Of a stretch of DNA of 64,000 bases, positions 1-64,000 are shown piece by piece (the stretch's first letter is position 1; the number at the start of each line of letters is the position of its first letter). The translations under genes and the position numbers were made by a program. Origin of the DNA: Trichoplax adhaerens (Eukaryota > Animalia > Placozoa); assembly GCF_000150275.1 (NCBI RefSeq), contig NW_002060947.1, forward strand, positions 3,464,980-3,528,979. Reading direction: 5' to 3'. The notes beneath the pieces were generated by a model. The model worked only from the letters and a program-made list of their open reading frames with translations. It had not been told where the DNA came from and made no database searches.

Positions 1-1795
1 TTTTAACGGATAAAAGTATAGTAAATTAATGTCCCATACTGCAATATGCCACAAAATTTTCGAATTTTCCCTTGATTCACCTAGATAATAGTTCAATTTT
101 TGATTTTTCTTATGCACTTCATCACTAGCGACTTGAAAAGGGTTCTTGATTATTGCTACAATGTTTTATTAATCGCTTTTCCGGCCTAACCTTACAGGCA
201 TAGTCATATTTAGAAAAATGATACTGCATTCTTTACTTATTTGATATTATCGTACTTTAAATATAGAGGCTTCACGTAGGAGGCCCTTGGGGGAGGGGGA
301 TGATGAATAGTCCTGATCCAACGAAAAGTTTTCAATGATTACTAAAACGAATCATAATACCTCATACTGTCCCTAGTATCATAGTTAATTTCAATTAATG
401 CTTATAGTCACCTATAAAAATTAAGCAACGTTATGACGATTTAATATCCAATCAGTTAATTGAAATTATTCCATGCCCGTATGCCTTTAACATCTAAAGA
501 CGTACAGTACAGTGTATAACTGTAGTGCGTTAAAATCAAAATTTTAATTATTTAATAACACAGTATTTATGATAGGCTTAAAAGAGCAGATAACTATAAA
601 AGTATGTAGATTAATGGTACAGCCACGTTATTCACCTACTCTATTTGTTTGCATTTTGCAGTTTATAAGCGATAGAATACATGAACCTCAGTTTATTACC
701 CTTCATTACCGACGGGTGAATTACAGCTTCGACTAGGTAGAAAATGATTGGATTGGATGAATAATATGTCTGTAACATACGAGTATACACGGATAAAATG
801 TTTTATGCAACATAAGGAGATTAAAGTTAACCGTCCGAAATATTGCGTGTAATTCCAACAGAATCAGCAACTACACTACATGCCTAAACACAAGATGTTG
901 AAAACTTGCATTCACTTTTGACAGCTTGAAAAAGCTCAAAACGTTGGTTCTCCTATGTATACAGCATGCAAATATATAAGCCTGGAAACTTGCTATAACG
1001 GCTACACAGCTATTTTAAAAAATTAGGCCGAATAGCCATTGATAAGCGCTAACCTAAAAAGTGGTAAAGTAATAGCGCAATCAATAGTACAATAAATTGT
1101 AATGTAATGAGAAGAAGTTATAAAGTATTGCTGTTTATTTGATATGGACTATAACAAAACTATCATCATCCTGGAAATGACTAATTCTAAAATTAAACTT
1201 TATTAATGGTATTTACTTTCACTGGGGTATAGGAGTTGCGCCTCTAATAATGTACGCCATTTATTTTTATATCGAATCTATAAACACGTGTAAACAAACT
1301 CGGACTATCAAGCAAGGAACATAACTTTTATCAACCATATGATATTTATTACATTTCCTTCTGAATCAGGTAAAAAGGTAGTCGTGTGCAATAATTATAT
1401 GACAATATTTTGAAAGAAATTAGAACCTTGTCTGAGGTTATTCCGTTAACCTAAATCAAACTTCAACATTAGAAACGGTAGTAATTTATAATGTGCTAAA
1501 GTAGCAGTAAATTTAAGTCTAATTATATAGCTAGCATCATTAGTTTATATACCAATTTTTAGTAACCTCATTGATTTGAAATGTATGATATTACATATGC
1601 TATATCAGCATTAACTAGCACTAAGTTGTTTAAATCAACTAGTGTATAAAGAAATTATCAACGGTAATAAATAGTACGATAGAAGGGACAACTTTCCAAT
1701 TTTCAATATTTATTTATTTACTACAGTGCCGGTATGCATTGAACGGGTTCCGCTATGACATGTCAATTAAACTATTTAATGCTGTATAATACCGT

Positions 1796-2488
1796 CTACT
1801 TGCGTTGAAATATATATTCAATAAAGTGATTCCATTTGGTTTCATCTGATTCACCATCATGACCAGCTCCACCAGCATGACTTGCAATTAAATCGAAGCC
1901 CTTCTCAGCTAGCAAATCAAATGCTTTCTCTAAATGGCCATGCTTTAAGTAGAAACGACTAGAATAGCTATTATCACTTCGATCAGGATCTCGCGTTTCA
2001 TTTAATGTATCTTCAAACACTTCACGGGTTAAAGTAACATTACCACAAACCAAAATTCGATGAATTTTACGAAATTTAACATCTGCCAATCCATCACGTC
2101 CAAAGGCGTAAGTCCCACGATAACTTAATGATAGAATGCCTTTTTGTCGCCCTATATTGGTTTTTTCGCGTAATGCTTCAATTAAGCCTTCAATTTTGTA
2201 ATATTCAGCTTCACACAATAATCTTTCACGCTCAATAAATTCTTCCGGCAGACATAATTTCGAATTGCGTAAATAGTCTAATACGTAACGAAATAGTGCA
2301 CCATCACGATCTATAAAATAACGGCCTCGCGCATCGCGCGCAATACGTTGTCTACCACTGAACATTGCACCTAACAATGATTTTGGATCTTTAACTAAGA
2401 TTGATAGCGATGTTGTATATAGTTGGCCACCCACGTTTAGATCAATAATGGATGGAAATTGCTCAGAGCTAACTTGATTGACTTGCAT
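1796..2488 (-). CDS. BTB/T1-domain protein of the KCTD8/12/16 family (BTB + H1 domain, no H2), single coding exon
   Basis: N-terminal BTB motifs IIDLNVGGQLYTTS, GRYFIDRDGALFRYVLDYLR, EAEYY; C-terminal H1 motifs YRGTYAFGRDG..KFRKIHRILVCG, REVFEDTLNETRDPDR, SRFYLKH..LEKAFD, EYIFQR. A splice acceptor (tttctgcag, AG at 2496-2495) lies 6 nt before the ATG, implying a 5'UTR intron. Confidence 0.92.
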   Translation of the reverse strand: MQVNQVSSEQFPSIIDLNVGGQLYTTSLSILVKDPKSLLGAMFSGRQRIARDARGRYFIDRDGALFRYVLDYLRNSKLCLPEEFIERERLLCEAEYYKIEGLIEALREKTNIGRQKGILSLSYRGTYAFGRDGLADVKFRKIHRILVCGNVTLTREVFEDTLNETRDPDRSDNSYSSRFYLKHGHLEKAFDLLAEKGFDLIASHAGGAGHDGESDETKWNHFIEYIFQRK

Positions 2489-5400
2489 CTTTTACTGCAG
2501 AAATTATGTTGAATAATAAAATATTTTAGTTTAAAATATATTAAGAAAGTAAGATCTATAAAGCAAACATTGTTATTGATTTCTTGAATAAGAAGAGTCT
2601 CATGGGTAAGAATAAATAAGATCGTTCCGTAGAATGTATTATTGATATGTATGATTAGGGTGTATCCATCGAGTATATTGCAAGTATTTAACAACTTTAG
2701 TCGTAGACATTTATTCAACGAAATGAAAATCGGTTTTAGTATTATATACATCGTGCGAGAGTGATGGAAAATGTGCAGTATGATATCCCATAGGAGAAGA
2801 ATGAAACTTGTAAATCATTAGCGTAGAAAGAAAATATTTTTTTATATAGATATGGATCCTGCTTAAAATTTTAGACTGAATTCTAGTGGCAGACATTTAA
2901 ATGCTAGAAGCTCCTTTACCATCGATTATATTTCGTTTAATTAATCGTTAGCGTTAATATAGCAAAAGCAAATGATTATATTATAGTTGAAATACTGTAA
3001 AAACACAAGCGAAAGTCTTCTTACTTTTGAGATATCTATAGCCCAGCTCTCCATGATTATGATTATGGGTACTTATCTATACAATCTTATGCAGTAAACA
3101 TTATTGATTACACGCAATTATACCACTCAAGATGTGAATGAAAGAATATAGCTGCAACATAAAACCAATAAATTTGCCTCATTACCTTTGGTGGTAGAAC
3201 TAGATTTTTTAAGCTGCACTTATAAAAGTATTATACAATAATTCTAAAAATGATTTTGTGTAAAGCTATGATGACCAAGAAGTCTAACCATTAACTTGAC
3301 AATTGAATGCAAGTCTTTTCAGAAATAATTAACTTCTGATACAGTATTCACTTAGCAGCATACGGACAAAACTTAAACTTCAAGTTTAGATCTTGCTTTG
3401 AAACAGTATTTAAGAATATTATGGCATCACATCTTAATAAACAGGGCATTTTAAATAGTATGATATCGAAGATTGACAGATAGCAGTGCTTTAATGAACA
3501 ATATTGAAATGTACATCCTACTCCTATAACCTGATTTTAAAAATAAATTATTAAGCGAAAATTTATTCTCGATTTATTAGACTCAGTGATTGAACAACTT
3601 AAGTACTGGAAAGTACTACAATATGATAAAACTTAAAACATGATCTATTTAATGTCTCTAGTTATTAAAAAATTTTTATTAATCCCATTTATATAATCTA
3701 CGTATAAGGAAGAATGATGATGAATTTATTACATGAAAACGGTCATGATCAAGTAATATCCTTTTATTTCATACCCTGGGAAGTTGTTGCTGTAACCTTT
3801 CATTTTAGATTACTTTCTTATGTAAAAATAAATTTACTATTATCGGCTATATACGCGCAAATCTGTAACTATGACAATATATTGAATAAGTAAGATAACC
3901 ACTACACAATAGCATTACTGTAGTTCAATATTGTCATATCATAGGAACTATAATAAACTATACTGAATATCGGAAAATATACATTTAGTTGAATTGGTTC
4001 GTACGTTTTACAAATATAATCGTATTAAATATGTTAAGATATTACTAATAGTTCACTGACTGATAAAATTCATGTTCTTGATGGATATAGTAAGATATAT
4101 GGTCTAATTCAATGGTGTATTTATCAAACTCGTGATTATAAATAGGAGAATCTAGAATCTTTAGGCAGCTTTATTATTTACCATTCACTTATGGTACAGT
4201 ATTAATATAGTGATTGTTCTCCACACTTCTACCCGGAATCATACTATTGTAAGAAATGTTCGTGTATATGCACTACGTTTAAAATTAACTTAGAGAACGC
4301 TTCTGTTGAATATTTAGACTATGAACCTCCAACAAAACATACAGAGTAAACTGATAAAAACGACGGAAAAAGAAAAAATTAGGAATATCTACTACTCACT
4401 TTGTTGTTCATGTGATCGTGTCAACTCTACGTGTTGTCATGGAAATAGAAGGATGAAAACAAGAGTGAGAAATATAGAGAATGTATGTGTAGGAGAGAGA
4501 CATTGCTCGAAGGAGCCAAGACTAAAATACGGATTAATAAACTAAAGCAATCCTGCATCGATATGATCGGAAAATTGGACATTTAAATTTAATTTAAATG
4601 ATAATAACTGTGTTATGATAGAATATCGATTCTTCATTTGCCAGTATAGTTTATGAGTATTAAGCTAAACTATAAGTTTAAATGTCAATCTAAGAAGGAA
4701 CAGCTTTCTGCCAATAACTATCTGTATTAGGAGCAATTGACGGTCGTCTTAACGTTAGCAAGAGTTATGAGTTATCATTCAGCTTTATTTGGCTAGCACT
4801 CATTAAGTTAGCAACAAAGATGGTGCGCCCCTTCATGATAGTATGTATAACGGGGTACATCGTTTAAGAAGGCGTAAATGCTATTTATATCATTTCCATG
4901 TAAAAAATTTCATGTTTTAATGCAACAACAATTATATCAAGCATGAGTCAAGAAATTTACGAACATTACCATAAAAAAAGATCCACATTGATTAACTTGC
5001 TCTAAGTTAATTCATATCATAGCTTACCTGATATGTAAATATATATATATTTGCCAAATTAGCGTTTTGGAAGAGATAATTTATCTAGTTACCAACTGCA
5101 ATAATTAAGATAACCGCGCTGGTATATATGATTTATTTTCAACCTTGGCTTTAAAATTATTAAGCTTTAGAATGGGTAAGTGATATCAAGAGTTAGAAAT
5201 TAAAACAATCTTGAGCCGCCTATATCCACACACATACATATATACGCATATGCATATATATACTATACGTACACTATTTAATTGTACTCCCAACCTTTAA
5301 AGTATCCTTTGTACCATAAAATAATAATTACGTGTGTGTAGGACCTTCTACTAGTAATAAACTAGAGATAATGATGAACTTTTGTCTCAAAATTATTGTT

Positions 5401-8400
5401 TAGTTGATTGCTTTTATTTAAATAGGATATTGGCACTCAGATTGAGATAATGAGAACAGTTTTCCTTTCGCTATTATTGATTGGCCACCCCCACCGTAGT
5501 TCTCAATTGATTTTGTCGCATTTTGACTTTCTTCTATTCTCAAACTTTAATTATTGTTTTTCTCTTTCCATCTGTGTCTATGCCATTGTCTTTAACAAAA
5601 TCTATTTTTCAGTATACATTTCCTCTAATATACGTTTTTTCTGACCAGACAAAAAGAATATGACTAGGTTCGTTGATTTAGAACAAAACGTGAACTGAAT
5701 ACTTATATTTAGCAAACATGTTTATCGGATTTTGGCATAATTTATTTTATTACAAGCGATTTCATCTGGCTATATTATTACAAAACCAAATAAAACTTTT
5801 CTTACGATTTTTTAGAGAATATTTTAATAATTAGTATGGTATAAGATATAAAGCAAATAAGAATAGAATAATCGTCTATTATCACGTTAGTTTATTATGA
5901 GTATGATACCTATTGGAGTCATATATTACAATATCCAAAGCTAGAATGTTATTTTTATACTATTCAATACATTTTAAAAATTTTATTAGCCATCGAACAA
6001 GTAACTATCAGTCAGTCTAAAAATATATATCGAACATTTGAAAAGATACATGTTCTATGCCTCAAATGTAATAAGAAAAAGGTATTCAATAAATGGTCCA
6101 TCGGTAAAATATTGAAACCTTAGAAATGCCAATTGTAGGGAATTGAGGCTCCTTTGACATTTCAATTTTGCCAATTACAGTAGATTTAATTATGCATTAT
6201 GGCTATCTAGACAAAATTTAAATATTTGTACTGTAGTAAAGAATCATTCAACTATACAATTGTGGACGTACGTCGCTAAGCCAAAGAAACTGCTAGTGTT
6301 AACAGATCATTGCAATACGAGAACGGCATGAAACGTTACTCATGTCTATGATCTACTTACAAGTTTTACATTTTTATCAGCTCATTGGAAACTATAATAT
6401 TAAAATTTAATAACATGATATTTATTAAAGAATTTTTATCATAGATTGTTAATATACAAAAACACTATTTACTGCAGAACTATCTTTATGGTAGCAGATG
6501 TAATAAAGCTAAAACAAACAGTATAGGCCATTCGAAGAGAATAAATGATCATGGCTAACGTCCAATTATGAACAACACTTATTGACTTCATATTTAATTT
6601 TAACAAAAATTGGCCGTTCTATCCCATAGTATGGCATTATAACCTTATTGAACATTCCACTTTACCGTACTTTGATTCGTGTCGTAACCACTGCGTTAAG
6701 CTAGGCAAAGGGTATGACCGCAAAATTTATAGATTAACTAATCTTTTATTTGATATTTTAGTGGTATTAATGTAAAATTTTATAGCTTTGTTCTCTTTCC
6801 TTTTAATTACGATCGCTACATGAATTTATCTCGCTAATGATAGTATCTAGTATTTAACGTTCACATATCGACTAAAGTTAAGGAATCCTGATTTAAAGCC
6901 CAAATCTGATAATTACAATTTATATTATCAAAAAGCGATCAGAGTATACTTGCGCAAATATCTATGTTATCTGTCCTAACATAGCTTTTTTAGTCAGCTC
7001 TTACATGTACTTTAACTTGTTGGTGTCTTACACTTACTACTATTTCTCATTTTTCAACCATAGAAATTATTTGATGAGCCTGAAGGAAATTACTCCATTC
7101 TAATTATAACAGTTATTTAATAAAAGGTTTACATGCTGTTTATGTCTCAAACTGTACAATGTTATGGGATATATTTCACAACAATAATACTAATCCTCTT
7201 AGATAAGCAAAAAGTAATTAAAATTAGAGTTTAGGCTTCCACTTTTTTTTATAGTATTATCACTACTATGGCTTAGCTAATATGCTTGTATAAGAGGACA
7301 GATTCGACAGAATCCAATTTACCTATGGCGTGGACTCGATCATTAATTTTAAAAGCTGTATAAAAGTAGATCAAGTTCTATTTCGAAAAGTGAGATGATC
7401 GAACAGTATTAATGCTTATATTCCTAATTTATTACACTTAATTGGAATTACTTCTATATGGAAATTAGGCTATACTACAGGTAAAGTAGTAGGCCTAATT
7501 TAAAATGAAATATGATATCAATTTTCAAAAAGTATACACGTAATGTATATTTAGAAACCCAATTTTTTAACCTTAATACTAACATTTACTATCCAGATAT
7601 TGACGATATTAGCCATATAAATTTACATTCTGCTACTATAGAAAGTCATTTACAGCTAAATATAAATAGTGGTCGCTATGAGTTAAACAGAATTTTAATT
7701 CTCACCAATGCATAATTTACAATTTCCTTTAACACATCATCGAAGAGTTATTTAAGCGAAAGAAAGATATTCCATTAAAATTAATCAGGATAACAATTAA
7801 AGTACTATTTATATAACACTACATCGTAACAGAACAGCAAATAATAAATAAGAGTAGCGTCTAGTAAATGTCATATCGCTGATCTATTTAATATAGCCGG
7901 GGAGAAACCAAACTAACGAAATATATTTACTTTTTACTTAAATTATAATAGGTAAAAATATCATGCAGCACGGTCTTCAATACGTGTGTTTCTAGCTATT
8001 TCATTATGTAGTAGGTTATCGTGTAAGAATGCCTTAAGAATTAGACATTGATCTGTAGTGAAAGGTACGCTTAATCATTAAATTGATACAGCCTTTCAGA
8101 ATTTAAGAATATTTACGGTTGTTTCAAGGTGTATCGGTTGGGTAAATTTCGCATTATAATGCTAATTTATGGAGAATGAACGATGAATGCAATGAATATA
8201 ATATTTTGGAGCATAGTATCTGACTTGTAAAATGATTTAAGCTCTTCATGCAGAAGTATAGATATTGAGATACTTCATAATAGAATTACATATGAGAAAA
8301 TTAACGAAGAGATTTCTTAAAGCAACTTCATAATCAAAAGCAGCCAATATATGACGTTTATAAGTGATCACATTCGCGAAACAAATCGATAAGCTCAATA

Positions 8401-11400
8401 TGTTCAATTATAAAATTGATATAATCGCCGAAATATATTACTATGCTTTTCTATATTTAAGTTTTATATTGAATGCTCCAAATGCCGATTTATTTTTAAG
8501 CGTCTATATGCTGTTCTTTTAAAATTATAGCCATATCTTGAATGTATTCTTAAAATGTCATATCTCAGCTGCAATATTATTAGAAGCATATCATTATCTA
8601 TTAAGTACTATGCTGTAATGTATTGCTTATAATAAATGTAGACATTATATTCACTCAATAGTGTCACATTATTCAGGAAATATTCTCTAGTGAGAATGTT
8701 TCCTGAGAATGCTATAAGTTTACATGGAAAACTTAGTAGGTAAATGAATTAAAATATTTTACACTATATCATAATTCTACTTCAATACCGGCGGATTTTA
8801 TAAATTGTTTGTAAGAAAGGTTTTCAAAAACTGTTTACTTTGAATCTCGGAGTTGTTGAATATTATAATGCTGTTGCGTTTACACTACTACGTGATATGA
8901 TCTCACAAAATTGAGATCATACTTGCCTTCGTGTTTATACGTCGTCCGTAACAATGCCATGCTGAGTAGTTCATGGTTTATTGCAGCTATAGAGCTAAAA
9001 TAAATCCTGAAATGCTGATAATCTGTTACATTTTATATAACAAATATGCTACGATTATATTATGAATGGGCTTCTACTCTATGTCAGAAATAATTACGGA
9101 TATTTAAAATCAATAAAGTTTAAAATTTAGGCGTAAAGAGATCAACGTTCTAAACTGCATCTCAATTAGTAGATTGAGTTTATATTTATAAGATACGATT
9201 TAATCGGCATTCGAAGATGATATATTGCTCCAGTGTTAATATAATTTTAACATTAACTTTATCTACCTTAAAAATAAAATAAAATAAAAAAAATCAGGTT
9301 ATGACCTTATAGGAACGCGTCACACATTTGTTGTTGAGCAAAATAATATCGAAAGAGATTAAGGGAATCAATACATTTTGTTCCCATATTAGTCAGGTTT
9401 TAAGTACCATGGTAACAGTATTGGCTAACTGTTACAACTTCCAAATTTTGTAACAAGTACTAGATCTGCCTCAGCAAGGAGACCCAGTAATTAAGTTGAA
9501 GAACTAACTTTATTGTTAAATTAAAGAGTTTATATACTTTCTTTATTGTGACCTTTGATCTACTGACGTAGATCACAAGATCATCACTAACAGAAAGGTT
9601 TCCCTAGTTTAGACATTACAAATAGAATATCATACCAAGTATGGCAACATGAGAATACATATATAGATAACCTTAATATAGTACCATAACTACATCTATA
9701 TATGCATGACGTGATAACATCGTGATATTTAACCATATATAGAAAGAAGGTAACATACTAGTTATGTAACTATTACAGAACGTGACACTAACTGAAGTAT
9801 GAAGCAAATTAAGTTCATAAATTTGTATATCATATCTTTATAGTATTTGCGATTATTTACCTCATACAGTATATAGAATTATCAACTGACATTAATAAAA
9901 ACTAGTAGGCAAAAATTCTTCCAGATGTACGTGTAATCAGAAAATCTTCATGAGTAAGGAACAGTTTACGCTAGTTAACTATTCAAACATGTATCTCTCA
10001 TTATTGCTCAGAGAGGGAGTTACAGTCTATTTTTTTATATAATATACGTGTGTGTCGATCGATATTGAGGAATTACTTAATCTAATGGTCTGATTTATGT
10101 CTCAAGACAAATTAATAACTTATGATACCTGTAACTATAAGTACCATATAGCATTGCTGTGTGTAGTTCACATAATATAACAGATTATCATCAGTTAGGG
10201 TTATCTTTCAAAATCTATGATATAATCCCGATAAAGTAATGCGCAATAGCTACTAATAATGTATATTAAAAATCTATTTTCATTAGTTAAATTATCTTTC
10301 ACGTTAGTAATGATTGAATGTAATAATTTGCAAGGTCATTTACATATTAAGAATCGATAATTCTTATAACGATTACAATATCATTGAAATCTAGCGAAAA
10401 ATACGATCGACCCCTTATTTAATTGTAATAAAATAAATTTCAATCGCTTTTACGCTCTGACCTCGGTGGTTTTCTTTTTATGTTTTAATTTACGTCAGCA
10501 AGATGGTATGTGTTTATCTAATTTTCCTTTTTAACCTGTTGAAAAATAAAAAATAAATTAATAATACCTCAACACGTTAATGGAGGACTTCTCATTCCGT
10601 AAATTATATTATATTTACCTAAAGGTCAATTTATACATTACAATAAACAAGAAGAATACTAAATTTCTTTAGCTTACATCAACAGTATAATCTTTATACG
10701 ATCTTAGTAATAAACTAACAGAGCAGTTAATGCTGATCTAATATCGATTTGTAAGTATGATATTGATTGAAATACGATCTGTCATTTTTTTATTGCTATT
10801 GAATTTTGTATGCTATATGGTATAGTAATCATCATTTGGAGTCTCTAATATATCAAATGAATATAAGATAATTATGGCCTCATTAATCTGAAGGAAAATT
10901 ACCCTCAAGCTTTCTAGCAAAATAGGTGTCAAGTGATGCCTAGAACTGTCAAATTAATCATTAACACCTTGATATTATATCTACCTCAAGTGAAATTGAC
11001 GTCATTACAAGTCAATGATGTAAGTTTCTTATTATTCTCGTTTTCTACTAAGAAATATTATTATTTAAAGTTATGAAACTCCTTATTAATTGAATCCACA
11101 ACAATCTAAATGAACTTAGACTACATTTGACCTTGTATGATCTTTTGAAGTTGACTAACAATTTTAACTCAGCCTAAACCTATCACAACAAAATAAAAAA
11201 CAATAACAACTGCAATGAATTAATCTAAAATTAAGCATAGATACATTATAAAGCAATAGCTTGAAACTTCATATGATTATTACTTTAGTATGGTATAGAT
11301 TAAAAGAAAATATGTTATCATCTTCATGCTATACGCGTATAGTGTAGTATTTTTTAAGGTATATTTATCGTTGATTTTGTTTAGCGGAAATAGTATAGTT

Positions 11401-11687
11401 AAATTAACAGATTTTCATCTTATTGTATGCTGAACAATTATCATAATAGCCTACAGAAGATGAAATGTAGCGAAATATTATTGATATTGAAATCAATAAA
11501 ATGCTATACACAGAAAATAACGTCATTCCGTACAACTCTTCCCTTAGTAGCATTTTTTCTAACCAAAATATAACACGATGAGATTGCTACCTTCTAAAGC
11601 CTTTGATCATATAGTTTGAATTGAATATAATTAACTTGAATACAACAAATATTTGCACATTATTTAATAAATGGCACGAATCTCTGA

Positions 11688-11695
11688 TATAAATA
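11688..11695 (+). promoter_or_regulatory. Candidate TATA box of CUB-protease 1
   Basis: TATAAATA ~300 nt upstream of ATG 11999, with a possible donor near 11762 and an acceptor AG at 11994-11995. Weak in an AT-rich background. Confidence 0.3.
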
Positions 11696-11998
11696 CGTAA
11701 CGATGATCTAAATTAGATCATAAATTCAAAACGTTTTTGTCCGAACCGAATTGAACTATTGGTATAACTTATCGTACGTGGTACATAGTGTATGCAAAAA
11801 GTGCAATAAAAGTCTAAGCGATCACTTTTCTACCTGATATTTCAGAACATAAATAGTAAGCGATAACATACGTAACAGTATAATATACTGTATAACTTCG
11901 TAGATACTAAAGTATTGCAAATTTCAATTTTAGTTTAAGATTACATAGGAGCTTAATTAAATTTTTACTAATTATATCGTAATGATTTTCGACAGCGA

Positions 11999-14554
11999 AT
12001 GGAGCACTACAGCTTGATGGTCCTAATATTCATGACCATTATAGTACTTCCTAGCGTCCAGCTAGCATTAATTCATTCACATGATTCTAAGGTTGGCTAT
12101 TGTATTAATTAATATTTTTAGAGATAAAAGTTAAAATTTGATTTGATGATTTCGATCAAGTCAGGTTAATTTGCAGTATGAGTAAAAGCGAGCTCAAAAT
12201 ATGTGCTATCTGCTGCGTTTATTAAACTGATAATGAATTCTTATTGAGATAACCCAAAGTCAAATGTAACTAAAGCTTTGTCTGTTATTCCAAATTTAAA
12301 TGGAGAAAGAGAGAAAAGAATAAGCAATTATGGTCTAAGCCCATCATTATCTCAAAGATTAATTAAATTAAGACATGCTTTATTCGACATTTTCATTAAT
12401 TTGATAATATATTATTTTATTGAAATAATCTCAAGTCAAATGTAGCTGTTAATAATATCTATCTTTTTTTAGAATGTATCCAATCCAATCATAAACAACC
12501 AGCAAAATTCAGCTGAAAGTGATCCAGGCGAAAAATTTTTATACTGTAAGCACTCTGATAGCTACATGCCGTATTTACTGCAATTTGCATTATCATTACA
12601 ATAACAGAATTCTTGATATATGTATTGTATAAGTTATTTACTACAAGTTGTAATGTGTTCGTTAATAATGCAACTGTAATATGCTAATTGAAAGATCGTA
12701 ACTTTTCACCTCATTTAATATAATAATTACACAATACCTCTAAGCTGGCTAAAATCTCGCGGTATTCAGTTGCAGTATTCTTTTATAATATCTAGTTTGC
12801 GGTGGCCGTTTCAAAAGGTCAAAAGGATATATTAAATCACCCCGCTTTCCAAGGCGCTATCCTGATAACAGCTATTGCATCTATCAAATTTTAACTCGTC
12901 GATATCGAAGAATCTATCTTAAGTTTACACATTTTGATCTGGCCAATCCCAAGCCGTATTGTACTGATTCTGTACGAATTTATAGTGGGAGATCAGCCTA
13001 TAGTGGTTCATTAATGGCAGCTTACTGTGGTGGTGATCAAAGTTATGCCAAGAATCGGACGCTAGTTTCAACAGCCAACATTGTCACTATCTATTTCATC
13101 GCTAAAAATGATGGTTATCGTGGACGTGGATTTCGCATAGTTTACAAAGCAGCTAGGCCACCAACAGGTAAAGTCATTATTTTACAAATTACGTTGATTT
13201 TGATATAGACATTTTTGATATGGCTTACTTTTCAAGTAAATTGATTAACAAGAGAAACTCTTGCGATTTAATTTTTTTAGTTTTAAATGCAACTATTTTA
13301 TTGTCTTAATATAAAACTCTTTACCTTAGGCACAACAAGTCCTCCATCTACTACACAGCCTACACCAATGCCAACAACTCAATGGAATGATAGTACAACT
13401 GCTGCAACAACGCAACCTCCGCAAACGCAAACACCATCGCAGCCAACAAGTACTTTAGAATCGACAACCGTTTCAGCAAGCTCAATAACAATACCAACAG
13501 TAGCTGCTACACTGCCAACTAATGATAGCACTACACAACAAACTGAGCCACCAACGTTGCTGCCAAATACAACCACTACGACTATACCCGATAGCAATTC
13601 CACAGGTTAAAATTAATTTTCATGTTTCGTTGGTATATAACTTTATTAGTGGATGCAAACCGATATTTGCTCTTAGTAGATGGTGGAAATTAGCTAATAA
13701 AAATATTGTAAATAGTAATATTTAAAGTATGCTAACATAAGATTCAAGAATAATCTTCCATTCATATCCTTCACCTCGTTACCTTAGATGCGCCTAACCG
13801 CTGTGGAATACCTGCAATCGATGGCAATTTATTATCTAGAATTGTAGGCGGCGTTGAAGCTAAAAAACATTCTATTCCATGGCAAGTCATGGTATCTAAA
13901 GGAAATAGCCTTTGTGGTGGTAGCCTATTAAATAAATTCTGGGTAGTTACTGCTGCACATTGCCTGCCATCATCAACATCCAGTGCTAACACTGTTACTG
14001 TCAGATTAGGTAAACATAAGCTTATCAGTGAACCTAATCAACAAGATATAGTGGCGGCGGCTATCTATATCCATCCTCAATATTCAACCTCAAGTAAAGA
14101 CATCGGATTGATTAAATTATCACGAGCAGCTACTCTATCTGATCAGGTTACCTCAATATGTCTGCCGAAATCTACCGATAATTTTCCACCAAATGAAAAC
14201 TGTGTTGCGTCTGGTTGGGGTAGCATGGCTTTTGGTGGGAATTTGCCTACTGCATTGCAAAAAGTTGTCGTCCCTATTGTTAGCAATCCCATTTGTAATC
14301 GACCAGAATCTTATAATGGTGGTGTTGCTAGTCACATGTTATGTGCAGGTTTCGGTAATGGCGGTAAAGATGCATGCCAAGGTGACAGTGGCGGACCTTT
14401 ATTCTGTAAAACACCTAATGGACTTCATAACCAATGGTCATTAGTTGGTCTTGTCAGCTGGGGCGATGGATGCGCTAAGCCAAATAAATATGGCGTTTAT
14501 ACAAGAGTTACCGATTTTGTCGATTGGATTGGACAAACTATCGCAGCAAATTAA
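11999..14554 (+). CDS. Secreted CUB - Thr/Pro-rich linker - trypsin-like (S1) serine protease, paralog 1
   Basis: Phase-consistent exons: 11999-12091 (signal peptide MEHYSLMVLIFMTIIVLPSVQLA), 12473-12545, 12796-13167 (CUB: CGG..IKSPRFP..YPDNSYCIY..YCG..GRGFRIVY), 13330-13605 (92-codon mucin-like linker), 13788-14554 (activation site SR|IVGG; triad TAAHC / DIGLIKL / GDSGGP; S1 Asp in KDACQGD). Confidence 0.92.
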
Positions 14555-17443
14555 TGAAAGCTTTAATAGAATTGGGTTCTAGTCTCCATACCATTGTCTT
14601 ACTACTTTATAACCAAGAGCTTTCAATATACGTATAAAATATCGATGCAGATTTCATTGAATAACCGTTAGCTTTTATATCTACATATCTTCGCAATTCT
14701 CAAAAATAGCTTACAATTTTAATGCACGTTATTTTATTACAGTCAGTCTAGTCTTTTCTACCAACATCAAGTCAGTTGAACATGAATGTCATACATTATA
14801 CTTTATTCTCATTTTGCTACTCTTGACATATATTTTTTAGCAACATAATTTCTACTTTTATTGTAATACGAGTATCTATAGCAAGAATAAAGTTTGTAAC
14901 ATCAACTTCTGACCATATTTTAAATGAATGATTCAATTATTAATAATCACAGCTGATACTGAGTTACCATCAGCTGCTGATAGGATTAGTAATCCTTCTA
15001 GAATAATATATGTACATCGCCTCGTTCAAAAAAATAAATATGCATCGCACCATTATCTACTAAAAAATCTGACTGGAGAATCGACTCAGGGTCTAATGAA
15101 CCTTAAAGATATACGTAATAAATGATTAGGACTTGAATTGCCTTGCGGAAATGATGATAACAGTATTGAATTAGAGAGAGTCTGCATTGTAAAGATCATA
15201 TGATGACATCTAATAAAGTTAATTATAGTTTTAATGAGTAAGCATACTATAAAGTAAGCATAAGATTTTATTTATAATCAAAGTATTAGATTCTTTAATT
15301 CTTTCTTAGTTAATTACCTAATGTTGCTATAACAGTTTTGTATTACTGTTGATTATTATAATGGATTCATTGAGAAATAAAGAATAAATTATTCTAGTAG
15401 TAATCAATAAACCCGTAATATATAATTTTGATCAACAAGTTGTTGACAGCCTTGTATTAACTGATGCTCTTACCAATTTATTCATGTAAACAGAAAGTTA
15501 ATCTATGCTATCTAACATCACGAAAAGTTTTAGTATCTATAGACATTGTATTTGTAAAAAATAACTTTTCCAATAATAAATACTTATATAATAGATAAAT
15601 GAAGTTCCAGTCATTTCTGAATGTACATGTATGCTAATATCATTTTAATATACGCATATTATTTTGCCCTTATTCGTTTTATTTATCTAGCTAATTGAAA
15701 GAATTGCAGTTCCAGCACATTATTTTCGAATTGATGTAATAATCATCATGGTCACATCATACGCCATCCATATTCACAAAATTTCAGAAAAGAAAGTAAG
15801 ATCAAAAATAGTGCAATATACTTTATGCAAATCGTTTACGCTTAAAGGGGAGGTCAAATTGACATTTTTTAAGACGTAAACAACGGTAACAAGCGTTGAT
15901 AGTGAGCAGCTATGCACTCATCACTTAGCCGCAGGGCATGAACAGTCAACATTATATCGATAAATTAATATTGTAGCTATAGATATATATAACAAATATA
16001 ATTCGGATGTTTAATAAATTAAGTTATTTCGATTTTTAAACCTTAAAATGAAAAATTTGTTACTCTAGACGATAGAATCTTATCAGAATACTTGAAAAAT
16101 GTATAAGAAAATACTACCTCAGGCTATACCATCTTGTAAGTTTCCGTGTAAATTTTAGGGTGCATAATGCCTCAAAATATTTTTGTTATTCGCTTCGTTT
16201 AGGACAACATAAACTTCTTCAATTTTATAAACAAAAAATACACAATAGGCTGAAGGAGCGGAATGCTCAAATCCATCATCATCACCTTGTCATCCATAAG
16301 TGTGAAAGAATTTAGATGAAACAAAGTTATAAATAAACAATTCATTAAAATTTTAACGTTGTTTATCAAATTTTTGCTTGCATTAAGATATAAAATGATG
16401 CAAGATAACCCATTTTAGTTATAAATCTGTAACATTGGAAACTTCAATAACTTAAAATTGATATTCATTCTATAACCTTGATTATATAATCATTTGCATA
16501 CTATACCCTTTAGAGGAACCAATTGCAGACTAAGATCTCAATCAAATTCTGGTCTGATAATATGCAGGTATACGCGTAATGTCAGTTTAAATTGTTAGCC
16601 TAGATACTTTGCCCTTGTTATTAAATTCATTTTTAATAACTCTTAAATTTATATCATCAGCCTACGCTACTTTAAATCCTGAACTTTAGCCAGTATTTGT
16701 CTTGATATAATGCGCTAATCTTACGAAAGAAGAATTTAAAATTTAAATGTCCATTTATTATTTTATTTTAAAACAGAAATTTAGTCTGGATATCAAGTAA
16801 TATATAGCGTTAATATTAGTTATATTTTATTGAATAAACAGAGAAATTCATTTATCTTAACTTATTCGAATTTAGCGGCTTATCGTTTTGTTTCTACAAG
16901 ATTTACAACAATTTAGCAAAGTTAGTGTGGCATATGCAGCATATAGGCTGCTATGATTAAATTTTTTCTTTTGTATTCCACTATCTGAGAGTGTGACACG
17001 TACACCTAACTAATAGTCGAAAGTTGAGATAGAAGAATAATAATTTGAGAATATTGAGTATTATAAGTCAGTTACAATGTAATCATATTGCCTAGACTAG
17101 GAATAACAAAAGATTACTATACTAGTTTTTAATATTTAAATATAGATTAGAAATTACATATTTGCCGGTATTAGTAAATTGCATTGCTAGATAGAGATTC
17201 TCTATCTATTGCTTTCTTGAGATGATACATTGATAATAGTTTCGACCAAGAATTAGACTCCTAAAATTACTAATAAGAAATAATACCTTGATAACATAAA
17301 TCATTTTGAAATATATGGAAATCATAAAAATACTGAACTAGATATAATGTACCAAGTAAAATTTGTAAATATATAATTACTATTTAACCGTAATCCACTT
17401 TGCATAGCATCGTTTATATGTTTGGTATAATTTTCATTTGTAG

Positions 17444-19567
17444 TGCTACAAATATTTTCTGGTAATGCTTTTAATAGCTATTGCTGCAAATTGTGGAATG
17501 TCAAGAATGATTAATAGCCAGGTCAGATTTCGTTGCAGAGTCATTAATTAATGTGTTTAGGGTTAAGATAATATGTTAATACTTGTATCAGTGACTTAAT
17601 TTGATCTAATGTTATGAATAAAAAGTTTTACCTTCAATATCAATTTTAATAAAGTTATACCGACTTGGCACACATTTCCTGAAATAGTAAGTTTGCAAGA
17701 TTAAAATTTTTAATGACACGTTCTTCATATACTTTATTCTAGCCTAAAAATGGCACTGACGCAAGAGTCTCTTCAAAAACTAACATAAAATGTATGTTTA
17801 CTAAATAAGGGGTGTAATTCAAATCGAAAAGATAATCTCGGCAATTTATCACCAATTTTTCGTAAAGCCACTTAACATTCTTACAATTTCTCTCCTTATT
17901 CCTATACCAATACTATAGTTTTATCTACATCACTAAGCGGTTTATAACAAATTTAGTCCGAATTTAGTAAATTTTATGACATTGAAATGATTTGCTATTA
18001 TACAATAAAGGATAGGACTGATTTACTTTACAGCTGGCAAATTAACGCTCTGGCAATTGCATTAATAAGCTTATAATTCATTCTTCTTAATATAGCCTGC
18101 GGAGGACACTTTACTGGGCAAACTGGTATAATTACCTCGCCCAACTATCCAAATTACTATCCAGACCGCAGTAACTGCATATACAGGGTTACTGGACCTC
18201 AAGGCAGTAAAATCAAATTAGAGTTTCTAGATTATCAACTCGGGTTAACATTACCGTTGTGCAAAGATGTTATAATCTTTTACGATGGACCTTCAACATC
18301 CAGTAAATTCTTAGCTGGATACTGTGGCGGAGATCCAGCAACTAGCTATCCTATTAAAGCAAGAGGAAATACCGTTACTTTTCGCTTTAAAACTGTAAAC
18401 GATGGACGCGTTGGCAAAGGTTTCAAGATTAGATATACTGCAACTGGATCAGGTAAGTCAGGAAGTGCATAAGAACTTGATTAAGATTACTCTCTTAAAA
18501 AGAATTTGACAGTTTTAATTTACGTGCGAATTTAATGTTTATAAAATCTATTGTATCGGTATAAAGGTCATCAAGAATAGTCTTATTATTTTTTTCTCGC
18601 GGATGAGTCAGTTAATTCTAGTATCATTAGGGTCAGATTTAGCATTCGTTGTTTATTTCTCTGATTCAGGAGGTAATAGTCCCACGCCAACATCTGCTAC
18701 TATCGCAAACCCCACTCCTTCCGATTCAGGTTATATCACTTTTGCATTACTTATCTGTATAATCTATTACGAACCTTTAATAAGTTTTAGAAAATGCTGT
18801 AAATAGGCCCATCATGTGGCTTTACATCGACAAACTTATTTAGCAAAATAGTTGGTGGTGTGGAAGCAAAACGCAACTCTATTCCCTGGCAAGTAGCCTT
18901 GTTTAAACATAATCGTTTTTTTTGCGGTGGCTCTCTGATAAATTCTCGTTGGGTCCTAACTGCTGCACACTGTTTGCCTTCGTCAAGTTCACAAGCTAGT
19001 AGTTTACATGTTCGACTAGGTGAGCATAATTTAATTAGTAATGACGGCTCTGAACAAGTAATCAGCGTTTCCGCTATATATCGCCACCCGCAATATTCTG
19101 GATTAAACAGAGACGTTGGTCTGATGAAACTATCTCGTCCAGCTACGATTAATAGTAAAGTCTCGACTGTGTGTCTCCCCCAGACAACAGATAATTTCCC
19201 CTCTGGTACAAGTTGCGTTGTTTCCGGCTGGGGCTCACTTTCAGCGGGCGGTATTTTGCCAAATAAGCTACGAAAAGCAGTCAAACCTATAGTTTCAACT
19301 TCTGCATGTAATCGACCTCAATCTTACGGCGGAGCGATTACACAATATATGATTTGTGCTGGCTTTCAACAGGGAGGCATCGATGCATGTCAAGGCGATA
19401 GTGGAGGTCCACTAATGTGTCCGACCCCTAATGGCAAGCCTAACCAATGGACTGTTGTAGGAATTGTCAGTTGGGGAGAAGGATGTGCTTTTCCAAATAA
19501 ATATGGTGTTTATACTCGCGTAACTTCTGTGCTATCATGGGTTAACAAAATAATTGCCACTAAGTAA
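17444..19567 (+). CDS. Secreted CUB - short linker - trypsin-like (S1) serine protease, paralog 2 (start uncertain)
   Basis: Exons 17444-17521 (hydrophobic CYKYFLVMLLIAIAANCG), 17743-17791, 18096-18452 (CUB: CGG..ITSPNYP..YPDRSNCIY..YDG..YCG..GKGFKIRY), 18670-18729 (20-codon linker), 18807-19567 (SK|IVGG, TAAHC, DVGLMKL, DACQGDSGGP). Start is either ATG 17465 or an upstream ATG CAG|gt micro-exon at 16562-16567. Confidence 0.9.
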
Positions 19568-20848
19568 TGATTGATTATCGCTTGTTGAGTCTTATTAATC
19601 ACGTAGTTTTCTTTCTCTATTGCAGCCCGTAATCGTTAAAAATCTATGATAGCTATCGAAATGCCATTAAGATGCTGTATCGTTTTATTAAAGTATTTTA
19701 TCCTTGGCATTACAGTAACTAGTGATAAAGTTGGAAATAGTTAAATTATAGTTGATCCGTTAATTGTATTTCACTTAAACATCATATTTGTAAAACTATT
19801 TCACTTTTTAGCATGTAGTTATGGATTACGTGTACAACATAGTCTATCAGTGGCTGCCGTCATATTATGTTATGTTATCAATCACTAAATGATATCGTCG
19901 AAGGTAACTTCTTTTAAAATAATTCATAAACTTCAAAGCGAAGTTAGATATGAGGGATTAGCCAATTCGTTTATAAATAAAAGGATCTATTATTGAAAAT
20001 CGGCATTTATTGGTAGTAGTACTTATTTACAATTATTTTTTGGTAATGATTCAATATCAAACAAGTAATAATGATGCATGCCAGTAACTGATATTCAAAT
20101 CGATTATTTCTTATGGTGCCATAACACCTGGTAACTATATGTACGTAAGATATTTTTAGTAATTTGCTCGAATTTCTGTCATTTCGCTTCATGCAACATC
20201 AGACTTCTAACATAATATTGCTGTATGAAAGAAAAGCATAAAGAAGAAGATATTGTGAAACTTTTTTAGTCTTGAAGTAACATCATTCTAGGTTACCTTC
20301 AAACTCATAGATCTGCATGCTTTGTAGAATGAGTATAGTAATTAGTTGACAGTCGAAGGCAGGCCAAAGTGCAGTATTATATGACATTCAGTTAATACCT
20401 TAGTAGCACCTTCAGAAAAAGTTAAGTTGGATCATGCATACACTATTGAATAATTGAGTCCTTAAACTCCACAGTACTGTAAAGTATGCGTATAGGCACC
20501 GCATAAATGGGTATTACAATTATTTATTTACATCAATATCACTCGTTTTATTCTAACCAAATAAGATAAAAAAATATTGTCGAAGTACTGCATACGGGAT
20601 CCATTTTGAAGACAATTTTCAATTTTCGTATAAAAGCGGTGAAGCAGCAATACTTGGATATTTTCCCATTCTATCCACGCTACGTGTTACCGTAAGAACC
20701 AACGATTTAGGCATGTAAATATTGGAAATCATTACTTGAATATAAAATAAAATGTACGACAATCTATTTGCAAAATTGCTATATTCATTAGATGATAATT
20801 TGGTTATCATTAAATTCATTCTGTACAAATTGATTTAGCTAAAGTTGA

Positions 20849-21996
20849 TTAGCTCCGGTTGTGTTTCTTTTTAAATTTAATTTCAAAGCAGGCATATATC
20901 TCTACTCGAATATGCATGGTAGATAAGGCCGGTCGCTGAGATTGCGATTCTGTCGAGCTTTCAAATTCTTCATTTATGGGTCTATTCGATTCACCTAACC
21001 AATCGTCGGAATGGACCTCTTTGATAAATATCGGTTGGCCAACTGTGCCACGAAATATATTAGCAATACCAGATGCCTTAGCCTGAGCACTTTTTACTGC
21101 AGCCACTAACGCTTGCTGTCTGTTAGTATCATTAGAAATTAATTCACAGTTAAGACTTAATTATAATTATCAGAAGGGAGTTAATTAAGCAATGAAATAA
21201 TTATGAGAAGTACCAAAAATTCCAGGATATGCGTTTACCACATTCGTACTACTACTGAACTTGACTACATTGTACATATGCGTATAAAGACGATATAGAA
21301 TAATTTATTCCTTATGAAGGCAGCTAAAACATATTTAACAATTACAAAAGTCTATCGGAAGCGTAGATAGTAAGTACGTTAGCACAAAAGATATCTTTTT
21401 AATCAGAATTAGAATACCTGTTGATGTAAAGTAGGTAACGCGAATAATCCCTATGCTAGCTCAGTTACACTTTACCTCAGATTAGTGGCTTTAAACGAAT
21501 CGTGTAGGTATACGATCCTACTAACGTCTACACTTTCATCGAGTTTAGAAACGAAGAAATTTCTTAAGATTTCACACTTTTTAAAATCTGTCAAGTGGGC
21601 GACAATTTCCGTTTTGATTAAAAATTTGGATTTCTCTATTCTGTTAATATTGTTGGAAATATCGATACAATCATCTTTTAATCCGTTGTTGTGCAAAGTC
21701 TGAAGTACGTATTCCAATCGCCTGTTGGTGCTAGTTTCTGCATCGGAAAAGTTGCCTTTACAACTACAGATGGTAATCTTGAATTGTGCCTTCGTAGGAG
21801 GAAGTGCGACCTGTCCAATTGCTGTTACTTGTAATTCTCCTTTTCTATCTTTAACATCATTGGCAATCATTCGGTTGCCTTTCAGTAGATCACGGTGGGT
21901 GGGAAATTTATTTCTGTCATCGGCTGAAGAATTTTTAGGATTTTCCAGTGTAGCATAGCATTTAATTGAGCTGTCAGTATATTGTCTATAATCCAT
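20849..21996 (-). CDS. IRAK1BP1: IRAK1-binding protein 1 (SIMPL/DUF541 family)
   Basis: Two exons, 21996-21476 and 21119-20849, joined in phase 2 (AG|gtaaa ... ctaacag|A). Motifs RRLEYVLQTL, DFKKCEILRNFFVSKLDESV, NLRQQALVAAVKSAQAKA, TVGQPIFIKEV..DW match remembered vertebrate IRAK1BP1. Confidence 0.85.
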
Positions 21997-23024
21997 ATCT
22001 TTCCTCGATAAAATAAATAATGATTTTATAATCAATTGCGATACAGTATAACAACAGCTAAGCTAAGTTTTTCTTTCAGTTTTCAATCATAAAAGATAGA
22101 CAATCGCCGTTTATCTTTCCACTTTTAAATCTTTCAGAGTGGTTGTTAGATTAGATTAATCAATTTCCGTGCCCCTAGTAAATATTTAGGAATCTTCTAT
22201 CGAAGTTATCTATCTTACAGTAGCAGCTGCATTACAGCCAATCTTGAAATGGACAGATTTAGAGCTTCTCTTCCAAGCCTCTGGAAGTTATGGTTCGCGC
22301 CAAGAAGTTATTGCGCAATCGTAATGACTGACACTTTACGGACAGAGTGACAGAGAAATAAGACGTCTCTTCGTCGCTAGCTCTTCCGACCTGCTATGTT
22401 GTACTGTATGCAGTAATGAGTACTAGACGAGGAGTACAATACAGTAGTGTATTGCATCGGAGTCAAGCGTTACTGGAACTCCGATCGGTATTTTTATGAT
22501 TGTACACACTGTACAATAATTGATACAAGGTGCTAATTTTTCAAAGAATCAAGCAGCCTTTAGAAAAAATTTATGGTGTATGCAAATCGCCTTGAACATA
22601 CAGCACTTGCCGTATATAATTCCACACAGTAATAATTCACTGTACGTTTGTAGAACATAAAAGTCAATCCCATTCGGGCCTTAACCATAACAATCGTGTC
22701 AATCCCTGTCTGTTAATATTGAAGTCCCGTTAATAGTTTATAATCAGTGCACTGATTGGCTATAAGGCATCACATGACATATGTCAAATATGGTGTTTGA
22801 CATGATACGAACAAATACAGTACTGCATAGTGATTAATTTCAAATCTTTCAGCTAAGTGCAGTTTGCACGATGAGTATGATTATATTGCAACAGTACTGT
22901 GTACAGTGCAGAAGTTGAGTGCACTGTATTCGTTAACTCGAAACTTTTTTTATTTATTTATTTTTTTTACATCTTTATGTGCTCGTAACACGTGGTAGCC
23001 ATAGAGATATTTCTTTCTTTCTTG

Positions 23025-23104
23025 CAGTACAGTACATGTAGTACAGGTGTACAGTATGTACAGTACAGTACATTGTACACAGTACTGTACACTGTACAGT
23101 ACAC
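23025..23104. repeat. Low-complexity array of GTAC-containing words (CAGTAC / TGTACAG)
   Basis: cagtacagtacatgtagtacaggtgtacagtatgtacagtacagtacattgtacacagtactgtacactgtacagtacac, located between the divergent IRAK1BP1 and SLC35F genes. Confidence 0.8.
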
Positions 23105-24393
23105 TATTATACTGTGCATTTTGCTATCACCATCACCTCGTCTCTTTTTTAGACTACTGTAACTGCAAATTTAATTACATGAAGTTTTCTGTAACAACGC
23201 GAAGTGTTGCAGACCTTCAGTACTGTACTAGGTGAACGCGATTCATCGATTGCCCAACGAGAAATTTCGGCATATCATTGGTTAAGGAGCTGAGCATCTA
23301 ACGGTAAGTATGGAGTAATATTACTGACTTATAATCAGCTTTCATTTAATAAAATCCTAGAGCAGCATATTTAAAATGAATTCAAATACTGCTAATAGTG
23401 TTCTAGCTAATACACGTGTGGTAAAATGATTGGAAAAAAAGTCTTTGCATTAATGGTACGGTATTATAGAGTACTGTAGAGCAGTGTGAGTTAAGCGAAG
23501 TTAGCACTACGGTAAATCGTTTGAAAACATGGAATGAGTAAAGGCCATGATAGGGCCCATCTTTGCTATCCGTTTTAGTGGTATATCCTCAACTGTGATT
23601 GATTCAATGTTCATCGTTTGAATAGCCTTTTATGTACTGTAGATACCGTATTTTGCCCATAAAGTCACCGGAGCTGACATGATATTCATTATACTGTACA
23701 CTACTGCATGTATAATATAATTATTAGATTTGGAGAATTTTAAAATAATAAAAATTATTAAGTGTACTGTAGGTTTTTACAGCGGTCTCTGCGTACATGT
23801 TATTATGCACGGATCTTAATTTATCGTGATGGTGTTATGTTGACTTATAAAGTATTAATGTACGGTAGTACACGTATACGATTATATATTTATATTTGAA
23901 GATCCTAGAAAACTTCATTGATAGATGCCTTAGTTCACATGCATGACCTATGAAATGAAGCTTTCTATTCTCAATGAATGTTGAATGTCCAAATTATGAA
24001 ATACCGTTGAGCCATATACTGCACCTAAGTTACCAAACGAGATAGTGTAGGTTGCTGCAGTGGACACTGCGCACCAGCTGAAAGTTTCACAGTTGAATGA
24101 TAGCAATTCGTATTGCTTTATAAATAAAACTACATAGAATGGTCGAGCAGTTTTTGAAAAGACTCTCAGTTTTACGCTTACTGTAACTACCAGTGTACTG
24201 CATTTGGGGCTTACTACTATATAGTACATTGTACTTTAATTAACTTTTAATAATATATCCATGGGCCACAATTTTATGTAGGCTCAATATTAGTTTCCAA
24301 CATGTTTATAAGCATAGTTTGCAGTAATGCTGAATAATTACATATAACATATTATGATATCATTGTTGTTGGTTCTTAATACCAGAGCAGAAA

Positions 24394-26987
24394 ATGCCAC
24401 CTCCAGCATCTACAAAAGAATACAATGTTAATCCTGTGAGCAACGATAGCGTGAAGGTATACATACGCAGATATCGTTCTCCTCGTCTACGTAAGCTTGG
24501 CGAGGATATCATAAAATTTTGTAGCTTCAAATTCGAGCCAAAAAAGGCTTGCAAAAAAATGTGGGAGCGTATGCACACTTGGTAAGTTGGTTTTTATATA
24601 CTGTACAAAATAATTCGATACTGTATTATAACCTAGGGATTACAATATTACAACAGAAAGTCCACGTACTGTATTACCGATAATTCTGATATATACGTAC
24701 AAGTGCACATGCTGGGCTTAGTGTGCGGTATAGTCGATTGTATTTTTGTAGTATGTAGTGCTATGTACATCATTTCGAACCGTAAAAAAAGAACGCTGAT
24801 TGTTGCCCTAAAGTAATGTTAGCGATAGCGATGTCGGATATTGTGTTGTCAATTTGCTGTAATTGCGCTTCGCGAATTCACATTGTATTGTAACATGGCT
24901 ATTTCACCTACTGCACATACCCAAAATGTGTCTTTGCTACTGTCATTACTGGAGCAGAGCTATGTATGCTATTAAATTATTTTACCATGTCATAATGATG
25001 AACTTGCAACATCGCATGCACATTTATTGCACAATCTTTCGGGCAGCTAAATCGTACTTGAATTTTAAACAGGCAATTTTGGAAAATTATATTACTTGGA
25101 CAATTCTTAGCTTTTATGATTTGCGGGACAGCTGTCAGCAGTCAGGTTTTACAGGCTAGACATGGTGTAGACGCTCCAACTGCTCAGAGTTTTATTAATT
25201 ATTTAGCCCTTGCATTCGTGTATATGCCTCTCTTCGTATTTCGTCCTAAGCGATTGCACAAGGTGCTGCGTTGGAGATCGTTAGGATACTTCTTGGTAGC
25301 TCTTGCCGATGTTGAAGCCAACTATTTACTGGTTAAAGCCTATCAGTACACAACCTTAACGAGCGTACAGGTAATTGCCTTTCGTCAATACATTAATTTA
25401 CTTCTATCGAAAAAAGAGAATTATCTACGTATTTGGCATTTTACTATTTTAATTTCTATTTATTACAGTATAGATAGATATGATTTATATATCGCTAACA
25501 CATCTTCGTCTCTTTTGTTTTTGATAGCTACTCGATTGCATTACCATACCAGCGGTAATGATTCTTTCCCGTATATTTCTCAAAGTACATTATCGTATCG
25601 TTCATTTAGTTGGGGTGATTATTTGCATGAGTGGTGTAGGTGCATTAATTGGGGCAGATGCGCAAAACAACCATGCCCCTGGTAAGATGTTATACGAGTA
25701 TAATAGTAAGATATAAAAATAAGTTCATGGGCCTTAAATTATCTAATGTACGACACACCATAGTTTTATCATATTGGCTAAGATTAACTTCTCAATAATC
25801 AGTATGCTGTCCATGTAGATTAATTCGTGATATCGCAGTAAAAATGATTGGTGTTACATCTTCTCGTAGGTCAAAATCCTATCCTTGGAGATATGTATGC
25901 TCTTATTGGTGCTACGTTATATGCTGTGACTAATGTCGCCGAAGAATATTCCGTTAAATTTTATACTAGATTAGAATTCCTTGGAATGATCGGATTCTTT
26001 GGTAGCCTTATTAGTGGAATTCAATTGTAAGTTTAAGATTGTTCATCAGCTTTCTCGGTAATACTTGAAAGCGATTTAGATACCTGAGATAGTGTTACAC
26101 TAACCAATAAATTTTCATCACCGCTTTCAAAATAGTAGGAGTGTAGTCCCTTTATCTACCCTATGTATAAGGGATATAGATACCTCACTAACGTTGTACA
26201 TTGTTTCTGTAAGAATTATTCTAGAAAGACAGCAACTGGTATTAGCGGAATGGAATTCTGAAATAAGTAAGACGTTTTAACAATATAATTACGTCCCATG
26301 GGGCAGTTCGCTATTTAGACGTGCTTAATAAAATATAACGGTAGTTGAATATAAAATTAATAGACATCGCTGCATTATTATTTAGATATTGTAATTTAGA
26401 TATCTATAATGTTACTTACCGGTACCGATCTTTTCATATTTCAGTCGGACTTTTTATTGGATTTGGCATCTGTATGTTTTTATTATACTCACTGGCACCT
26501 GTATATATGAGAATGAGCAGTGCAACGACTTTCAACCTATCGATATTAACGGCGGACTTTTACGTATTCATTTTCGGTCTGGCTTTATTCCATTTCAAGG
26601 TGAATATTTTATTCTATGCTTTGATTATTAGTTATTAAGGTTTCACCCTTTTTAGGGAAATCATCTGTTAAGCTTAATATCAAACTCATGCCACCTATTT
26701 ATACTAATTATTTACACAAATATACTTTTTTCCCTTAGTTTTCTGGTCTATATATCTTGAGTTTTTGTCTGGTCGTTGTTGGTTTAATAGTGTACAATTA
26801 CAAGGATCCTGTTATTAAGACGATTTATCCGAAATTACAGAAAAAAGAGGAAAAGACAACGACGAATGCACCTAGTAAAAGTAATCCACCCACCAGTTTC
26901 GACACTGTTCTTGCCTCTAATGAGACATCGACTACTGATAAACCAAACACTAATATATTTCCCACAGCCCCAAGTTCAATGCTATAG
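24394..26987 (+). CDS. SLC35F2: Solute carrier family 35 member F1/F2-like transporter
   Basis: Seven phase-consistent exons: 24394-24581, 25073-25370, 25528-25681, 25870-26026, 26214-26266, 26445-26599, 26739-26987. Motifs [88 protein letters not shown]. Probably co-orthologous to SLC35F1 and F2. Candidate 5'UTR donor at 23304. Confidence 0.93.
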
Positions 26988-28514
26988 TCGCGCAGAAGAG
27001 CCTAACAAGGGCTCGCTGGTATAGGTCGTTCATACGTTATTTTAGCTACCGTTATATGAATATAGAATTGATACCGTTACTAGTATAATTGTGGCCGTCT
27101 CACATAAATAGCATCACATTTTACTGCTACATGGTAACTACTTTGTCAGATATCACGTAAAAATCATTTTATGAATCTTAGCAGGATATCGCAAGCGATA
27201 TAAGATCTTATCTTAAGAGTACATGTTTCAAGTATAGTAAATGATGCGATGTATTACGTTTAATTCCGTGTTGTGTGTTCGTATTGTTCGATGGCTCAAA
27301 ATCTAGCATACGGTAAAGCAAGTTAATACTAATTTGCAAAGATTGTTCAAATTGAATAAAGCCAACTTTGCTTATCATATGATATGTGCATCCTGCTAGT
27401 AAACCGGTGGTGTTTACCATTTCTGCGTTAAAAGTTACAAACTAATTGTTTCCTTCCAGAAAGCTGCCAAACGAGTGTGATTGGTTCAATTATGATTTAT
27501 TAAACTTGCGTAACGATTAACTGTTACTGATTCTACACCTAACAACAGATGCAGCTAATACAATGTCCGCACATGTCTAAAGCCATCTGAGACGGCTAAC
27601 TGCCCGACTTTAGCAAGAATTTTTTCCTAAGCATTCATAAATTAATTTAACATATCTACGTACTACTTCTACTGCATGGCGTCCCAACGTAACTTTAGAG
27701 TTTAAGCCTTTGTAACCTACCGCTACTAAACTGTTTACGTGCAAGGACGATGACATACGTATGATTCAGTAGCGTAAGCAATGAGAAATGCATACAGTAC
27801 TTTATCTAAGTTCACATTTAGTGCTAAAGGTTTAAAACATTTAATCAACAATTAAAAATATTTAGTATGCCGTATAAAGTGCTTCGTCTTAATGTTTTAC
27901 TGTACTGAACGTATTGAGACTCATACAGAGAACGCGATACGTATATTTTACAGATCTGTAATATCATTCAGTACTATGTTGCTACGTCACAGTTGTACAA
28001 TTTCGTGAAATATGAATTTATTAACTATAAAATGGCGAATTACAATTTGTAGCTAGACTTTCGCAGAAGATATATTCAAGAATCATATTCCTGTTACTTC
28101 TGTAGCCTTTCGCGTCACTGAATGCAAAGACGATTAATCTCATGCATTGAAGTGCGGTATCAACTTCAATGAGTATCACTTAACCTATGAACATATTATA
28201 TACGTATATAGGTGCCGCTTTTGTAAATTCCTCCATTACTGTAGATATATATATATACTGCATAGTAGTTTACGATGATTAGCATTTTAGTATAAAGTAC
28301 AAGAAAAAATTGATCCATTTCAGATCCTAATCACCTTTCTAAATTCAATTTTCAGTTGGTAGCTATCATATTTATTTATTTATTAATGTTTACATGGCAT
28401 TACTTGTACACCGCTGTACAGTATATAACTGACAGCACTTACAGCTTATTGTATATCCTTTGAATTTACATTTTGGGCATAAGAACGTAATGACATGGAT
28501 TTACAGGTCACCGT

Positions 28515-29066
28515 TCAATCTAATTTCTTGGTCCTCCAAACACCACAAAGTTTAGCGCCAGTCCGTAGCGAAAGTATGTGAACTATAAATGCAATGACTA
28601 TAAAGCTACAGCGTAGAATGATCGAGTAAGTGCCAAATACGGCAAACGTCGCAACTTTAACATCAGAAGGGGTACGGTCATTTATCCTTCGATACATGAG
28701 AAAACCATAATCTCGAGCACCTGCTATCAGTGGTCCAAGCCCAAGGCAGAGAGTACCAAATATGAATAATATCATCAAGCCAGAATTATTCCGAGATAAC
28801 GCCAGTCGACCAATAAGAACGGGTACAATACTAAGCAGCCAAATATGCTGCCAGAGAGAGGCATTAATGCTTTGAGTAAGTGCATATGGTAAAATATACT
28901 CCACAACGATTACTCCTACGAGAAGAATCATGTAGATATCAGTAAAAAAGCTATAACTGCTTTTATACTCAACACTGCGTTTGTAATGATCGGCGACACG
29001 TTCACGATGTTTCCAGTCTGACCCATCGCTCCCTTTAATATTTCCGTGATGTCCACGACTCGCCAT
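28515..29066 (-). CDS. JAGN1: Jagunal homolog (ER membrane protein)
   Basis: Diagnostic N-terminus MASRG..GSDGSDWKHRERVADHYKRSV, four hydrophobic segments, C-terminal KKLD dilysine ER-retrieval motif; 183 aa, no intron in the CDS. Confidence 0.95.
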   Translation of the reverse strand: MASRGHHGNIKGSDGSDWKHRERVADHYKRSVEYKSSYSFFTDIYMILLVGVIVVEYILPYALTQSINASLWQHIWLLSIVPVLIGRLALSRNNSGLMILFIFGTLCLGLGPLIAGARDYGFLMYRRINDRTPSDVKVATFAVFGTYSIILRCSFIVIAFIVHILSLRTGAKLCGVWRTKKLD

Positions 29067-29497
29067 TACGATTGAGTATCTTTACTAAGGAAAAGGATAC
29101 CACTAATTATAAGCTATAATTATTAATAAATAATAATATTTTATAATAGCGTATCACCAATCAAAAGTGTACTCGATTGAAAACTGGAATTACTACAATT
29201 AACTCAATGCAGAAAGTGGGAACTGCGTTGGTACTAGGTACTGTGCAATGCTGTTAATGCTGTTAAGCACAGTACAGTAATAATACTACAGTATGTATGA
29301 TTTACAACAGTTCGCGATTGTACCATGCAGCCAAACAGATACAGAACCAGATTAGCAGTCCAGTACTATACGGACATTCGGAAATGCGGAGCCACAGACG
29401 CACGGACCGTCCGTCTTGTCACCTGGTCTAATCTGTCCAATGACGGTGTCAAAGAACACGGACAGATGGAACTTGTAAACTACGCATGCCAATCGAC

Positions 29498-29511
29498 GTT
29501 ACCATAGCAAC
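29498..29511 (+). promoter_or_regulatory. RFX X-box in the JAGN1/dynein divergent intergenic region
   Basis: GTTACCATAGCAAC is an exact fit to the X-box consensus GTNRCCATRGYAAC, ~610 nt upstream of the dynein ATG. A forkhead-like GTAAAC lies at 29475-29480. Confidence 0.75.
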
Positions 29512-30122
29512 TTTCTGCAATACAGTACACTAAAAACCGTTTGATCTAATCTAAACAGTCAGGAAGTCATTCAACAAATTTCGTTAGCTCTCTAGAAGTT
29601 CACTACATAGTAGTAATGTAACTACAGTTGTAGTACATATGATGTAATACTGTGTGCAGGCTTTTGCATCATCAACTGCATTGCCGTTGATTAATTTCAG
29701 TCAACTCTCACAAACATTATCGTCAGAAGAATAGTACACCGCTTAATTAAGTCTGTATTCGGTGGTCACCCTGCATCAGGAATCAGTTAGAATACTGACT
29801 GCATCGTGCAAGAGTCTCAGACTAAGCATATTACTCAGCGATCTGTCTCCAGCAACGCCTTCTATCATACTGTTGTTATTCGTTACTATCGGAAGAAGTG
29901 CATTTATGTAGTTGCTATTGTACGTTACAATATATTCAGTGTACAGCTGAATTCAAGTATACGTATGTTTATGCATCATTAGCAAGTGGTGCTTAAATTC
30001 AATTTCGAAGACGTAAAACAGGGAAATAAAATCGGCTTTTTTTTTAAATTATAATTAGATCAATTGCTGGAAATGAGCTTAGATCCTAAACTAAATTAGC
30101 GGACTTTTAAATCAGACAGAAG

Positions 30123-33100
30123 ATGGATGATCGACATTGGTGGTTTGCTACAAAACTGCAAGCCTCATTTCGTATTGGTGGATACGATAAGCCGACACTA
30201 TTGGAGGATTTTATTTGTGAATCAAGTACCTTAGAACATATTGGAAACTTTCTCGGGCCAAATGGGGTTTCTGTTTTATTCTTTTATTGTGAAAAACTCG
30301 ATGAGACAAGGCTATCATCCAGGCGTTTACACGTATCTTATACAGTGCATAAAGATATCGATTTTAACGATATGTTGATCTTGTACTTCTTACGGGATAG
30401 CAATGACGAAGAAATACTACCACATAATATTGCAGACGAAGTATGCTGTGGAGAGTTATCTAGTGCTATTATAGCTAGCTTACAGACATTATTGTCTGAT
30501 AGCTATGCCCCTCTATTAAGAGTACGTAAAGATTGGGGTCAATGTAGTGAAGATAATATATCACAGTTATTCACCAACTTCGATAAATTGATTACTGCAT
30601 TAATCGATTCAGCCGATATTCTATCGTCAAATAAATATATGCTAAAACGACCTGAAGCATCTGTTACAAATGATTTTAAGCTGAATCGTGCTGCAGTTGT
30701 TAACCAAACTATTGTCAGTGAGTTTGAGATTCTTGTTGCTGATTGGATTTCAACTATCGAAACAGTTCTTCAAAATCAAGGCGATGACAGGTAAAATATA
30801 ATTATTCTTATTTCGTTAATGATAGCATGCAGTAATTGGTACAACTATAGCCCCTTGCCTATACCTTAGTTTAATATTAAAAGTATACATAACAGCATAA
30901 ATTATGAATATGTCCTTAAAATATACTTTTTTTTCCTTTGTGACAACTATATCAATTTCTGATATATCTTCTTTGAAATGATTTAGCGGTGTCGATACAA
31001 ATGCTGGTCCGCTCTCAGAGCTATACCGATGGAGACGTCGACATAAAATTTTTACTAATATTACAGATCAGCTAAAAGGAAAAGAATGTAAAGCAGTGAT
31101 TAGTGTATTAATTACAGCAAAATCCAAATTGCTAAAACGCTGGAAAAATATCGATGTATGGTGAGTTGATGCCTATTTTGATGTAATTTGAGACTGTATA
31201 CTTTAAAGCACAGAATAATGCTACCTCATATTGAACGAGTTTTACAAACATGAATTAAGATAACATATATTAATTATATATATAAATAGCTAATGTTGAT
31301 CAGGAAAAAATTAATATCTAAATCTTTTAGCATTAAACATTTTTTATACAATATTGGATAATTGTTGTTCAGTAAAAATTACAGCACGAACAAAATTGCA
31401 TTGAAATTTTTATTACGTAGTAATTAATCATTTTCTAGAGATCAGTTTTAATTGGCTGAAATAATAGAATTATATACGCAATATTAGGTTAAATTTTATC
31501 GATAGGAAATTTTATTTTTAAATTCTGAAATTTACCTCCAATTTGATTCATTAGCATTACTGAAGCCGTTAACGAAACCAAAGATAAAGTAAAGTACTTG
31601 GAGTCACTAAAAAAATATATTGATCAACTTTACCACAACAATTCACCCACACAAATTGCGAGTAATGTCCTACCTATGCTTTTCAATAATATTCGTCAGA
31701 TGGACTCAATTTCTAGGGCGTATGCTCGAAGTGGATATCTTGGCTTATTCTTATCGAAGGTACGTAAATTATGTACATTGCTATGATAGATTTAAGTGAA
31801 ACATTAATGTAGTGCAATATATGAGTGTTATCCTACATAATTGCGATACTATAGGTAAAGTTTTTGGACTACTAGCTGAAAATTAGTTGCGATTTATAAT
31901 TTCCTAACAAATAATTTCTGATATCGCAAAATCATAGCTATTATTGCATTCTGTTAATCGACTCACATTTCAAATAATTGAATTACATACTTATTAAATT
32001 AAATCTGTTTGGTACTACTTTAGATTTGCAATCAAATGGTTGCCTTGTGCAAGGAGCATATTAGTGGAATTTCACTTAATGAGATTGAAATAGACTATGA
32101 ACATTGGAAAAATCTTGAAGACTTGAAGAAAATTTACGACGATCCTAGAGCTAGTGGTAAAAAACAAGCAGGGCATAAAAGTGCGACGATCTTTACTACT
32201 GAGAACCAAGACATGTTAGATAAATATTTGCCACATAGGTTGCTTGCCTGCTTAGCATTAGCTAAATCTATCCGCGATTCAATACGTAATCTTCGAGACA
32301 GCCTAGGTACAGCAGCTTTTAGTACTGTATCTTCGGCATCGCATTTATCATCAATGCAAAATCAGCATAACCAAAATGCGACACCTGCCAAGTGGAAATC
32401 ATCTGGACAATCATTAAATACAGCGCTTAATATTGTTAAACGACTTAATTCTGTTAGTGAAGGAGGAACACCATCAAATCAAATGCCAAATAGCATTGGA
32501 GTATCACTAAATGATGAAGATAGCATTATGTTTCATTTTGACCGTTTTTGCATCCGAGTACGTCATATTATAGGAATTATCCAAACTCTTGCGCAGTTTT
32601 CTCAGCTTGCAAGTCTAACTACTGGATTACCTCGTCTGCACAAACAGTTTAACGTTTCTGCTAGCATTTGGGGTGAGCAAGGTGTCTACGGCCATTGTAT
32701 TACTATATTACATACCGGTAAAGAATCTGTTGCCGCTGTTGGTCTAGCTTACCGACATGTGCCTGCTCCTCACCAGATTACAAGCGTTGTAGAAGAAGAA
32801 GAAGACGATAATAATAGTGAGCGCTTATCTACTCATGGGCAGTCTAACCCCTTAGGCCGAATCAAAGTTACAATTCCAGACAGTGAAGCTGGTAAAATAG
32901 AGAGTGCAGACGGATCACTAGATGACGAACCTACCGAAAGTACCGAAGAAGATCAAGACTTTGAAGAAGAATTAAGCATCACTGGTACAATTAAAACTGT
33001 TATCAAATTTGCGAAGAAGTTACTACGTGATACTGTTACAACAGAAGTTCTGCTAGATGTTGACAGCATGTATCGAGAGAGATTTGATAAAGCTTACGAA

Positions 33101-36100
33101 CACGTTATGGCTATGATCAAGCATTTAGAACAGTATGTCGCTAAATATATCGAGGTATTTCGGAGTAAATCTTATCTTATTGAATAATGTTTTAATTAGT
33201 AATCATGGCTCCATTGTAGACTTTCTGAATAAAATGTACACATACGATGAGCTTTCTCGGCATTGATATTAAATTGTATTTTACAGACTGTTATGTCTAA
33301 AAAGATTACTACACAGCATGCACTGGACATCTTGACGAGGTTCGTTATGTAACTATTAACTTAAAAATACTGTATATGATTGAATGTGATATTTTTAATT
33401 GTAGGTTTAATACAGTACAAAACCGAATGCATATCAGTACGATGTTGAAAGAAAAATTTTATGAGGCTTTCAATTGGTACGAGGAAGAGTTAGAAGAAGT
33501 ACAAGACTTATATGAAAAGAATAAGGTAGCATATCGAGGCTATTTAGTCGTTAGCTCTCAAATCGATATTTAAAATAATAAATCAGAATTGATTAACTTG
33601 CCCACGTAAATATGATTAATCATAGGAAGAGCCACATATTGTTCGACATGCTCCTCCAGTTGCCGGAGCTATTAATTGGATTCGTCAGTTGTTACGAAGA
33701 CTTGAGGAGCCTATGAAGATTTTTTGCGATACTAAATCCGTCATGGCTGTAAAGGCAAGATAATATTAGATAGCTTTAAAAATTAGTTTGTTAAATTGCA
33801 AACGCATTATACAATATACAGATAATTCATGGAATATTTTCAAACTTATAGGATTCCACAAGAGTCATCAAGAATTACAACCGAATCGCATCCACATTGA
33901 TTAAATTTGAAAGTTTATGGTTTAGTCAATGGAAGGCGCACATTGATAGTGCTAAACATGGTCTTAAGGTACCACTTTTGCTTCGTCATCCTAAAACTGG
34001 TGATCTAATCGTTAATGCTGACGAAAGGTAACTCTACTCTTAGATATCATAGAGTAGGAAATATATTCCAGCAATTTACTTTTTTCTGTTAATTAGAGTT
34101 TCTCAAGTTATCCATGAAGGAAGATGGATGGCCAGGCTTAATATTCAGTTACCAGAAAATGCTGTCGCAATCCTATCTCAGGTTTAGTTGATTTTCCTGC
34201 TTTTCCTATTCTATAATTTTATGAATTTAAAGAGTTAGCATATAATATTTTAATCTTCTTCGTACTTGCATAGCAAAATTTATAAATATGTGTATAATTA
34301 TGTATGTATAATTTTCTATTCCGCTCAAGGAATCTCGATTTAAAAAATACAAGCACAATCTTGAAGCGGTACTTCACGAATTCAAACGCGTATGTCAAGA
34401 TATACCGTTACCACTGCAACCATTATTTGAGAAACATACTGAAACCGTTATGCGCTATTTGTTGCCGGGCCTATCGACAGTAACATGGAATAGTATGAAT
34501 ATCGACGCTTATTTACATCATATTCATACTTCTACCAATCATCTAAAAGAAATTGTAGTCAAAGTCAATAATATTTTAATAAGCCGAGTTGATTGTGGGA
34601 TAGCATCGGTAAAAAACGCCATCCTTTTCGATATGGATTCTATGTTTTCTGAAGAGTGGGTAAGTAGATTGTTTTTAATAAAATTTTTAAATTCCATCTT
34701 AAATCTAGTATAAGGAAGATCATTTACTTATTCGCGCTATCTACATCCTTTCTCTAGAGCATTATCGCGTTTCCTAAGTTGCAAATAAAGAATATTGAAG
34801 CTCGTAAGCAGGAGCTACTTTCTAAAATTTACGAGGTTGAATCTGCGCTCCGGGATATTGTTAACATCATTACTGAAAATAACATTAATTCTCAACCATC
34901 GTTACAATACCAAGTTAATGGTAAAGGAGTGATATCGCAATTAACGAAATCGATCAATAAAAACTTGCAGAGTCAATCTTTGCAAGATAGAAATAAAAGT
35001 AGCAACTCTTCGAGTTCAGCCCCGAATTATAAAATTGGTCCATTTAATACTAAATCCTCCAATATGTTCGAGCATTACGGAAAATTAATGCATGATGCTA
35101 TTCTACATAGCATTAGCAAATCACTTTTTACATATGCTGAAGCTCTTGGTTGCAAAATTAATTTTGTTAAGCATCCTACTCAGCTCAATGGTGACGCTAT
35201 CGATAATTTTGGAAATTTAAATAAGGTTCCAACAGTAATAATCAAAGATGAAGCTTCTAATCAAGAAGATATGGTTCTCAAACTTGATAATGCATCGCAA
35301 ATTGTGGCTTATTCTGGAGCAGGTAATTGCAATGTACTTCTGAGAATGCATACTTAATATTATTACTCGTCTTACACGGAAGTAAGGAAGCCTTTAATTT
35401 TATCATTAAATCGCGCCATTTGGCTAGATCTAATAGTCCTATTACGAACTGCTCAATAACGTTAAATCTAGTCATAAATTAATATTATAGTTTGCTCCAA
35501 TTAATGTTCGTGTAGCTTTCAAAATAACAGTTATTGCATCAGTTTTAAATAAACTATTCTTCCTGTTGATCATTATAGAACTAAAGAATGAGGCTCTTTT
35601 GAGATTTAATGTGGATATTAAATTCTCCATACCTGATCTCGTAGTTGAACCAAAGCTGGAAGATGTGCAAACTGCTGTAAATCAAGTAGCTCATGCAATA
35701 ATAGCGATATCACAAGATATTAAATGGACCACAACACAACATGAGGAAAATGCATTGGCATTCAATTTAATTAGTAACGATAAGATTGTAACTGGTATAA
35801 CAAAATTGATCTCTTCTACAATAAGATCATATCAGCAAACAGTTCGTGATAAACTGAATTCATTCCGTCGATTCAATTTCTTATGGGCCAACGATATCCA
35901 CGCAACCTTTAACCAATTTGTTAAATCGGGTATTAGTACATCAGATTGTATGTCGGAGGTTGAGCGATTGCAAAGGATAGAGCGAGAAGTTGAAGATATC
36001 GATGATAAAATTGTTGTTGGTGCTATTAGCCTTGGTACACTTCCTGTTAGGAACTCACTACGTGGATTCGCTGCGGCATGGAAAGTTCAGTACGCATCAT

Positions 36101-39100
36101 ATATGCACGATAAAGCGAAGGTAACCAGCATTATGATACTGTATAGTTGGATTACTTGGTAGTGGTAGTTCTCTTTTATGCTGATATCTAATCATCAAGT
36201 TAACTACAAGTAAAACTACCTACAAGATAAAATCATCCTATAATTACGTTATTGTTTTCAAGCTGTAATTTTGTAAGGTCCTTAATTTGATCTGATTGTA
36301 TACGCGTATTATTAAACTATATAGGGAGAATTAGATAAAATTATTGCATACAGGATGCACATAACTGATCGGTTAGCAAAGGATGTTTTTACATTGGATC
36401 AACTTAATGAGGCTCAGAAGTTGCTACAAGAGTTAAGCGACATGGAAAACACTATAGATGATGTCTTCCTACCAGTTGAAAGAATGTATAGCTTATTAAG
36501 GTACAGTCTCAACCTTAAATGAAATTCATTGTCAGTCATCGTGTTACAAAATCGCCTTTATTTCTTACTTCAAATGCAACTGCAGTAGCTAAAATTTTTT
36601 CTTGTATTGGATTTCCTAGACAATTTAACCTGCGATTGCCAAGATCTGAAGTACAAGAAGTAAGAAATTTAAGAGAAGAGTGGCAAAAATTATTACTTTT
36701 AGCTGAAAAGGTATGTTGCAATACTATACCGTATTCACACAGACGATTAATGAGCATACGTATACGGGAAAAGATTCGGACTAATATCCTGTTTATGCAC
36801 GATGCGCAGGTACGATATCAACTTATGGTTACGCACAGGACAGCCTTTGAGCAAGAGCTAGATAAGCAGATCAAGGTAACAGATTAGTTTGCTATCCGTA
36901 TATGGTGACTTCCTATTTATTTTGTAACTGTTTATATTGGCTAACTAATATCATTATGAAATTATTCAATAATATAATTAGCGAGAAACGAATAAATTTA
37001 TTCATTTACTTACATAACAGGCATTCGTCGTTGATGTAATTCAATTCCGCAATAGTTTTGATGCTCAAGGCCCCGCTATTCCTGGCATTAGGCCAGCGGA
37101 GGCTGTTAAGAGATTAATAGAATTTCAAGACGAATTTCAAAAGTATGACGAAAAGCGCCGAATTTTAGATGCCGTACAAAAACTATTTGGAAAACCGCCA
37201 GTATCATTTCCGGACTTGGACAAAACCGGAGAGGTAAATATATTACATTAGAATGACGTATTTCTACAAGTAGTACAATAATTGATACTTTTCCATAATT
37301 TTGATCTCTTCACACCTTACGTTTCAGGAATTGCATTTACTGGATTTATTATATAGTTTATTTCAGCGATTCTTAGCATTTGATGCCGAGTAAGTATTAG
37401 AGAAGCTAAGCATCTTATTAATGTCTAGAAATATAATTGATAGTAATTAAGTCTACTTTTCCAGTGCTGTTGTACAGATTCCAATATTAAGTCAAAGCAT
37501 GTTTCATTCGTAGGTTTCGAGAAAGATTATGGGCAAAGGCGGACTTAGATAACGCTCATCGACAGGTTAAAACATAAGTTGCTACTACAGCACTGCGATA
37601 GTACCAATTTATAATATACGCAAAATAGCATAATCAATCTCTTACTTAACTAAACTAAACTCGTACGCGCTCTAATAGATGGAAGTCTTCTGGAACGAAT
37701 GTTTAAAACTTCCAGAACAAATCAAGGGTTGGTCTTCTTACAAGGAACTGAAAGGATTAATTGACGGCTATTTGGCTCTTTTCCCAGTGTTACACCGTCT
37801 TGCATCTAAAGTAATATAATTAATATAATAGTCTAGATAGATTCAAAAACTTAATCTTTATAATTAGTAAAGGTATCTTGATCATCTACGGTGTTATAAT
37901 TTAAATACATACTGCAGATATTGCTATATGCTGTAATTATTAATAGATACTGCAAATAGTAATGCAATTACTAAATGTTCGCATTTATGCATATCACAAT
38001 CAGCATAAAAGAGCCTGATAGCAATAATATTCAAGTATACCATCTTTGTCTTCAATAATTAATGAATCCAAGTACAAACATATATAATATCCCAGCAACT
38101 ATCACTTATGTACGATAGGAAATACGTAATCGTCATTGGTTAGATGTCATGGTTGCAACAGGTTCATCCTTTCAGCTGGAAGCAAACGTTTTTAAATTGA
38201 AGCATCTGTTAGATATTGGTTTACTCAGGTACGAAATATTTCATTTAAAAATTCGAACGATGCACTTACGTGTGATTATTGTATTAAATTTGCAGTTGTA
38301 TGATGCAATGAATAAATTATATTTAATATAGACATCAGAATGAAATTGGCGAAATTACTCGATGTGCTAGTCGAGAGTTAGAAATTGAAGAAACATTGAG
38401 GAACATAGAAGAGGAATGGACAGAACAAGTTAGTTAATGAAGGATCATGTTATATTTCTTAAGAATAAGTGATACGGGTACTAAATTTTTTTGCAATTTA
38501 TGATAGGTCCTTGCTTTTGATGAATTTAAGAATCGTGGGTTCTTATGTTTAAGCGCTTCAAATACTCAGACGCTGCTTGAGCAGTTGGATGACTCTCAAG
38601 TTTCGCTGGCCTCTATGCTAACTTCTCGTCATATTGGTCCTTTAAGAGATGAAGCAGCTTCCTGGGCAACAAAACTAAATAGTGTATCTGAGATTCTAGA
38701 ATTGGTGAGCATAAAACAATTTTGTTTAAACAGCGGTGTTATCTAATCAAATTTTATTACAAAAATAATAAACGATCACCTGTAAGAAGTTCTAGAGTTG
38801 AAATCTAATGTTTTCAGCTTCATCAGCCTTCATGACATTGAATTTCTATGTTTATAGTGGTTATCCGTTCAAGAGTTGTGGCTGAATTTAGAAGCAGTAT
38901 TTTATCAGGCGGAAACAATCAAGGTTATAATTGGCACATCGTTAATAGCCAATTGCTGTTCCTTTAAGACATCTAATAAAAATTAACTTTCACAGGAATT
39001 ACCGCAGGAGGCAAGACGATTTAACAGGATTGATAGAAGTTGGAGCAGGCTTATGAAACAAGCTTACGAAATTAGAAATGTTTTACAGGTATGATGTTTT

Positions 39101-42100
39101 GACGAAGCTTATACAATGCGCAGATGCCATAATAAACCTTCTTAAAGATATCTAGATAATCTTTATACCGACATAAAGATTAGCGAATTAAAATCTTGTC
39201 TATCCTAGTAGCACCTCAATTCAAGTTTTTTACTTGTTCTGACAAAACTAGCAGTTACATATCTCAGATACAACATAATACTATGACTTACTTAGTCTTA
39301 GTTTTCGGTAATACATGCAAGAGACCTGAGAAAATTTATTGTAACCACTGAGGGTTAAATTTGGAATAACATTCTGATTTCTAGTGTTGTTTCCGCGGCG
39401 ATGTCCCTAAATATACCGTGCTAAAGCACTTGCTGGAAGAACTAGAATTATGCTTCAAATCGTTGCTCTCTTATTTGGATCAAAAGCGCAGGGTAAATAT
39501 TATTTTACTCAATACATCCTTTATATTAGGTTATTTACAATATTATGTTATTAATCAATTCTTACTTAAATGGATTATAATAACAGGAATTTCCAAGGTT
39601 TTACTTTGTTTCCGATTCTATCTTACTATCTGTATTGCGATCTGCGCGTACACTTGATTCTGTAAGGCCGCATCTAAGGTAAACCGGCAGCTAGCTATGC
39701 CTGATACGCATTTCGATATTCGTCCTTAGCTGTCGAGAAGCTATACCGTAACTAATTAACATTATTATTCGTCGTAGATCTATCTTTGGTAATATCTCCA
39801 ACTTAAAAATTAATACTGCTGCTCCAATATCGCGTAATAAGAAAGTTTTAGCGCCCTTGGTAAGAATGCATTAATAATCGGTTGAAATGGGAATTGTTAA
39901 CTAAGCTATTTGTCATTGCATTGGTAATAGGATCATCAATCAGAGCACAGTAATGCTCCATCGGCCGCTACTTTTCGTAAAAGAAGTAGCATGGATTTTA
40001 TTCCTATTTCGCTAAAACGGCGTAGCAGTCAAGATATGATAAACATCCCATTTCATAGAAGCTCACAAAATGCCATTTCATCCGGAGTATCCATCGCCAA
40101 TTCTGTTTCTGATGCAGACGGACTATCTGATTCCATTAGTAAAATTTACGCCGTTGTTTCACCTGAATGTGAAACCTTACAATTGTCAACTCAGGTAATA
40201 TTTACTTTGCCGTCATTTTTACGGATTTATTGTTTTATTACTGGATATTGGCGTTTTTTATATGCTTACATAATAAATATAAAATTTTATCCTTAAATTT
40301 CAGGTACCGCTATCTGGTGGTGTTCAAGCCTGGTTAAATGCTTTGTCGACTTCGGTTGAGAAAACACTACTGGAATTAATAAATGATCAAGTCGACGATG
40401 TTCTTGCAATGACATCTATCGATGAATGGGCTTATAAAGTATGCTTAAAGAATTAGAATTAAAATTTTTATAAGCCTACGAATTAGTATTGTACTCTTGC
40501 TTTTCAATTAATAAGATAATACTTACAGTACGCTTAGTTACGGAATGAGTAAAATTATTTTAATCAAAAATGCGATATTAAGTCATAAGGAGTTATAGTA
40601 AGAATTTTTTGATTACTAACAGATTTTAATTTTATTTAGTATCCAGCTCAAGTTGCTCGTCTTGGTTTACAATATTATTGGACTAAGGAATGTGAGCAGG
40701 TAAAATATTCATTTGCTTATATATATATATGTTACGTAGATAGATCAATTCCATGTTCTCAATGAGCTACCAAGAAAATTCCTTGCGCTCATAGCAGTCC
40801 TTAAAAATTTTGACAGGGCATTACTGAGATTAGAACTGAAAGGAAATCTTTGAGTAATACTTCCAGGCGATTTTGGTCCTTTTTAAGTAAAACTACAGTG
40901 ACCATTTCAAGAGTAAACTGGAAGCACGTTGATGAACCTGTAACAAACGTACATCGTCTCCGTCTGGAGACATTACTAGCGGTACTAGAACTAATGCTAC
41001 TCTTTTTATTTTTTACTTTTGCTAAAGTATAACATTGGAATTACTATTTGCGGAAGTCTTACAAATCTTCCTTATACCTATTTTGCTAGTAGACTTAGGT
41101 AACAATTTTTATCTTCTTTTGTAGCATGGCCTTTATATGCGGGATGTTCTAGATGACTTAGCCAAGAAGAAACTGCGTGAGCAGACTGACTTTGAATGGA
41201 AGAAAAACTTAAGATTTTATCACATGAAAGAAGATTCCCATAAAGGTAACATAGCCTTCTTAAGCGATTTTGTTACGATTTGAAGAATAATTCATTATTT
41301 CTTATAACATTTTAACACTTGATAATGAACAAATTTTGAACATGATACGCATTGTGTAATCTGTCTTTATTTCACTGTCACTGTTTAACATCATTAGAAG
41401 AAAAGGTCCCCCAAATTTGGGTTCTTGACACAAAATTTAACTATGGTTTTGAGTTTTATGGATGTATGTCTCCTATTATTATGACGCCTTTAACAGATCG
41501 ATGCTTCCTATCACTTAGCCAGGTATTCGAATATAATAACTTGGATTAAATAATGAAGAGTAAAGAAATCACTAAAGTTTCTTGAGTAAAAAATAAAATA
41601 TATGCGTACATAATTATAAATTAAATCATTAAATAATTCTATTAAGGCTGTTTCAAATCATCGAGGAGCAGCACTTTGTGGCCCTTGGGGCACCGGAAAA
41701 ACGGAAACTATCAAGGTACAGAGTGGATACCTACTGCCTTCGTTTTATTTTAAACATAACTTTGTTTAGAGACATTTTCGTAATATTTAAATTTTTACTC
41801 CATAGGGATTTGCTCATATGTTAGGTGTCTATCTAGTAGCCTTTAGCTGTTCTTTACAATCTGAACCATCCAGCTTAATTCGAATTATCCATGGTCTTGC
41901 ACAGGTATATATATTATTATAGTAACCAATTCTATCCAATTCTGTACAGTACACGTCAGTGTAGGGCTTAAATGAAAAGTATCATATTTCAGGATGGTTG
42001 TTGGGGCTGTTTCGATGATTTTCATAGAGTTCAAGTCTCTACAATTTCTGTACTATCACATCACTTACAAATAATCATGAATGCACTGCGTACGAAAGAA

Positions 42101-45100
42101 ATTTTTTGCACTATGCCGGGAGGCATCGAGGTAAATCAGAATATTTATAAGTAATCCCATTATCAGGGCTTTTAGTACCTTATATTTCGTAAAATATATC
42201 AGTATGTTATAAATATAAATTTTTATTTATTTTCTTAACTTAGATTACGATAAACCGAAAAGTTGCCTTCTTTATGACATATGATACTTCATATGGAAAC
42301 CAAGGTGATCATCTATTACCGAGTGATATCCGAACCCTCTTTAGACCTATTGCCTTGACTGCTCCTGATGTTGGTTTAATTCTTCGAGCCTACTGCACTT
42401 CTAAAGGCTTCAAAGCGCCACGAGTTTTGGCAGATAGAATCAAACTGCTATTAAGTATTTCTAAGCATCTAGTGTAAGTATTATGACATATATTCGTTTT
42501 CAAGCTGATAGTTATAATTAAGTAAAGTATGATATTTCGTGCAATGCTGATGCTTTATTTCGTACAATTTTCTTTAAATCTGACGAACATAACTCTGCAA
42601 CCCTTACAGGAAAAGTAATAATCAACATAAGATTAGTTTATCATCCATTCTGTCATGTATCAGCTACGCAGCTAAGCGACGTGATGATTACCAAGCCTTG
42701 CAAAATAACCCTAAAATGGGTGACATTGCTAGATCGAATAGCGCTTCTTCAACGCAGAATCTAGGCGCAAGTAAGCAAAGACATAACCATTAAAGTACAG
42801 AGATAATTATCTCATCATATTTCCTTTTAATATATAATTGCAATATATCCGATTTCAGGCGGTGGTGGATTAAGACCTCGAGCTGAAACTACCAGGAAGA
42901 ATACTCCTTCACAACAATTGTCTCCAGCAATACGTGGAGAACATATGTTTGTTTCACACGCTATCCAAGATCTAATTGTACCTCAGATCTCTCCAGAGGT
43001 ATTAAATACTGCTCTTATTAGATAATGCTTCTAGTTAAACGTTTTCTAATAAATTAAGGCGATAATTATAAATTATGGAAAACACCGATGATTTCCAAAC
43101 TTTGTATTGGATTAATTTTATCATAATTGATTCAATTCACGAATAATTTTATGCATTGCAGTACACTATGCTTACATCGATATTATATAGATATTTCTAT
43201 TGCACCTTTCCTAACATACCTAACTTGGATGTATTATATGCAGTACTTGCATAAATATGAAAAATCTTGCTCTTCTGAAAGACTCTTAATTTGCTAATGT
43301 TGTGTTTAATTTTTCTTTCAATATAAAATTAGAATTTCGCTGTTTTTAACAGCTTACTCCATGATATATTCTATTCTTCCTCTGATCCATACAAACTGGC
43401 TGGTTTCCATGACGGTAGTGGTACTGTTGAAGAGGCATTCATGCAACAGACTCAAAAAAGCGGTCTACATTTTCACGCTCCGTGGGTATCAAAAGCTATG
43501 CAATTGCATAAACTATCGAAAGTTCATCATGGTATGTAAAGAATGTATAACAAATAAAATTTATTAAAGTAGTAAAACTAATGCATTGCAAGTATGAAGA
43601 TGTGTACGATCATATAAACCATAATTTTCAACCAGGAATAACCTCTATAATTCTAATTGCCTTGTTATAATTGCATAAATAGGAGTAGTTGTTGCTGGAC
43701 CACCTGGTAGTGGAAAATCGACAATGATTTCTACACTTATCGATGCGTTATCCCTATGCTCGAAAAATGATCAAGGAGATGGCAGTAAAAAACATATCCA
43801 TCGATTGCAAAAGATTAATCCAACTGCAGTATCAAATTTATCGCTAATGTTCGGTCGGTTGAATGCATCTAACGATTGGGAAGATGGTATATTTACGGCG
43901 TTATGGAGAAAAGCCAATAAAAATTTAGCAACAACAACGTGGTTATGTTTAGATGCAACGCTAGCACCGTATTGGGCCGATAATTTGAACTGCATTATCG
44001 GTAATGGCCGATCTTTGGATCTTTTAAATGGAGAACGCTTATTCCTAAGTGATAACGTCAAAATATTGTTTGAAACTCATGATGTTAGTAATGCTTCCCC
44101 GGCAGTATTTGGACGTACTGGCATAGTCTACGTTGATGATGGCGTATTAGGTTGGGTGCCTTTATCACATGCGTGGTTAGCATCAAGAAACGATCAGGAG
44201 ATTAAAGTCCTACAGCCAGTCTTTAGTGCAATTATTTCAGATGTAACCAATTTTATTAGTTACGACTGCCAAGTTATGGTTAAAGTATGTGAAATTGGCT
44301 TATTTCAAACGTGCTTATCGTTATTAACCGCCTTATTAGAAGAACAAGCCGAGGTAATTGCCGATCTGCATATTGAACGATTATTTCTGTTTTCGGTTAT
44401 ATGGTCTTATGGTATGATTATGAACGATCATGATCGTGGACGATTTAGTAATTTAATGAAAAGTCTATCGACAGCTTTACCAGATTACGATCTAGGAATA
44501 TCAGTATTTGATTATTATGTAGATGAATCAGGTGAATGGGATCCATGGACATCACGCGTGCCAGAATTTTCACCTGATTCAATGGATTTCTTGGGTGAAA
44601 CTTTTATTGATACTGTTACAACAGTTAAAATTAGCCGTTTAATGGAATTGTCATTTAGTTCTGGCCGTAATGTTTCAATTATTGGACCACCAGGATGTGG
44701 TAAAACAGTGACTGTTAACCGTTTCTTAGATCAGCAAGATGGTTCAAGCATGGTTACAAAACGTATTGTTTTCTCTGGGACTTCCAGTGCCCACGATTTG
44801 CAACATTTTATAGATGAGAATGTTTATCATCGTCAAGGCTTCGTATATGGTGCTAAAGATGGCAAGAAATTATGTTTATTCGTTGATGATCTTAACCTAC
44901 CAACATCCAATAGCGACAAAACAATACAAGAGAGCCATGAATTATTGCGTCAACTATTGGATGATAAGTTAATTTTCAATTATAACAAAATTGGCGATTA
45001 TCGAGTGATTGAAAATTTACAGGTGATTGCTACCGCTACGTCTTCATCATCATCCACTATTAACACTACAACATCAACTATGAAGTCTGTCTTACCAGAT

Positions 45101-48100
45101 CGATTAAAACGCCATTTTTCTATTTTTTATTTACAAGAACCAACTGGTAATGCTCTAAATAGTATTATGTCAGGCATAGTTCACGCTAATCTTTACCTCT
45201 ATGAAAGTGTTCTGAATCCAGACTTAATGAATACATTAACTCAGGCATCATGCGATGTTTTAGCACGCATAAAATCAGTTTTACGACCATCACCGGTACC
45301 TGGTCGATATCAGTATTCTTTTAATTTACGTGATCTTAATAGAGTTATTCAAATGTTAAAAAGATTATCCAATCAACCCAGAATTGATGAATTATCAATT
45401 GTATCCTTATGGAAGCATGAACTTGATCGTACTATACGTGATCGTATTTGTCGCAACACTGATTTAAATTGGTATGACGGAACCGTTGTGAAAATCCTTG
45501 AGGAATACTTCCCTAATATTTCCAAGGATGAATTAATACAAGATTATATTACATTCAAATTGGAACCCATACGTAGTCGTACACATACAGGAGCTACCGT
45601 TAAAGATTATATTCAGCCAATCACTAATATGAGTGAAATTATGGGATGGATTCGTGATCAAATGATTACTTACAATGAGGACTTTGGTAATCGCAATTTA
45701 AGCGTTATATTATCGGATTACATCGTCGCTCATGTCGTTCGTTTATTACGAATTTTAAGCTTTAATAACAGGTTAGTTGCAGTTTACCTTTATTGGTATA
45801 ATGTTAAAAATAATATTATGACTCATCTAATTTTTGTAATTTGTTATAGAAGTAATCTTATTAAGGGTGTCGTATAGACTTATCTCTTGTCTTAGATTAA
45901 TTACTAAGTCGGGATAGTATAGGTGTAGTTTAGTTAAGTAATTTTTGTATAGTGCTTTTATTCTACATTAAACTTTTATTGATAATTTAATTCTTTATGC
46001 ATTTTCTTATGTGATATTAATTAACTTTACAGAGGTAATGCTGTCTTAGTCGGACAGGTTGGTAGCCATCTTTCAACTTACGTCCGTTTTGCATTATATG
46101 TTTGTGGTATTCCACAACATCATGTTGATACATCATCCGGAAATACGTTTTATGATGGATTACGCTCAGCTGTTCGATTAACTGGCGCAGAAGGAAAGCG
46201 ATTAGCTATTGTATTAAAAGCTAACGATTTAAAAAATAGTGTTATTATTGATGCCGTCAACAGCATCTTAATTAGTGGTGAATGCTCGAAATTATTTTCT
46301 AATGACGAATTAGATGGCTTATTGCAAGCACTGTCTCACACCTTGAAACGCAATTATTCCAATATGGATACTAATCCAATGGATTTCTTTATCTCACGCG
46401 TTAAATCCAATCTACATATTATTATAACTATACCGCCAACCAACAATTTATTAAAAGTCGCCGCCAATCAATTTCCCGGCTTTATATCGTGTTGTCATAT
46501 GGATTGGCTAATGGACTGGTCAAAGCCATCGTTAATAAGTGAAGCAACGCATTATATTGCTGAATATAGCATCATGGAACATAGTGCTGAAGATATACGA
46601 GGTAAGGTCGTCCATAGTATGGCCGATATCCATGTATTTATGTTGAAGGAGTGTGATCAACTTCCATGGGCGATGGATAAATACAACGCTAATCAAAGTA
46701 ATGATCCTAAACAATGCTTACCGTTTGCTAAAAATGCATTAGTTGAAAGGATAACTACAAAATATGATAAAAAATGGCAGAATCGTAAAGACGTCTTTGT
46801 TGGGCCAAATACATACCGTCGATTCATGAATGCTTTTAAGAAAATCTATACAACGAAACATCAAGAAGCTAATACAACTATACTTAAATTACGTAAAGCA
46901 TTACAGACGCTAGAAAGTACGAAAATCGAAGCTGAATCAACGGCATCGGATATTGAAAAGATGAAATATAATTTACGCTTAGCGACTGATCGTTCTGCTT
47001 CATTACTACAGCAATTAACGATACGAATAACACAATTAGAGAAATTGAAGGCTAAATTAGGTACAGGTGGCAATGTATTAGATGCATTTGCGACTATCAA
47101 TGAGTTAGAGATGGCATCAGAAGTAGAATCAGTGCCGCTACCCTTAGATGATGAAATGGATGAGCTGGATACTGAATTTGAAAAATTACGTCAAATTAAA
47201 TTACGTAAAAAGCATGATAAGTTAATGGAAGACATTACTCGGGCACAAGAAGAAGTCGATGAAGCGAAGAAAGCCTTAAGTGGTGCTAAAAATCAAATAC
47301 GCCATTGGAGAAACAAAATTGATCGTAGTTGCGTTGAACGTTTGCGTGTATTCCAAAATCCACCTTCGCTAGTCGGCACAGTTATGGAAATGACGATGGT
47401 ATTATTAGGAAAGTTGGAACCATCACCAGCTTACTCAATTAACTATAATACATCTAGCTCTAATATCGCTTCAAATACGGGCAATAATTACGACGACGCA
47501 TATTCATCAATACCGCGTGGCTCTAGCTTTGTAGGAAAATCGAAGCGTGGACGTGATCACACTAATAATGCATCCAATCATAATCGTGTCGACCGTGATC
47601 TATGGAAATCAATTCAATTAGCTATGACTGATTCACAAAAATTTATTGATGCTCTATGGAATATACAGTGGGAAGAAGGTTTAAGTCCTGACAAGTTGGC
47701 AATTATGGAAAATTACTTAGGTAAAAAATCACCTACTAACTTAGCACAAACAAATAATCAATTAACGGGACTAAGCATTACTGAAGAAATGAATCAAAAT
47801 CACCACCATCATCACCCCATCACATCAAATTTACTGGCATCGGGTAGCACATTTTCTCCACGTCGATTATCAAGCTCTACATCAGTAAGTTTTCAAACAG
47901 GAACACAACAAACAGGTGCTGTACCACCTCCTAATATTACTATTGCAGCTGCTAAATATTCATCGGAAGATGCTGCTATCTTAGTTGCATATATTATGGC
48001 ATTAGTTGAATATACATATCAGTATTCACCTGTACGTGAGAAAATTGAGCGATTACAAGAATTATTGATTGAAAAAGAGGAAGATGAAAGGCGTGCTGCG

Positions 48101-51100
48101 GAAGAAGAGGATGAAGTTGAACAAGAGGAAGAGCAACGAGAAGAGATACAAATTGAAGATGAATTGTCTATCGATGATTACGACCGTATTGAAGAAGAAG
48201 CACACCAGTTGCAGATTGAATATGACCGTGCAGCTGTCGAAAAGCATATTTTACAAAAGGAATACGATATTAATACACAACGATTGCAAGCAGCTATGGA
48301 AGCCATCAATAGTCTTGAAACACAAACAAAGTTATGGCAAGATCTAGTCGATGAGAATACATCGTTAGATTTACTACTAGCTAATTGTGTTTGTGCTAGT
48401 GCATTTTTAGCCTATTTAGGACCGCTCGGTGCCGATGCACGATCAAATTGCGCTGCTGAGTTTATGCGAGCGTGTATGGGGAATAAATTACCAGTGGCTA
48501 AAAAAGCGATATTTACGGACGTTACCCTAGCTGAATTTGTATTAGGCCAAGCTAATTTAAGGCGTATTGAAGTAAGTGAAAGGCTTCCTAAAGATATTTT
48601 ATCGCAAGAAAACTTCTGCATCTTCAAATACCAAGTTTATTGTAATTCATGGATATTGTTATGTGATCCGCAACGTATCGCATCCACATATGTCGCTGCT
48701 AATGTTGACGACATTACTATAGTTCGCTATAAAGAATTACGTAATCAACTAGATACATGTTTAAATGATGGTAAGGAAATACTAATTACTGACGTAGACA
48801 CCAAGAGTATACTTGAAGATAAACGCTTTTCGATACTATTGCGCCATGCTGATCTATTTGATAAAGAGCGTGAAACATTTAAAATGATGATTGGTGATCA
48901 TGAAGTTGAATGTAATCCACAATTTAGAATGACATTATCAACGTCTTGTCTGCCTATGAATGTACCAGATGAGTTGGCATCTCAATTAAGTGTAATTGAA
49001 TTATCACATTCAACCCAAGGTCTCGAGGAGTTATTATTGGATTTCTTTATGCAAAAAGAGAAAACGCGCATTGATGAAGATAGCACACAAATCGCTGAAG
49101 AAATGATCGCTATCTATAATCGTTTGGAAACGATTGAGCAAAATATGCTAGAATTATTATCATGCAATAATAAATTACTCCACGATCTGACGATGACTAA
49201 AAAATTAACCTCATTAAAGAAAGCTTACGATGAAGCTATTGAAAATCAAGCTAGAGTCAAAGTTAACGAAGATAACATCATTAATACACGGCAGCATTAT
49301 CGACCTGTAGCGAAACGCGGTGCAGTCCTATTTAATGTCTCCAAGCAAATGGCATTAGTAAATCCAATGTATCAGATATCATTAGATCAATTTTTGAACA
49401 TGTATTCAACATCTATATTGCATTCAGATAGAACTGTTGTTAAAGCAGTCGTTGATCGTCTAACACAATTAGTCTTCTTTTCAATCGCGCGTGGCTATTT
49501 CGAAATTGATCAATTTTTATATGCATTGCATTTAGCAATTGAAGTCGAAGGGTCGGAAGGACGTGTTGGCAATCTAGAAAGAGAATATCTTATATCACCG
49601 ACTTTAGCTAATCAACTTATGATGGCTCAAGGTAAACCAGCGGTCTCTGATTTGCCACCAAGTAAACATATGGGTAAAAAACCATTTGAATGGATGTCTG
49701 ATGATCAATATCAGAATTTATTAACATTGGCTTCATATTATGATTGGTTTACTGATTATTTTGAACGCATGACACGTGATGGTCGCGAAACTCAATGGCG
49801 TGCATTATGTGAACATTTAACGCCTGAAAATGCTGCATTACCTGATATTATCGAAGATCGCTTAAAACCAATGCAAAAATTATTAATATTACGCGCAATA
49901 CGCCCTGATCGGCTATTGCAAACTACCGCTGCGTTTGTTGTATCAGTTTTAGGTAAACGCTATGTCGGTGAGGTTGCATGTGATTTGACAACGTCGTACA
50001 AGCAAGGCAATAATCGCCAACCAATGCTACTGGTATTTTCCTCGGAAGCTGAAACTGCTGAACGCTTAGTTTATGATTTTTCTGTCAAACGCGGTATACC
50101 GTTAGTTAATTATAATATGTGCGACTCAATAGCTGAAGAAAGTCGCATTAATAAAGCTGTTCAACGTGGTATGCTCAACGGCCAATGGGTAATGTTACAT
50201 AATGCTCATTATGCACCCCATTTATTAAATACGCTAAATACAATCTTATCGGATACGAAACAAATTGATCCATCATTTAGGTTATGGATATCATCAAAAC
50301 CAAATACGATATTATCACATCAGTTATTACAGTCATCGATTAAATTAGTTGTTGAACCACCTAAGCGCATGAGAGAATCAATATTAAGCTGCTTAAATTG
50401 GATCGAACCGGATACATTCAAAACAAGTCAGCGCTCAGAGTGGATACCGTTATTGCATAATCTGTGCTTACTGCATAGTTCATTGCGCCTACGTACAAGA
50501 TACAAGAATCGTGGTTGGAATGCTCCATATGACTTAGAATGGAGTAATTCAGAATTTTGGCAAGCTATTGAATTCTTTCGACGTGAATTTGCTAATATTG
50601 GTGTATTAGAAAGTAGCGGCGGTGCAACTGGTGTAAAAAATATAACTTGGACTGGTTTACGCACCATGTTATCAGAAGTTATCTACGGCAATATTATATT
50701 CGATAAATTCGATCAAGCAACGCTAAACGCTATTGTTGAAAAATGGATTAATTCAGGTGCAATTAAACGTGATTCTGAGCCTATGAAGGTAAAATATCGC
50801 GCACCTGCTATTATTTTTAGTCCTAATGTCCGAATGTCAGCTATAGCTCAAGCGATGGAAAATGTAAATCATTCAATATTAGATGTGCCTGAAGCATGTG
50901 GACTACATTCATCATCTGAAGTAGCGCTGGATGAAGGACCTTATCTATTTTATATGCTAAGTAAAATTATACATGATATGCCAGATATTGGAAATCGTAA
51001 ATGGAACCAGGATCAACAAGTTGCTACCTCGGATAAAACAATTACTGTTAATCAAGCTTTAGCCATACCTCACAATACTAATGCCCAGCCATTACATACT

Positions 51101-52752
51101 GCGTATTCTGATCTAGATATAATAATATCATCGACTTTTATTCCTGGCCGTCGAAGTCGTTATGTTGACATACATGAAATTGCTATTAATCTACTAAGTA
51201 AGTTACCAAAAGGCTGGACACGAGAGTTCATTCATGAAAGAATTAAAAAGAAGAAAGGATCTATTCATTCGCCATTTAATCAATTCGTATTATCTGAGGT
51301 TGAATTAATGAATAAGTTAATTCAACAGATTCGATTAACTTTAACAAGCCTTAAAGAAGCTACACAACATGACTTACTGGGTGACCATACTAATGATGAT
51401 GCATTACGAGCTGCAAGCGATCTATATTACTTGAGAATACCTGAAGATTGGTGTAAATTGGGTGGACCCTCAGCACCTCCGCATCATTGGAATTTAGGTT
51501 ATTGGATCGATGATTTTAATAAACGTTTTCAACATTTAGACAGAATGCTGTTACAGGTAAGAAATAGCTATTCTGAAATTGTCAGGCACACCTAGTCATT
51601 CCTCGTACTAAACTTTAAAACAAAAATAGTTACAATTTCTACTTAAACTCGTATACTATAACCTACGTAGGATTCTCTCGAGTAGTACAGCTATCCCGCT
51701 GGCTTCCTAGGATATATGTTTAATATTTACTTGATAGATTATCTCAAAGTAATTTAAACCATGCTAATTATTTCCCATTCCCATTCTGTACTATTCTTGT
51801 TATAAAATAATTTTAAATATTTTACTAGCAAGTTCAAACTAGTATGATAGGCTTATAAAATATAATGTATTTATTTTCTATATGAGTACATAAATTATCC
51901 TTCTTAATATCTTTCTGGAAATAAAATATCAATATTTTTTATTATTTCTTGCTAGACTCGAGATAAAATTCCCGCGTATTGGCTCGGTGCTCTATTTCGA
52001 CCCCAAAGTCTACTCGCTATCATCAAACAGGCATGTACTTGATATCATGAAGTGCTAGTAAGCAATACCAGATCTTCAAATGATATGCATATTGACTAGA
52101 AAGAATATTATAATATTACTATAATATATTCAGCGTTTAATATGAATAACGAGTATGGTAAACTAATCTGTATATGAGCACGTATTTGCTATCTACTCAT
52201 TGATTAACTTGACTAAGTATCATTAATATCGTATCGTTGGACCATTGCAGGATACAATTCGCGCACATTATAAGCATGGCATAGCAGAAGAGTACGTCTT
52301 ACAAATTGAATTAACTGCCAGAGATAAAGATCATGTAAGTAAAAATATTTAAAAATCAGAAAATTATATATAACGAAAAACGATAAATGTTATAATTGAT
52401 TAAATTTGAATTTTTTTAACTTTTATAGCTAAGAGATGCGCCTAATGAAGGCATGTTTGTCTATGGAATCTACGTTTGGGGAAGTTCTTGGGAAAAGACT
52501 GCCGGTGAACTACAAGATGCAGCCCCTAAATCAAATCCATCATCGCTTCCAGTCATTCATATCACTGCAGTACCAATATCAGATAAACCATGGATAACCG
52601 ATCCTAGCTCATATCCATCAGTTTATCAATGTCCATGTTATTGTTCCCGTATGAATCGAGTGGAACCATTATTTTGCTTAGATATCAAAAACGATAGTGG
52701 CGGATCGCGCTGGGCACTTAGAGGACTGTATGCAACATTACGTCCATTTTAA
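30123..52752 (+). CDS. Divergent axonemal dynein heavy chain, outer-arm gamma (DNAH5/DNAH8-like) type; ~45 exons, roughly 5,200-5,300 aa by hand tally
   Basis: Tail matches the DNAH5/8 pattern (GPLSELYRW..QLKGKECKAVISVLITAKSKLLKRWK..ITEAVNETKDKVKYL; PPVAGAINWIRQL). Linker motifs EIRNRHW and FPRFYFVSD. AAA1 GPWGTGKT (41680-41703), AAA2 GPPGSGKS (43697-43720), AAA3 GPPGCGKT, stalk/MTBD, AAA5-6, C-terminal GMFVYGIYVWG..W and YQCPCY..RWALRG. First exons 30123-30790, 30987-31160, 31555-31759, 32024-33154; last exons 43683-45771, 46033-51556, 51956-52030, 52251-52334, 52429-52752. Confidence 0.93.
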
Positions 52753-55058
52753 TCTTATTTTTGATATGCTGATGTTTTTTATTGTGTCAGATACGAATTT
52801 TAATTTCTCTAAAATTAGTTCATATATAGTTAGTACAAAAATATTACAAAGCTTTCTTTCATTATCATCTTCATGTATGAATCGAAAAGTATCTATTTTT
52901 ACATATATAAATTTGCACAATTTATTATGACGATACTTTCAGACAGGAGAAGACATTAACGTCGTTGCTTGATTTTTCTTCATTTAATATATCATATATC
53001 AAGTCTGTTAATGTTGCAAATATCTTGTGCCGTAGAGTTACTTCGAAATAGTAGCTTGTAAAATTTTTATTTAGCATTGTTTAATCACTTCTATACATGA
53101 AATAGCGCAAATATACCAGTCAGTATATTAAATCTACTTTACGCGTGTCTTAAATAAAGTAGGAATAATTGTCATATCGGATATGATATATTGTTCTATA
53201 TTGTAATATTTCAACATAATTATATTGATATATATCTTCCTGTACAGTATCTATAGCAATAGTTATTTTAAACTTTTATGACCTTCATTAAATGTGTGAT
53301 TGTTGTTAATTATTTCTTGATTTTAGTTGTATTTTGAGTATGAATATGCTATCTACGCTTGTATATTAATAAGTAATTTTTAATTCTACCGAATAAACGA
53401 TACTAAATCTACACCACTTGATAATCAACGATATTAAATATCGTATGCAAATTAACAGTAGTAAATTCTTGTTATAAAATTAATATCAAATCATTCAAAT
53501 ATGTCCGAAAAGTTAAATAGTATGTCAACATTGAAATGAAGCTGGAAGAACTAGGAGCAATTTGTTATAAATATCATTAGCGATTTTTGAGTACTGAATA
53601 TATTGTGGATAAACATTAATATATATTAACGATTTTATAGTAAGAATTCTTAACTAGCCCATGATTGATAAGCTAGTTGTTTCATTTGTATTCAACAAAT
53701 GAGTGTTAGATACAGTGTAGTAAAAATAACTTTCAAATATCCCCAGGGCTGCTTCAGTACTGATGAAATTTAATGTAAATAAATCTGTACTCTAAAAAAG
53801 CTCTGAAATTGATTTCAAAAATAGTATTACCTAAGCTATAGTAGCAGCTAATAAAGTATTGTATGCGAATAGTAACAATAATCTATCAAATTAGCTAACG
53901 ACTGCTACGTATTGGCTTACTGGCAATGGTAATATTATTGGTATTGTGATGTAGTAATTATCAGTCATTGAGTAAAATAGAAAGCATCAGGCTATCTATC
54001 AGCTAATTAATAAATAGCTAAATGTAAAACTAGCCATTTTAAGTTTATTACTTTATCTATCGTGATATAATCAAAACTAGGATTTTTAACACATTTACTG
54101 GCAACAATGTAATTTTAAAGTATCAGCAACATTTCATGCTCCACAAGTGATTAAATGTAATTAATATGAATGCAGTTATTAAGATTTCATTAATAGTTAA
54201 TTAAAGTTTTATTTTATCATGATTGCAATCACAATATTTAGTAGAAAGCCATTCTATCATAAATTTTTAATAATTCTATCCAGTGAAAAATGAAAATCAG
54301 ATATAATATGACATGTTCAAACTGAAATAATCAGCATCAACTAAATTATTGTAAATATTACCTTAATATGATATTATGTGTTATTGGATAACGGCAGCCT
54401 GCAAATGCTTTTTATAACATACAGTTCCTAAATTGCGAGCTTACGTGTAATACTATTATATGTATATACCCAAGTAATTAATATATAGAATTCCATGAGA
54501 GTAAATGAATATTGAAATTATGATAGTAAATACGTTACTTCGGAGTTGACAAGTTTACCATTAATCTAAAAAATTTTCATAATATAGATTTATTCATTTT
54601 GCTTATTAGAACTCTGATGAATTGGCACATAGTCCTAAGCGTAGTTCGTGTAATAAATAAACATCATCAATGCTAGTATTACTTTTTTGGGTTATCCTGT
54701 TGTAAATTATGAGTGATTATACAAATACGATAAAAGTGTAGAATGAGACAAGATTAAAATTGAATTACGCTACTGTGTATCTGAACTGCAATATCAGCTA
54801 CAATCCGCATAAAATTCTATCGAAGTATATAAAATATTCAACTTAAGATACCAAATATTGCCCGTGATCACTCGATAAACAAGTTAAAAGTGTTCTAATG
54901 TGTGATTTATGTGATGGAAGTCTGGCTAAAGATTTGTAATTCGGAGTGAATACTCAGAGTTAAAACTGTGATAGAAAAGAAATCAAAGCTGGTGAAGAAA
55001 GGTATCAAGAACTCATTAGTAGGATTTAATGAGAGATAGCAATCATAACTATACGTAT

Positions 55059-56777
55059 TTAATAGTGAAATCCGCCACGTTTAACAAATTCATCCTCACG
55101 TAATCGTCCACCGCGGCCAAACAAAATAAAATGCAATCCCATTAGTATTCCAGCAACTAAGCCAATGCCATATTTAATCTTACCCTCAGCACAATCCAAA
55201 CCTAGTTGAGATGGTGGTATTAAGTGTCGTGGCAACTCAGCAGGTAAATCGCAACCATCCAATTTTAATTTAATTAAATACAATGCCAGAGCAAATTCTT
55301 CATCATCCAAGAGATTGTCACCATCATGATCAGCCAACACCCATATCTTACCCAAGACGCTATTAGGCAGTTTAGATTTCATCATTTCATTTTTAGCATC
55401 ATCTGATGATATCCTGCCTTCAATCGGATTTAAACTATAAAATATTTTATCATATTTGGATTTGTCATAACGTACTGCCCAAAATGGTGAATTAGCACCG
55501 ATATCCACGCCACTTATGGCTAATGTAGAAAATGGCCCTTCCATTCCTAAGCCAAAGGCACCGCCACGTATGGCTGGTGTTAAAGAGCTGGCTTGTAAAG
55601 CCATATCTTTCAAAATTGGTATCTCACAGAGTAACATTCGATCAACAATTTCGATTAACTTTGGCTTCAAAGTTTGAAATTTAGAGAAATCAGCTGTGCG
55701 CAAATATTTCTGAAAAACTTCAATAGGTGGAAAATCACCACGCGGTATTCTATATTCTTCCTCAACATGGAAATAAATATCAGATAGATTAAAGATTAAA
55801 TTATCTTTTCGAGCTTGTTTACGAAAGATAGATGGCATCTCTTTTTTCAAGTAAGCAATTAAATGAGCATGACAACGTACTAAACGCGATCTTTTAATGA
55901 CATAATCTAGCTTTTCCATAGCAAGATCACGTGGTAAATTTCTTAAATCTTCAAGCAAATCTTGCTTTTCAGCTTCAAGTAATTGTCGACTCTCTTCAGT
56001 GGATAATCGACTAAATGGCTCATCCCAAAATGAGCCAATATAAACTCGAGGAACAAAGCGCGACGGTATAATTTTACCCAGGTAGAACATTAACGCACCA
56101 TAAACACGGAATAATTGCTGATAATCGATTAAATCGGATTTATTCAAGACAATGCGGACTTTATGGATATTTTTGGTTAACAAATCCAAGATAGCTTTCA
56201 TTTCATCACCAACCTCCAATTTTTGAGCGTCAAATAGTAAGACAATACGATCAGCATGTTCAGCAAACCAGTCGATAACACGTGGAAAATCATAGCCGCG
56301 TTTAACATTGGACATATCGCTTAAGATACCAGGTGAATCAATGATTGTTAAATTTTCCACCACTGAAGATTGGATTTCAATACATGTTAACTCATCCAAT
56401 AGGTTATTACCGAATTTACCTAATGCGCGATAATCTTTGCTTGGGTCGGATACTAAAGCATGACCAGGCAACAATTTGTCATTTTCACCATACGATATAG
56501 TGCAAAAGTTATCGGTTGATGGTTCAGGACTGACCTTCATACCAGGATAGCCACGACTTAACAAATACTTGATAAATGTAGTTTTTCCCGTACTATATTC
56601 CCCAACTAACAAGATAGTGGGTTTGATATTAAAATCTTTGTCACCCATGGGTGGTAAATCGAAATTATCGAAGTTGTAATATTCCTCCAAAGGCAAGACT
56701 TTATTCTTGTAAACTTTTTGCAACTCATCCATGACACGTTGTAGTGCCTCAACTTCTCTAGTTTCGTTTAGACTCAT
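55059..56777 (-). CDS. EH-domain-containing dynamin-like ATPase (EHD/RME-1 family), divergent, with hydrophobic C-terminal extension
   Basis: P-loop LLVGEYSTGKTTFI, PEPSTD, IIDSPGILS, RGYDF, VLNKSD, RVYGALM, RVYIGSFW, EMPSIF, GPF, EH domain SKLPNSVLGKIWVLAD.DGD..LDDEEFALA. The first ATG is at 56777 (the ORF-track start at 56825 is a TTG); candidate 5'UTR intron 56845-56778. Confidence 0.92.
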   Translation of the reverse strand: MSLNETREVEALQRVMDELQKVYKNKVLPLEEYYNFDNFDLPPMGDKDFNIKPTILLVGEYSTGKTTFIKYLLSRGYPGMKVSPEPSTDNFCTISYGENDKLLPGHALVSDPSKDYRALGKFGNNLLDELTCIEIQSSVVENLTIIDSPGILSDMSNVKRGYDFPRVIDWFAEHADRIVLLFDAQKLEVGDEMKAILDLLTKNIHKVRIVLNKSDLIDYQQLFRVYGALMFYLGKIIPSRFVPRVYIGSFWDEPFSRLSTEESRQLLEAEKQDLLEDLRNLPRDLAMEKLDYVIKRSRLVRCHAHLIAYLKKEMPSIFRKQARKDNLIFNLSDIYFHVEEEYRIPRGDFPPIEVFQKYLRTADFSKFQTLKPKLIEIVDRMLLCEIPILKDMALQASSLTPAIRGGAFGLGMEGPFSTLAISGVDIGANSPFWAVRYDKSKYDKIFYSLNPIEGRISSDDAKNEMMKSKLPNSVLGKIWVLADHDGDNLLDDEEFALALYLIKLKLDGCDLPAELPRHLIPPSQLGLDCAEGKIKYGIGLVAGILMGLHFILFGRGGRLREDEFVKRGGFHY

Positions 56778-57089
56778 CTTGATATCGATTAGAGCAGTAG
56801 CAATCCAATGATAAAAACTATACAAAGATCCAATAATAAAATTACCTGAATCGTTGATTGATTTTATTAATGTTTTCTTTAGTATGATACGATATAAAGT
56901 CCTTTATACTTTTACGGTATCTATTTCTAAACTGAATAAGGCAGGCTATCGGAAAGTGGAATGAATTTCTTCTGTACTTAGACCAATTAGTGGAATTGAA
57001 AGCAACTTAGCTGCGTCCAAGTATTCAAGTTTCCTTCAAAAAAATAAATTAAGGATTAGCGCATATAGAGAAAGAGTAATAGATAGAAA

Positions 57090-57173
57090 GATAGATGAGT
57101 AGTTGGATAGAATAATCAAAAATTAATGACAGATAGATAGATGGGTAGTTAGATAGAATAATCCAAAATTAAT
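57090..57173. repeat. Imperfect tandem duplication (38 bp, period 46) inside a GATA-rich purine tract
   Basis: gatagatgagtagttggatagaataatcaaaaattaat (57090-57127) versus gatagatgggtagttagatagaataatccaaaattaat (57136-57173), three mismatches. Confidence 0.8.
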
Positions 57174-58937
57174 TAGAGATATAGACAACTAGAGAGGTAG
57201 GTAAAGAGATTAGTAGAACTCAGTATAGAGATCGTTTAATAGATAAAGAAATAGGTAGACTGTTGGATATATGTTTTAACTGAATTACGCCTGAGGATAT
57301 TTAGCTAATTTAAGCTAAACTAAAATTGCTGTAAATCAAAGTTATTGCAATACTTTCGTTTGGTTCCTACAATAACGACGATATTCCCCACCAATTAAAG
57401 TAGCAATGATTCATTCTTAACTGAAGTTCTTCAAAGATTACCTTTATCAAAAAATGGCTTAGCTATGTACTATATATGTATACTGATTATTTATGGATGC
57501 TTCCAAGATTACAGCCCTTGAACAACTATTATTTACTTTTAAATATTTAGTTACTTACTCATAGTATTGGAGCACGTCCCTCCTAGAAATTGCTGCTAGC
57601 CTGAAAAGGTTAAAACGACAGCAACGACTGTTAACTTTTCCCTTTAGCTAAGATGAATAACCTTTAGCGTCTCTGGCCTACATCAATGTATTAGCATTCA
57701 CTGCGTCATCATCTAATCATGATTAGAATAGAAATAGACCATATGTTGTAACATAGCATATGGTTACTAGATTGAAAATCACCAAGCCAATGTCTTATCA
57801 TTGGATATCAATAATTATATACATATTCAGCGTGCTTAATACTTAATCTTTGGGCGTCGTCAAAGTGATGACTAACAGTTAACTAACCAATAAAGCAAAA
57901 GTCATGTACTTAAAATTGCCATAAGTAAGCTATTTAACGAATCAATTTAGTTAAACAGTCTATCAAGGCTTTATATGACTTTGAACAATTAGAACCAAAT
58001 GATTAATTATTACGTTATAACTACTGTAATAAAATCGATCTAAGTCGAGCCAATCTATAAAATGTAAATTTCCTCTTTGGAATTGAAAAGACCAATTTTT
58101 TCCCTATAAAGCCTCAGATAAACTATGCATATAATCGGTTATCACTTTGCTTTGAAAGTAATCTACAATTTAAAATATAAAATAAGGTTCTAGCAATCTG
58201 ATTCTATTTAGATGTAATATGATTGAAACGTTTCTAACTGATACTATAATGAGTAACTTTCCGTTACGTGATTAAATCAGTATTCTCGTTGACTAGAATA
58301 AGTCATTGCTTCGCTTCTACGCGTAGACTGTGCTGGTATAACATCATTAATATTTTTGCCTACATTTTATATACACATCATATTAAATATCAGATTCCGA
58401 AAGTGTTACGTGAAACAATTGTTATGAATTGGTATAAACATATGCTTTCGTTTACCAGTGACGCTATCATCTATATGCAACCGTATTGTTCGATTCTGCT
58501 AGATCCCAGAACGATTGCTTGATGAAATGAACATTCAATATGAATATAAAAATATTAATAATATCATACTTAAATAACATTACCGGTTCATTTTGTTATA
58601 AGATCCATACTTATTTCTTACAGTCTCTTACAATGATAATTTTCAATTCATAGTAATTTTTGTATAATGAAATCAGGCGGCATTAGAATATCTTCCTATT
58701 AGTAGCAAAATTAACGATAGTCAATATGAAGAGCAGTATGTCTAGAAAATTTATTACTCTCGATTATCAATTTATAGTAATAGTACGCGTATGGACTATT
58801 AAATTATGGTAATTATAGGCAGATTAGCACGATCTTGATACGAATCATATAACCATTAAAGATGAAGCTCAAGAATCGATAAACGATAATATTTTAAGTA
58901 ATATCTAAGTATGTTTGCGTAATCAATCTTGCCATTT

Positions 58938-58958
58938 TATATATATATATATATATAT
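58938..58958. repeat. (TA)n microsatellite
   Basis: About 10 consecutive TA units. Confidence 0.85.
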
Positions 58959-59211
58959 GTATACCCTCCGCTATGTATAACCGCTAAATTACTTTATTAA
59001 GCCTGGAGTAGAAGCCTTAGATCGGCTACTGTTCTATCTTCCAATAGCAGCAGTATGATAGAGACAGTACAAACTTAGTCAATACGCAGCAGCCTCTACT
59101 TTGTAGATTTTACAATATGAATTAATCCTTTCAATCAAGAAATAAGAGCTTATAGTATGTTATTATCTTTTATTAGCATATTAACAGCTTGGCAACTTCA
59201 ATATTGCTCCT

Positions 59212-62200
59212 TCAGCTAACGTACACTAGTCCCTTGTTTGCAAATTTCGAATATAAATTGGCCGCTTTAATCTGGAATTCAAAGCTTGCAGCGTACAACG
59301 CATCATCTTCAGATGTTGGTAATTCGGCTAATAGGCAGTAGATTTCGCTCTGGAGTATCAAATGTAAATTAATCCTTCTAATCAGGTAATGAAAGTTACA
59401 GTGCATTATGTACTATTGTTCATCAAGGTGATGATACATTCATTATCCACGGAATTTACGATCTCCGCTAATATACTAGCACAAAAGTCCCACTTAGTAA
59501 ATTTCGAATAATTTTAATCTAAAAATGAAAACAGTTTTCATTCTGTGCGAATTAGCAGAAAAACAAATTGTTAAAAAAGGAAAATAGAATCAATCTCAAA
59601 TAACAAAGAATTACCAGTATTTTTAAATATCTCACACAACGATTCATTGATCAAAGGCGAAAAGTTTCTTTTTCAAATCTTGTTATACTTAAATGCAACA
59701 TATTTATTTCTCCATAGGGCGCAGACATAAAGCAAATATGAACATATAAGCTGTGACATTAGTAATTAAATGATAATTGCGCTAAAATTGCATCTAATTA
59801 TTAATATTGTTTTTGGGGAATTAGACTTGCAAGGTGTAAAATTAATCAATTATTTTGTCATATATTGGATGATTTATAGATTTCACTCAATAAATTCTGT
59901 TAATCTGTTAGGACATCGAAGACAAGTAAACTATTTTAGACCGATGTCTACAATCGATATCACAAGATTTAAATAGATTGCTCCATTTTATTAATCAACA
60001 CAATATTATAATAAGAACAGGAGAGCTAAATAAAAATTTTTCTATTCCAGGAAATATTTAAAAATTAAATTTCACAAAGCCTAATTTCATTAATGATTAT
60101 TATAGCTTAAAGGAGTACAGTAGATGATTCATCAATATTTCAGTTTGGTAGAACTGAATAATATGTCAATTACAATTTCAGTTCAGATACGTAAATTTGC
60201 GATTGATGTTGAATAGCCAGCAGCTTAGAAGTACCACTAGCAGATAAAAGACAATTTCAATTAGTAATCGAATGATTACTCAGCCAATAATTTAAAACTT
60301 TACTTACTTTGTTGTCCCAATGTAGTAAACCTTTTCGAATAGTTTTACACAATGTTGAAAGTCCTTGAAACAAAATAATAATAATTTTAACGGACGCATT
60401 GCTTTCAATTCATATTAAACTACCAATTTCAAGTTAAGAACAAATTTACCTCATTTCTTTTCGCTATGGATCTGAATTCAAAAAAATTCTCATGAAAGCC
60501 TATTAGTATAGATCTTTCTATAACTAAATTACAACAGTTACAGGAATAAATTAAGAATATGTATGATTATGTTCTACTCTAGTCATGATCAAGAGAAAAA
60601 GTAATCTACTAGGACAATACGAGTATCTTCATTTTCTCATAATAAATGGTTAGGAAAATGGTTGTGTATATATATGTGAATTTAACAAACCTAGCAATTT
60701 CTTTAGCTAAATAATAATAGCAACAGAAATAAACTAATGATTATTATTATAAATAGATAATTATCAATCTTAATTATGACCAATGATTAAAATCACTTTT
60801 AACTGTATATGACAATGTTTCATTACCATTTCAAAATAGCTAAGATACGTATATATTTGTAAAGCTAATAGCAATGCCCTAAGATTTCAAATGACATCTT
60901 AGACAAAGAAGTTAAATATTTCATATTATATATGGGTTTTGGTGATATTGTAGTGATGGAACATTACATGGTACTATAATCTTTCCAATTTCTGATCAGC
61001 AATCTATAGCAATCAAGAACATTAGGGCTAGGGTTGTTATCATATTGTATAATTAACTAATACTTAACGTATGCAAATAAATACAGCATCTAAATTCTGG
61101 GCCTGCTTGACACTATCTAACTCATTCACTCACTCACTCAGCCACTGTTATGCGTGTTCATGATTAAGAGTTGAGATCTAATCATGAGTAGGTATAAGTT
61201 GGTGACAGTAAGCCTCTTAGCCATCAAAAACTATATAAATATATTTTTTGCTTTAATAATAACGAAAACATTTAAAAGACTGAGATAAGATTTTAAATTT
61301 TGAATCTAACAAATATTAAAACAATTCATAACTATTATCGTTAATCATTATCACTGGATGTGACTTAGTAAATTTTAACAGCAGACAACCCCATTTTATC
61401 AAAGTAGAATCTATAGTTATTATTACCTGCAAAAGAAATAGATGCTGAAAATTTTATTGCTTGGTTATATCCATGTTTCCTAATAGGTATTCCATTCATG
61501 CAGAATAAAAAGCATTGATCTGTTCGTAATATAAATAAAGGAAAACGAATCATTCTGGAAAATTTAATAGTTATAATGTCAATTACAGTCATGATTATTA
61601 TGTTATAATATGTATACAGTATGTGAAGTTATAGAATAGCGATAAAACTACCAATAGTATAATGGAAACTTGATTTCAATCCTAAATACTGTTCTTACCT
61701 TCAACACAAACTAAAACTGTGCTGTTATTAAACTGGTATAAGCATGAACAATCCAACATGCGATCTAGAATGCATAAATTGCATATCGTGAAATATCAGA
61801 AATTCAATTAATAGATAATGGTCATACATAACTGATATTATATTTTTAGCGACTTTAGATAGCGGGCTAGCAAAATAATAGATTAAAGATAAAGTTTAAG
61901 GTTAGAGTTGAATTCTCAGTAAGTTATACATTTATAAACCTACTGAAGTTCACGTAGTTTTCGTTATCTGGCCAAGCTGAAAACTGGCGATTTAAATCAA
62001 TAGTAATAAAGTCGACGCTTGAACTATTTGGTCTAAGTATAATAAATAATCATTTATAATAAATACAGGAAATCTTTAGCGGAAAGTTCTATTATAGTTA
62101 TGCCGTATTTACGTTAACTGAAGATACAAATAGTAAGTAATTAGCTAACATTTGATTGACTCCAACGCATAGAAAAGGATAATCTTCTGTTCTTGTGTAA

Positions 62201-64000
62201 AATATTTCCATAATATTACTGCTGACAACTGGTTGATACTTGAATATCTAAAGGATTAATATAACCCAATTGCATAGGAATATTAATTTATTCTTTAGAT
62301 GCTGCATTACAAAATACATTTACAATGAAAATTAAAAATACAGTAAAGAAATCTGCTATAATTTAAAATGATAAATTACGGCAATATGTAACCTTAACTT
62401 GTACAAATTTGCTTTCTTTGAGGACATATTTCATGATTAATATTGAATCCGACAACTGAGCACATAGGAAACACCGTTGATTATCATATGGATCAGCGCC
62501 TAATTATATAGAAAGTCTTAATTTTATTTGCCATAAATACTATTTAATGGGAACTAACGGCAAATAATTTTAACCATCCCGTGATATTAGTGTATAAATT
62601 TAAAGGTAAGAAGCTATAGCCAATTGATATAGTATTATGGACATAGATCTGCAATGCTTAAGTGAGAATGGATTTAAAACAATTTATACGGCATCATAGG
62701 TGGAGTATTTGATATTATAGTCTACAATGGTACTGGCTATATGCATTTACTGGCATATAGCTAGAGTTAATACTTTATGACATATCAGAGAATATATAAA
62801 TATAAAATATAAGTGAGAGGATAATAATACTTACGAATAGTACATCTTTGACACGAAGGAAGCATAGAAATTAGAGCGTCACCAATTGGGTATCTGCTAA
62901 TTGATATTATAGAAATAGCATATAATAGTTTGTTCTACAAATTTTTGACAGGAGTATGAGGCTAAAATCTATTAAAACAACATAAGATACATTTGCAACC
63001 TGTTGCCTATCCTGTTGCTCCTTGTAATGGATTTATTTAATCTTGGGAAGAAAGGGCGCGTCAATTTTTTGATATCATAGAAACACAGCGTAGATAGATC
63101 ATGACCTTGATCTATGAAGATATTGTAATTAAATAAACTGAAGGTAGTTAATTTGTTTTATATTACATCTAATAAGATTATAGAGATACTCTCAGATAAC
63201 ATTGGTCAATCTAAGAAATATCAACATAACGTAAAATAGAGTAAACTCTTATAAAAAATTTCTCTTGGGTAGATTCTAGAAGACTACTATATCAGAACAA
63301 ATATTTTAGCAAACAATATATTATGATAGCATAAAAGACTACTATCAATGCTAATTATAAATATCTGATAGCAGCAGCTGTTTAAAAGTAAAAGATCTCT
63401 AACATAGCTATAGCATTCTTATAGAGTATAGGTTATAATCAACTAAGTAATGAGTAAAAAAGCCTATCTAACATACCCGTGATAGCTACCAAGATATCGG
63501 TGTGAATATCAATCCAAGACGTTCTTCCTTTAGTAATTTCATAATAGCATTGCTGCAATATAGGTATGATGTAAAAAATCAAGCGCAGCCTGATTAATTA
63601 TCTGTCATCACTTAAAATTAGCATGACTAGAGTATTGTCTTACCGATTTATTATCAGCATTGGATATTAGGATACCAGTTTCTGTACCCAGTATAATGAA
63701 TTTTTCTAATATGAAAACAGAAATTTAAAGACTAGAAGATTAACCAGAAATGATTGAAGATAGATTCAAATTCAACAACGATACCTAAATGTCGCAATAA
63801 CTGAAAACGTACCATTATTCTTCGATTGCCATATTGCTGCTTTATGAATACGCTTTACGGTATCGAAAGGTAATGACGCTGTTATGGTACATTTATAGGA
63901 CAAATACTGCATTGTAAATATAAAATTAGGTAATTGATAAGATAGCAGATGAATTTACTATTATTAATTGTGCTACCTTGCACATAAATCTGTATAAATG
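59212..64000 (-). CDS. Citron-homology (CNH) domain of MAP4K1/2/3/5 (GCK-I) type; 3' part of a gene whose 5' end lies beyond the window
   Basis: Phase-consistent GT-AG exons: ..63977, 63906-63813, 63705-63644, 63552-63477, 63111-63000, 62893-62835, 62499-62393, 62247-62150, 62032-61944, 61764-61699, 61519-61427, 60523-60450, 60363-60308, 60236-60191, 59349-59221 (or read-through to TGA at 59212). The translation RIHKAAIW..KFIILGTETGI..GRTSWI..SCQRCTIRADPYD..FLCAQLSDSILIM..EDYPFLCVGV..STVLVCVE..ILIGFHENFFEFRSI..SEIYCLL parallels the remembered MAP4K3 CNH (KIHCASSW, YLIFGAEEGI, CQKCCVVRNPY, EYPLVCVGV, DTILVCL, NLYIL). The 3' end is unresolved. Confidence 0.85.

What the first reader, a model, noticed from the sequence alone, without database searches (positions are those of the whole stretch)
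41647..42660. Full-length gamma-type dynein with a degenerate AAA1 hydrolysis site: candidate ciliary pseudo-motor
Seen: the AAA1 P-loop is retained (GPWGTGKT, with W at the usual A), but Walker B reads WGCFDDFHR (GAT at 42017-42019) instead of WGCFDEFNR, the sensor-I segment reads FMTYDTSYGNQGDHLLP instead of FITMNPGYAGR.ELP, and the sensor-II segment reads QHKISLSSILS (Ser at 42641-42643) instead of HYDFGLRNILS. Established: AAA1 is the main ATP-hydrolysis site driving the dynein power stroke, and this Glu, Asn and Arg are near-invariant in active dyneins. Inference: several catalytic substitutions in an otherwise intact ~45-exon gene point to a nucleotide-binding but hydrolysis-poor dynein kept for a structural, braking or regulatory role in cilia. 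It may belong to an already catalogued divergent invertebrate DHC subclass; I cannot check that.
Basis: partly seen in the sequence, partly recalled or inferred. Interest (0 to 1): 0.82.

Follow-up and report, generated by a model that had tools for sequence, protein, structure and literature searches.

The report
Placozoan DNAHX, a non-motile dynein

Summary
On the + strand, 44 exons (30123-52749) encode a 5245-residue dynein heavy chain. Its AAA1 site reads GPWGTGKT, FDDFH, FMTYDTSYGNQGDHLLP and HKISLSS at the stated codons.

Every canonical heavy chain I aligned has GP(A/S)GTGKT and DE, and 20 of 21 have NPGYAGR and an L/M-R sensor II. That includes two normal gamma-type paralogues in this genome.

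So is its caveat that the class might already be catalogued.

The gene is the placozoan orthologue of DNAHX (Chai et al., bioRxiv 2025, PMC11785096).
- It is about 99.9% identical to the public Trichoplax sp. H2 model.
- One exon is 44.6% identical to the 5272-residue Lytechinus type protein, against about 30% to canonical gamma chains.
- It sits inside a 100/100-supported DNAHX clade.
- It carries the family's AAA4S and stalk/microtubule-binding-domain insertions.

Kollmar (2016) had already counted three metazoan gamma subtypes.

Small additions from this work:
- Across 35 family members the P-loop GKT is kept (34 of 35) while the sensor-II arginine is never kept.
- The Walker-B glutamate was lost several times independently.
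- The AAA4 P-loop lysine is absent in all seven clade members aligned there.

Verdict: already known, low novelty. The scan's own notes held no earlier dynein finding.

The parts
30123..52752 (+). Whole DNAHX-type dynein heavy chain gene: 44 coding exons, 5245 codons, stop TAA at 52750-52752.
   Evidence: One search places 5244 of 5245 residues of Trichoplax sp. H2 P0247 on the window with 5 mismatches. Block ends are good to about 2 nt. Searches give dynein Pfam domains and PDB matches.
30123..30788 (+). First exon, N-terminal tail (MDDRHWW...), conserved with sea urchin DNAHX.
   Evidence: P0209 residues 1-233 are 44% identical to this exon. maps the exon.
41647..41715 (+). AAA1 Walker A exon: GPWGTGKT. 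Trp replaces the usual Ala; Gly, Lys and Thr are kept.
41993..42130 (+). AAA1 Walker B exon: WGCFDDFHR. Asp (GAT 42017-42019) replaces the catalytic Glu.
   Evidence: FDDF is shared with vertebrate, tunicate and Owenia members.
42244..42473 (+). AAA1 sensor-I exon: FMTYDTSYGNQGDHLLP. Asn becomes Asp, the GYAGR loop is replaced, and the loop is 3 residues longer.
   Evidence: Pfam AAA_6 (PF12774) matches at E=2.2e-11.
42610..42772 (+). AAA1 sensor-II exon: NQHKISLSSILS. Ser (TCA 42641-42643) replaces Arg.
43685..45772 (+). Exon for AAA2-AAA3. It has the AAA2 P-loop GPPGSGKS, the AAA2 arginine finger (SPAVFGRTG) and the AAA3 P-loop GPPGCGKT.
   Evidence: This exon was used for the homologue search and the tree.
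46034..51556 (+). Giant exon of 1841 codons: AAA4, stalk and microtubule-binding domain, AAA5, AAA6 and the start of the C-terminal domain.
   Evidence: No Pfam PF12777 (stalk/MT) match.
46052..46078 (+). Degenerate AAA4 Walker A: GQVGSHLST where canonical chains have GVGGSGKQS. The P-loop Lys is lost.
   Evidence: The change is shared by all DNAHX members aligned.
46673..46795 (+). [quoted passage not shown] It includes the conserved helix motif LPFAKNALVERITTKY (46718-46765).
   Evidence: Alignment, coordinates. The AlphaFold2 model gives a helix at residues 233-248 but with low pLDDT and no hairpin.
47060..48199 (+). Stalk and microtubule-binding region. Family-type insertions: CC1 (47060-47317), pre-H3 (47423-47590), H5 (47720-47935, with a His run) and CC2 (48062-48199).

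Best explanation
The gene is the Trichoplax orthologue of DNAHX. This is the third metazoan subtype of the outer-arm gamma heavy chain (called OAD-alpha, DNAH5/8 type, in animals).

Shown here:
- It is intact and about 5245 residues long.
- It belongs to the DNAHX clade.
- Its AAA1 site keeps the residues that bind ATP-Mg: P-loop G, K and T, the first Walker-B Asp, and the AAA2 arginine finger.
- AAA1 has lost the residues that hydrolyse ATP or sense the gamma-phosphate: Walker-B Glu to Asp, sensor-I Asn to Asp with the GYAGR loop rebuilt, and sensor-II Arg to Ser.
- The AAA4 P-loop is lost.
- The family's insertions in AAA4S and in the stalk and microtubule-binding domain are present.

Inferred from the sea urchin cryo-EM work: the motor binds ATP as a fixed cofactor, stays in the pre-powerstroke shape, binds microtubules poorly and does not step. 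Through its conserved tail it pairs with another heavy chain ('dynein-X'). It may hold that partner inactive during delivery into growing cilia or flagella.
For: Orthology:
- The AAA2-3 exon finds seven representatives at 433-631 bits (38-45% identity), then a gap to 335 bits for canonical gamma chains.
- The family found with Rhinatrema P0005 includes the 5272-residue Lytechinus variegatus 'DNAH8-like' protein P0209 and the Trichoplax sp. H2 protein P0247, with a gap from 908 to 601 bits.
- P0209 matches the preprint's description of the type protein in length, annotation and four motif details: GGTGVGKT, DE kept, N-S-E-T, and L-K.
- The window exon is 44.6% identical to P0209, against 29.6% to this genome's own canonical gamma chain.
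- In reverse, P0209 scores a summed 3939 bits on the window against 1484-1652 on the canonical paralogues.
- In the tree the DNAHX clade is supported 100/100 and the window exon lies inside it.

Other evidence:
- Motifs.
- Insertions and the AAA4 P-loop.
- Neither the window exon nor any of the family members carries a PF12777 stalk match, whereas canonical chains do.
- Intactness: a 1841-codon open exon in DNA of about 34% GC, and 44 exons collinear with P0247.
- Published mechanism for the family: PMC11785096.
Against: No expression, protein or biochemical data for Trichoplax were available here.

Asp can sometimes stand in for a catalytic Glu, so some residual hydrolysis is not excluded.

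The predicted AAA4S insert is low-confidence (pLDDT 37-53) and shows only the helix, not the beta-hairpin seen in sea urchin. The Trichoplax insert is also about 16 residues shorter, so the 'lock' may be weaker.

The functional model rests on a single preprint, and only one copy of that work is in the searched library.

In my tree DNAHX is sister to the whole eukaryotic gamma clade rather than nested among animal gamma chains. That may be long-branch attraction and leaves the date of the duplication open.
Confidence: 0.87

Rival explanations
1. It is a working motor with an unusual active site: the Walker-B Asp acts as the catalytic base, and the dynein still hydrolyses ATP and moves.
For: The P-loop, the Mg-binding Asp and the AAA2 arginine finger are intact. 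E to D is chemically conservative.
Against: The sensor-II Arg and sensor-I Asn are also gone, and the phosphate-release loop is rebuilt. Sea urchin DNAHX, which still has DE, was found with unhydrolysed ATP and only in the pre-powerstroke state. The Glu is replaced by D, N or other residues independently in several lineages, which shows it is not under constraint. The stalk and microtubule-binding domain are interrupted by four insertions.
Confidence: 0.06
2. It is a decaying or recently relaxed duplicate of the Trichoplax gamma chain, that is, a pseudogene in the making.
For: Several catalytic residues are lost, and there are low-complexity insertions (Ser-rich stretches, a His run) in the stalk region.
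Against: All 44 exons are open, including single open exons of 696 and 1841 codons. Orthologues at 40-48% identity occur in cnidarians, molluscs, annelids, nemerteans, echinoderms, hemichordates, amphioxus, tunicates, fishes and amphibians. There are only 5 differences in 5245 residues from Trichoplax sp. H2. The same motif changes are family-wide, so they are ancient.
Confidence: 0.02
3. It is an orthologue of DNHD1, the other 'orphan' dynein with a degenerate AAA1, rather than of DNAHX.
For: DNHD1 also lacks the catalytic Walker-B residues and carries disordered insertions, according to PMC11785096.
Against: Every close relative found is a DNAHX-type protein annotated DNAH5/8-like or gamma-like. 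The tail and motor align along their whole length with the gamma class. The preprint reports no sequence homology between DNHD1 and DNAHX beyond the shared fold. I made no direct comparison with a DNHD1 sequence.
Confidence: 0.02

Closest known systems
DNAHX (type protein: Lytechinus variegatus XP_041462850, 5272 aa; Chai et al., bioRxiv 2025, PMC11785096)
   Same: - Same clade (100/100 support).
- Same unusual length (5245 against 5272 aa).
- Conserved N-terminal tail.
- Degenerate AAA1 sensor I and sensor II with the P-loop GKT kept.
- Insertions at the same sites in AAA4S, CC1, pre-H3, H5 and CC2.
- No Pfam stalk match.
- The preprint itself names a placozoan orthologue.
   Different: - Trichoplax has Asp for the Walker-B Glu, where sea urchin keeps DE.
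- It keeps the first Thr of GTGKT, where sea urchin has Val.
- It has Trp at P-loop position 3.
- Sensor-I Asn is replaced by Asp.
- Sensor II has Ser rather than Lys.
- The AAA4S insert is about 16 residues shorter and seems to lack the hairpin part.
Canonical outer-arm gamma / OAD-alpha heavy chains (DNAH5, DNAH8, Chlamydomonas ODA2). Two copies are in this genome, at G000:C1403 ~1.876 Mb and C1410 ~3.862 Mb.
   Same: Same overall architecture and closest class by PDB search (human DNAH5 8j07_n0 is the best match). The tail is alignable and the C-terminal domain is shared.
   Different: Only about 30% identity. Canonical chains have GPAGTGKT, DE, NPGYAGR and GLR, an AAA4 P-loop GSGKQS, an AAA3 P-loop of the GEQGTAKT type, an uninterrupted stalk, and about 4500 residues.
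Kollmar's class DHC3 subtypes (DHC3A/B/C; Mol Biol Evol 2016, PMC5100056)
   Same: That survey states that the OAD gamma class split twice at the base of Metazoa. It lists three sea urchin members (DNAH15, DNAH5, DNAH8) against two human ones. Trichoplax likewise has three gamma-type genes, one of them this gene.
   Different: Equating DNAHX with one particular DHC3 subtype or with sea urchin 'DNAH15' is my inference and was not checked against that paper's sequence files. The 2016 text as searched does not discuss loss of catalysis.
DNHD1 (orphan heavy chain needed for sperm flagella in mammals)
   Same: According to the preprint it has a degenerate AAA1 without catalytic Walker-B residues, disordered insertions, and is presumed non-motile.
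   Different: It is a different lineage with insertions at other sites and is not the nearest relative by any search run here.

Membership tests
DNAHX dynein heavy chain subfamily | Forms one clade with Lytechinus variegatus XP_041462850, apart from canonical OAD-alpha/gamma chains, with reciprocal best matches | tested here: met
   In the careful IQ-TREE tree of the AAA2-3 region the clade has 100/100 support, and the window exon lies inside a 96/98 sub-clade. Forward: 664 bits to P0209 against 338 to the canonical paralogue of this genome. Reverse: 3939 summed bits against at most 1652 (tested against the window and the three nearest paralogue loci only).
DNAHX dynein heavy chain subfamily | Unusually long protein (about 5200-5400 aa, against about 4500) | tested here: met
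   5245 codons in 44 exons. Family members found are mostly 5150-5500 aa.
DNAHX dynein heavy chain subfamily | [quoted passage not shown] | tested here: met
   GPWGTGKT; TYD...GNQGDH in place of TMNPGYAGR; L-S in place of L-R. Walker-B DD is an additional departure.
DNAHX dynein heavy chain subfamily | Pre-sensor-II insertion (beta-hairpin plus alpha-helix) in the AAA4 small domain that contacts the C-terminal cap | tested here: inconclusive
   A 41-residue insertion lies at the homologous site with the conserved L-P-[FY]-x-K-x-[IL]-x-E-R-I helix motif. The AlphaFold2 model gives a helix at 233-248, no hairpin and pLDDT below 55. Contact with the cap was not modelled. The preprint notes that the hairpin is unstable in some members.
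DNAHX dynein heavy chain subfamily | Insertions in stalk CC1/CC2 and in the microtubule-binding domain (pre-H3, H5) | tested here: met
   Insertions of 86, 56, 72 and 46 residues relative to canonical chains, at the same alignment positions as in Lytechinus, Nematostella, Lottia, amphioxus and Xenopus. No PF12777 match.
DNAHX dynein heavy chain subfamily | ATP trapped in AAA1, motor locked in the pre-powerstroke state, no motility, heterodimer with another heavy chain | not testable with these tools
   This needs purified protein or cryo-EM. It is known only for the sea urchin protein.
Canonical outer-arm gamma / DNAH5-DNAH8 motors | Catalytically complete AAA1 (GPAGTGKT, DE, N of sensor I, R of sensor II) | tested here: not met
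   The two canonical Trichoplax paralogues meet it.
DNHD1 | Groups with DNHD1 sequences in a heavy chain phylogeny | not tested
   No DNHD1 sequence was obtained. All near relatives are DNAHX-type.

The most novel reading that the evidence does not exclude
DNAHX is not tied to free-swimming sperm, as the preprint suggests, but is a general assembly or regulatory factor of motile cilia. It uses ATP only as a permanently bound structural cofactor.

Trichoplax keeps an intact copy, yet flagellated sperm have been seen in placozoans at most once in more than 1000 TEM sections (PMC3098260). Across the family, GKT is kept while the catalytic Glu was lost at least three times independently. The AAA4 site is dead and AAA3 has a textbook P-loop. 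This hints that any remaining regulation runs through AAA3.
Probability: 0.3. Interest if true: 0.45.

Novelty: already known. Interest (0 to 1): 0.22.

Why it matters
It shows that a reader working from raw DNA alone correctly recognised a pseudo-motor dynein, and it pins the placozoan DNAHX gene to exact exons.

For the field the gain is modest. First, there is a 35-species motif table showing that nucleotide binding is conserved while hydrolysis residues drift. Second, the Walker-B Glu has been lost repeatedly. Third, the AAA4 P-loop lysine is missing in all seven clade members aligned there.

Trichoplax is a small, clonally grown animal covered in motile cilia. It could be a convenient system to ask what DNAHX does outside sperm.

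Tried and rejected
- The word search with the 1856-residue exon returned only two distant protist dyneins. The tool's length window excludes 5000-residue proteins, so this says nothing about relatives.
I ran the reverse comparison locally against the window and the three nearest paralogue loci instead.
I therefore had no second placozoan DNA sequence and could not compute dN/dS.
- The PDB held no DNAHX chain among the matches; the best match was human DNAH5.
- A search for alternative exons encoding canonical motifs found none.
- The structure prediction of the AAA4 module did not resolve the insert with confidence.
- The scan's own notes held nothing on dyneins.
Exons were searched one by one by reference, and the public protein P0247 served as the spliced proxy.
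- Pseudogene, active motor and DNHD1 readings were considered and rejected, as set out under the rival explanations.
Full report
**What is in the window**

The window is AT-rich animal DNA (about 33% GC). It comes from a 105.6-Mb, 1414-contig assembly, at G000:C1410:3464980-3528979. Earlier notes of this scan call the genome Trichoplax adhaerens. The near-identity to a Trichoplax sp. H2 protein found below agrees with that.

Stop-to-stop frames on the + strand between about 30.1 and 52.8 kb carry dynein domains: DHC_N1, AAA_6, AAA_7, AAA_8, AAA_9, AAA_lid_11, Dynein_heavy and Dynein_C. The best solved-structure match for the two large exons is human DNAH5 (8j07_n0). It scores only 327 bits over 690 residues and 442 bits over 1856 residues. 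The gene is therefore gamma-type but far from a normal orthologue.

**Checking the observation**

Read directly, the AAA1 region is split into short exons.
- 41647-41715 gives CGPWGTGKTETIK.
- 41806-41904 is the next exon.
- 41993-42130 gives DGCWGCFDDFHR, with GAT at 42017-42019.
- 42244-42473 gives FFMTYDTSYGNQGDHLLP.
- The exon from 42610 gives NQHKISLSSILS, with TCA at 42641-42643.

All coordinates in the finding are correct. These translations are exact substrings of a public gene model, Trichoplax sp. H2 'Dynein heavy chain 5', P0247, residues 2228-2460.

Walking P0247 along the window places 5244 of its 5245 residues in 44 collinear blocks from 30123 to 52749, with five mismatches. No other frame in the window encodes a canonical Walker B, sensor I or sensor II.

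Each exon was searched by reference, and P0247 served as the spliced proxy.

**Is it unusual within its own genome?**

The AAA2-3 exon finds about a dozen heavy chain loci in the assembly. The two nearest, at C1403 ~1.876 Mb and C1410 ~3.862 Mb, are about 30% identical. Both have textbook AAA1 motifs (GPAGTGKT, WGCFDEFNR, TMNPGYAGR, YDFGLR), as does the outer-arm beta gene on C1413 for the three motifs found there. Trichoplax thus has two normal gamma chains plus this divergent third one.

**Relatives**

A full HMMER scan of 1.84 billion representatives with the 732-residue exon gave seven hits at 433-631 bits (38-45% identity). These were amphioxus, frogs, a caecilian, reedfish, coelacanth and one unnamed JGI/IMG fragment. 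The next hit dropped to 335 bits, where canonical gamma chains begin.

I then searched with the complete caecilian protein. This listed a continuous family of mostly 5150-5500-residue proteins from amphibians, non-teleost fishes, tunicates, amphioxus, hemichordates, echinoderms, molluscs, annelids, nemerteans, cnidarians and Trichoplax sp. H2. A gap from 908 to 601 bits separates them from ordinary DNAH5/8. None of these members carries the Pfam stalk domain PF12777, which the canonical chains listed below them do carry.

**Link to the literature**

[quoted passage not shown] The main points of that preprint are as follows.
- The type protein is Lytechinus variegatus XP_041462850, annotated DNAH8-like, 5272 residues.
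- The family branches from the OAD-alpha (DNAH5/8) chain.
- It occurs from sponges and placozoans to frogs and is absent from reptiles and mammals.
- It has insertions in the tail, stalk, microtubule-binding domain and AAA4 small domain (a pre-sensor-II insert that grips the C-terminal cap).
- AAA1 holds unhydrolysed ATP and the motor is seen only in the pre-powerstroke state.
- It pairs with a second heavy chain, and this 'dynein-X' can adopt the autoinhibited phi conformation.

The family contains a 5272-residue L. variegatus 'dynein heavy chain 8, axonemal-like' protein, P0209. Its motifs reproduce the details in the preprint's text: Walker A Thr to Val (GGTGVGKT), Walker B DE retained, sensor I Pro to Ser and Tyr to Thr (VNSET), and sensor II Arg to Lys. 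I therefore take P0209 to be the type protein.

**Membership tests**

- Phylogeny. On the AAA2-3 region (46 rows, 715 columns, LG+C20 PMSF), the DNAHX clade has 100/100 support. The window exon pairs with Trichoplax sp. H2 (100/100) inside a 96/98 sub-clade with cnidarian and bilaterian members. The two canonical Trichoplax paralogues sit in the animal DNAH5/8 group on the other side.
- Reciprocity. The window exon scores 664 bits (44.6% identity) against P0209 and 338 bits against its own canonical paralogue. P0209 scores a summed 3939 bits against the window and 1484-1652 against the canonical loci.
- Length. 5245 residues.
- Insertions. An alignment of the first 1000 residues of the giant exon with six clade members (including the long-branch Sycon protein) and six canonical chains was made. 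It shows a 41-residue insert in AAA4S at the PS2i site, with the conserved helix motif. It also shows inserts of 86, 56, 72 and 46 residues in CC1, pre-H3, H5 and CC2 at the family's positions (coordinates).
- Structure. The AlphaFold2 model of the AAA4 module (mean pLDDT 76) folds the AAA+ core well. The insert has pLDDT 37-53, with one helix (residues 233-248) and no hairpin. I score that feature inconclusive. The Trichoplax and cnidarian inserts lack the strand-like segment seen in sea urchin. This agrees with the preprint's remark that the hairpin is not stable in some members while the helix is conserved.

**What the motifs say about mechanism**

In 35 DNAHX-clade sequences the P-loop GKT is present in 34; the exception is a partial model. 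The sensor-II arginine is present in none (K in four echinoderms; otherwise S, A, Q, T, P or E). The GYAGR phosphate-release loop is never kept.

The Walker-B Glu is kept in echinoderms, hemichordates, most molluscs, nemerteans and cnidarians. It is Asp in Trichoplax, Owenia, tunicates and vertebrates, and Asn in amphioxus. On the tree this means at least three independent losses.

The AAA2 arginine finger is kept in Trichoplax and most members. This is the pattern expected if ATP binding is selected and hydrolysis is not. It matches the trapped ATP seen by cryo-EM.

Two further family-wide traits, not discussed in the preprint's main text as searched, are these.
- The AAA4 P-loop is lost: GSHLST where canonical chains have GSGKQS.
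- The AAA3 P-loop has a textbook G-x-G-K-T in 20 of 21 core members (GPPGSGKT type; amphioxus has ASGKS), where canonical gamma chains mostly have the GEQGTAKT type.

**Earlier cataloguing**

Kollmar's 2016 survey states that the OAD gamma class (DHC3) split twice at the base of Metazoa. It lists three sea urchin genes (DNAH15, DNAH5, DNAH8) against two human ones. This fits a third subtype absent from mammals. That this third subtype is DNAHX is my inference and is not verified.

**Rivals**

- Pseudogene. Excluded by 44 open exons, a 1841-codon exon, deep orthology and near-identity between two placozoan lineages.
- Active motor using Asp as the catalytic base. Unlikely given the other losses and the sea urchin data, but only biochemistry can exclude it.
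- DNHD1. A separate lineage according to the preprint. It was not among the named relatives, but I did not compare it directly.

**Verdict**

The thing is already known: it is a member of DNAHX, whose placozoan orthologue the preprint already modelled.

Two points remain open and mildly interesting. One is what the protein does in an animal where flagellated sperm have barely been seen (PMC3098260). The other is whether the shortened AAA4S insert still locks the motor.

Noticed in passing
window 46052-46078: The AAA4 Walker A of this gene and of all six other clade members aligned there has lost the P-loop Lys. Five of the six read G-S/T/C-H-L, Xenopus has G-S-R-L and Sycon is more divergent, against canonical GSGKQS. 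I did not find this discussed in the main text of the DNAHX preprint.
   Followed up: partly
window 43685-45772 (AAA3 P-loop GPPGCGKT): DNAHX members have a textbook G-x-G-K-T AAA3 P-loop in 20 of 21 core rows, mostly of the GPPGSGKT type. Canonical gamma chains mostly have the GEQGTAKT type, and both Trichoplax paralogues do. The regulatory nucleotide sites seem rewired: AAA4 is off and AAA3 is canonical.
   Followed up: no
G000:C1403:~1866001-1886000 (L001+L004) and G000:C1410:~3852001-3872000 (L002+L005): There are two canonical DNAH5/8-type gamma heavy chain genes with complete AAA1 motifs. One lies on the same contig, about 350 kb from the DNAHX gene. Both have very large exons (open frames of 2792 and 1841 codons).
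   Followed up: partly
proteins P0249 (Octopus bimaculoides 'DNAH5 isoform X2') and P0016/P0155 (Sycon ciliatum, 5434-5437 aa): Both fall inside or at the base of the DNAHX clade on very long branches. They have lost even parts of the AAA1 P-loop (GTPDAGKK; GNYSAAKT) and the Walker-B Asp. If the octopus placement is real, a cephalopod with internal fertilisation keeps a strongly degenerate copy.
   Followed up: partly
protein P0020 (4624 aa, source not looked up): It groups with fish DNAH8 in the tree but has GPAAAGKT and a rebuilt sensor-I loop (MSPKHADFQD), with DE and GLR intact. It may be an independent, partial degeneration of AAA1 in a canonical gamma chain.
   Followed up: no
window 47720-47935: The H5 insertion of the microtubule-binding domain contains a run of five His and Ser/Thr-rich low-complexity sequence. 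The insertions differ in length and sequence between species.
   Followed up: no
window 12789-14551 and 18077-19564 (+): Tandem pair of CUB-domain plus trypsin-like serine protease genes. The first has a Thr/Pro/Gln-rich linker exon (about 13287-13607) between the two domains.
   Followed up: partly
window 1799-2491 (-), 25062-26984 (+), 28518-29081 (-), 55062-56903 (-): The neighbouring genes are ordinary animal genes by Pfam: a KCTD8/12/16-type BTB protein, an SLC35F transporter, Jagunal, and an EHD (EH-domain, dynamin-like ATPase) gene in a single 614-codon open frame.
   Followed up: partly
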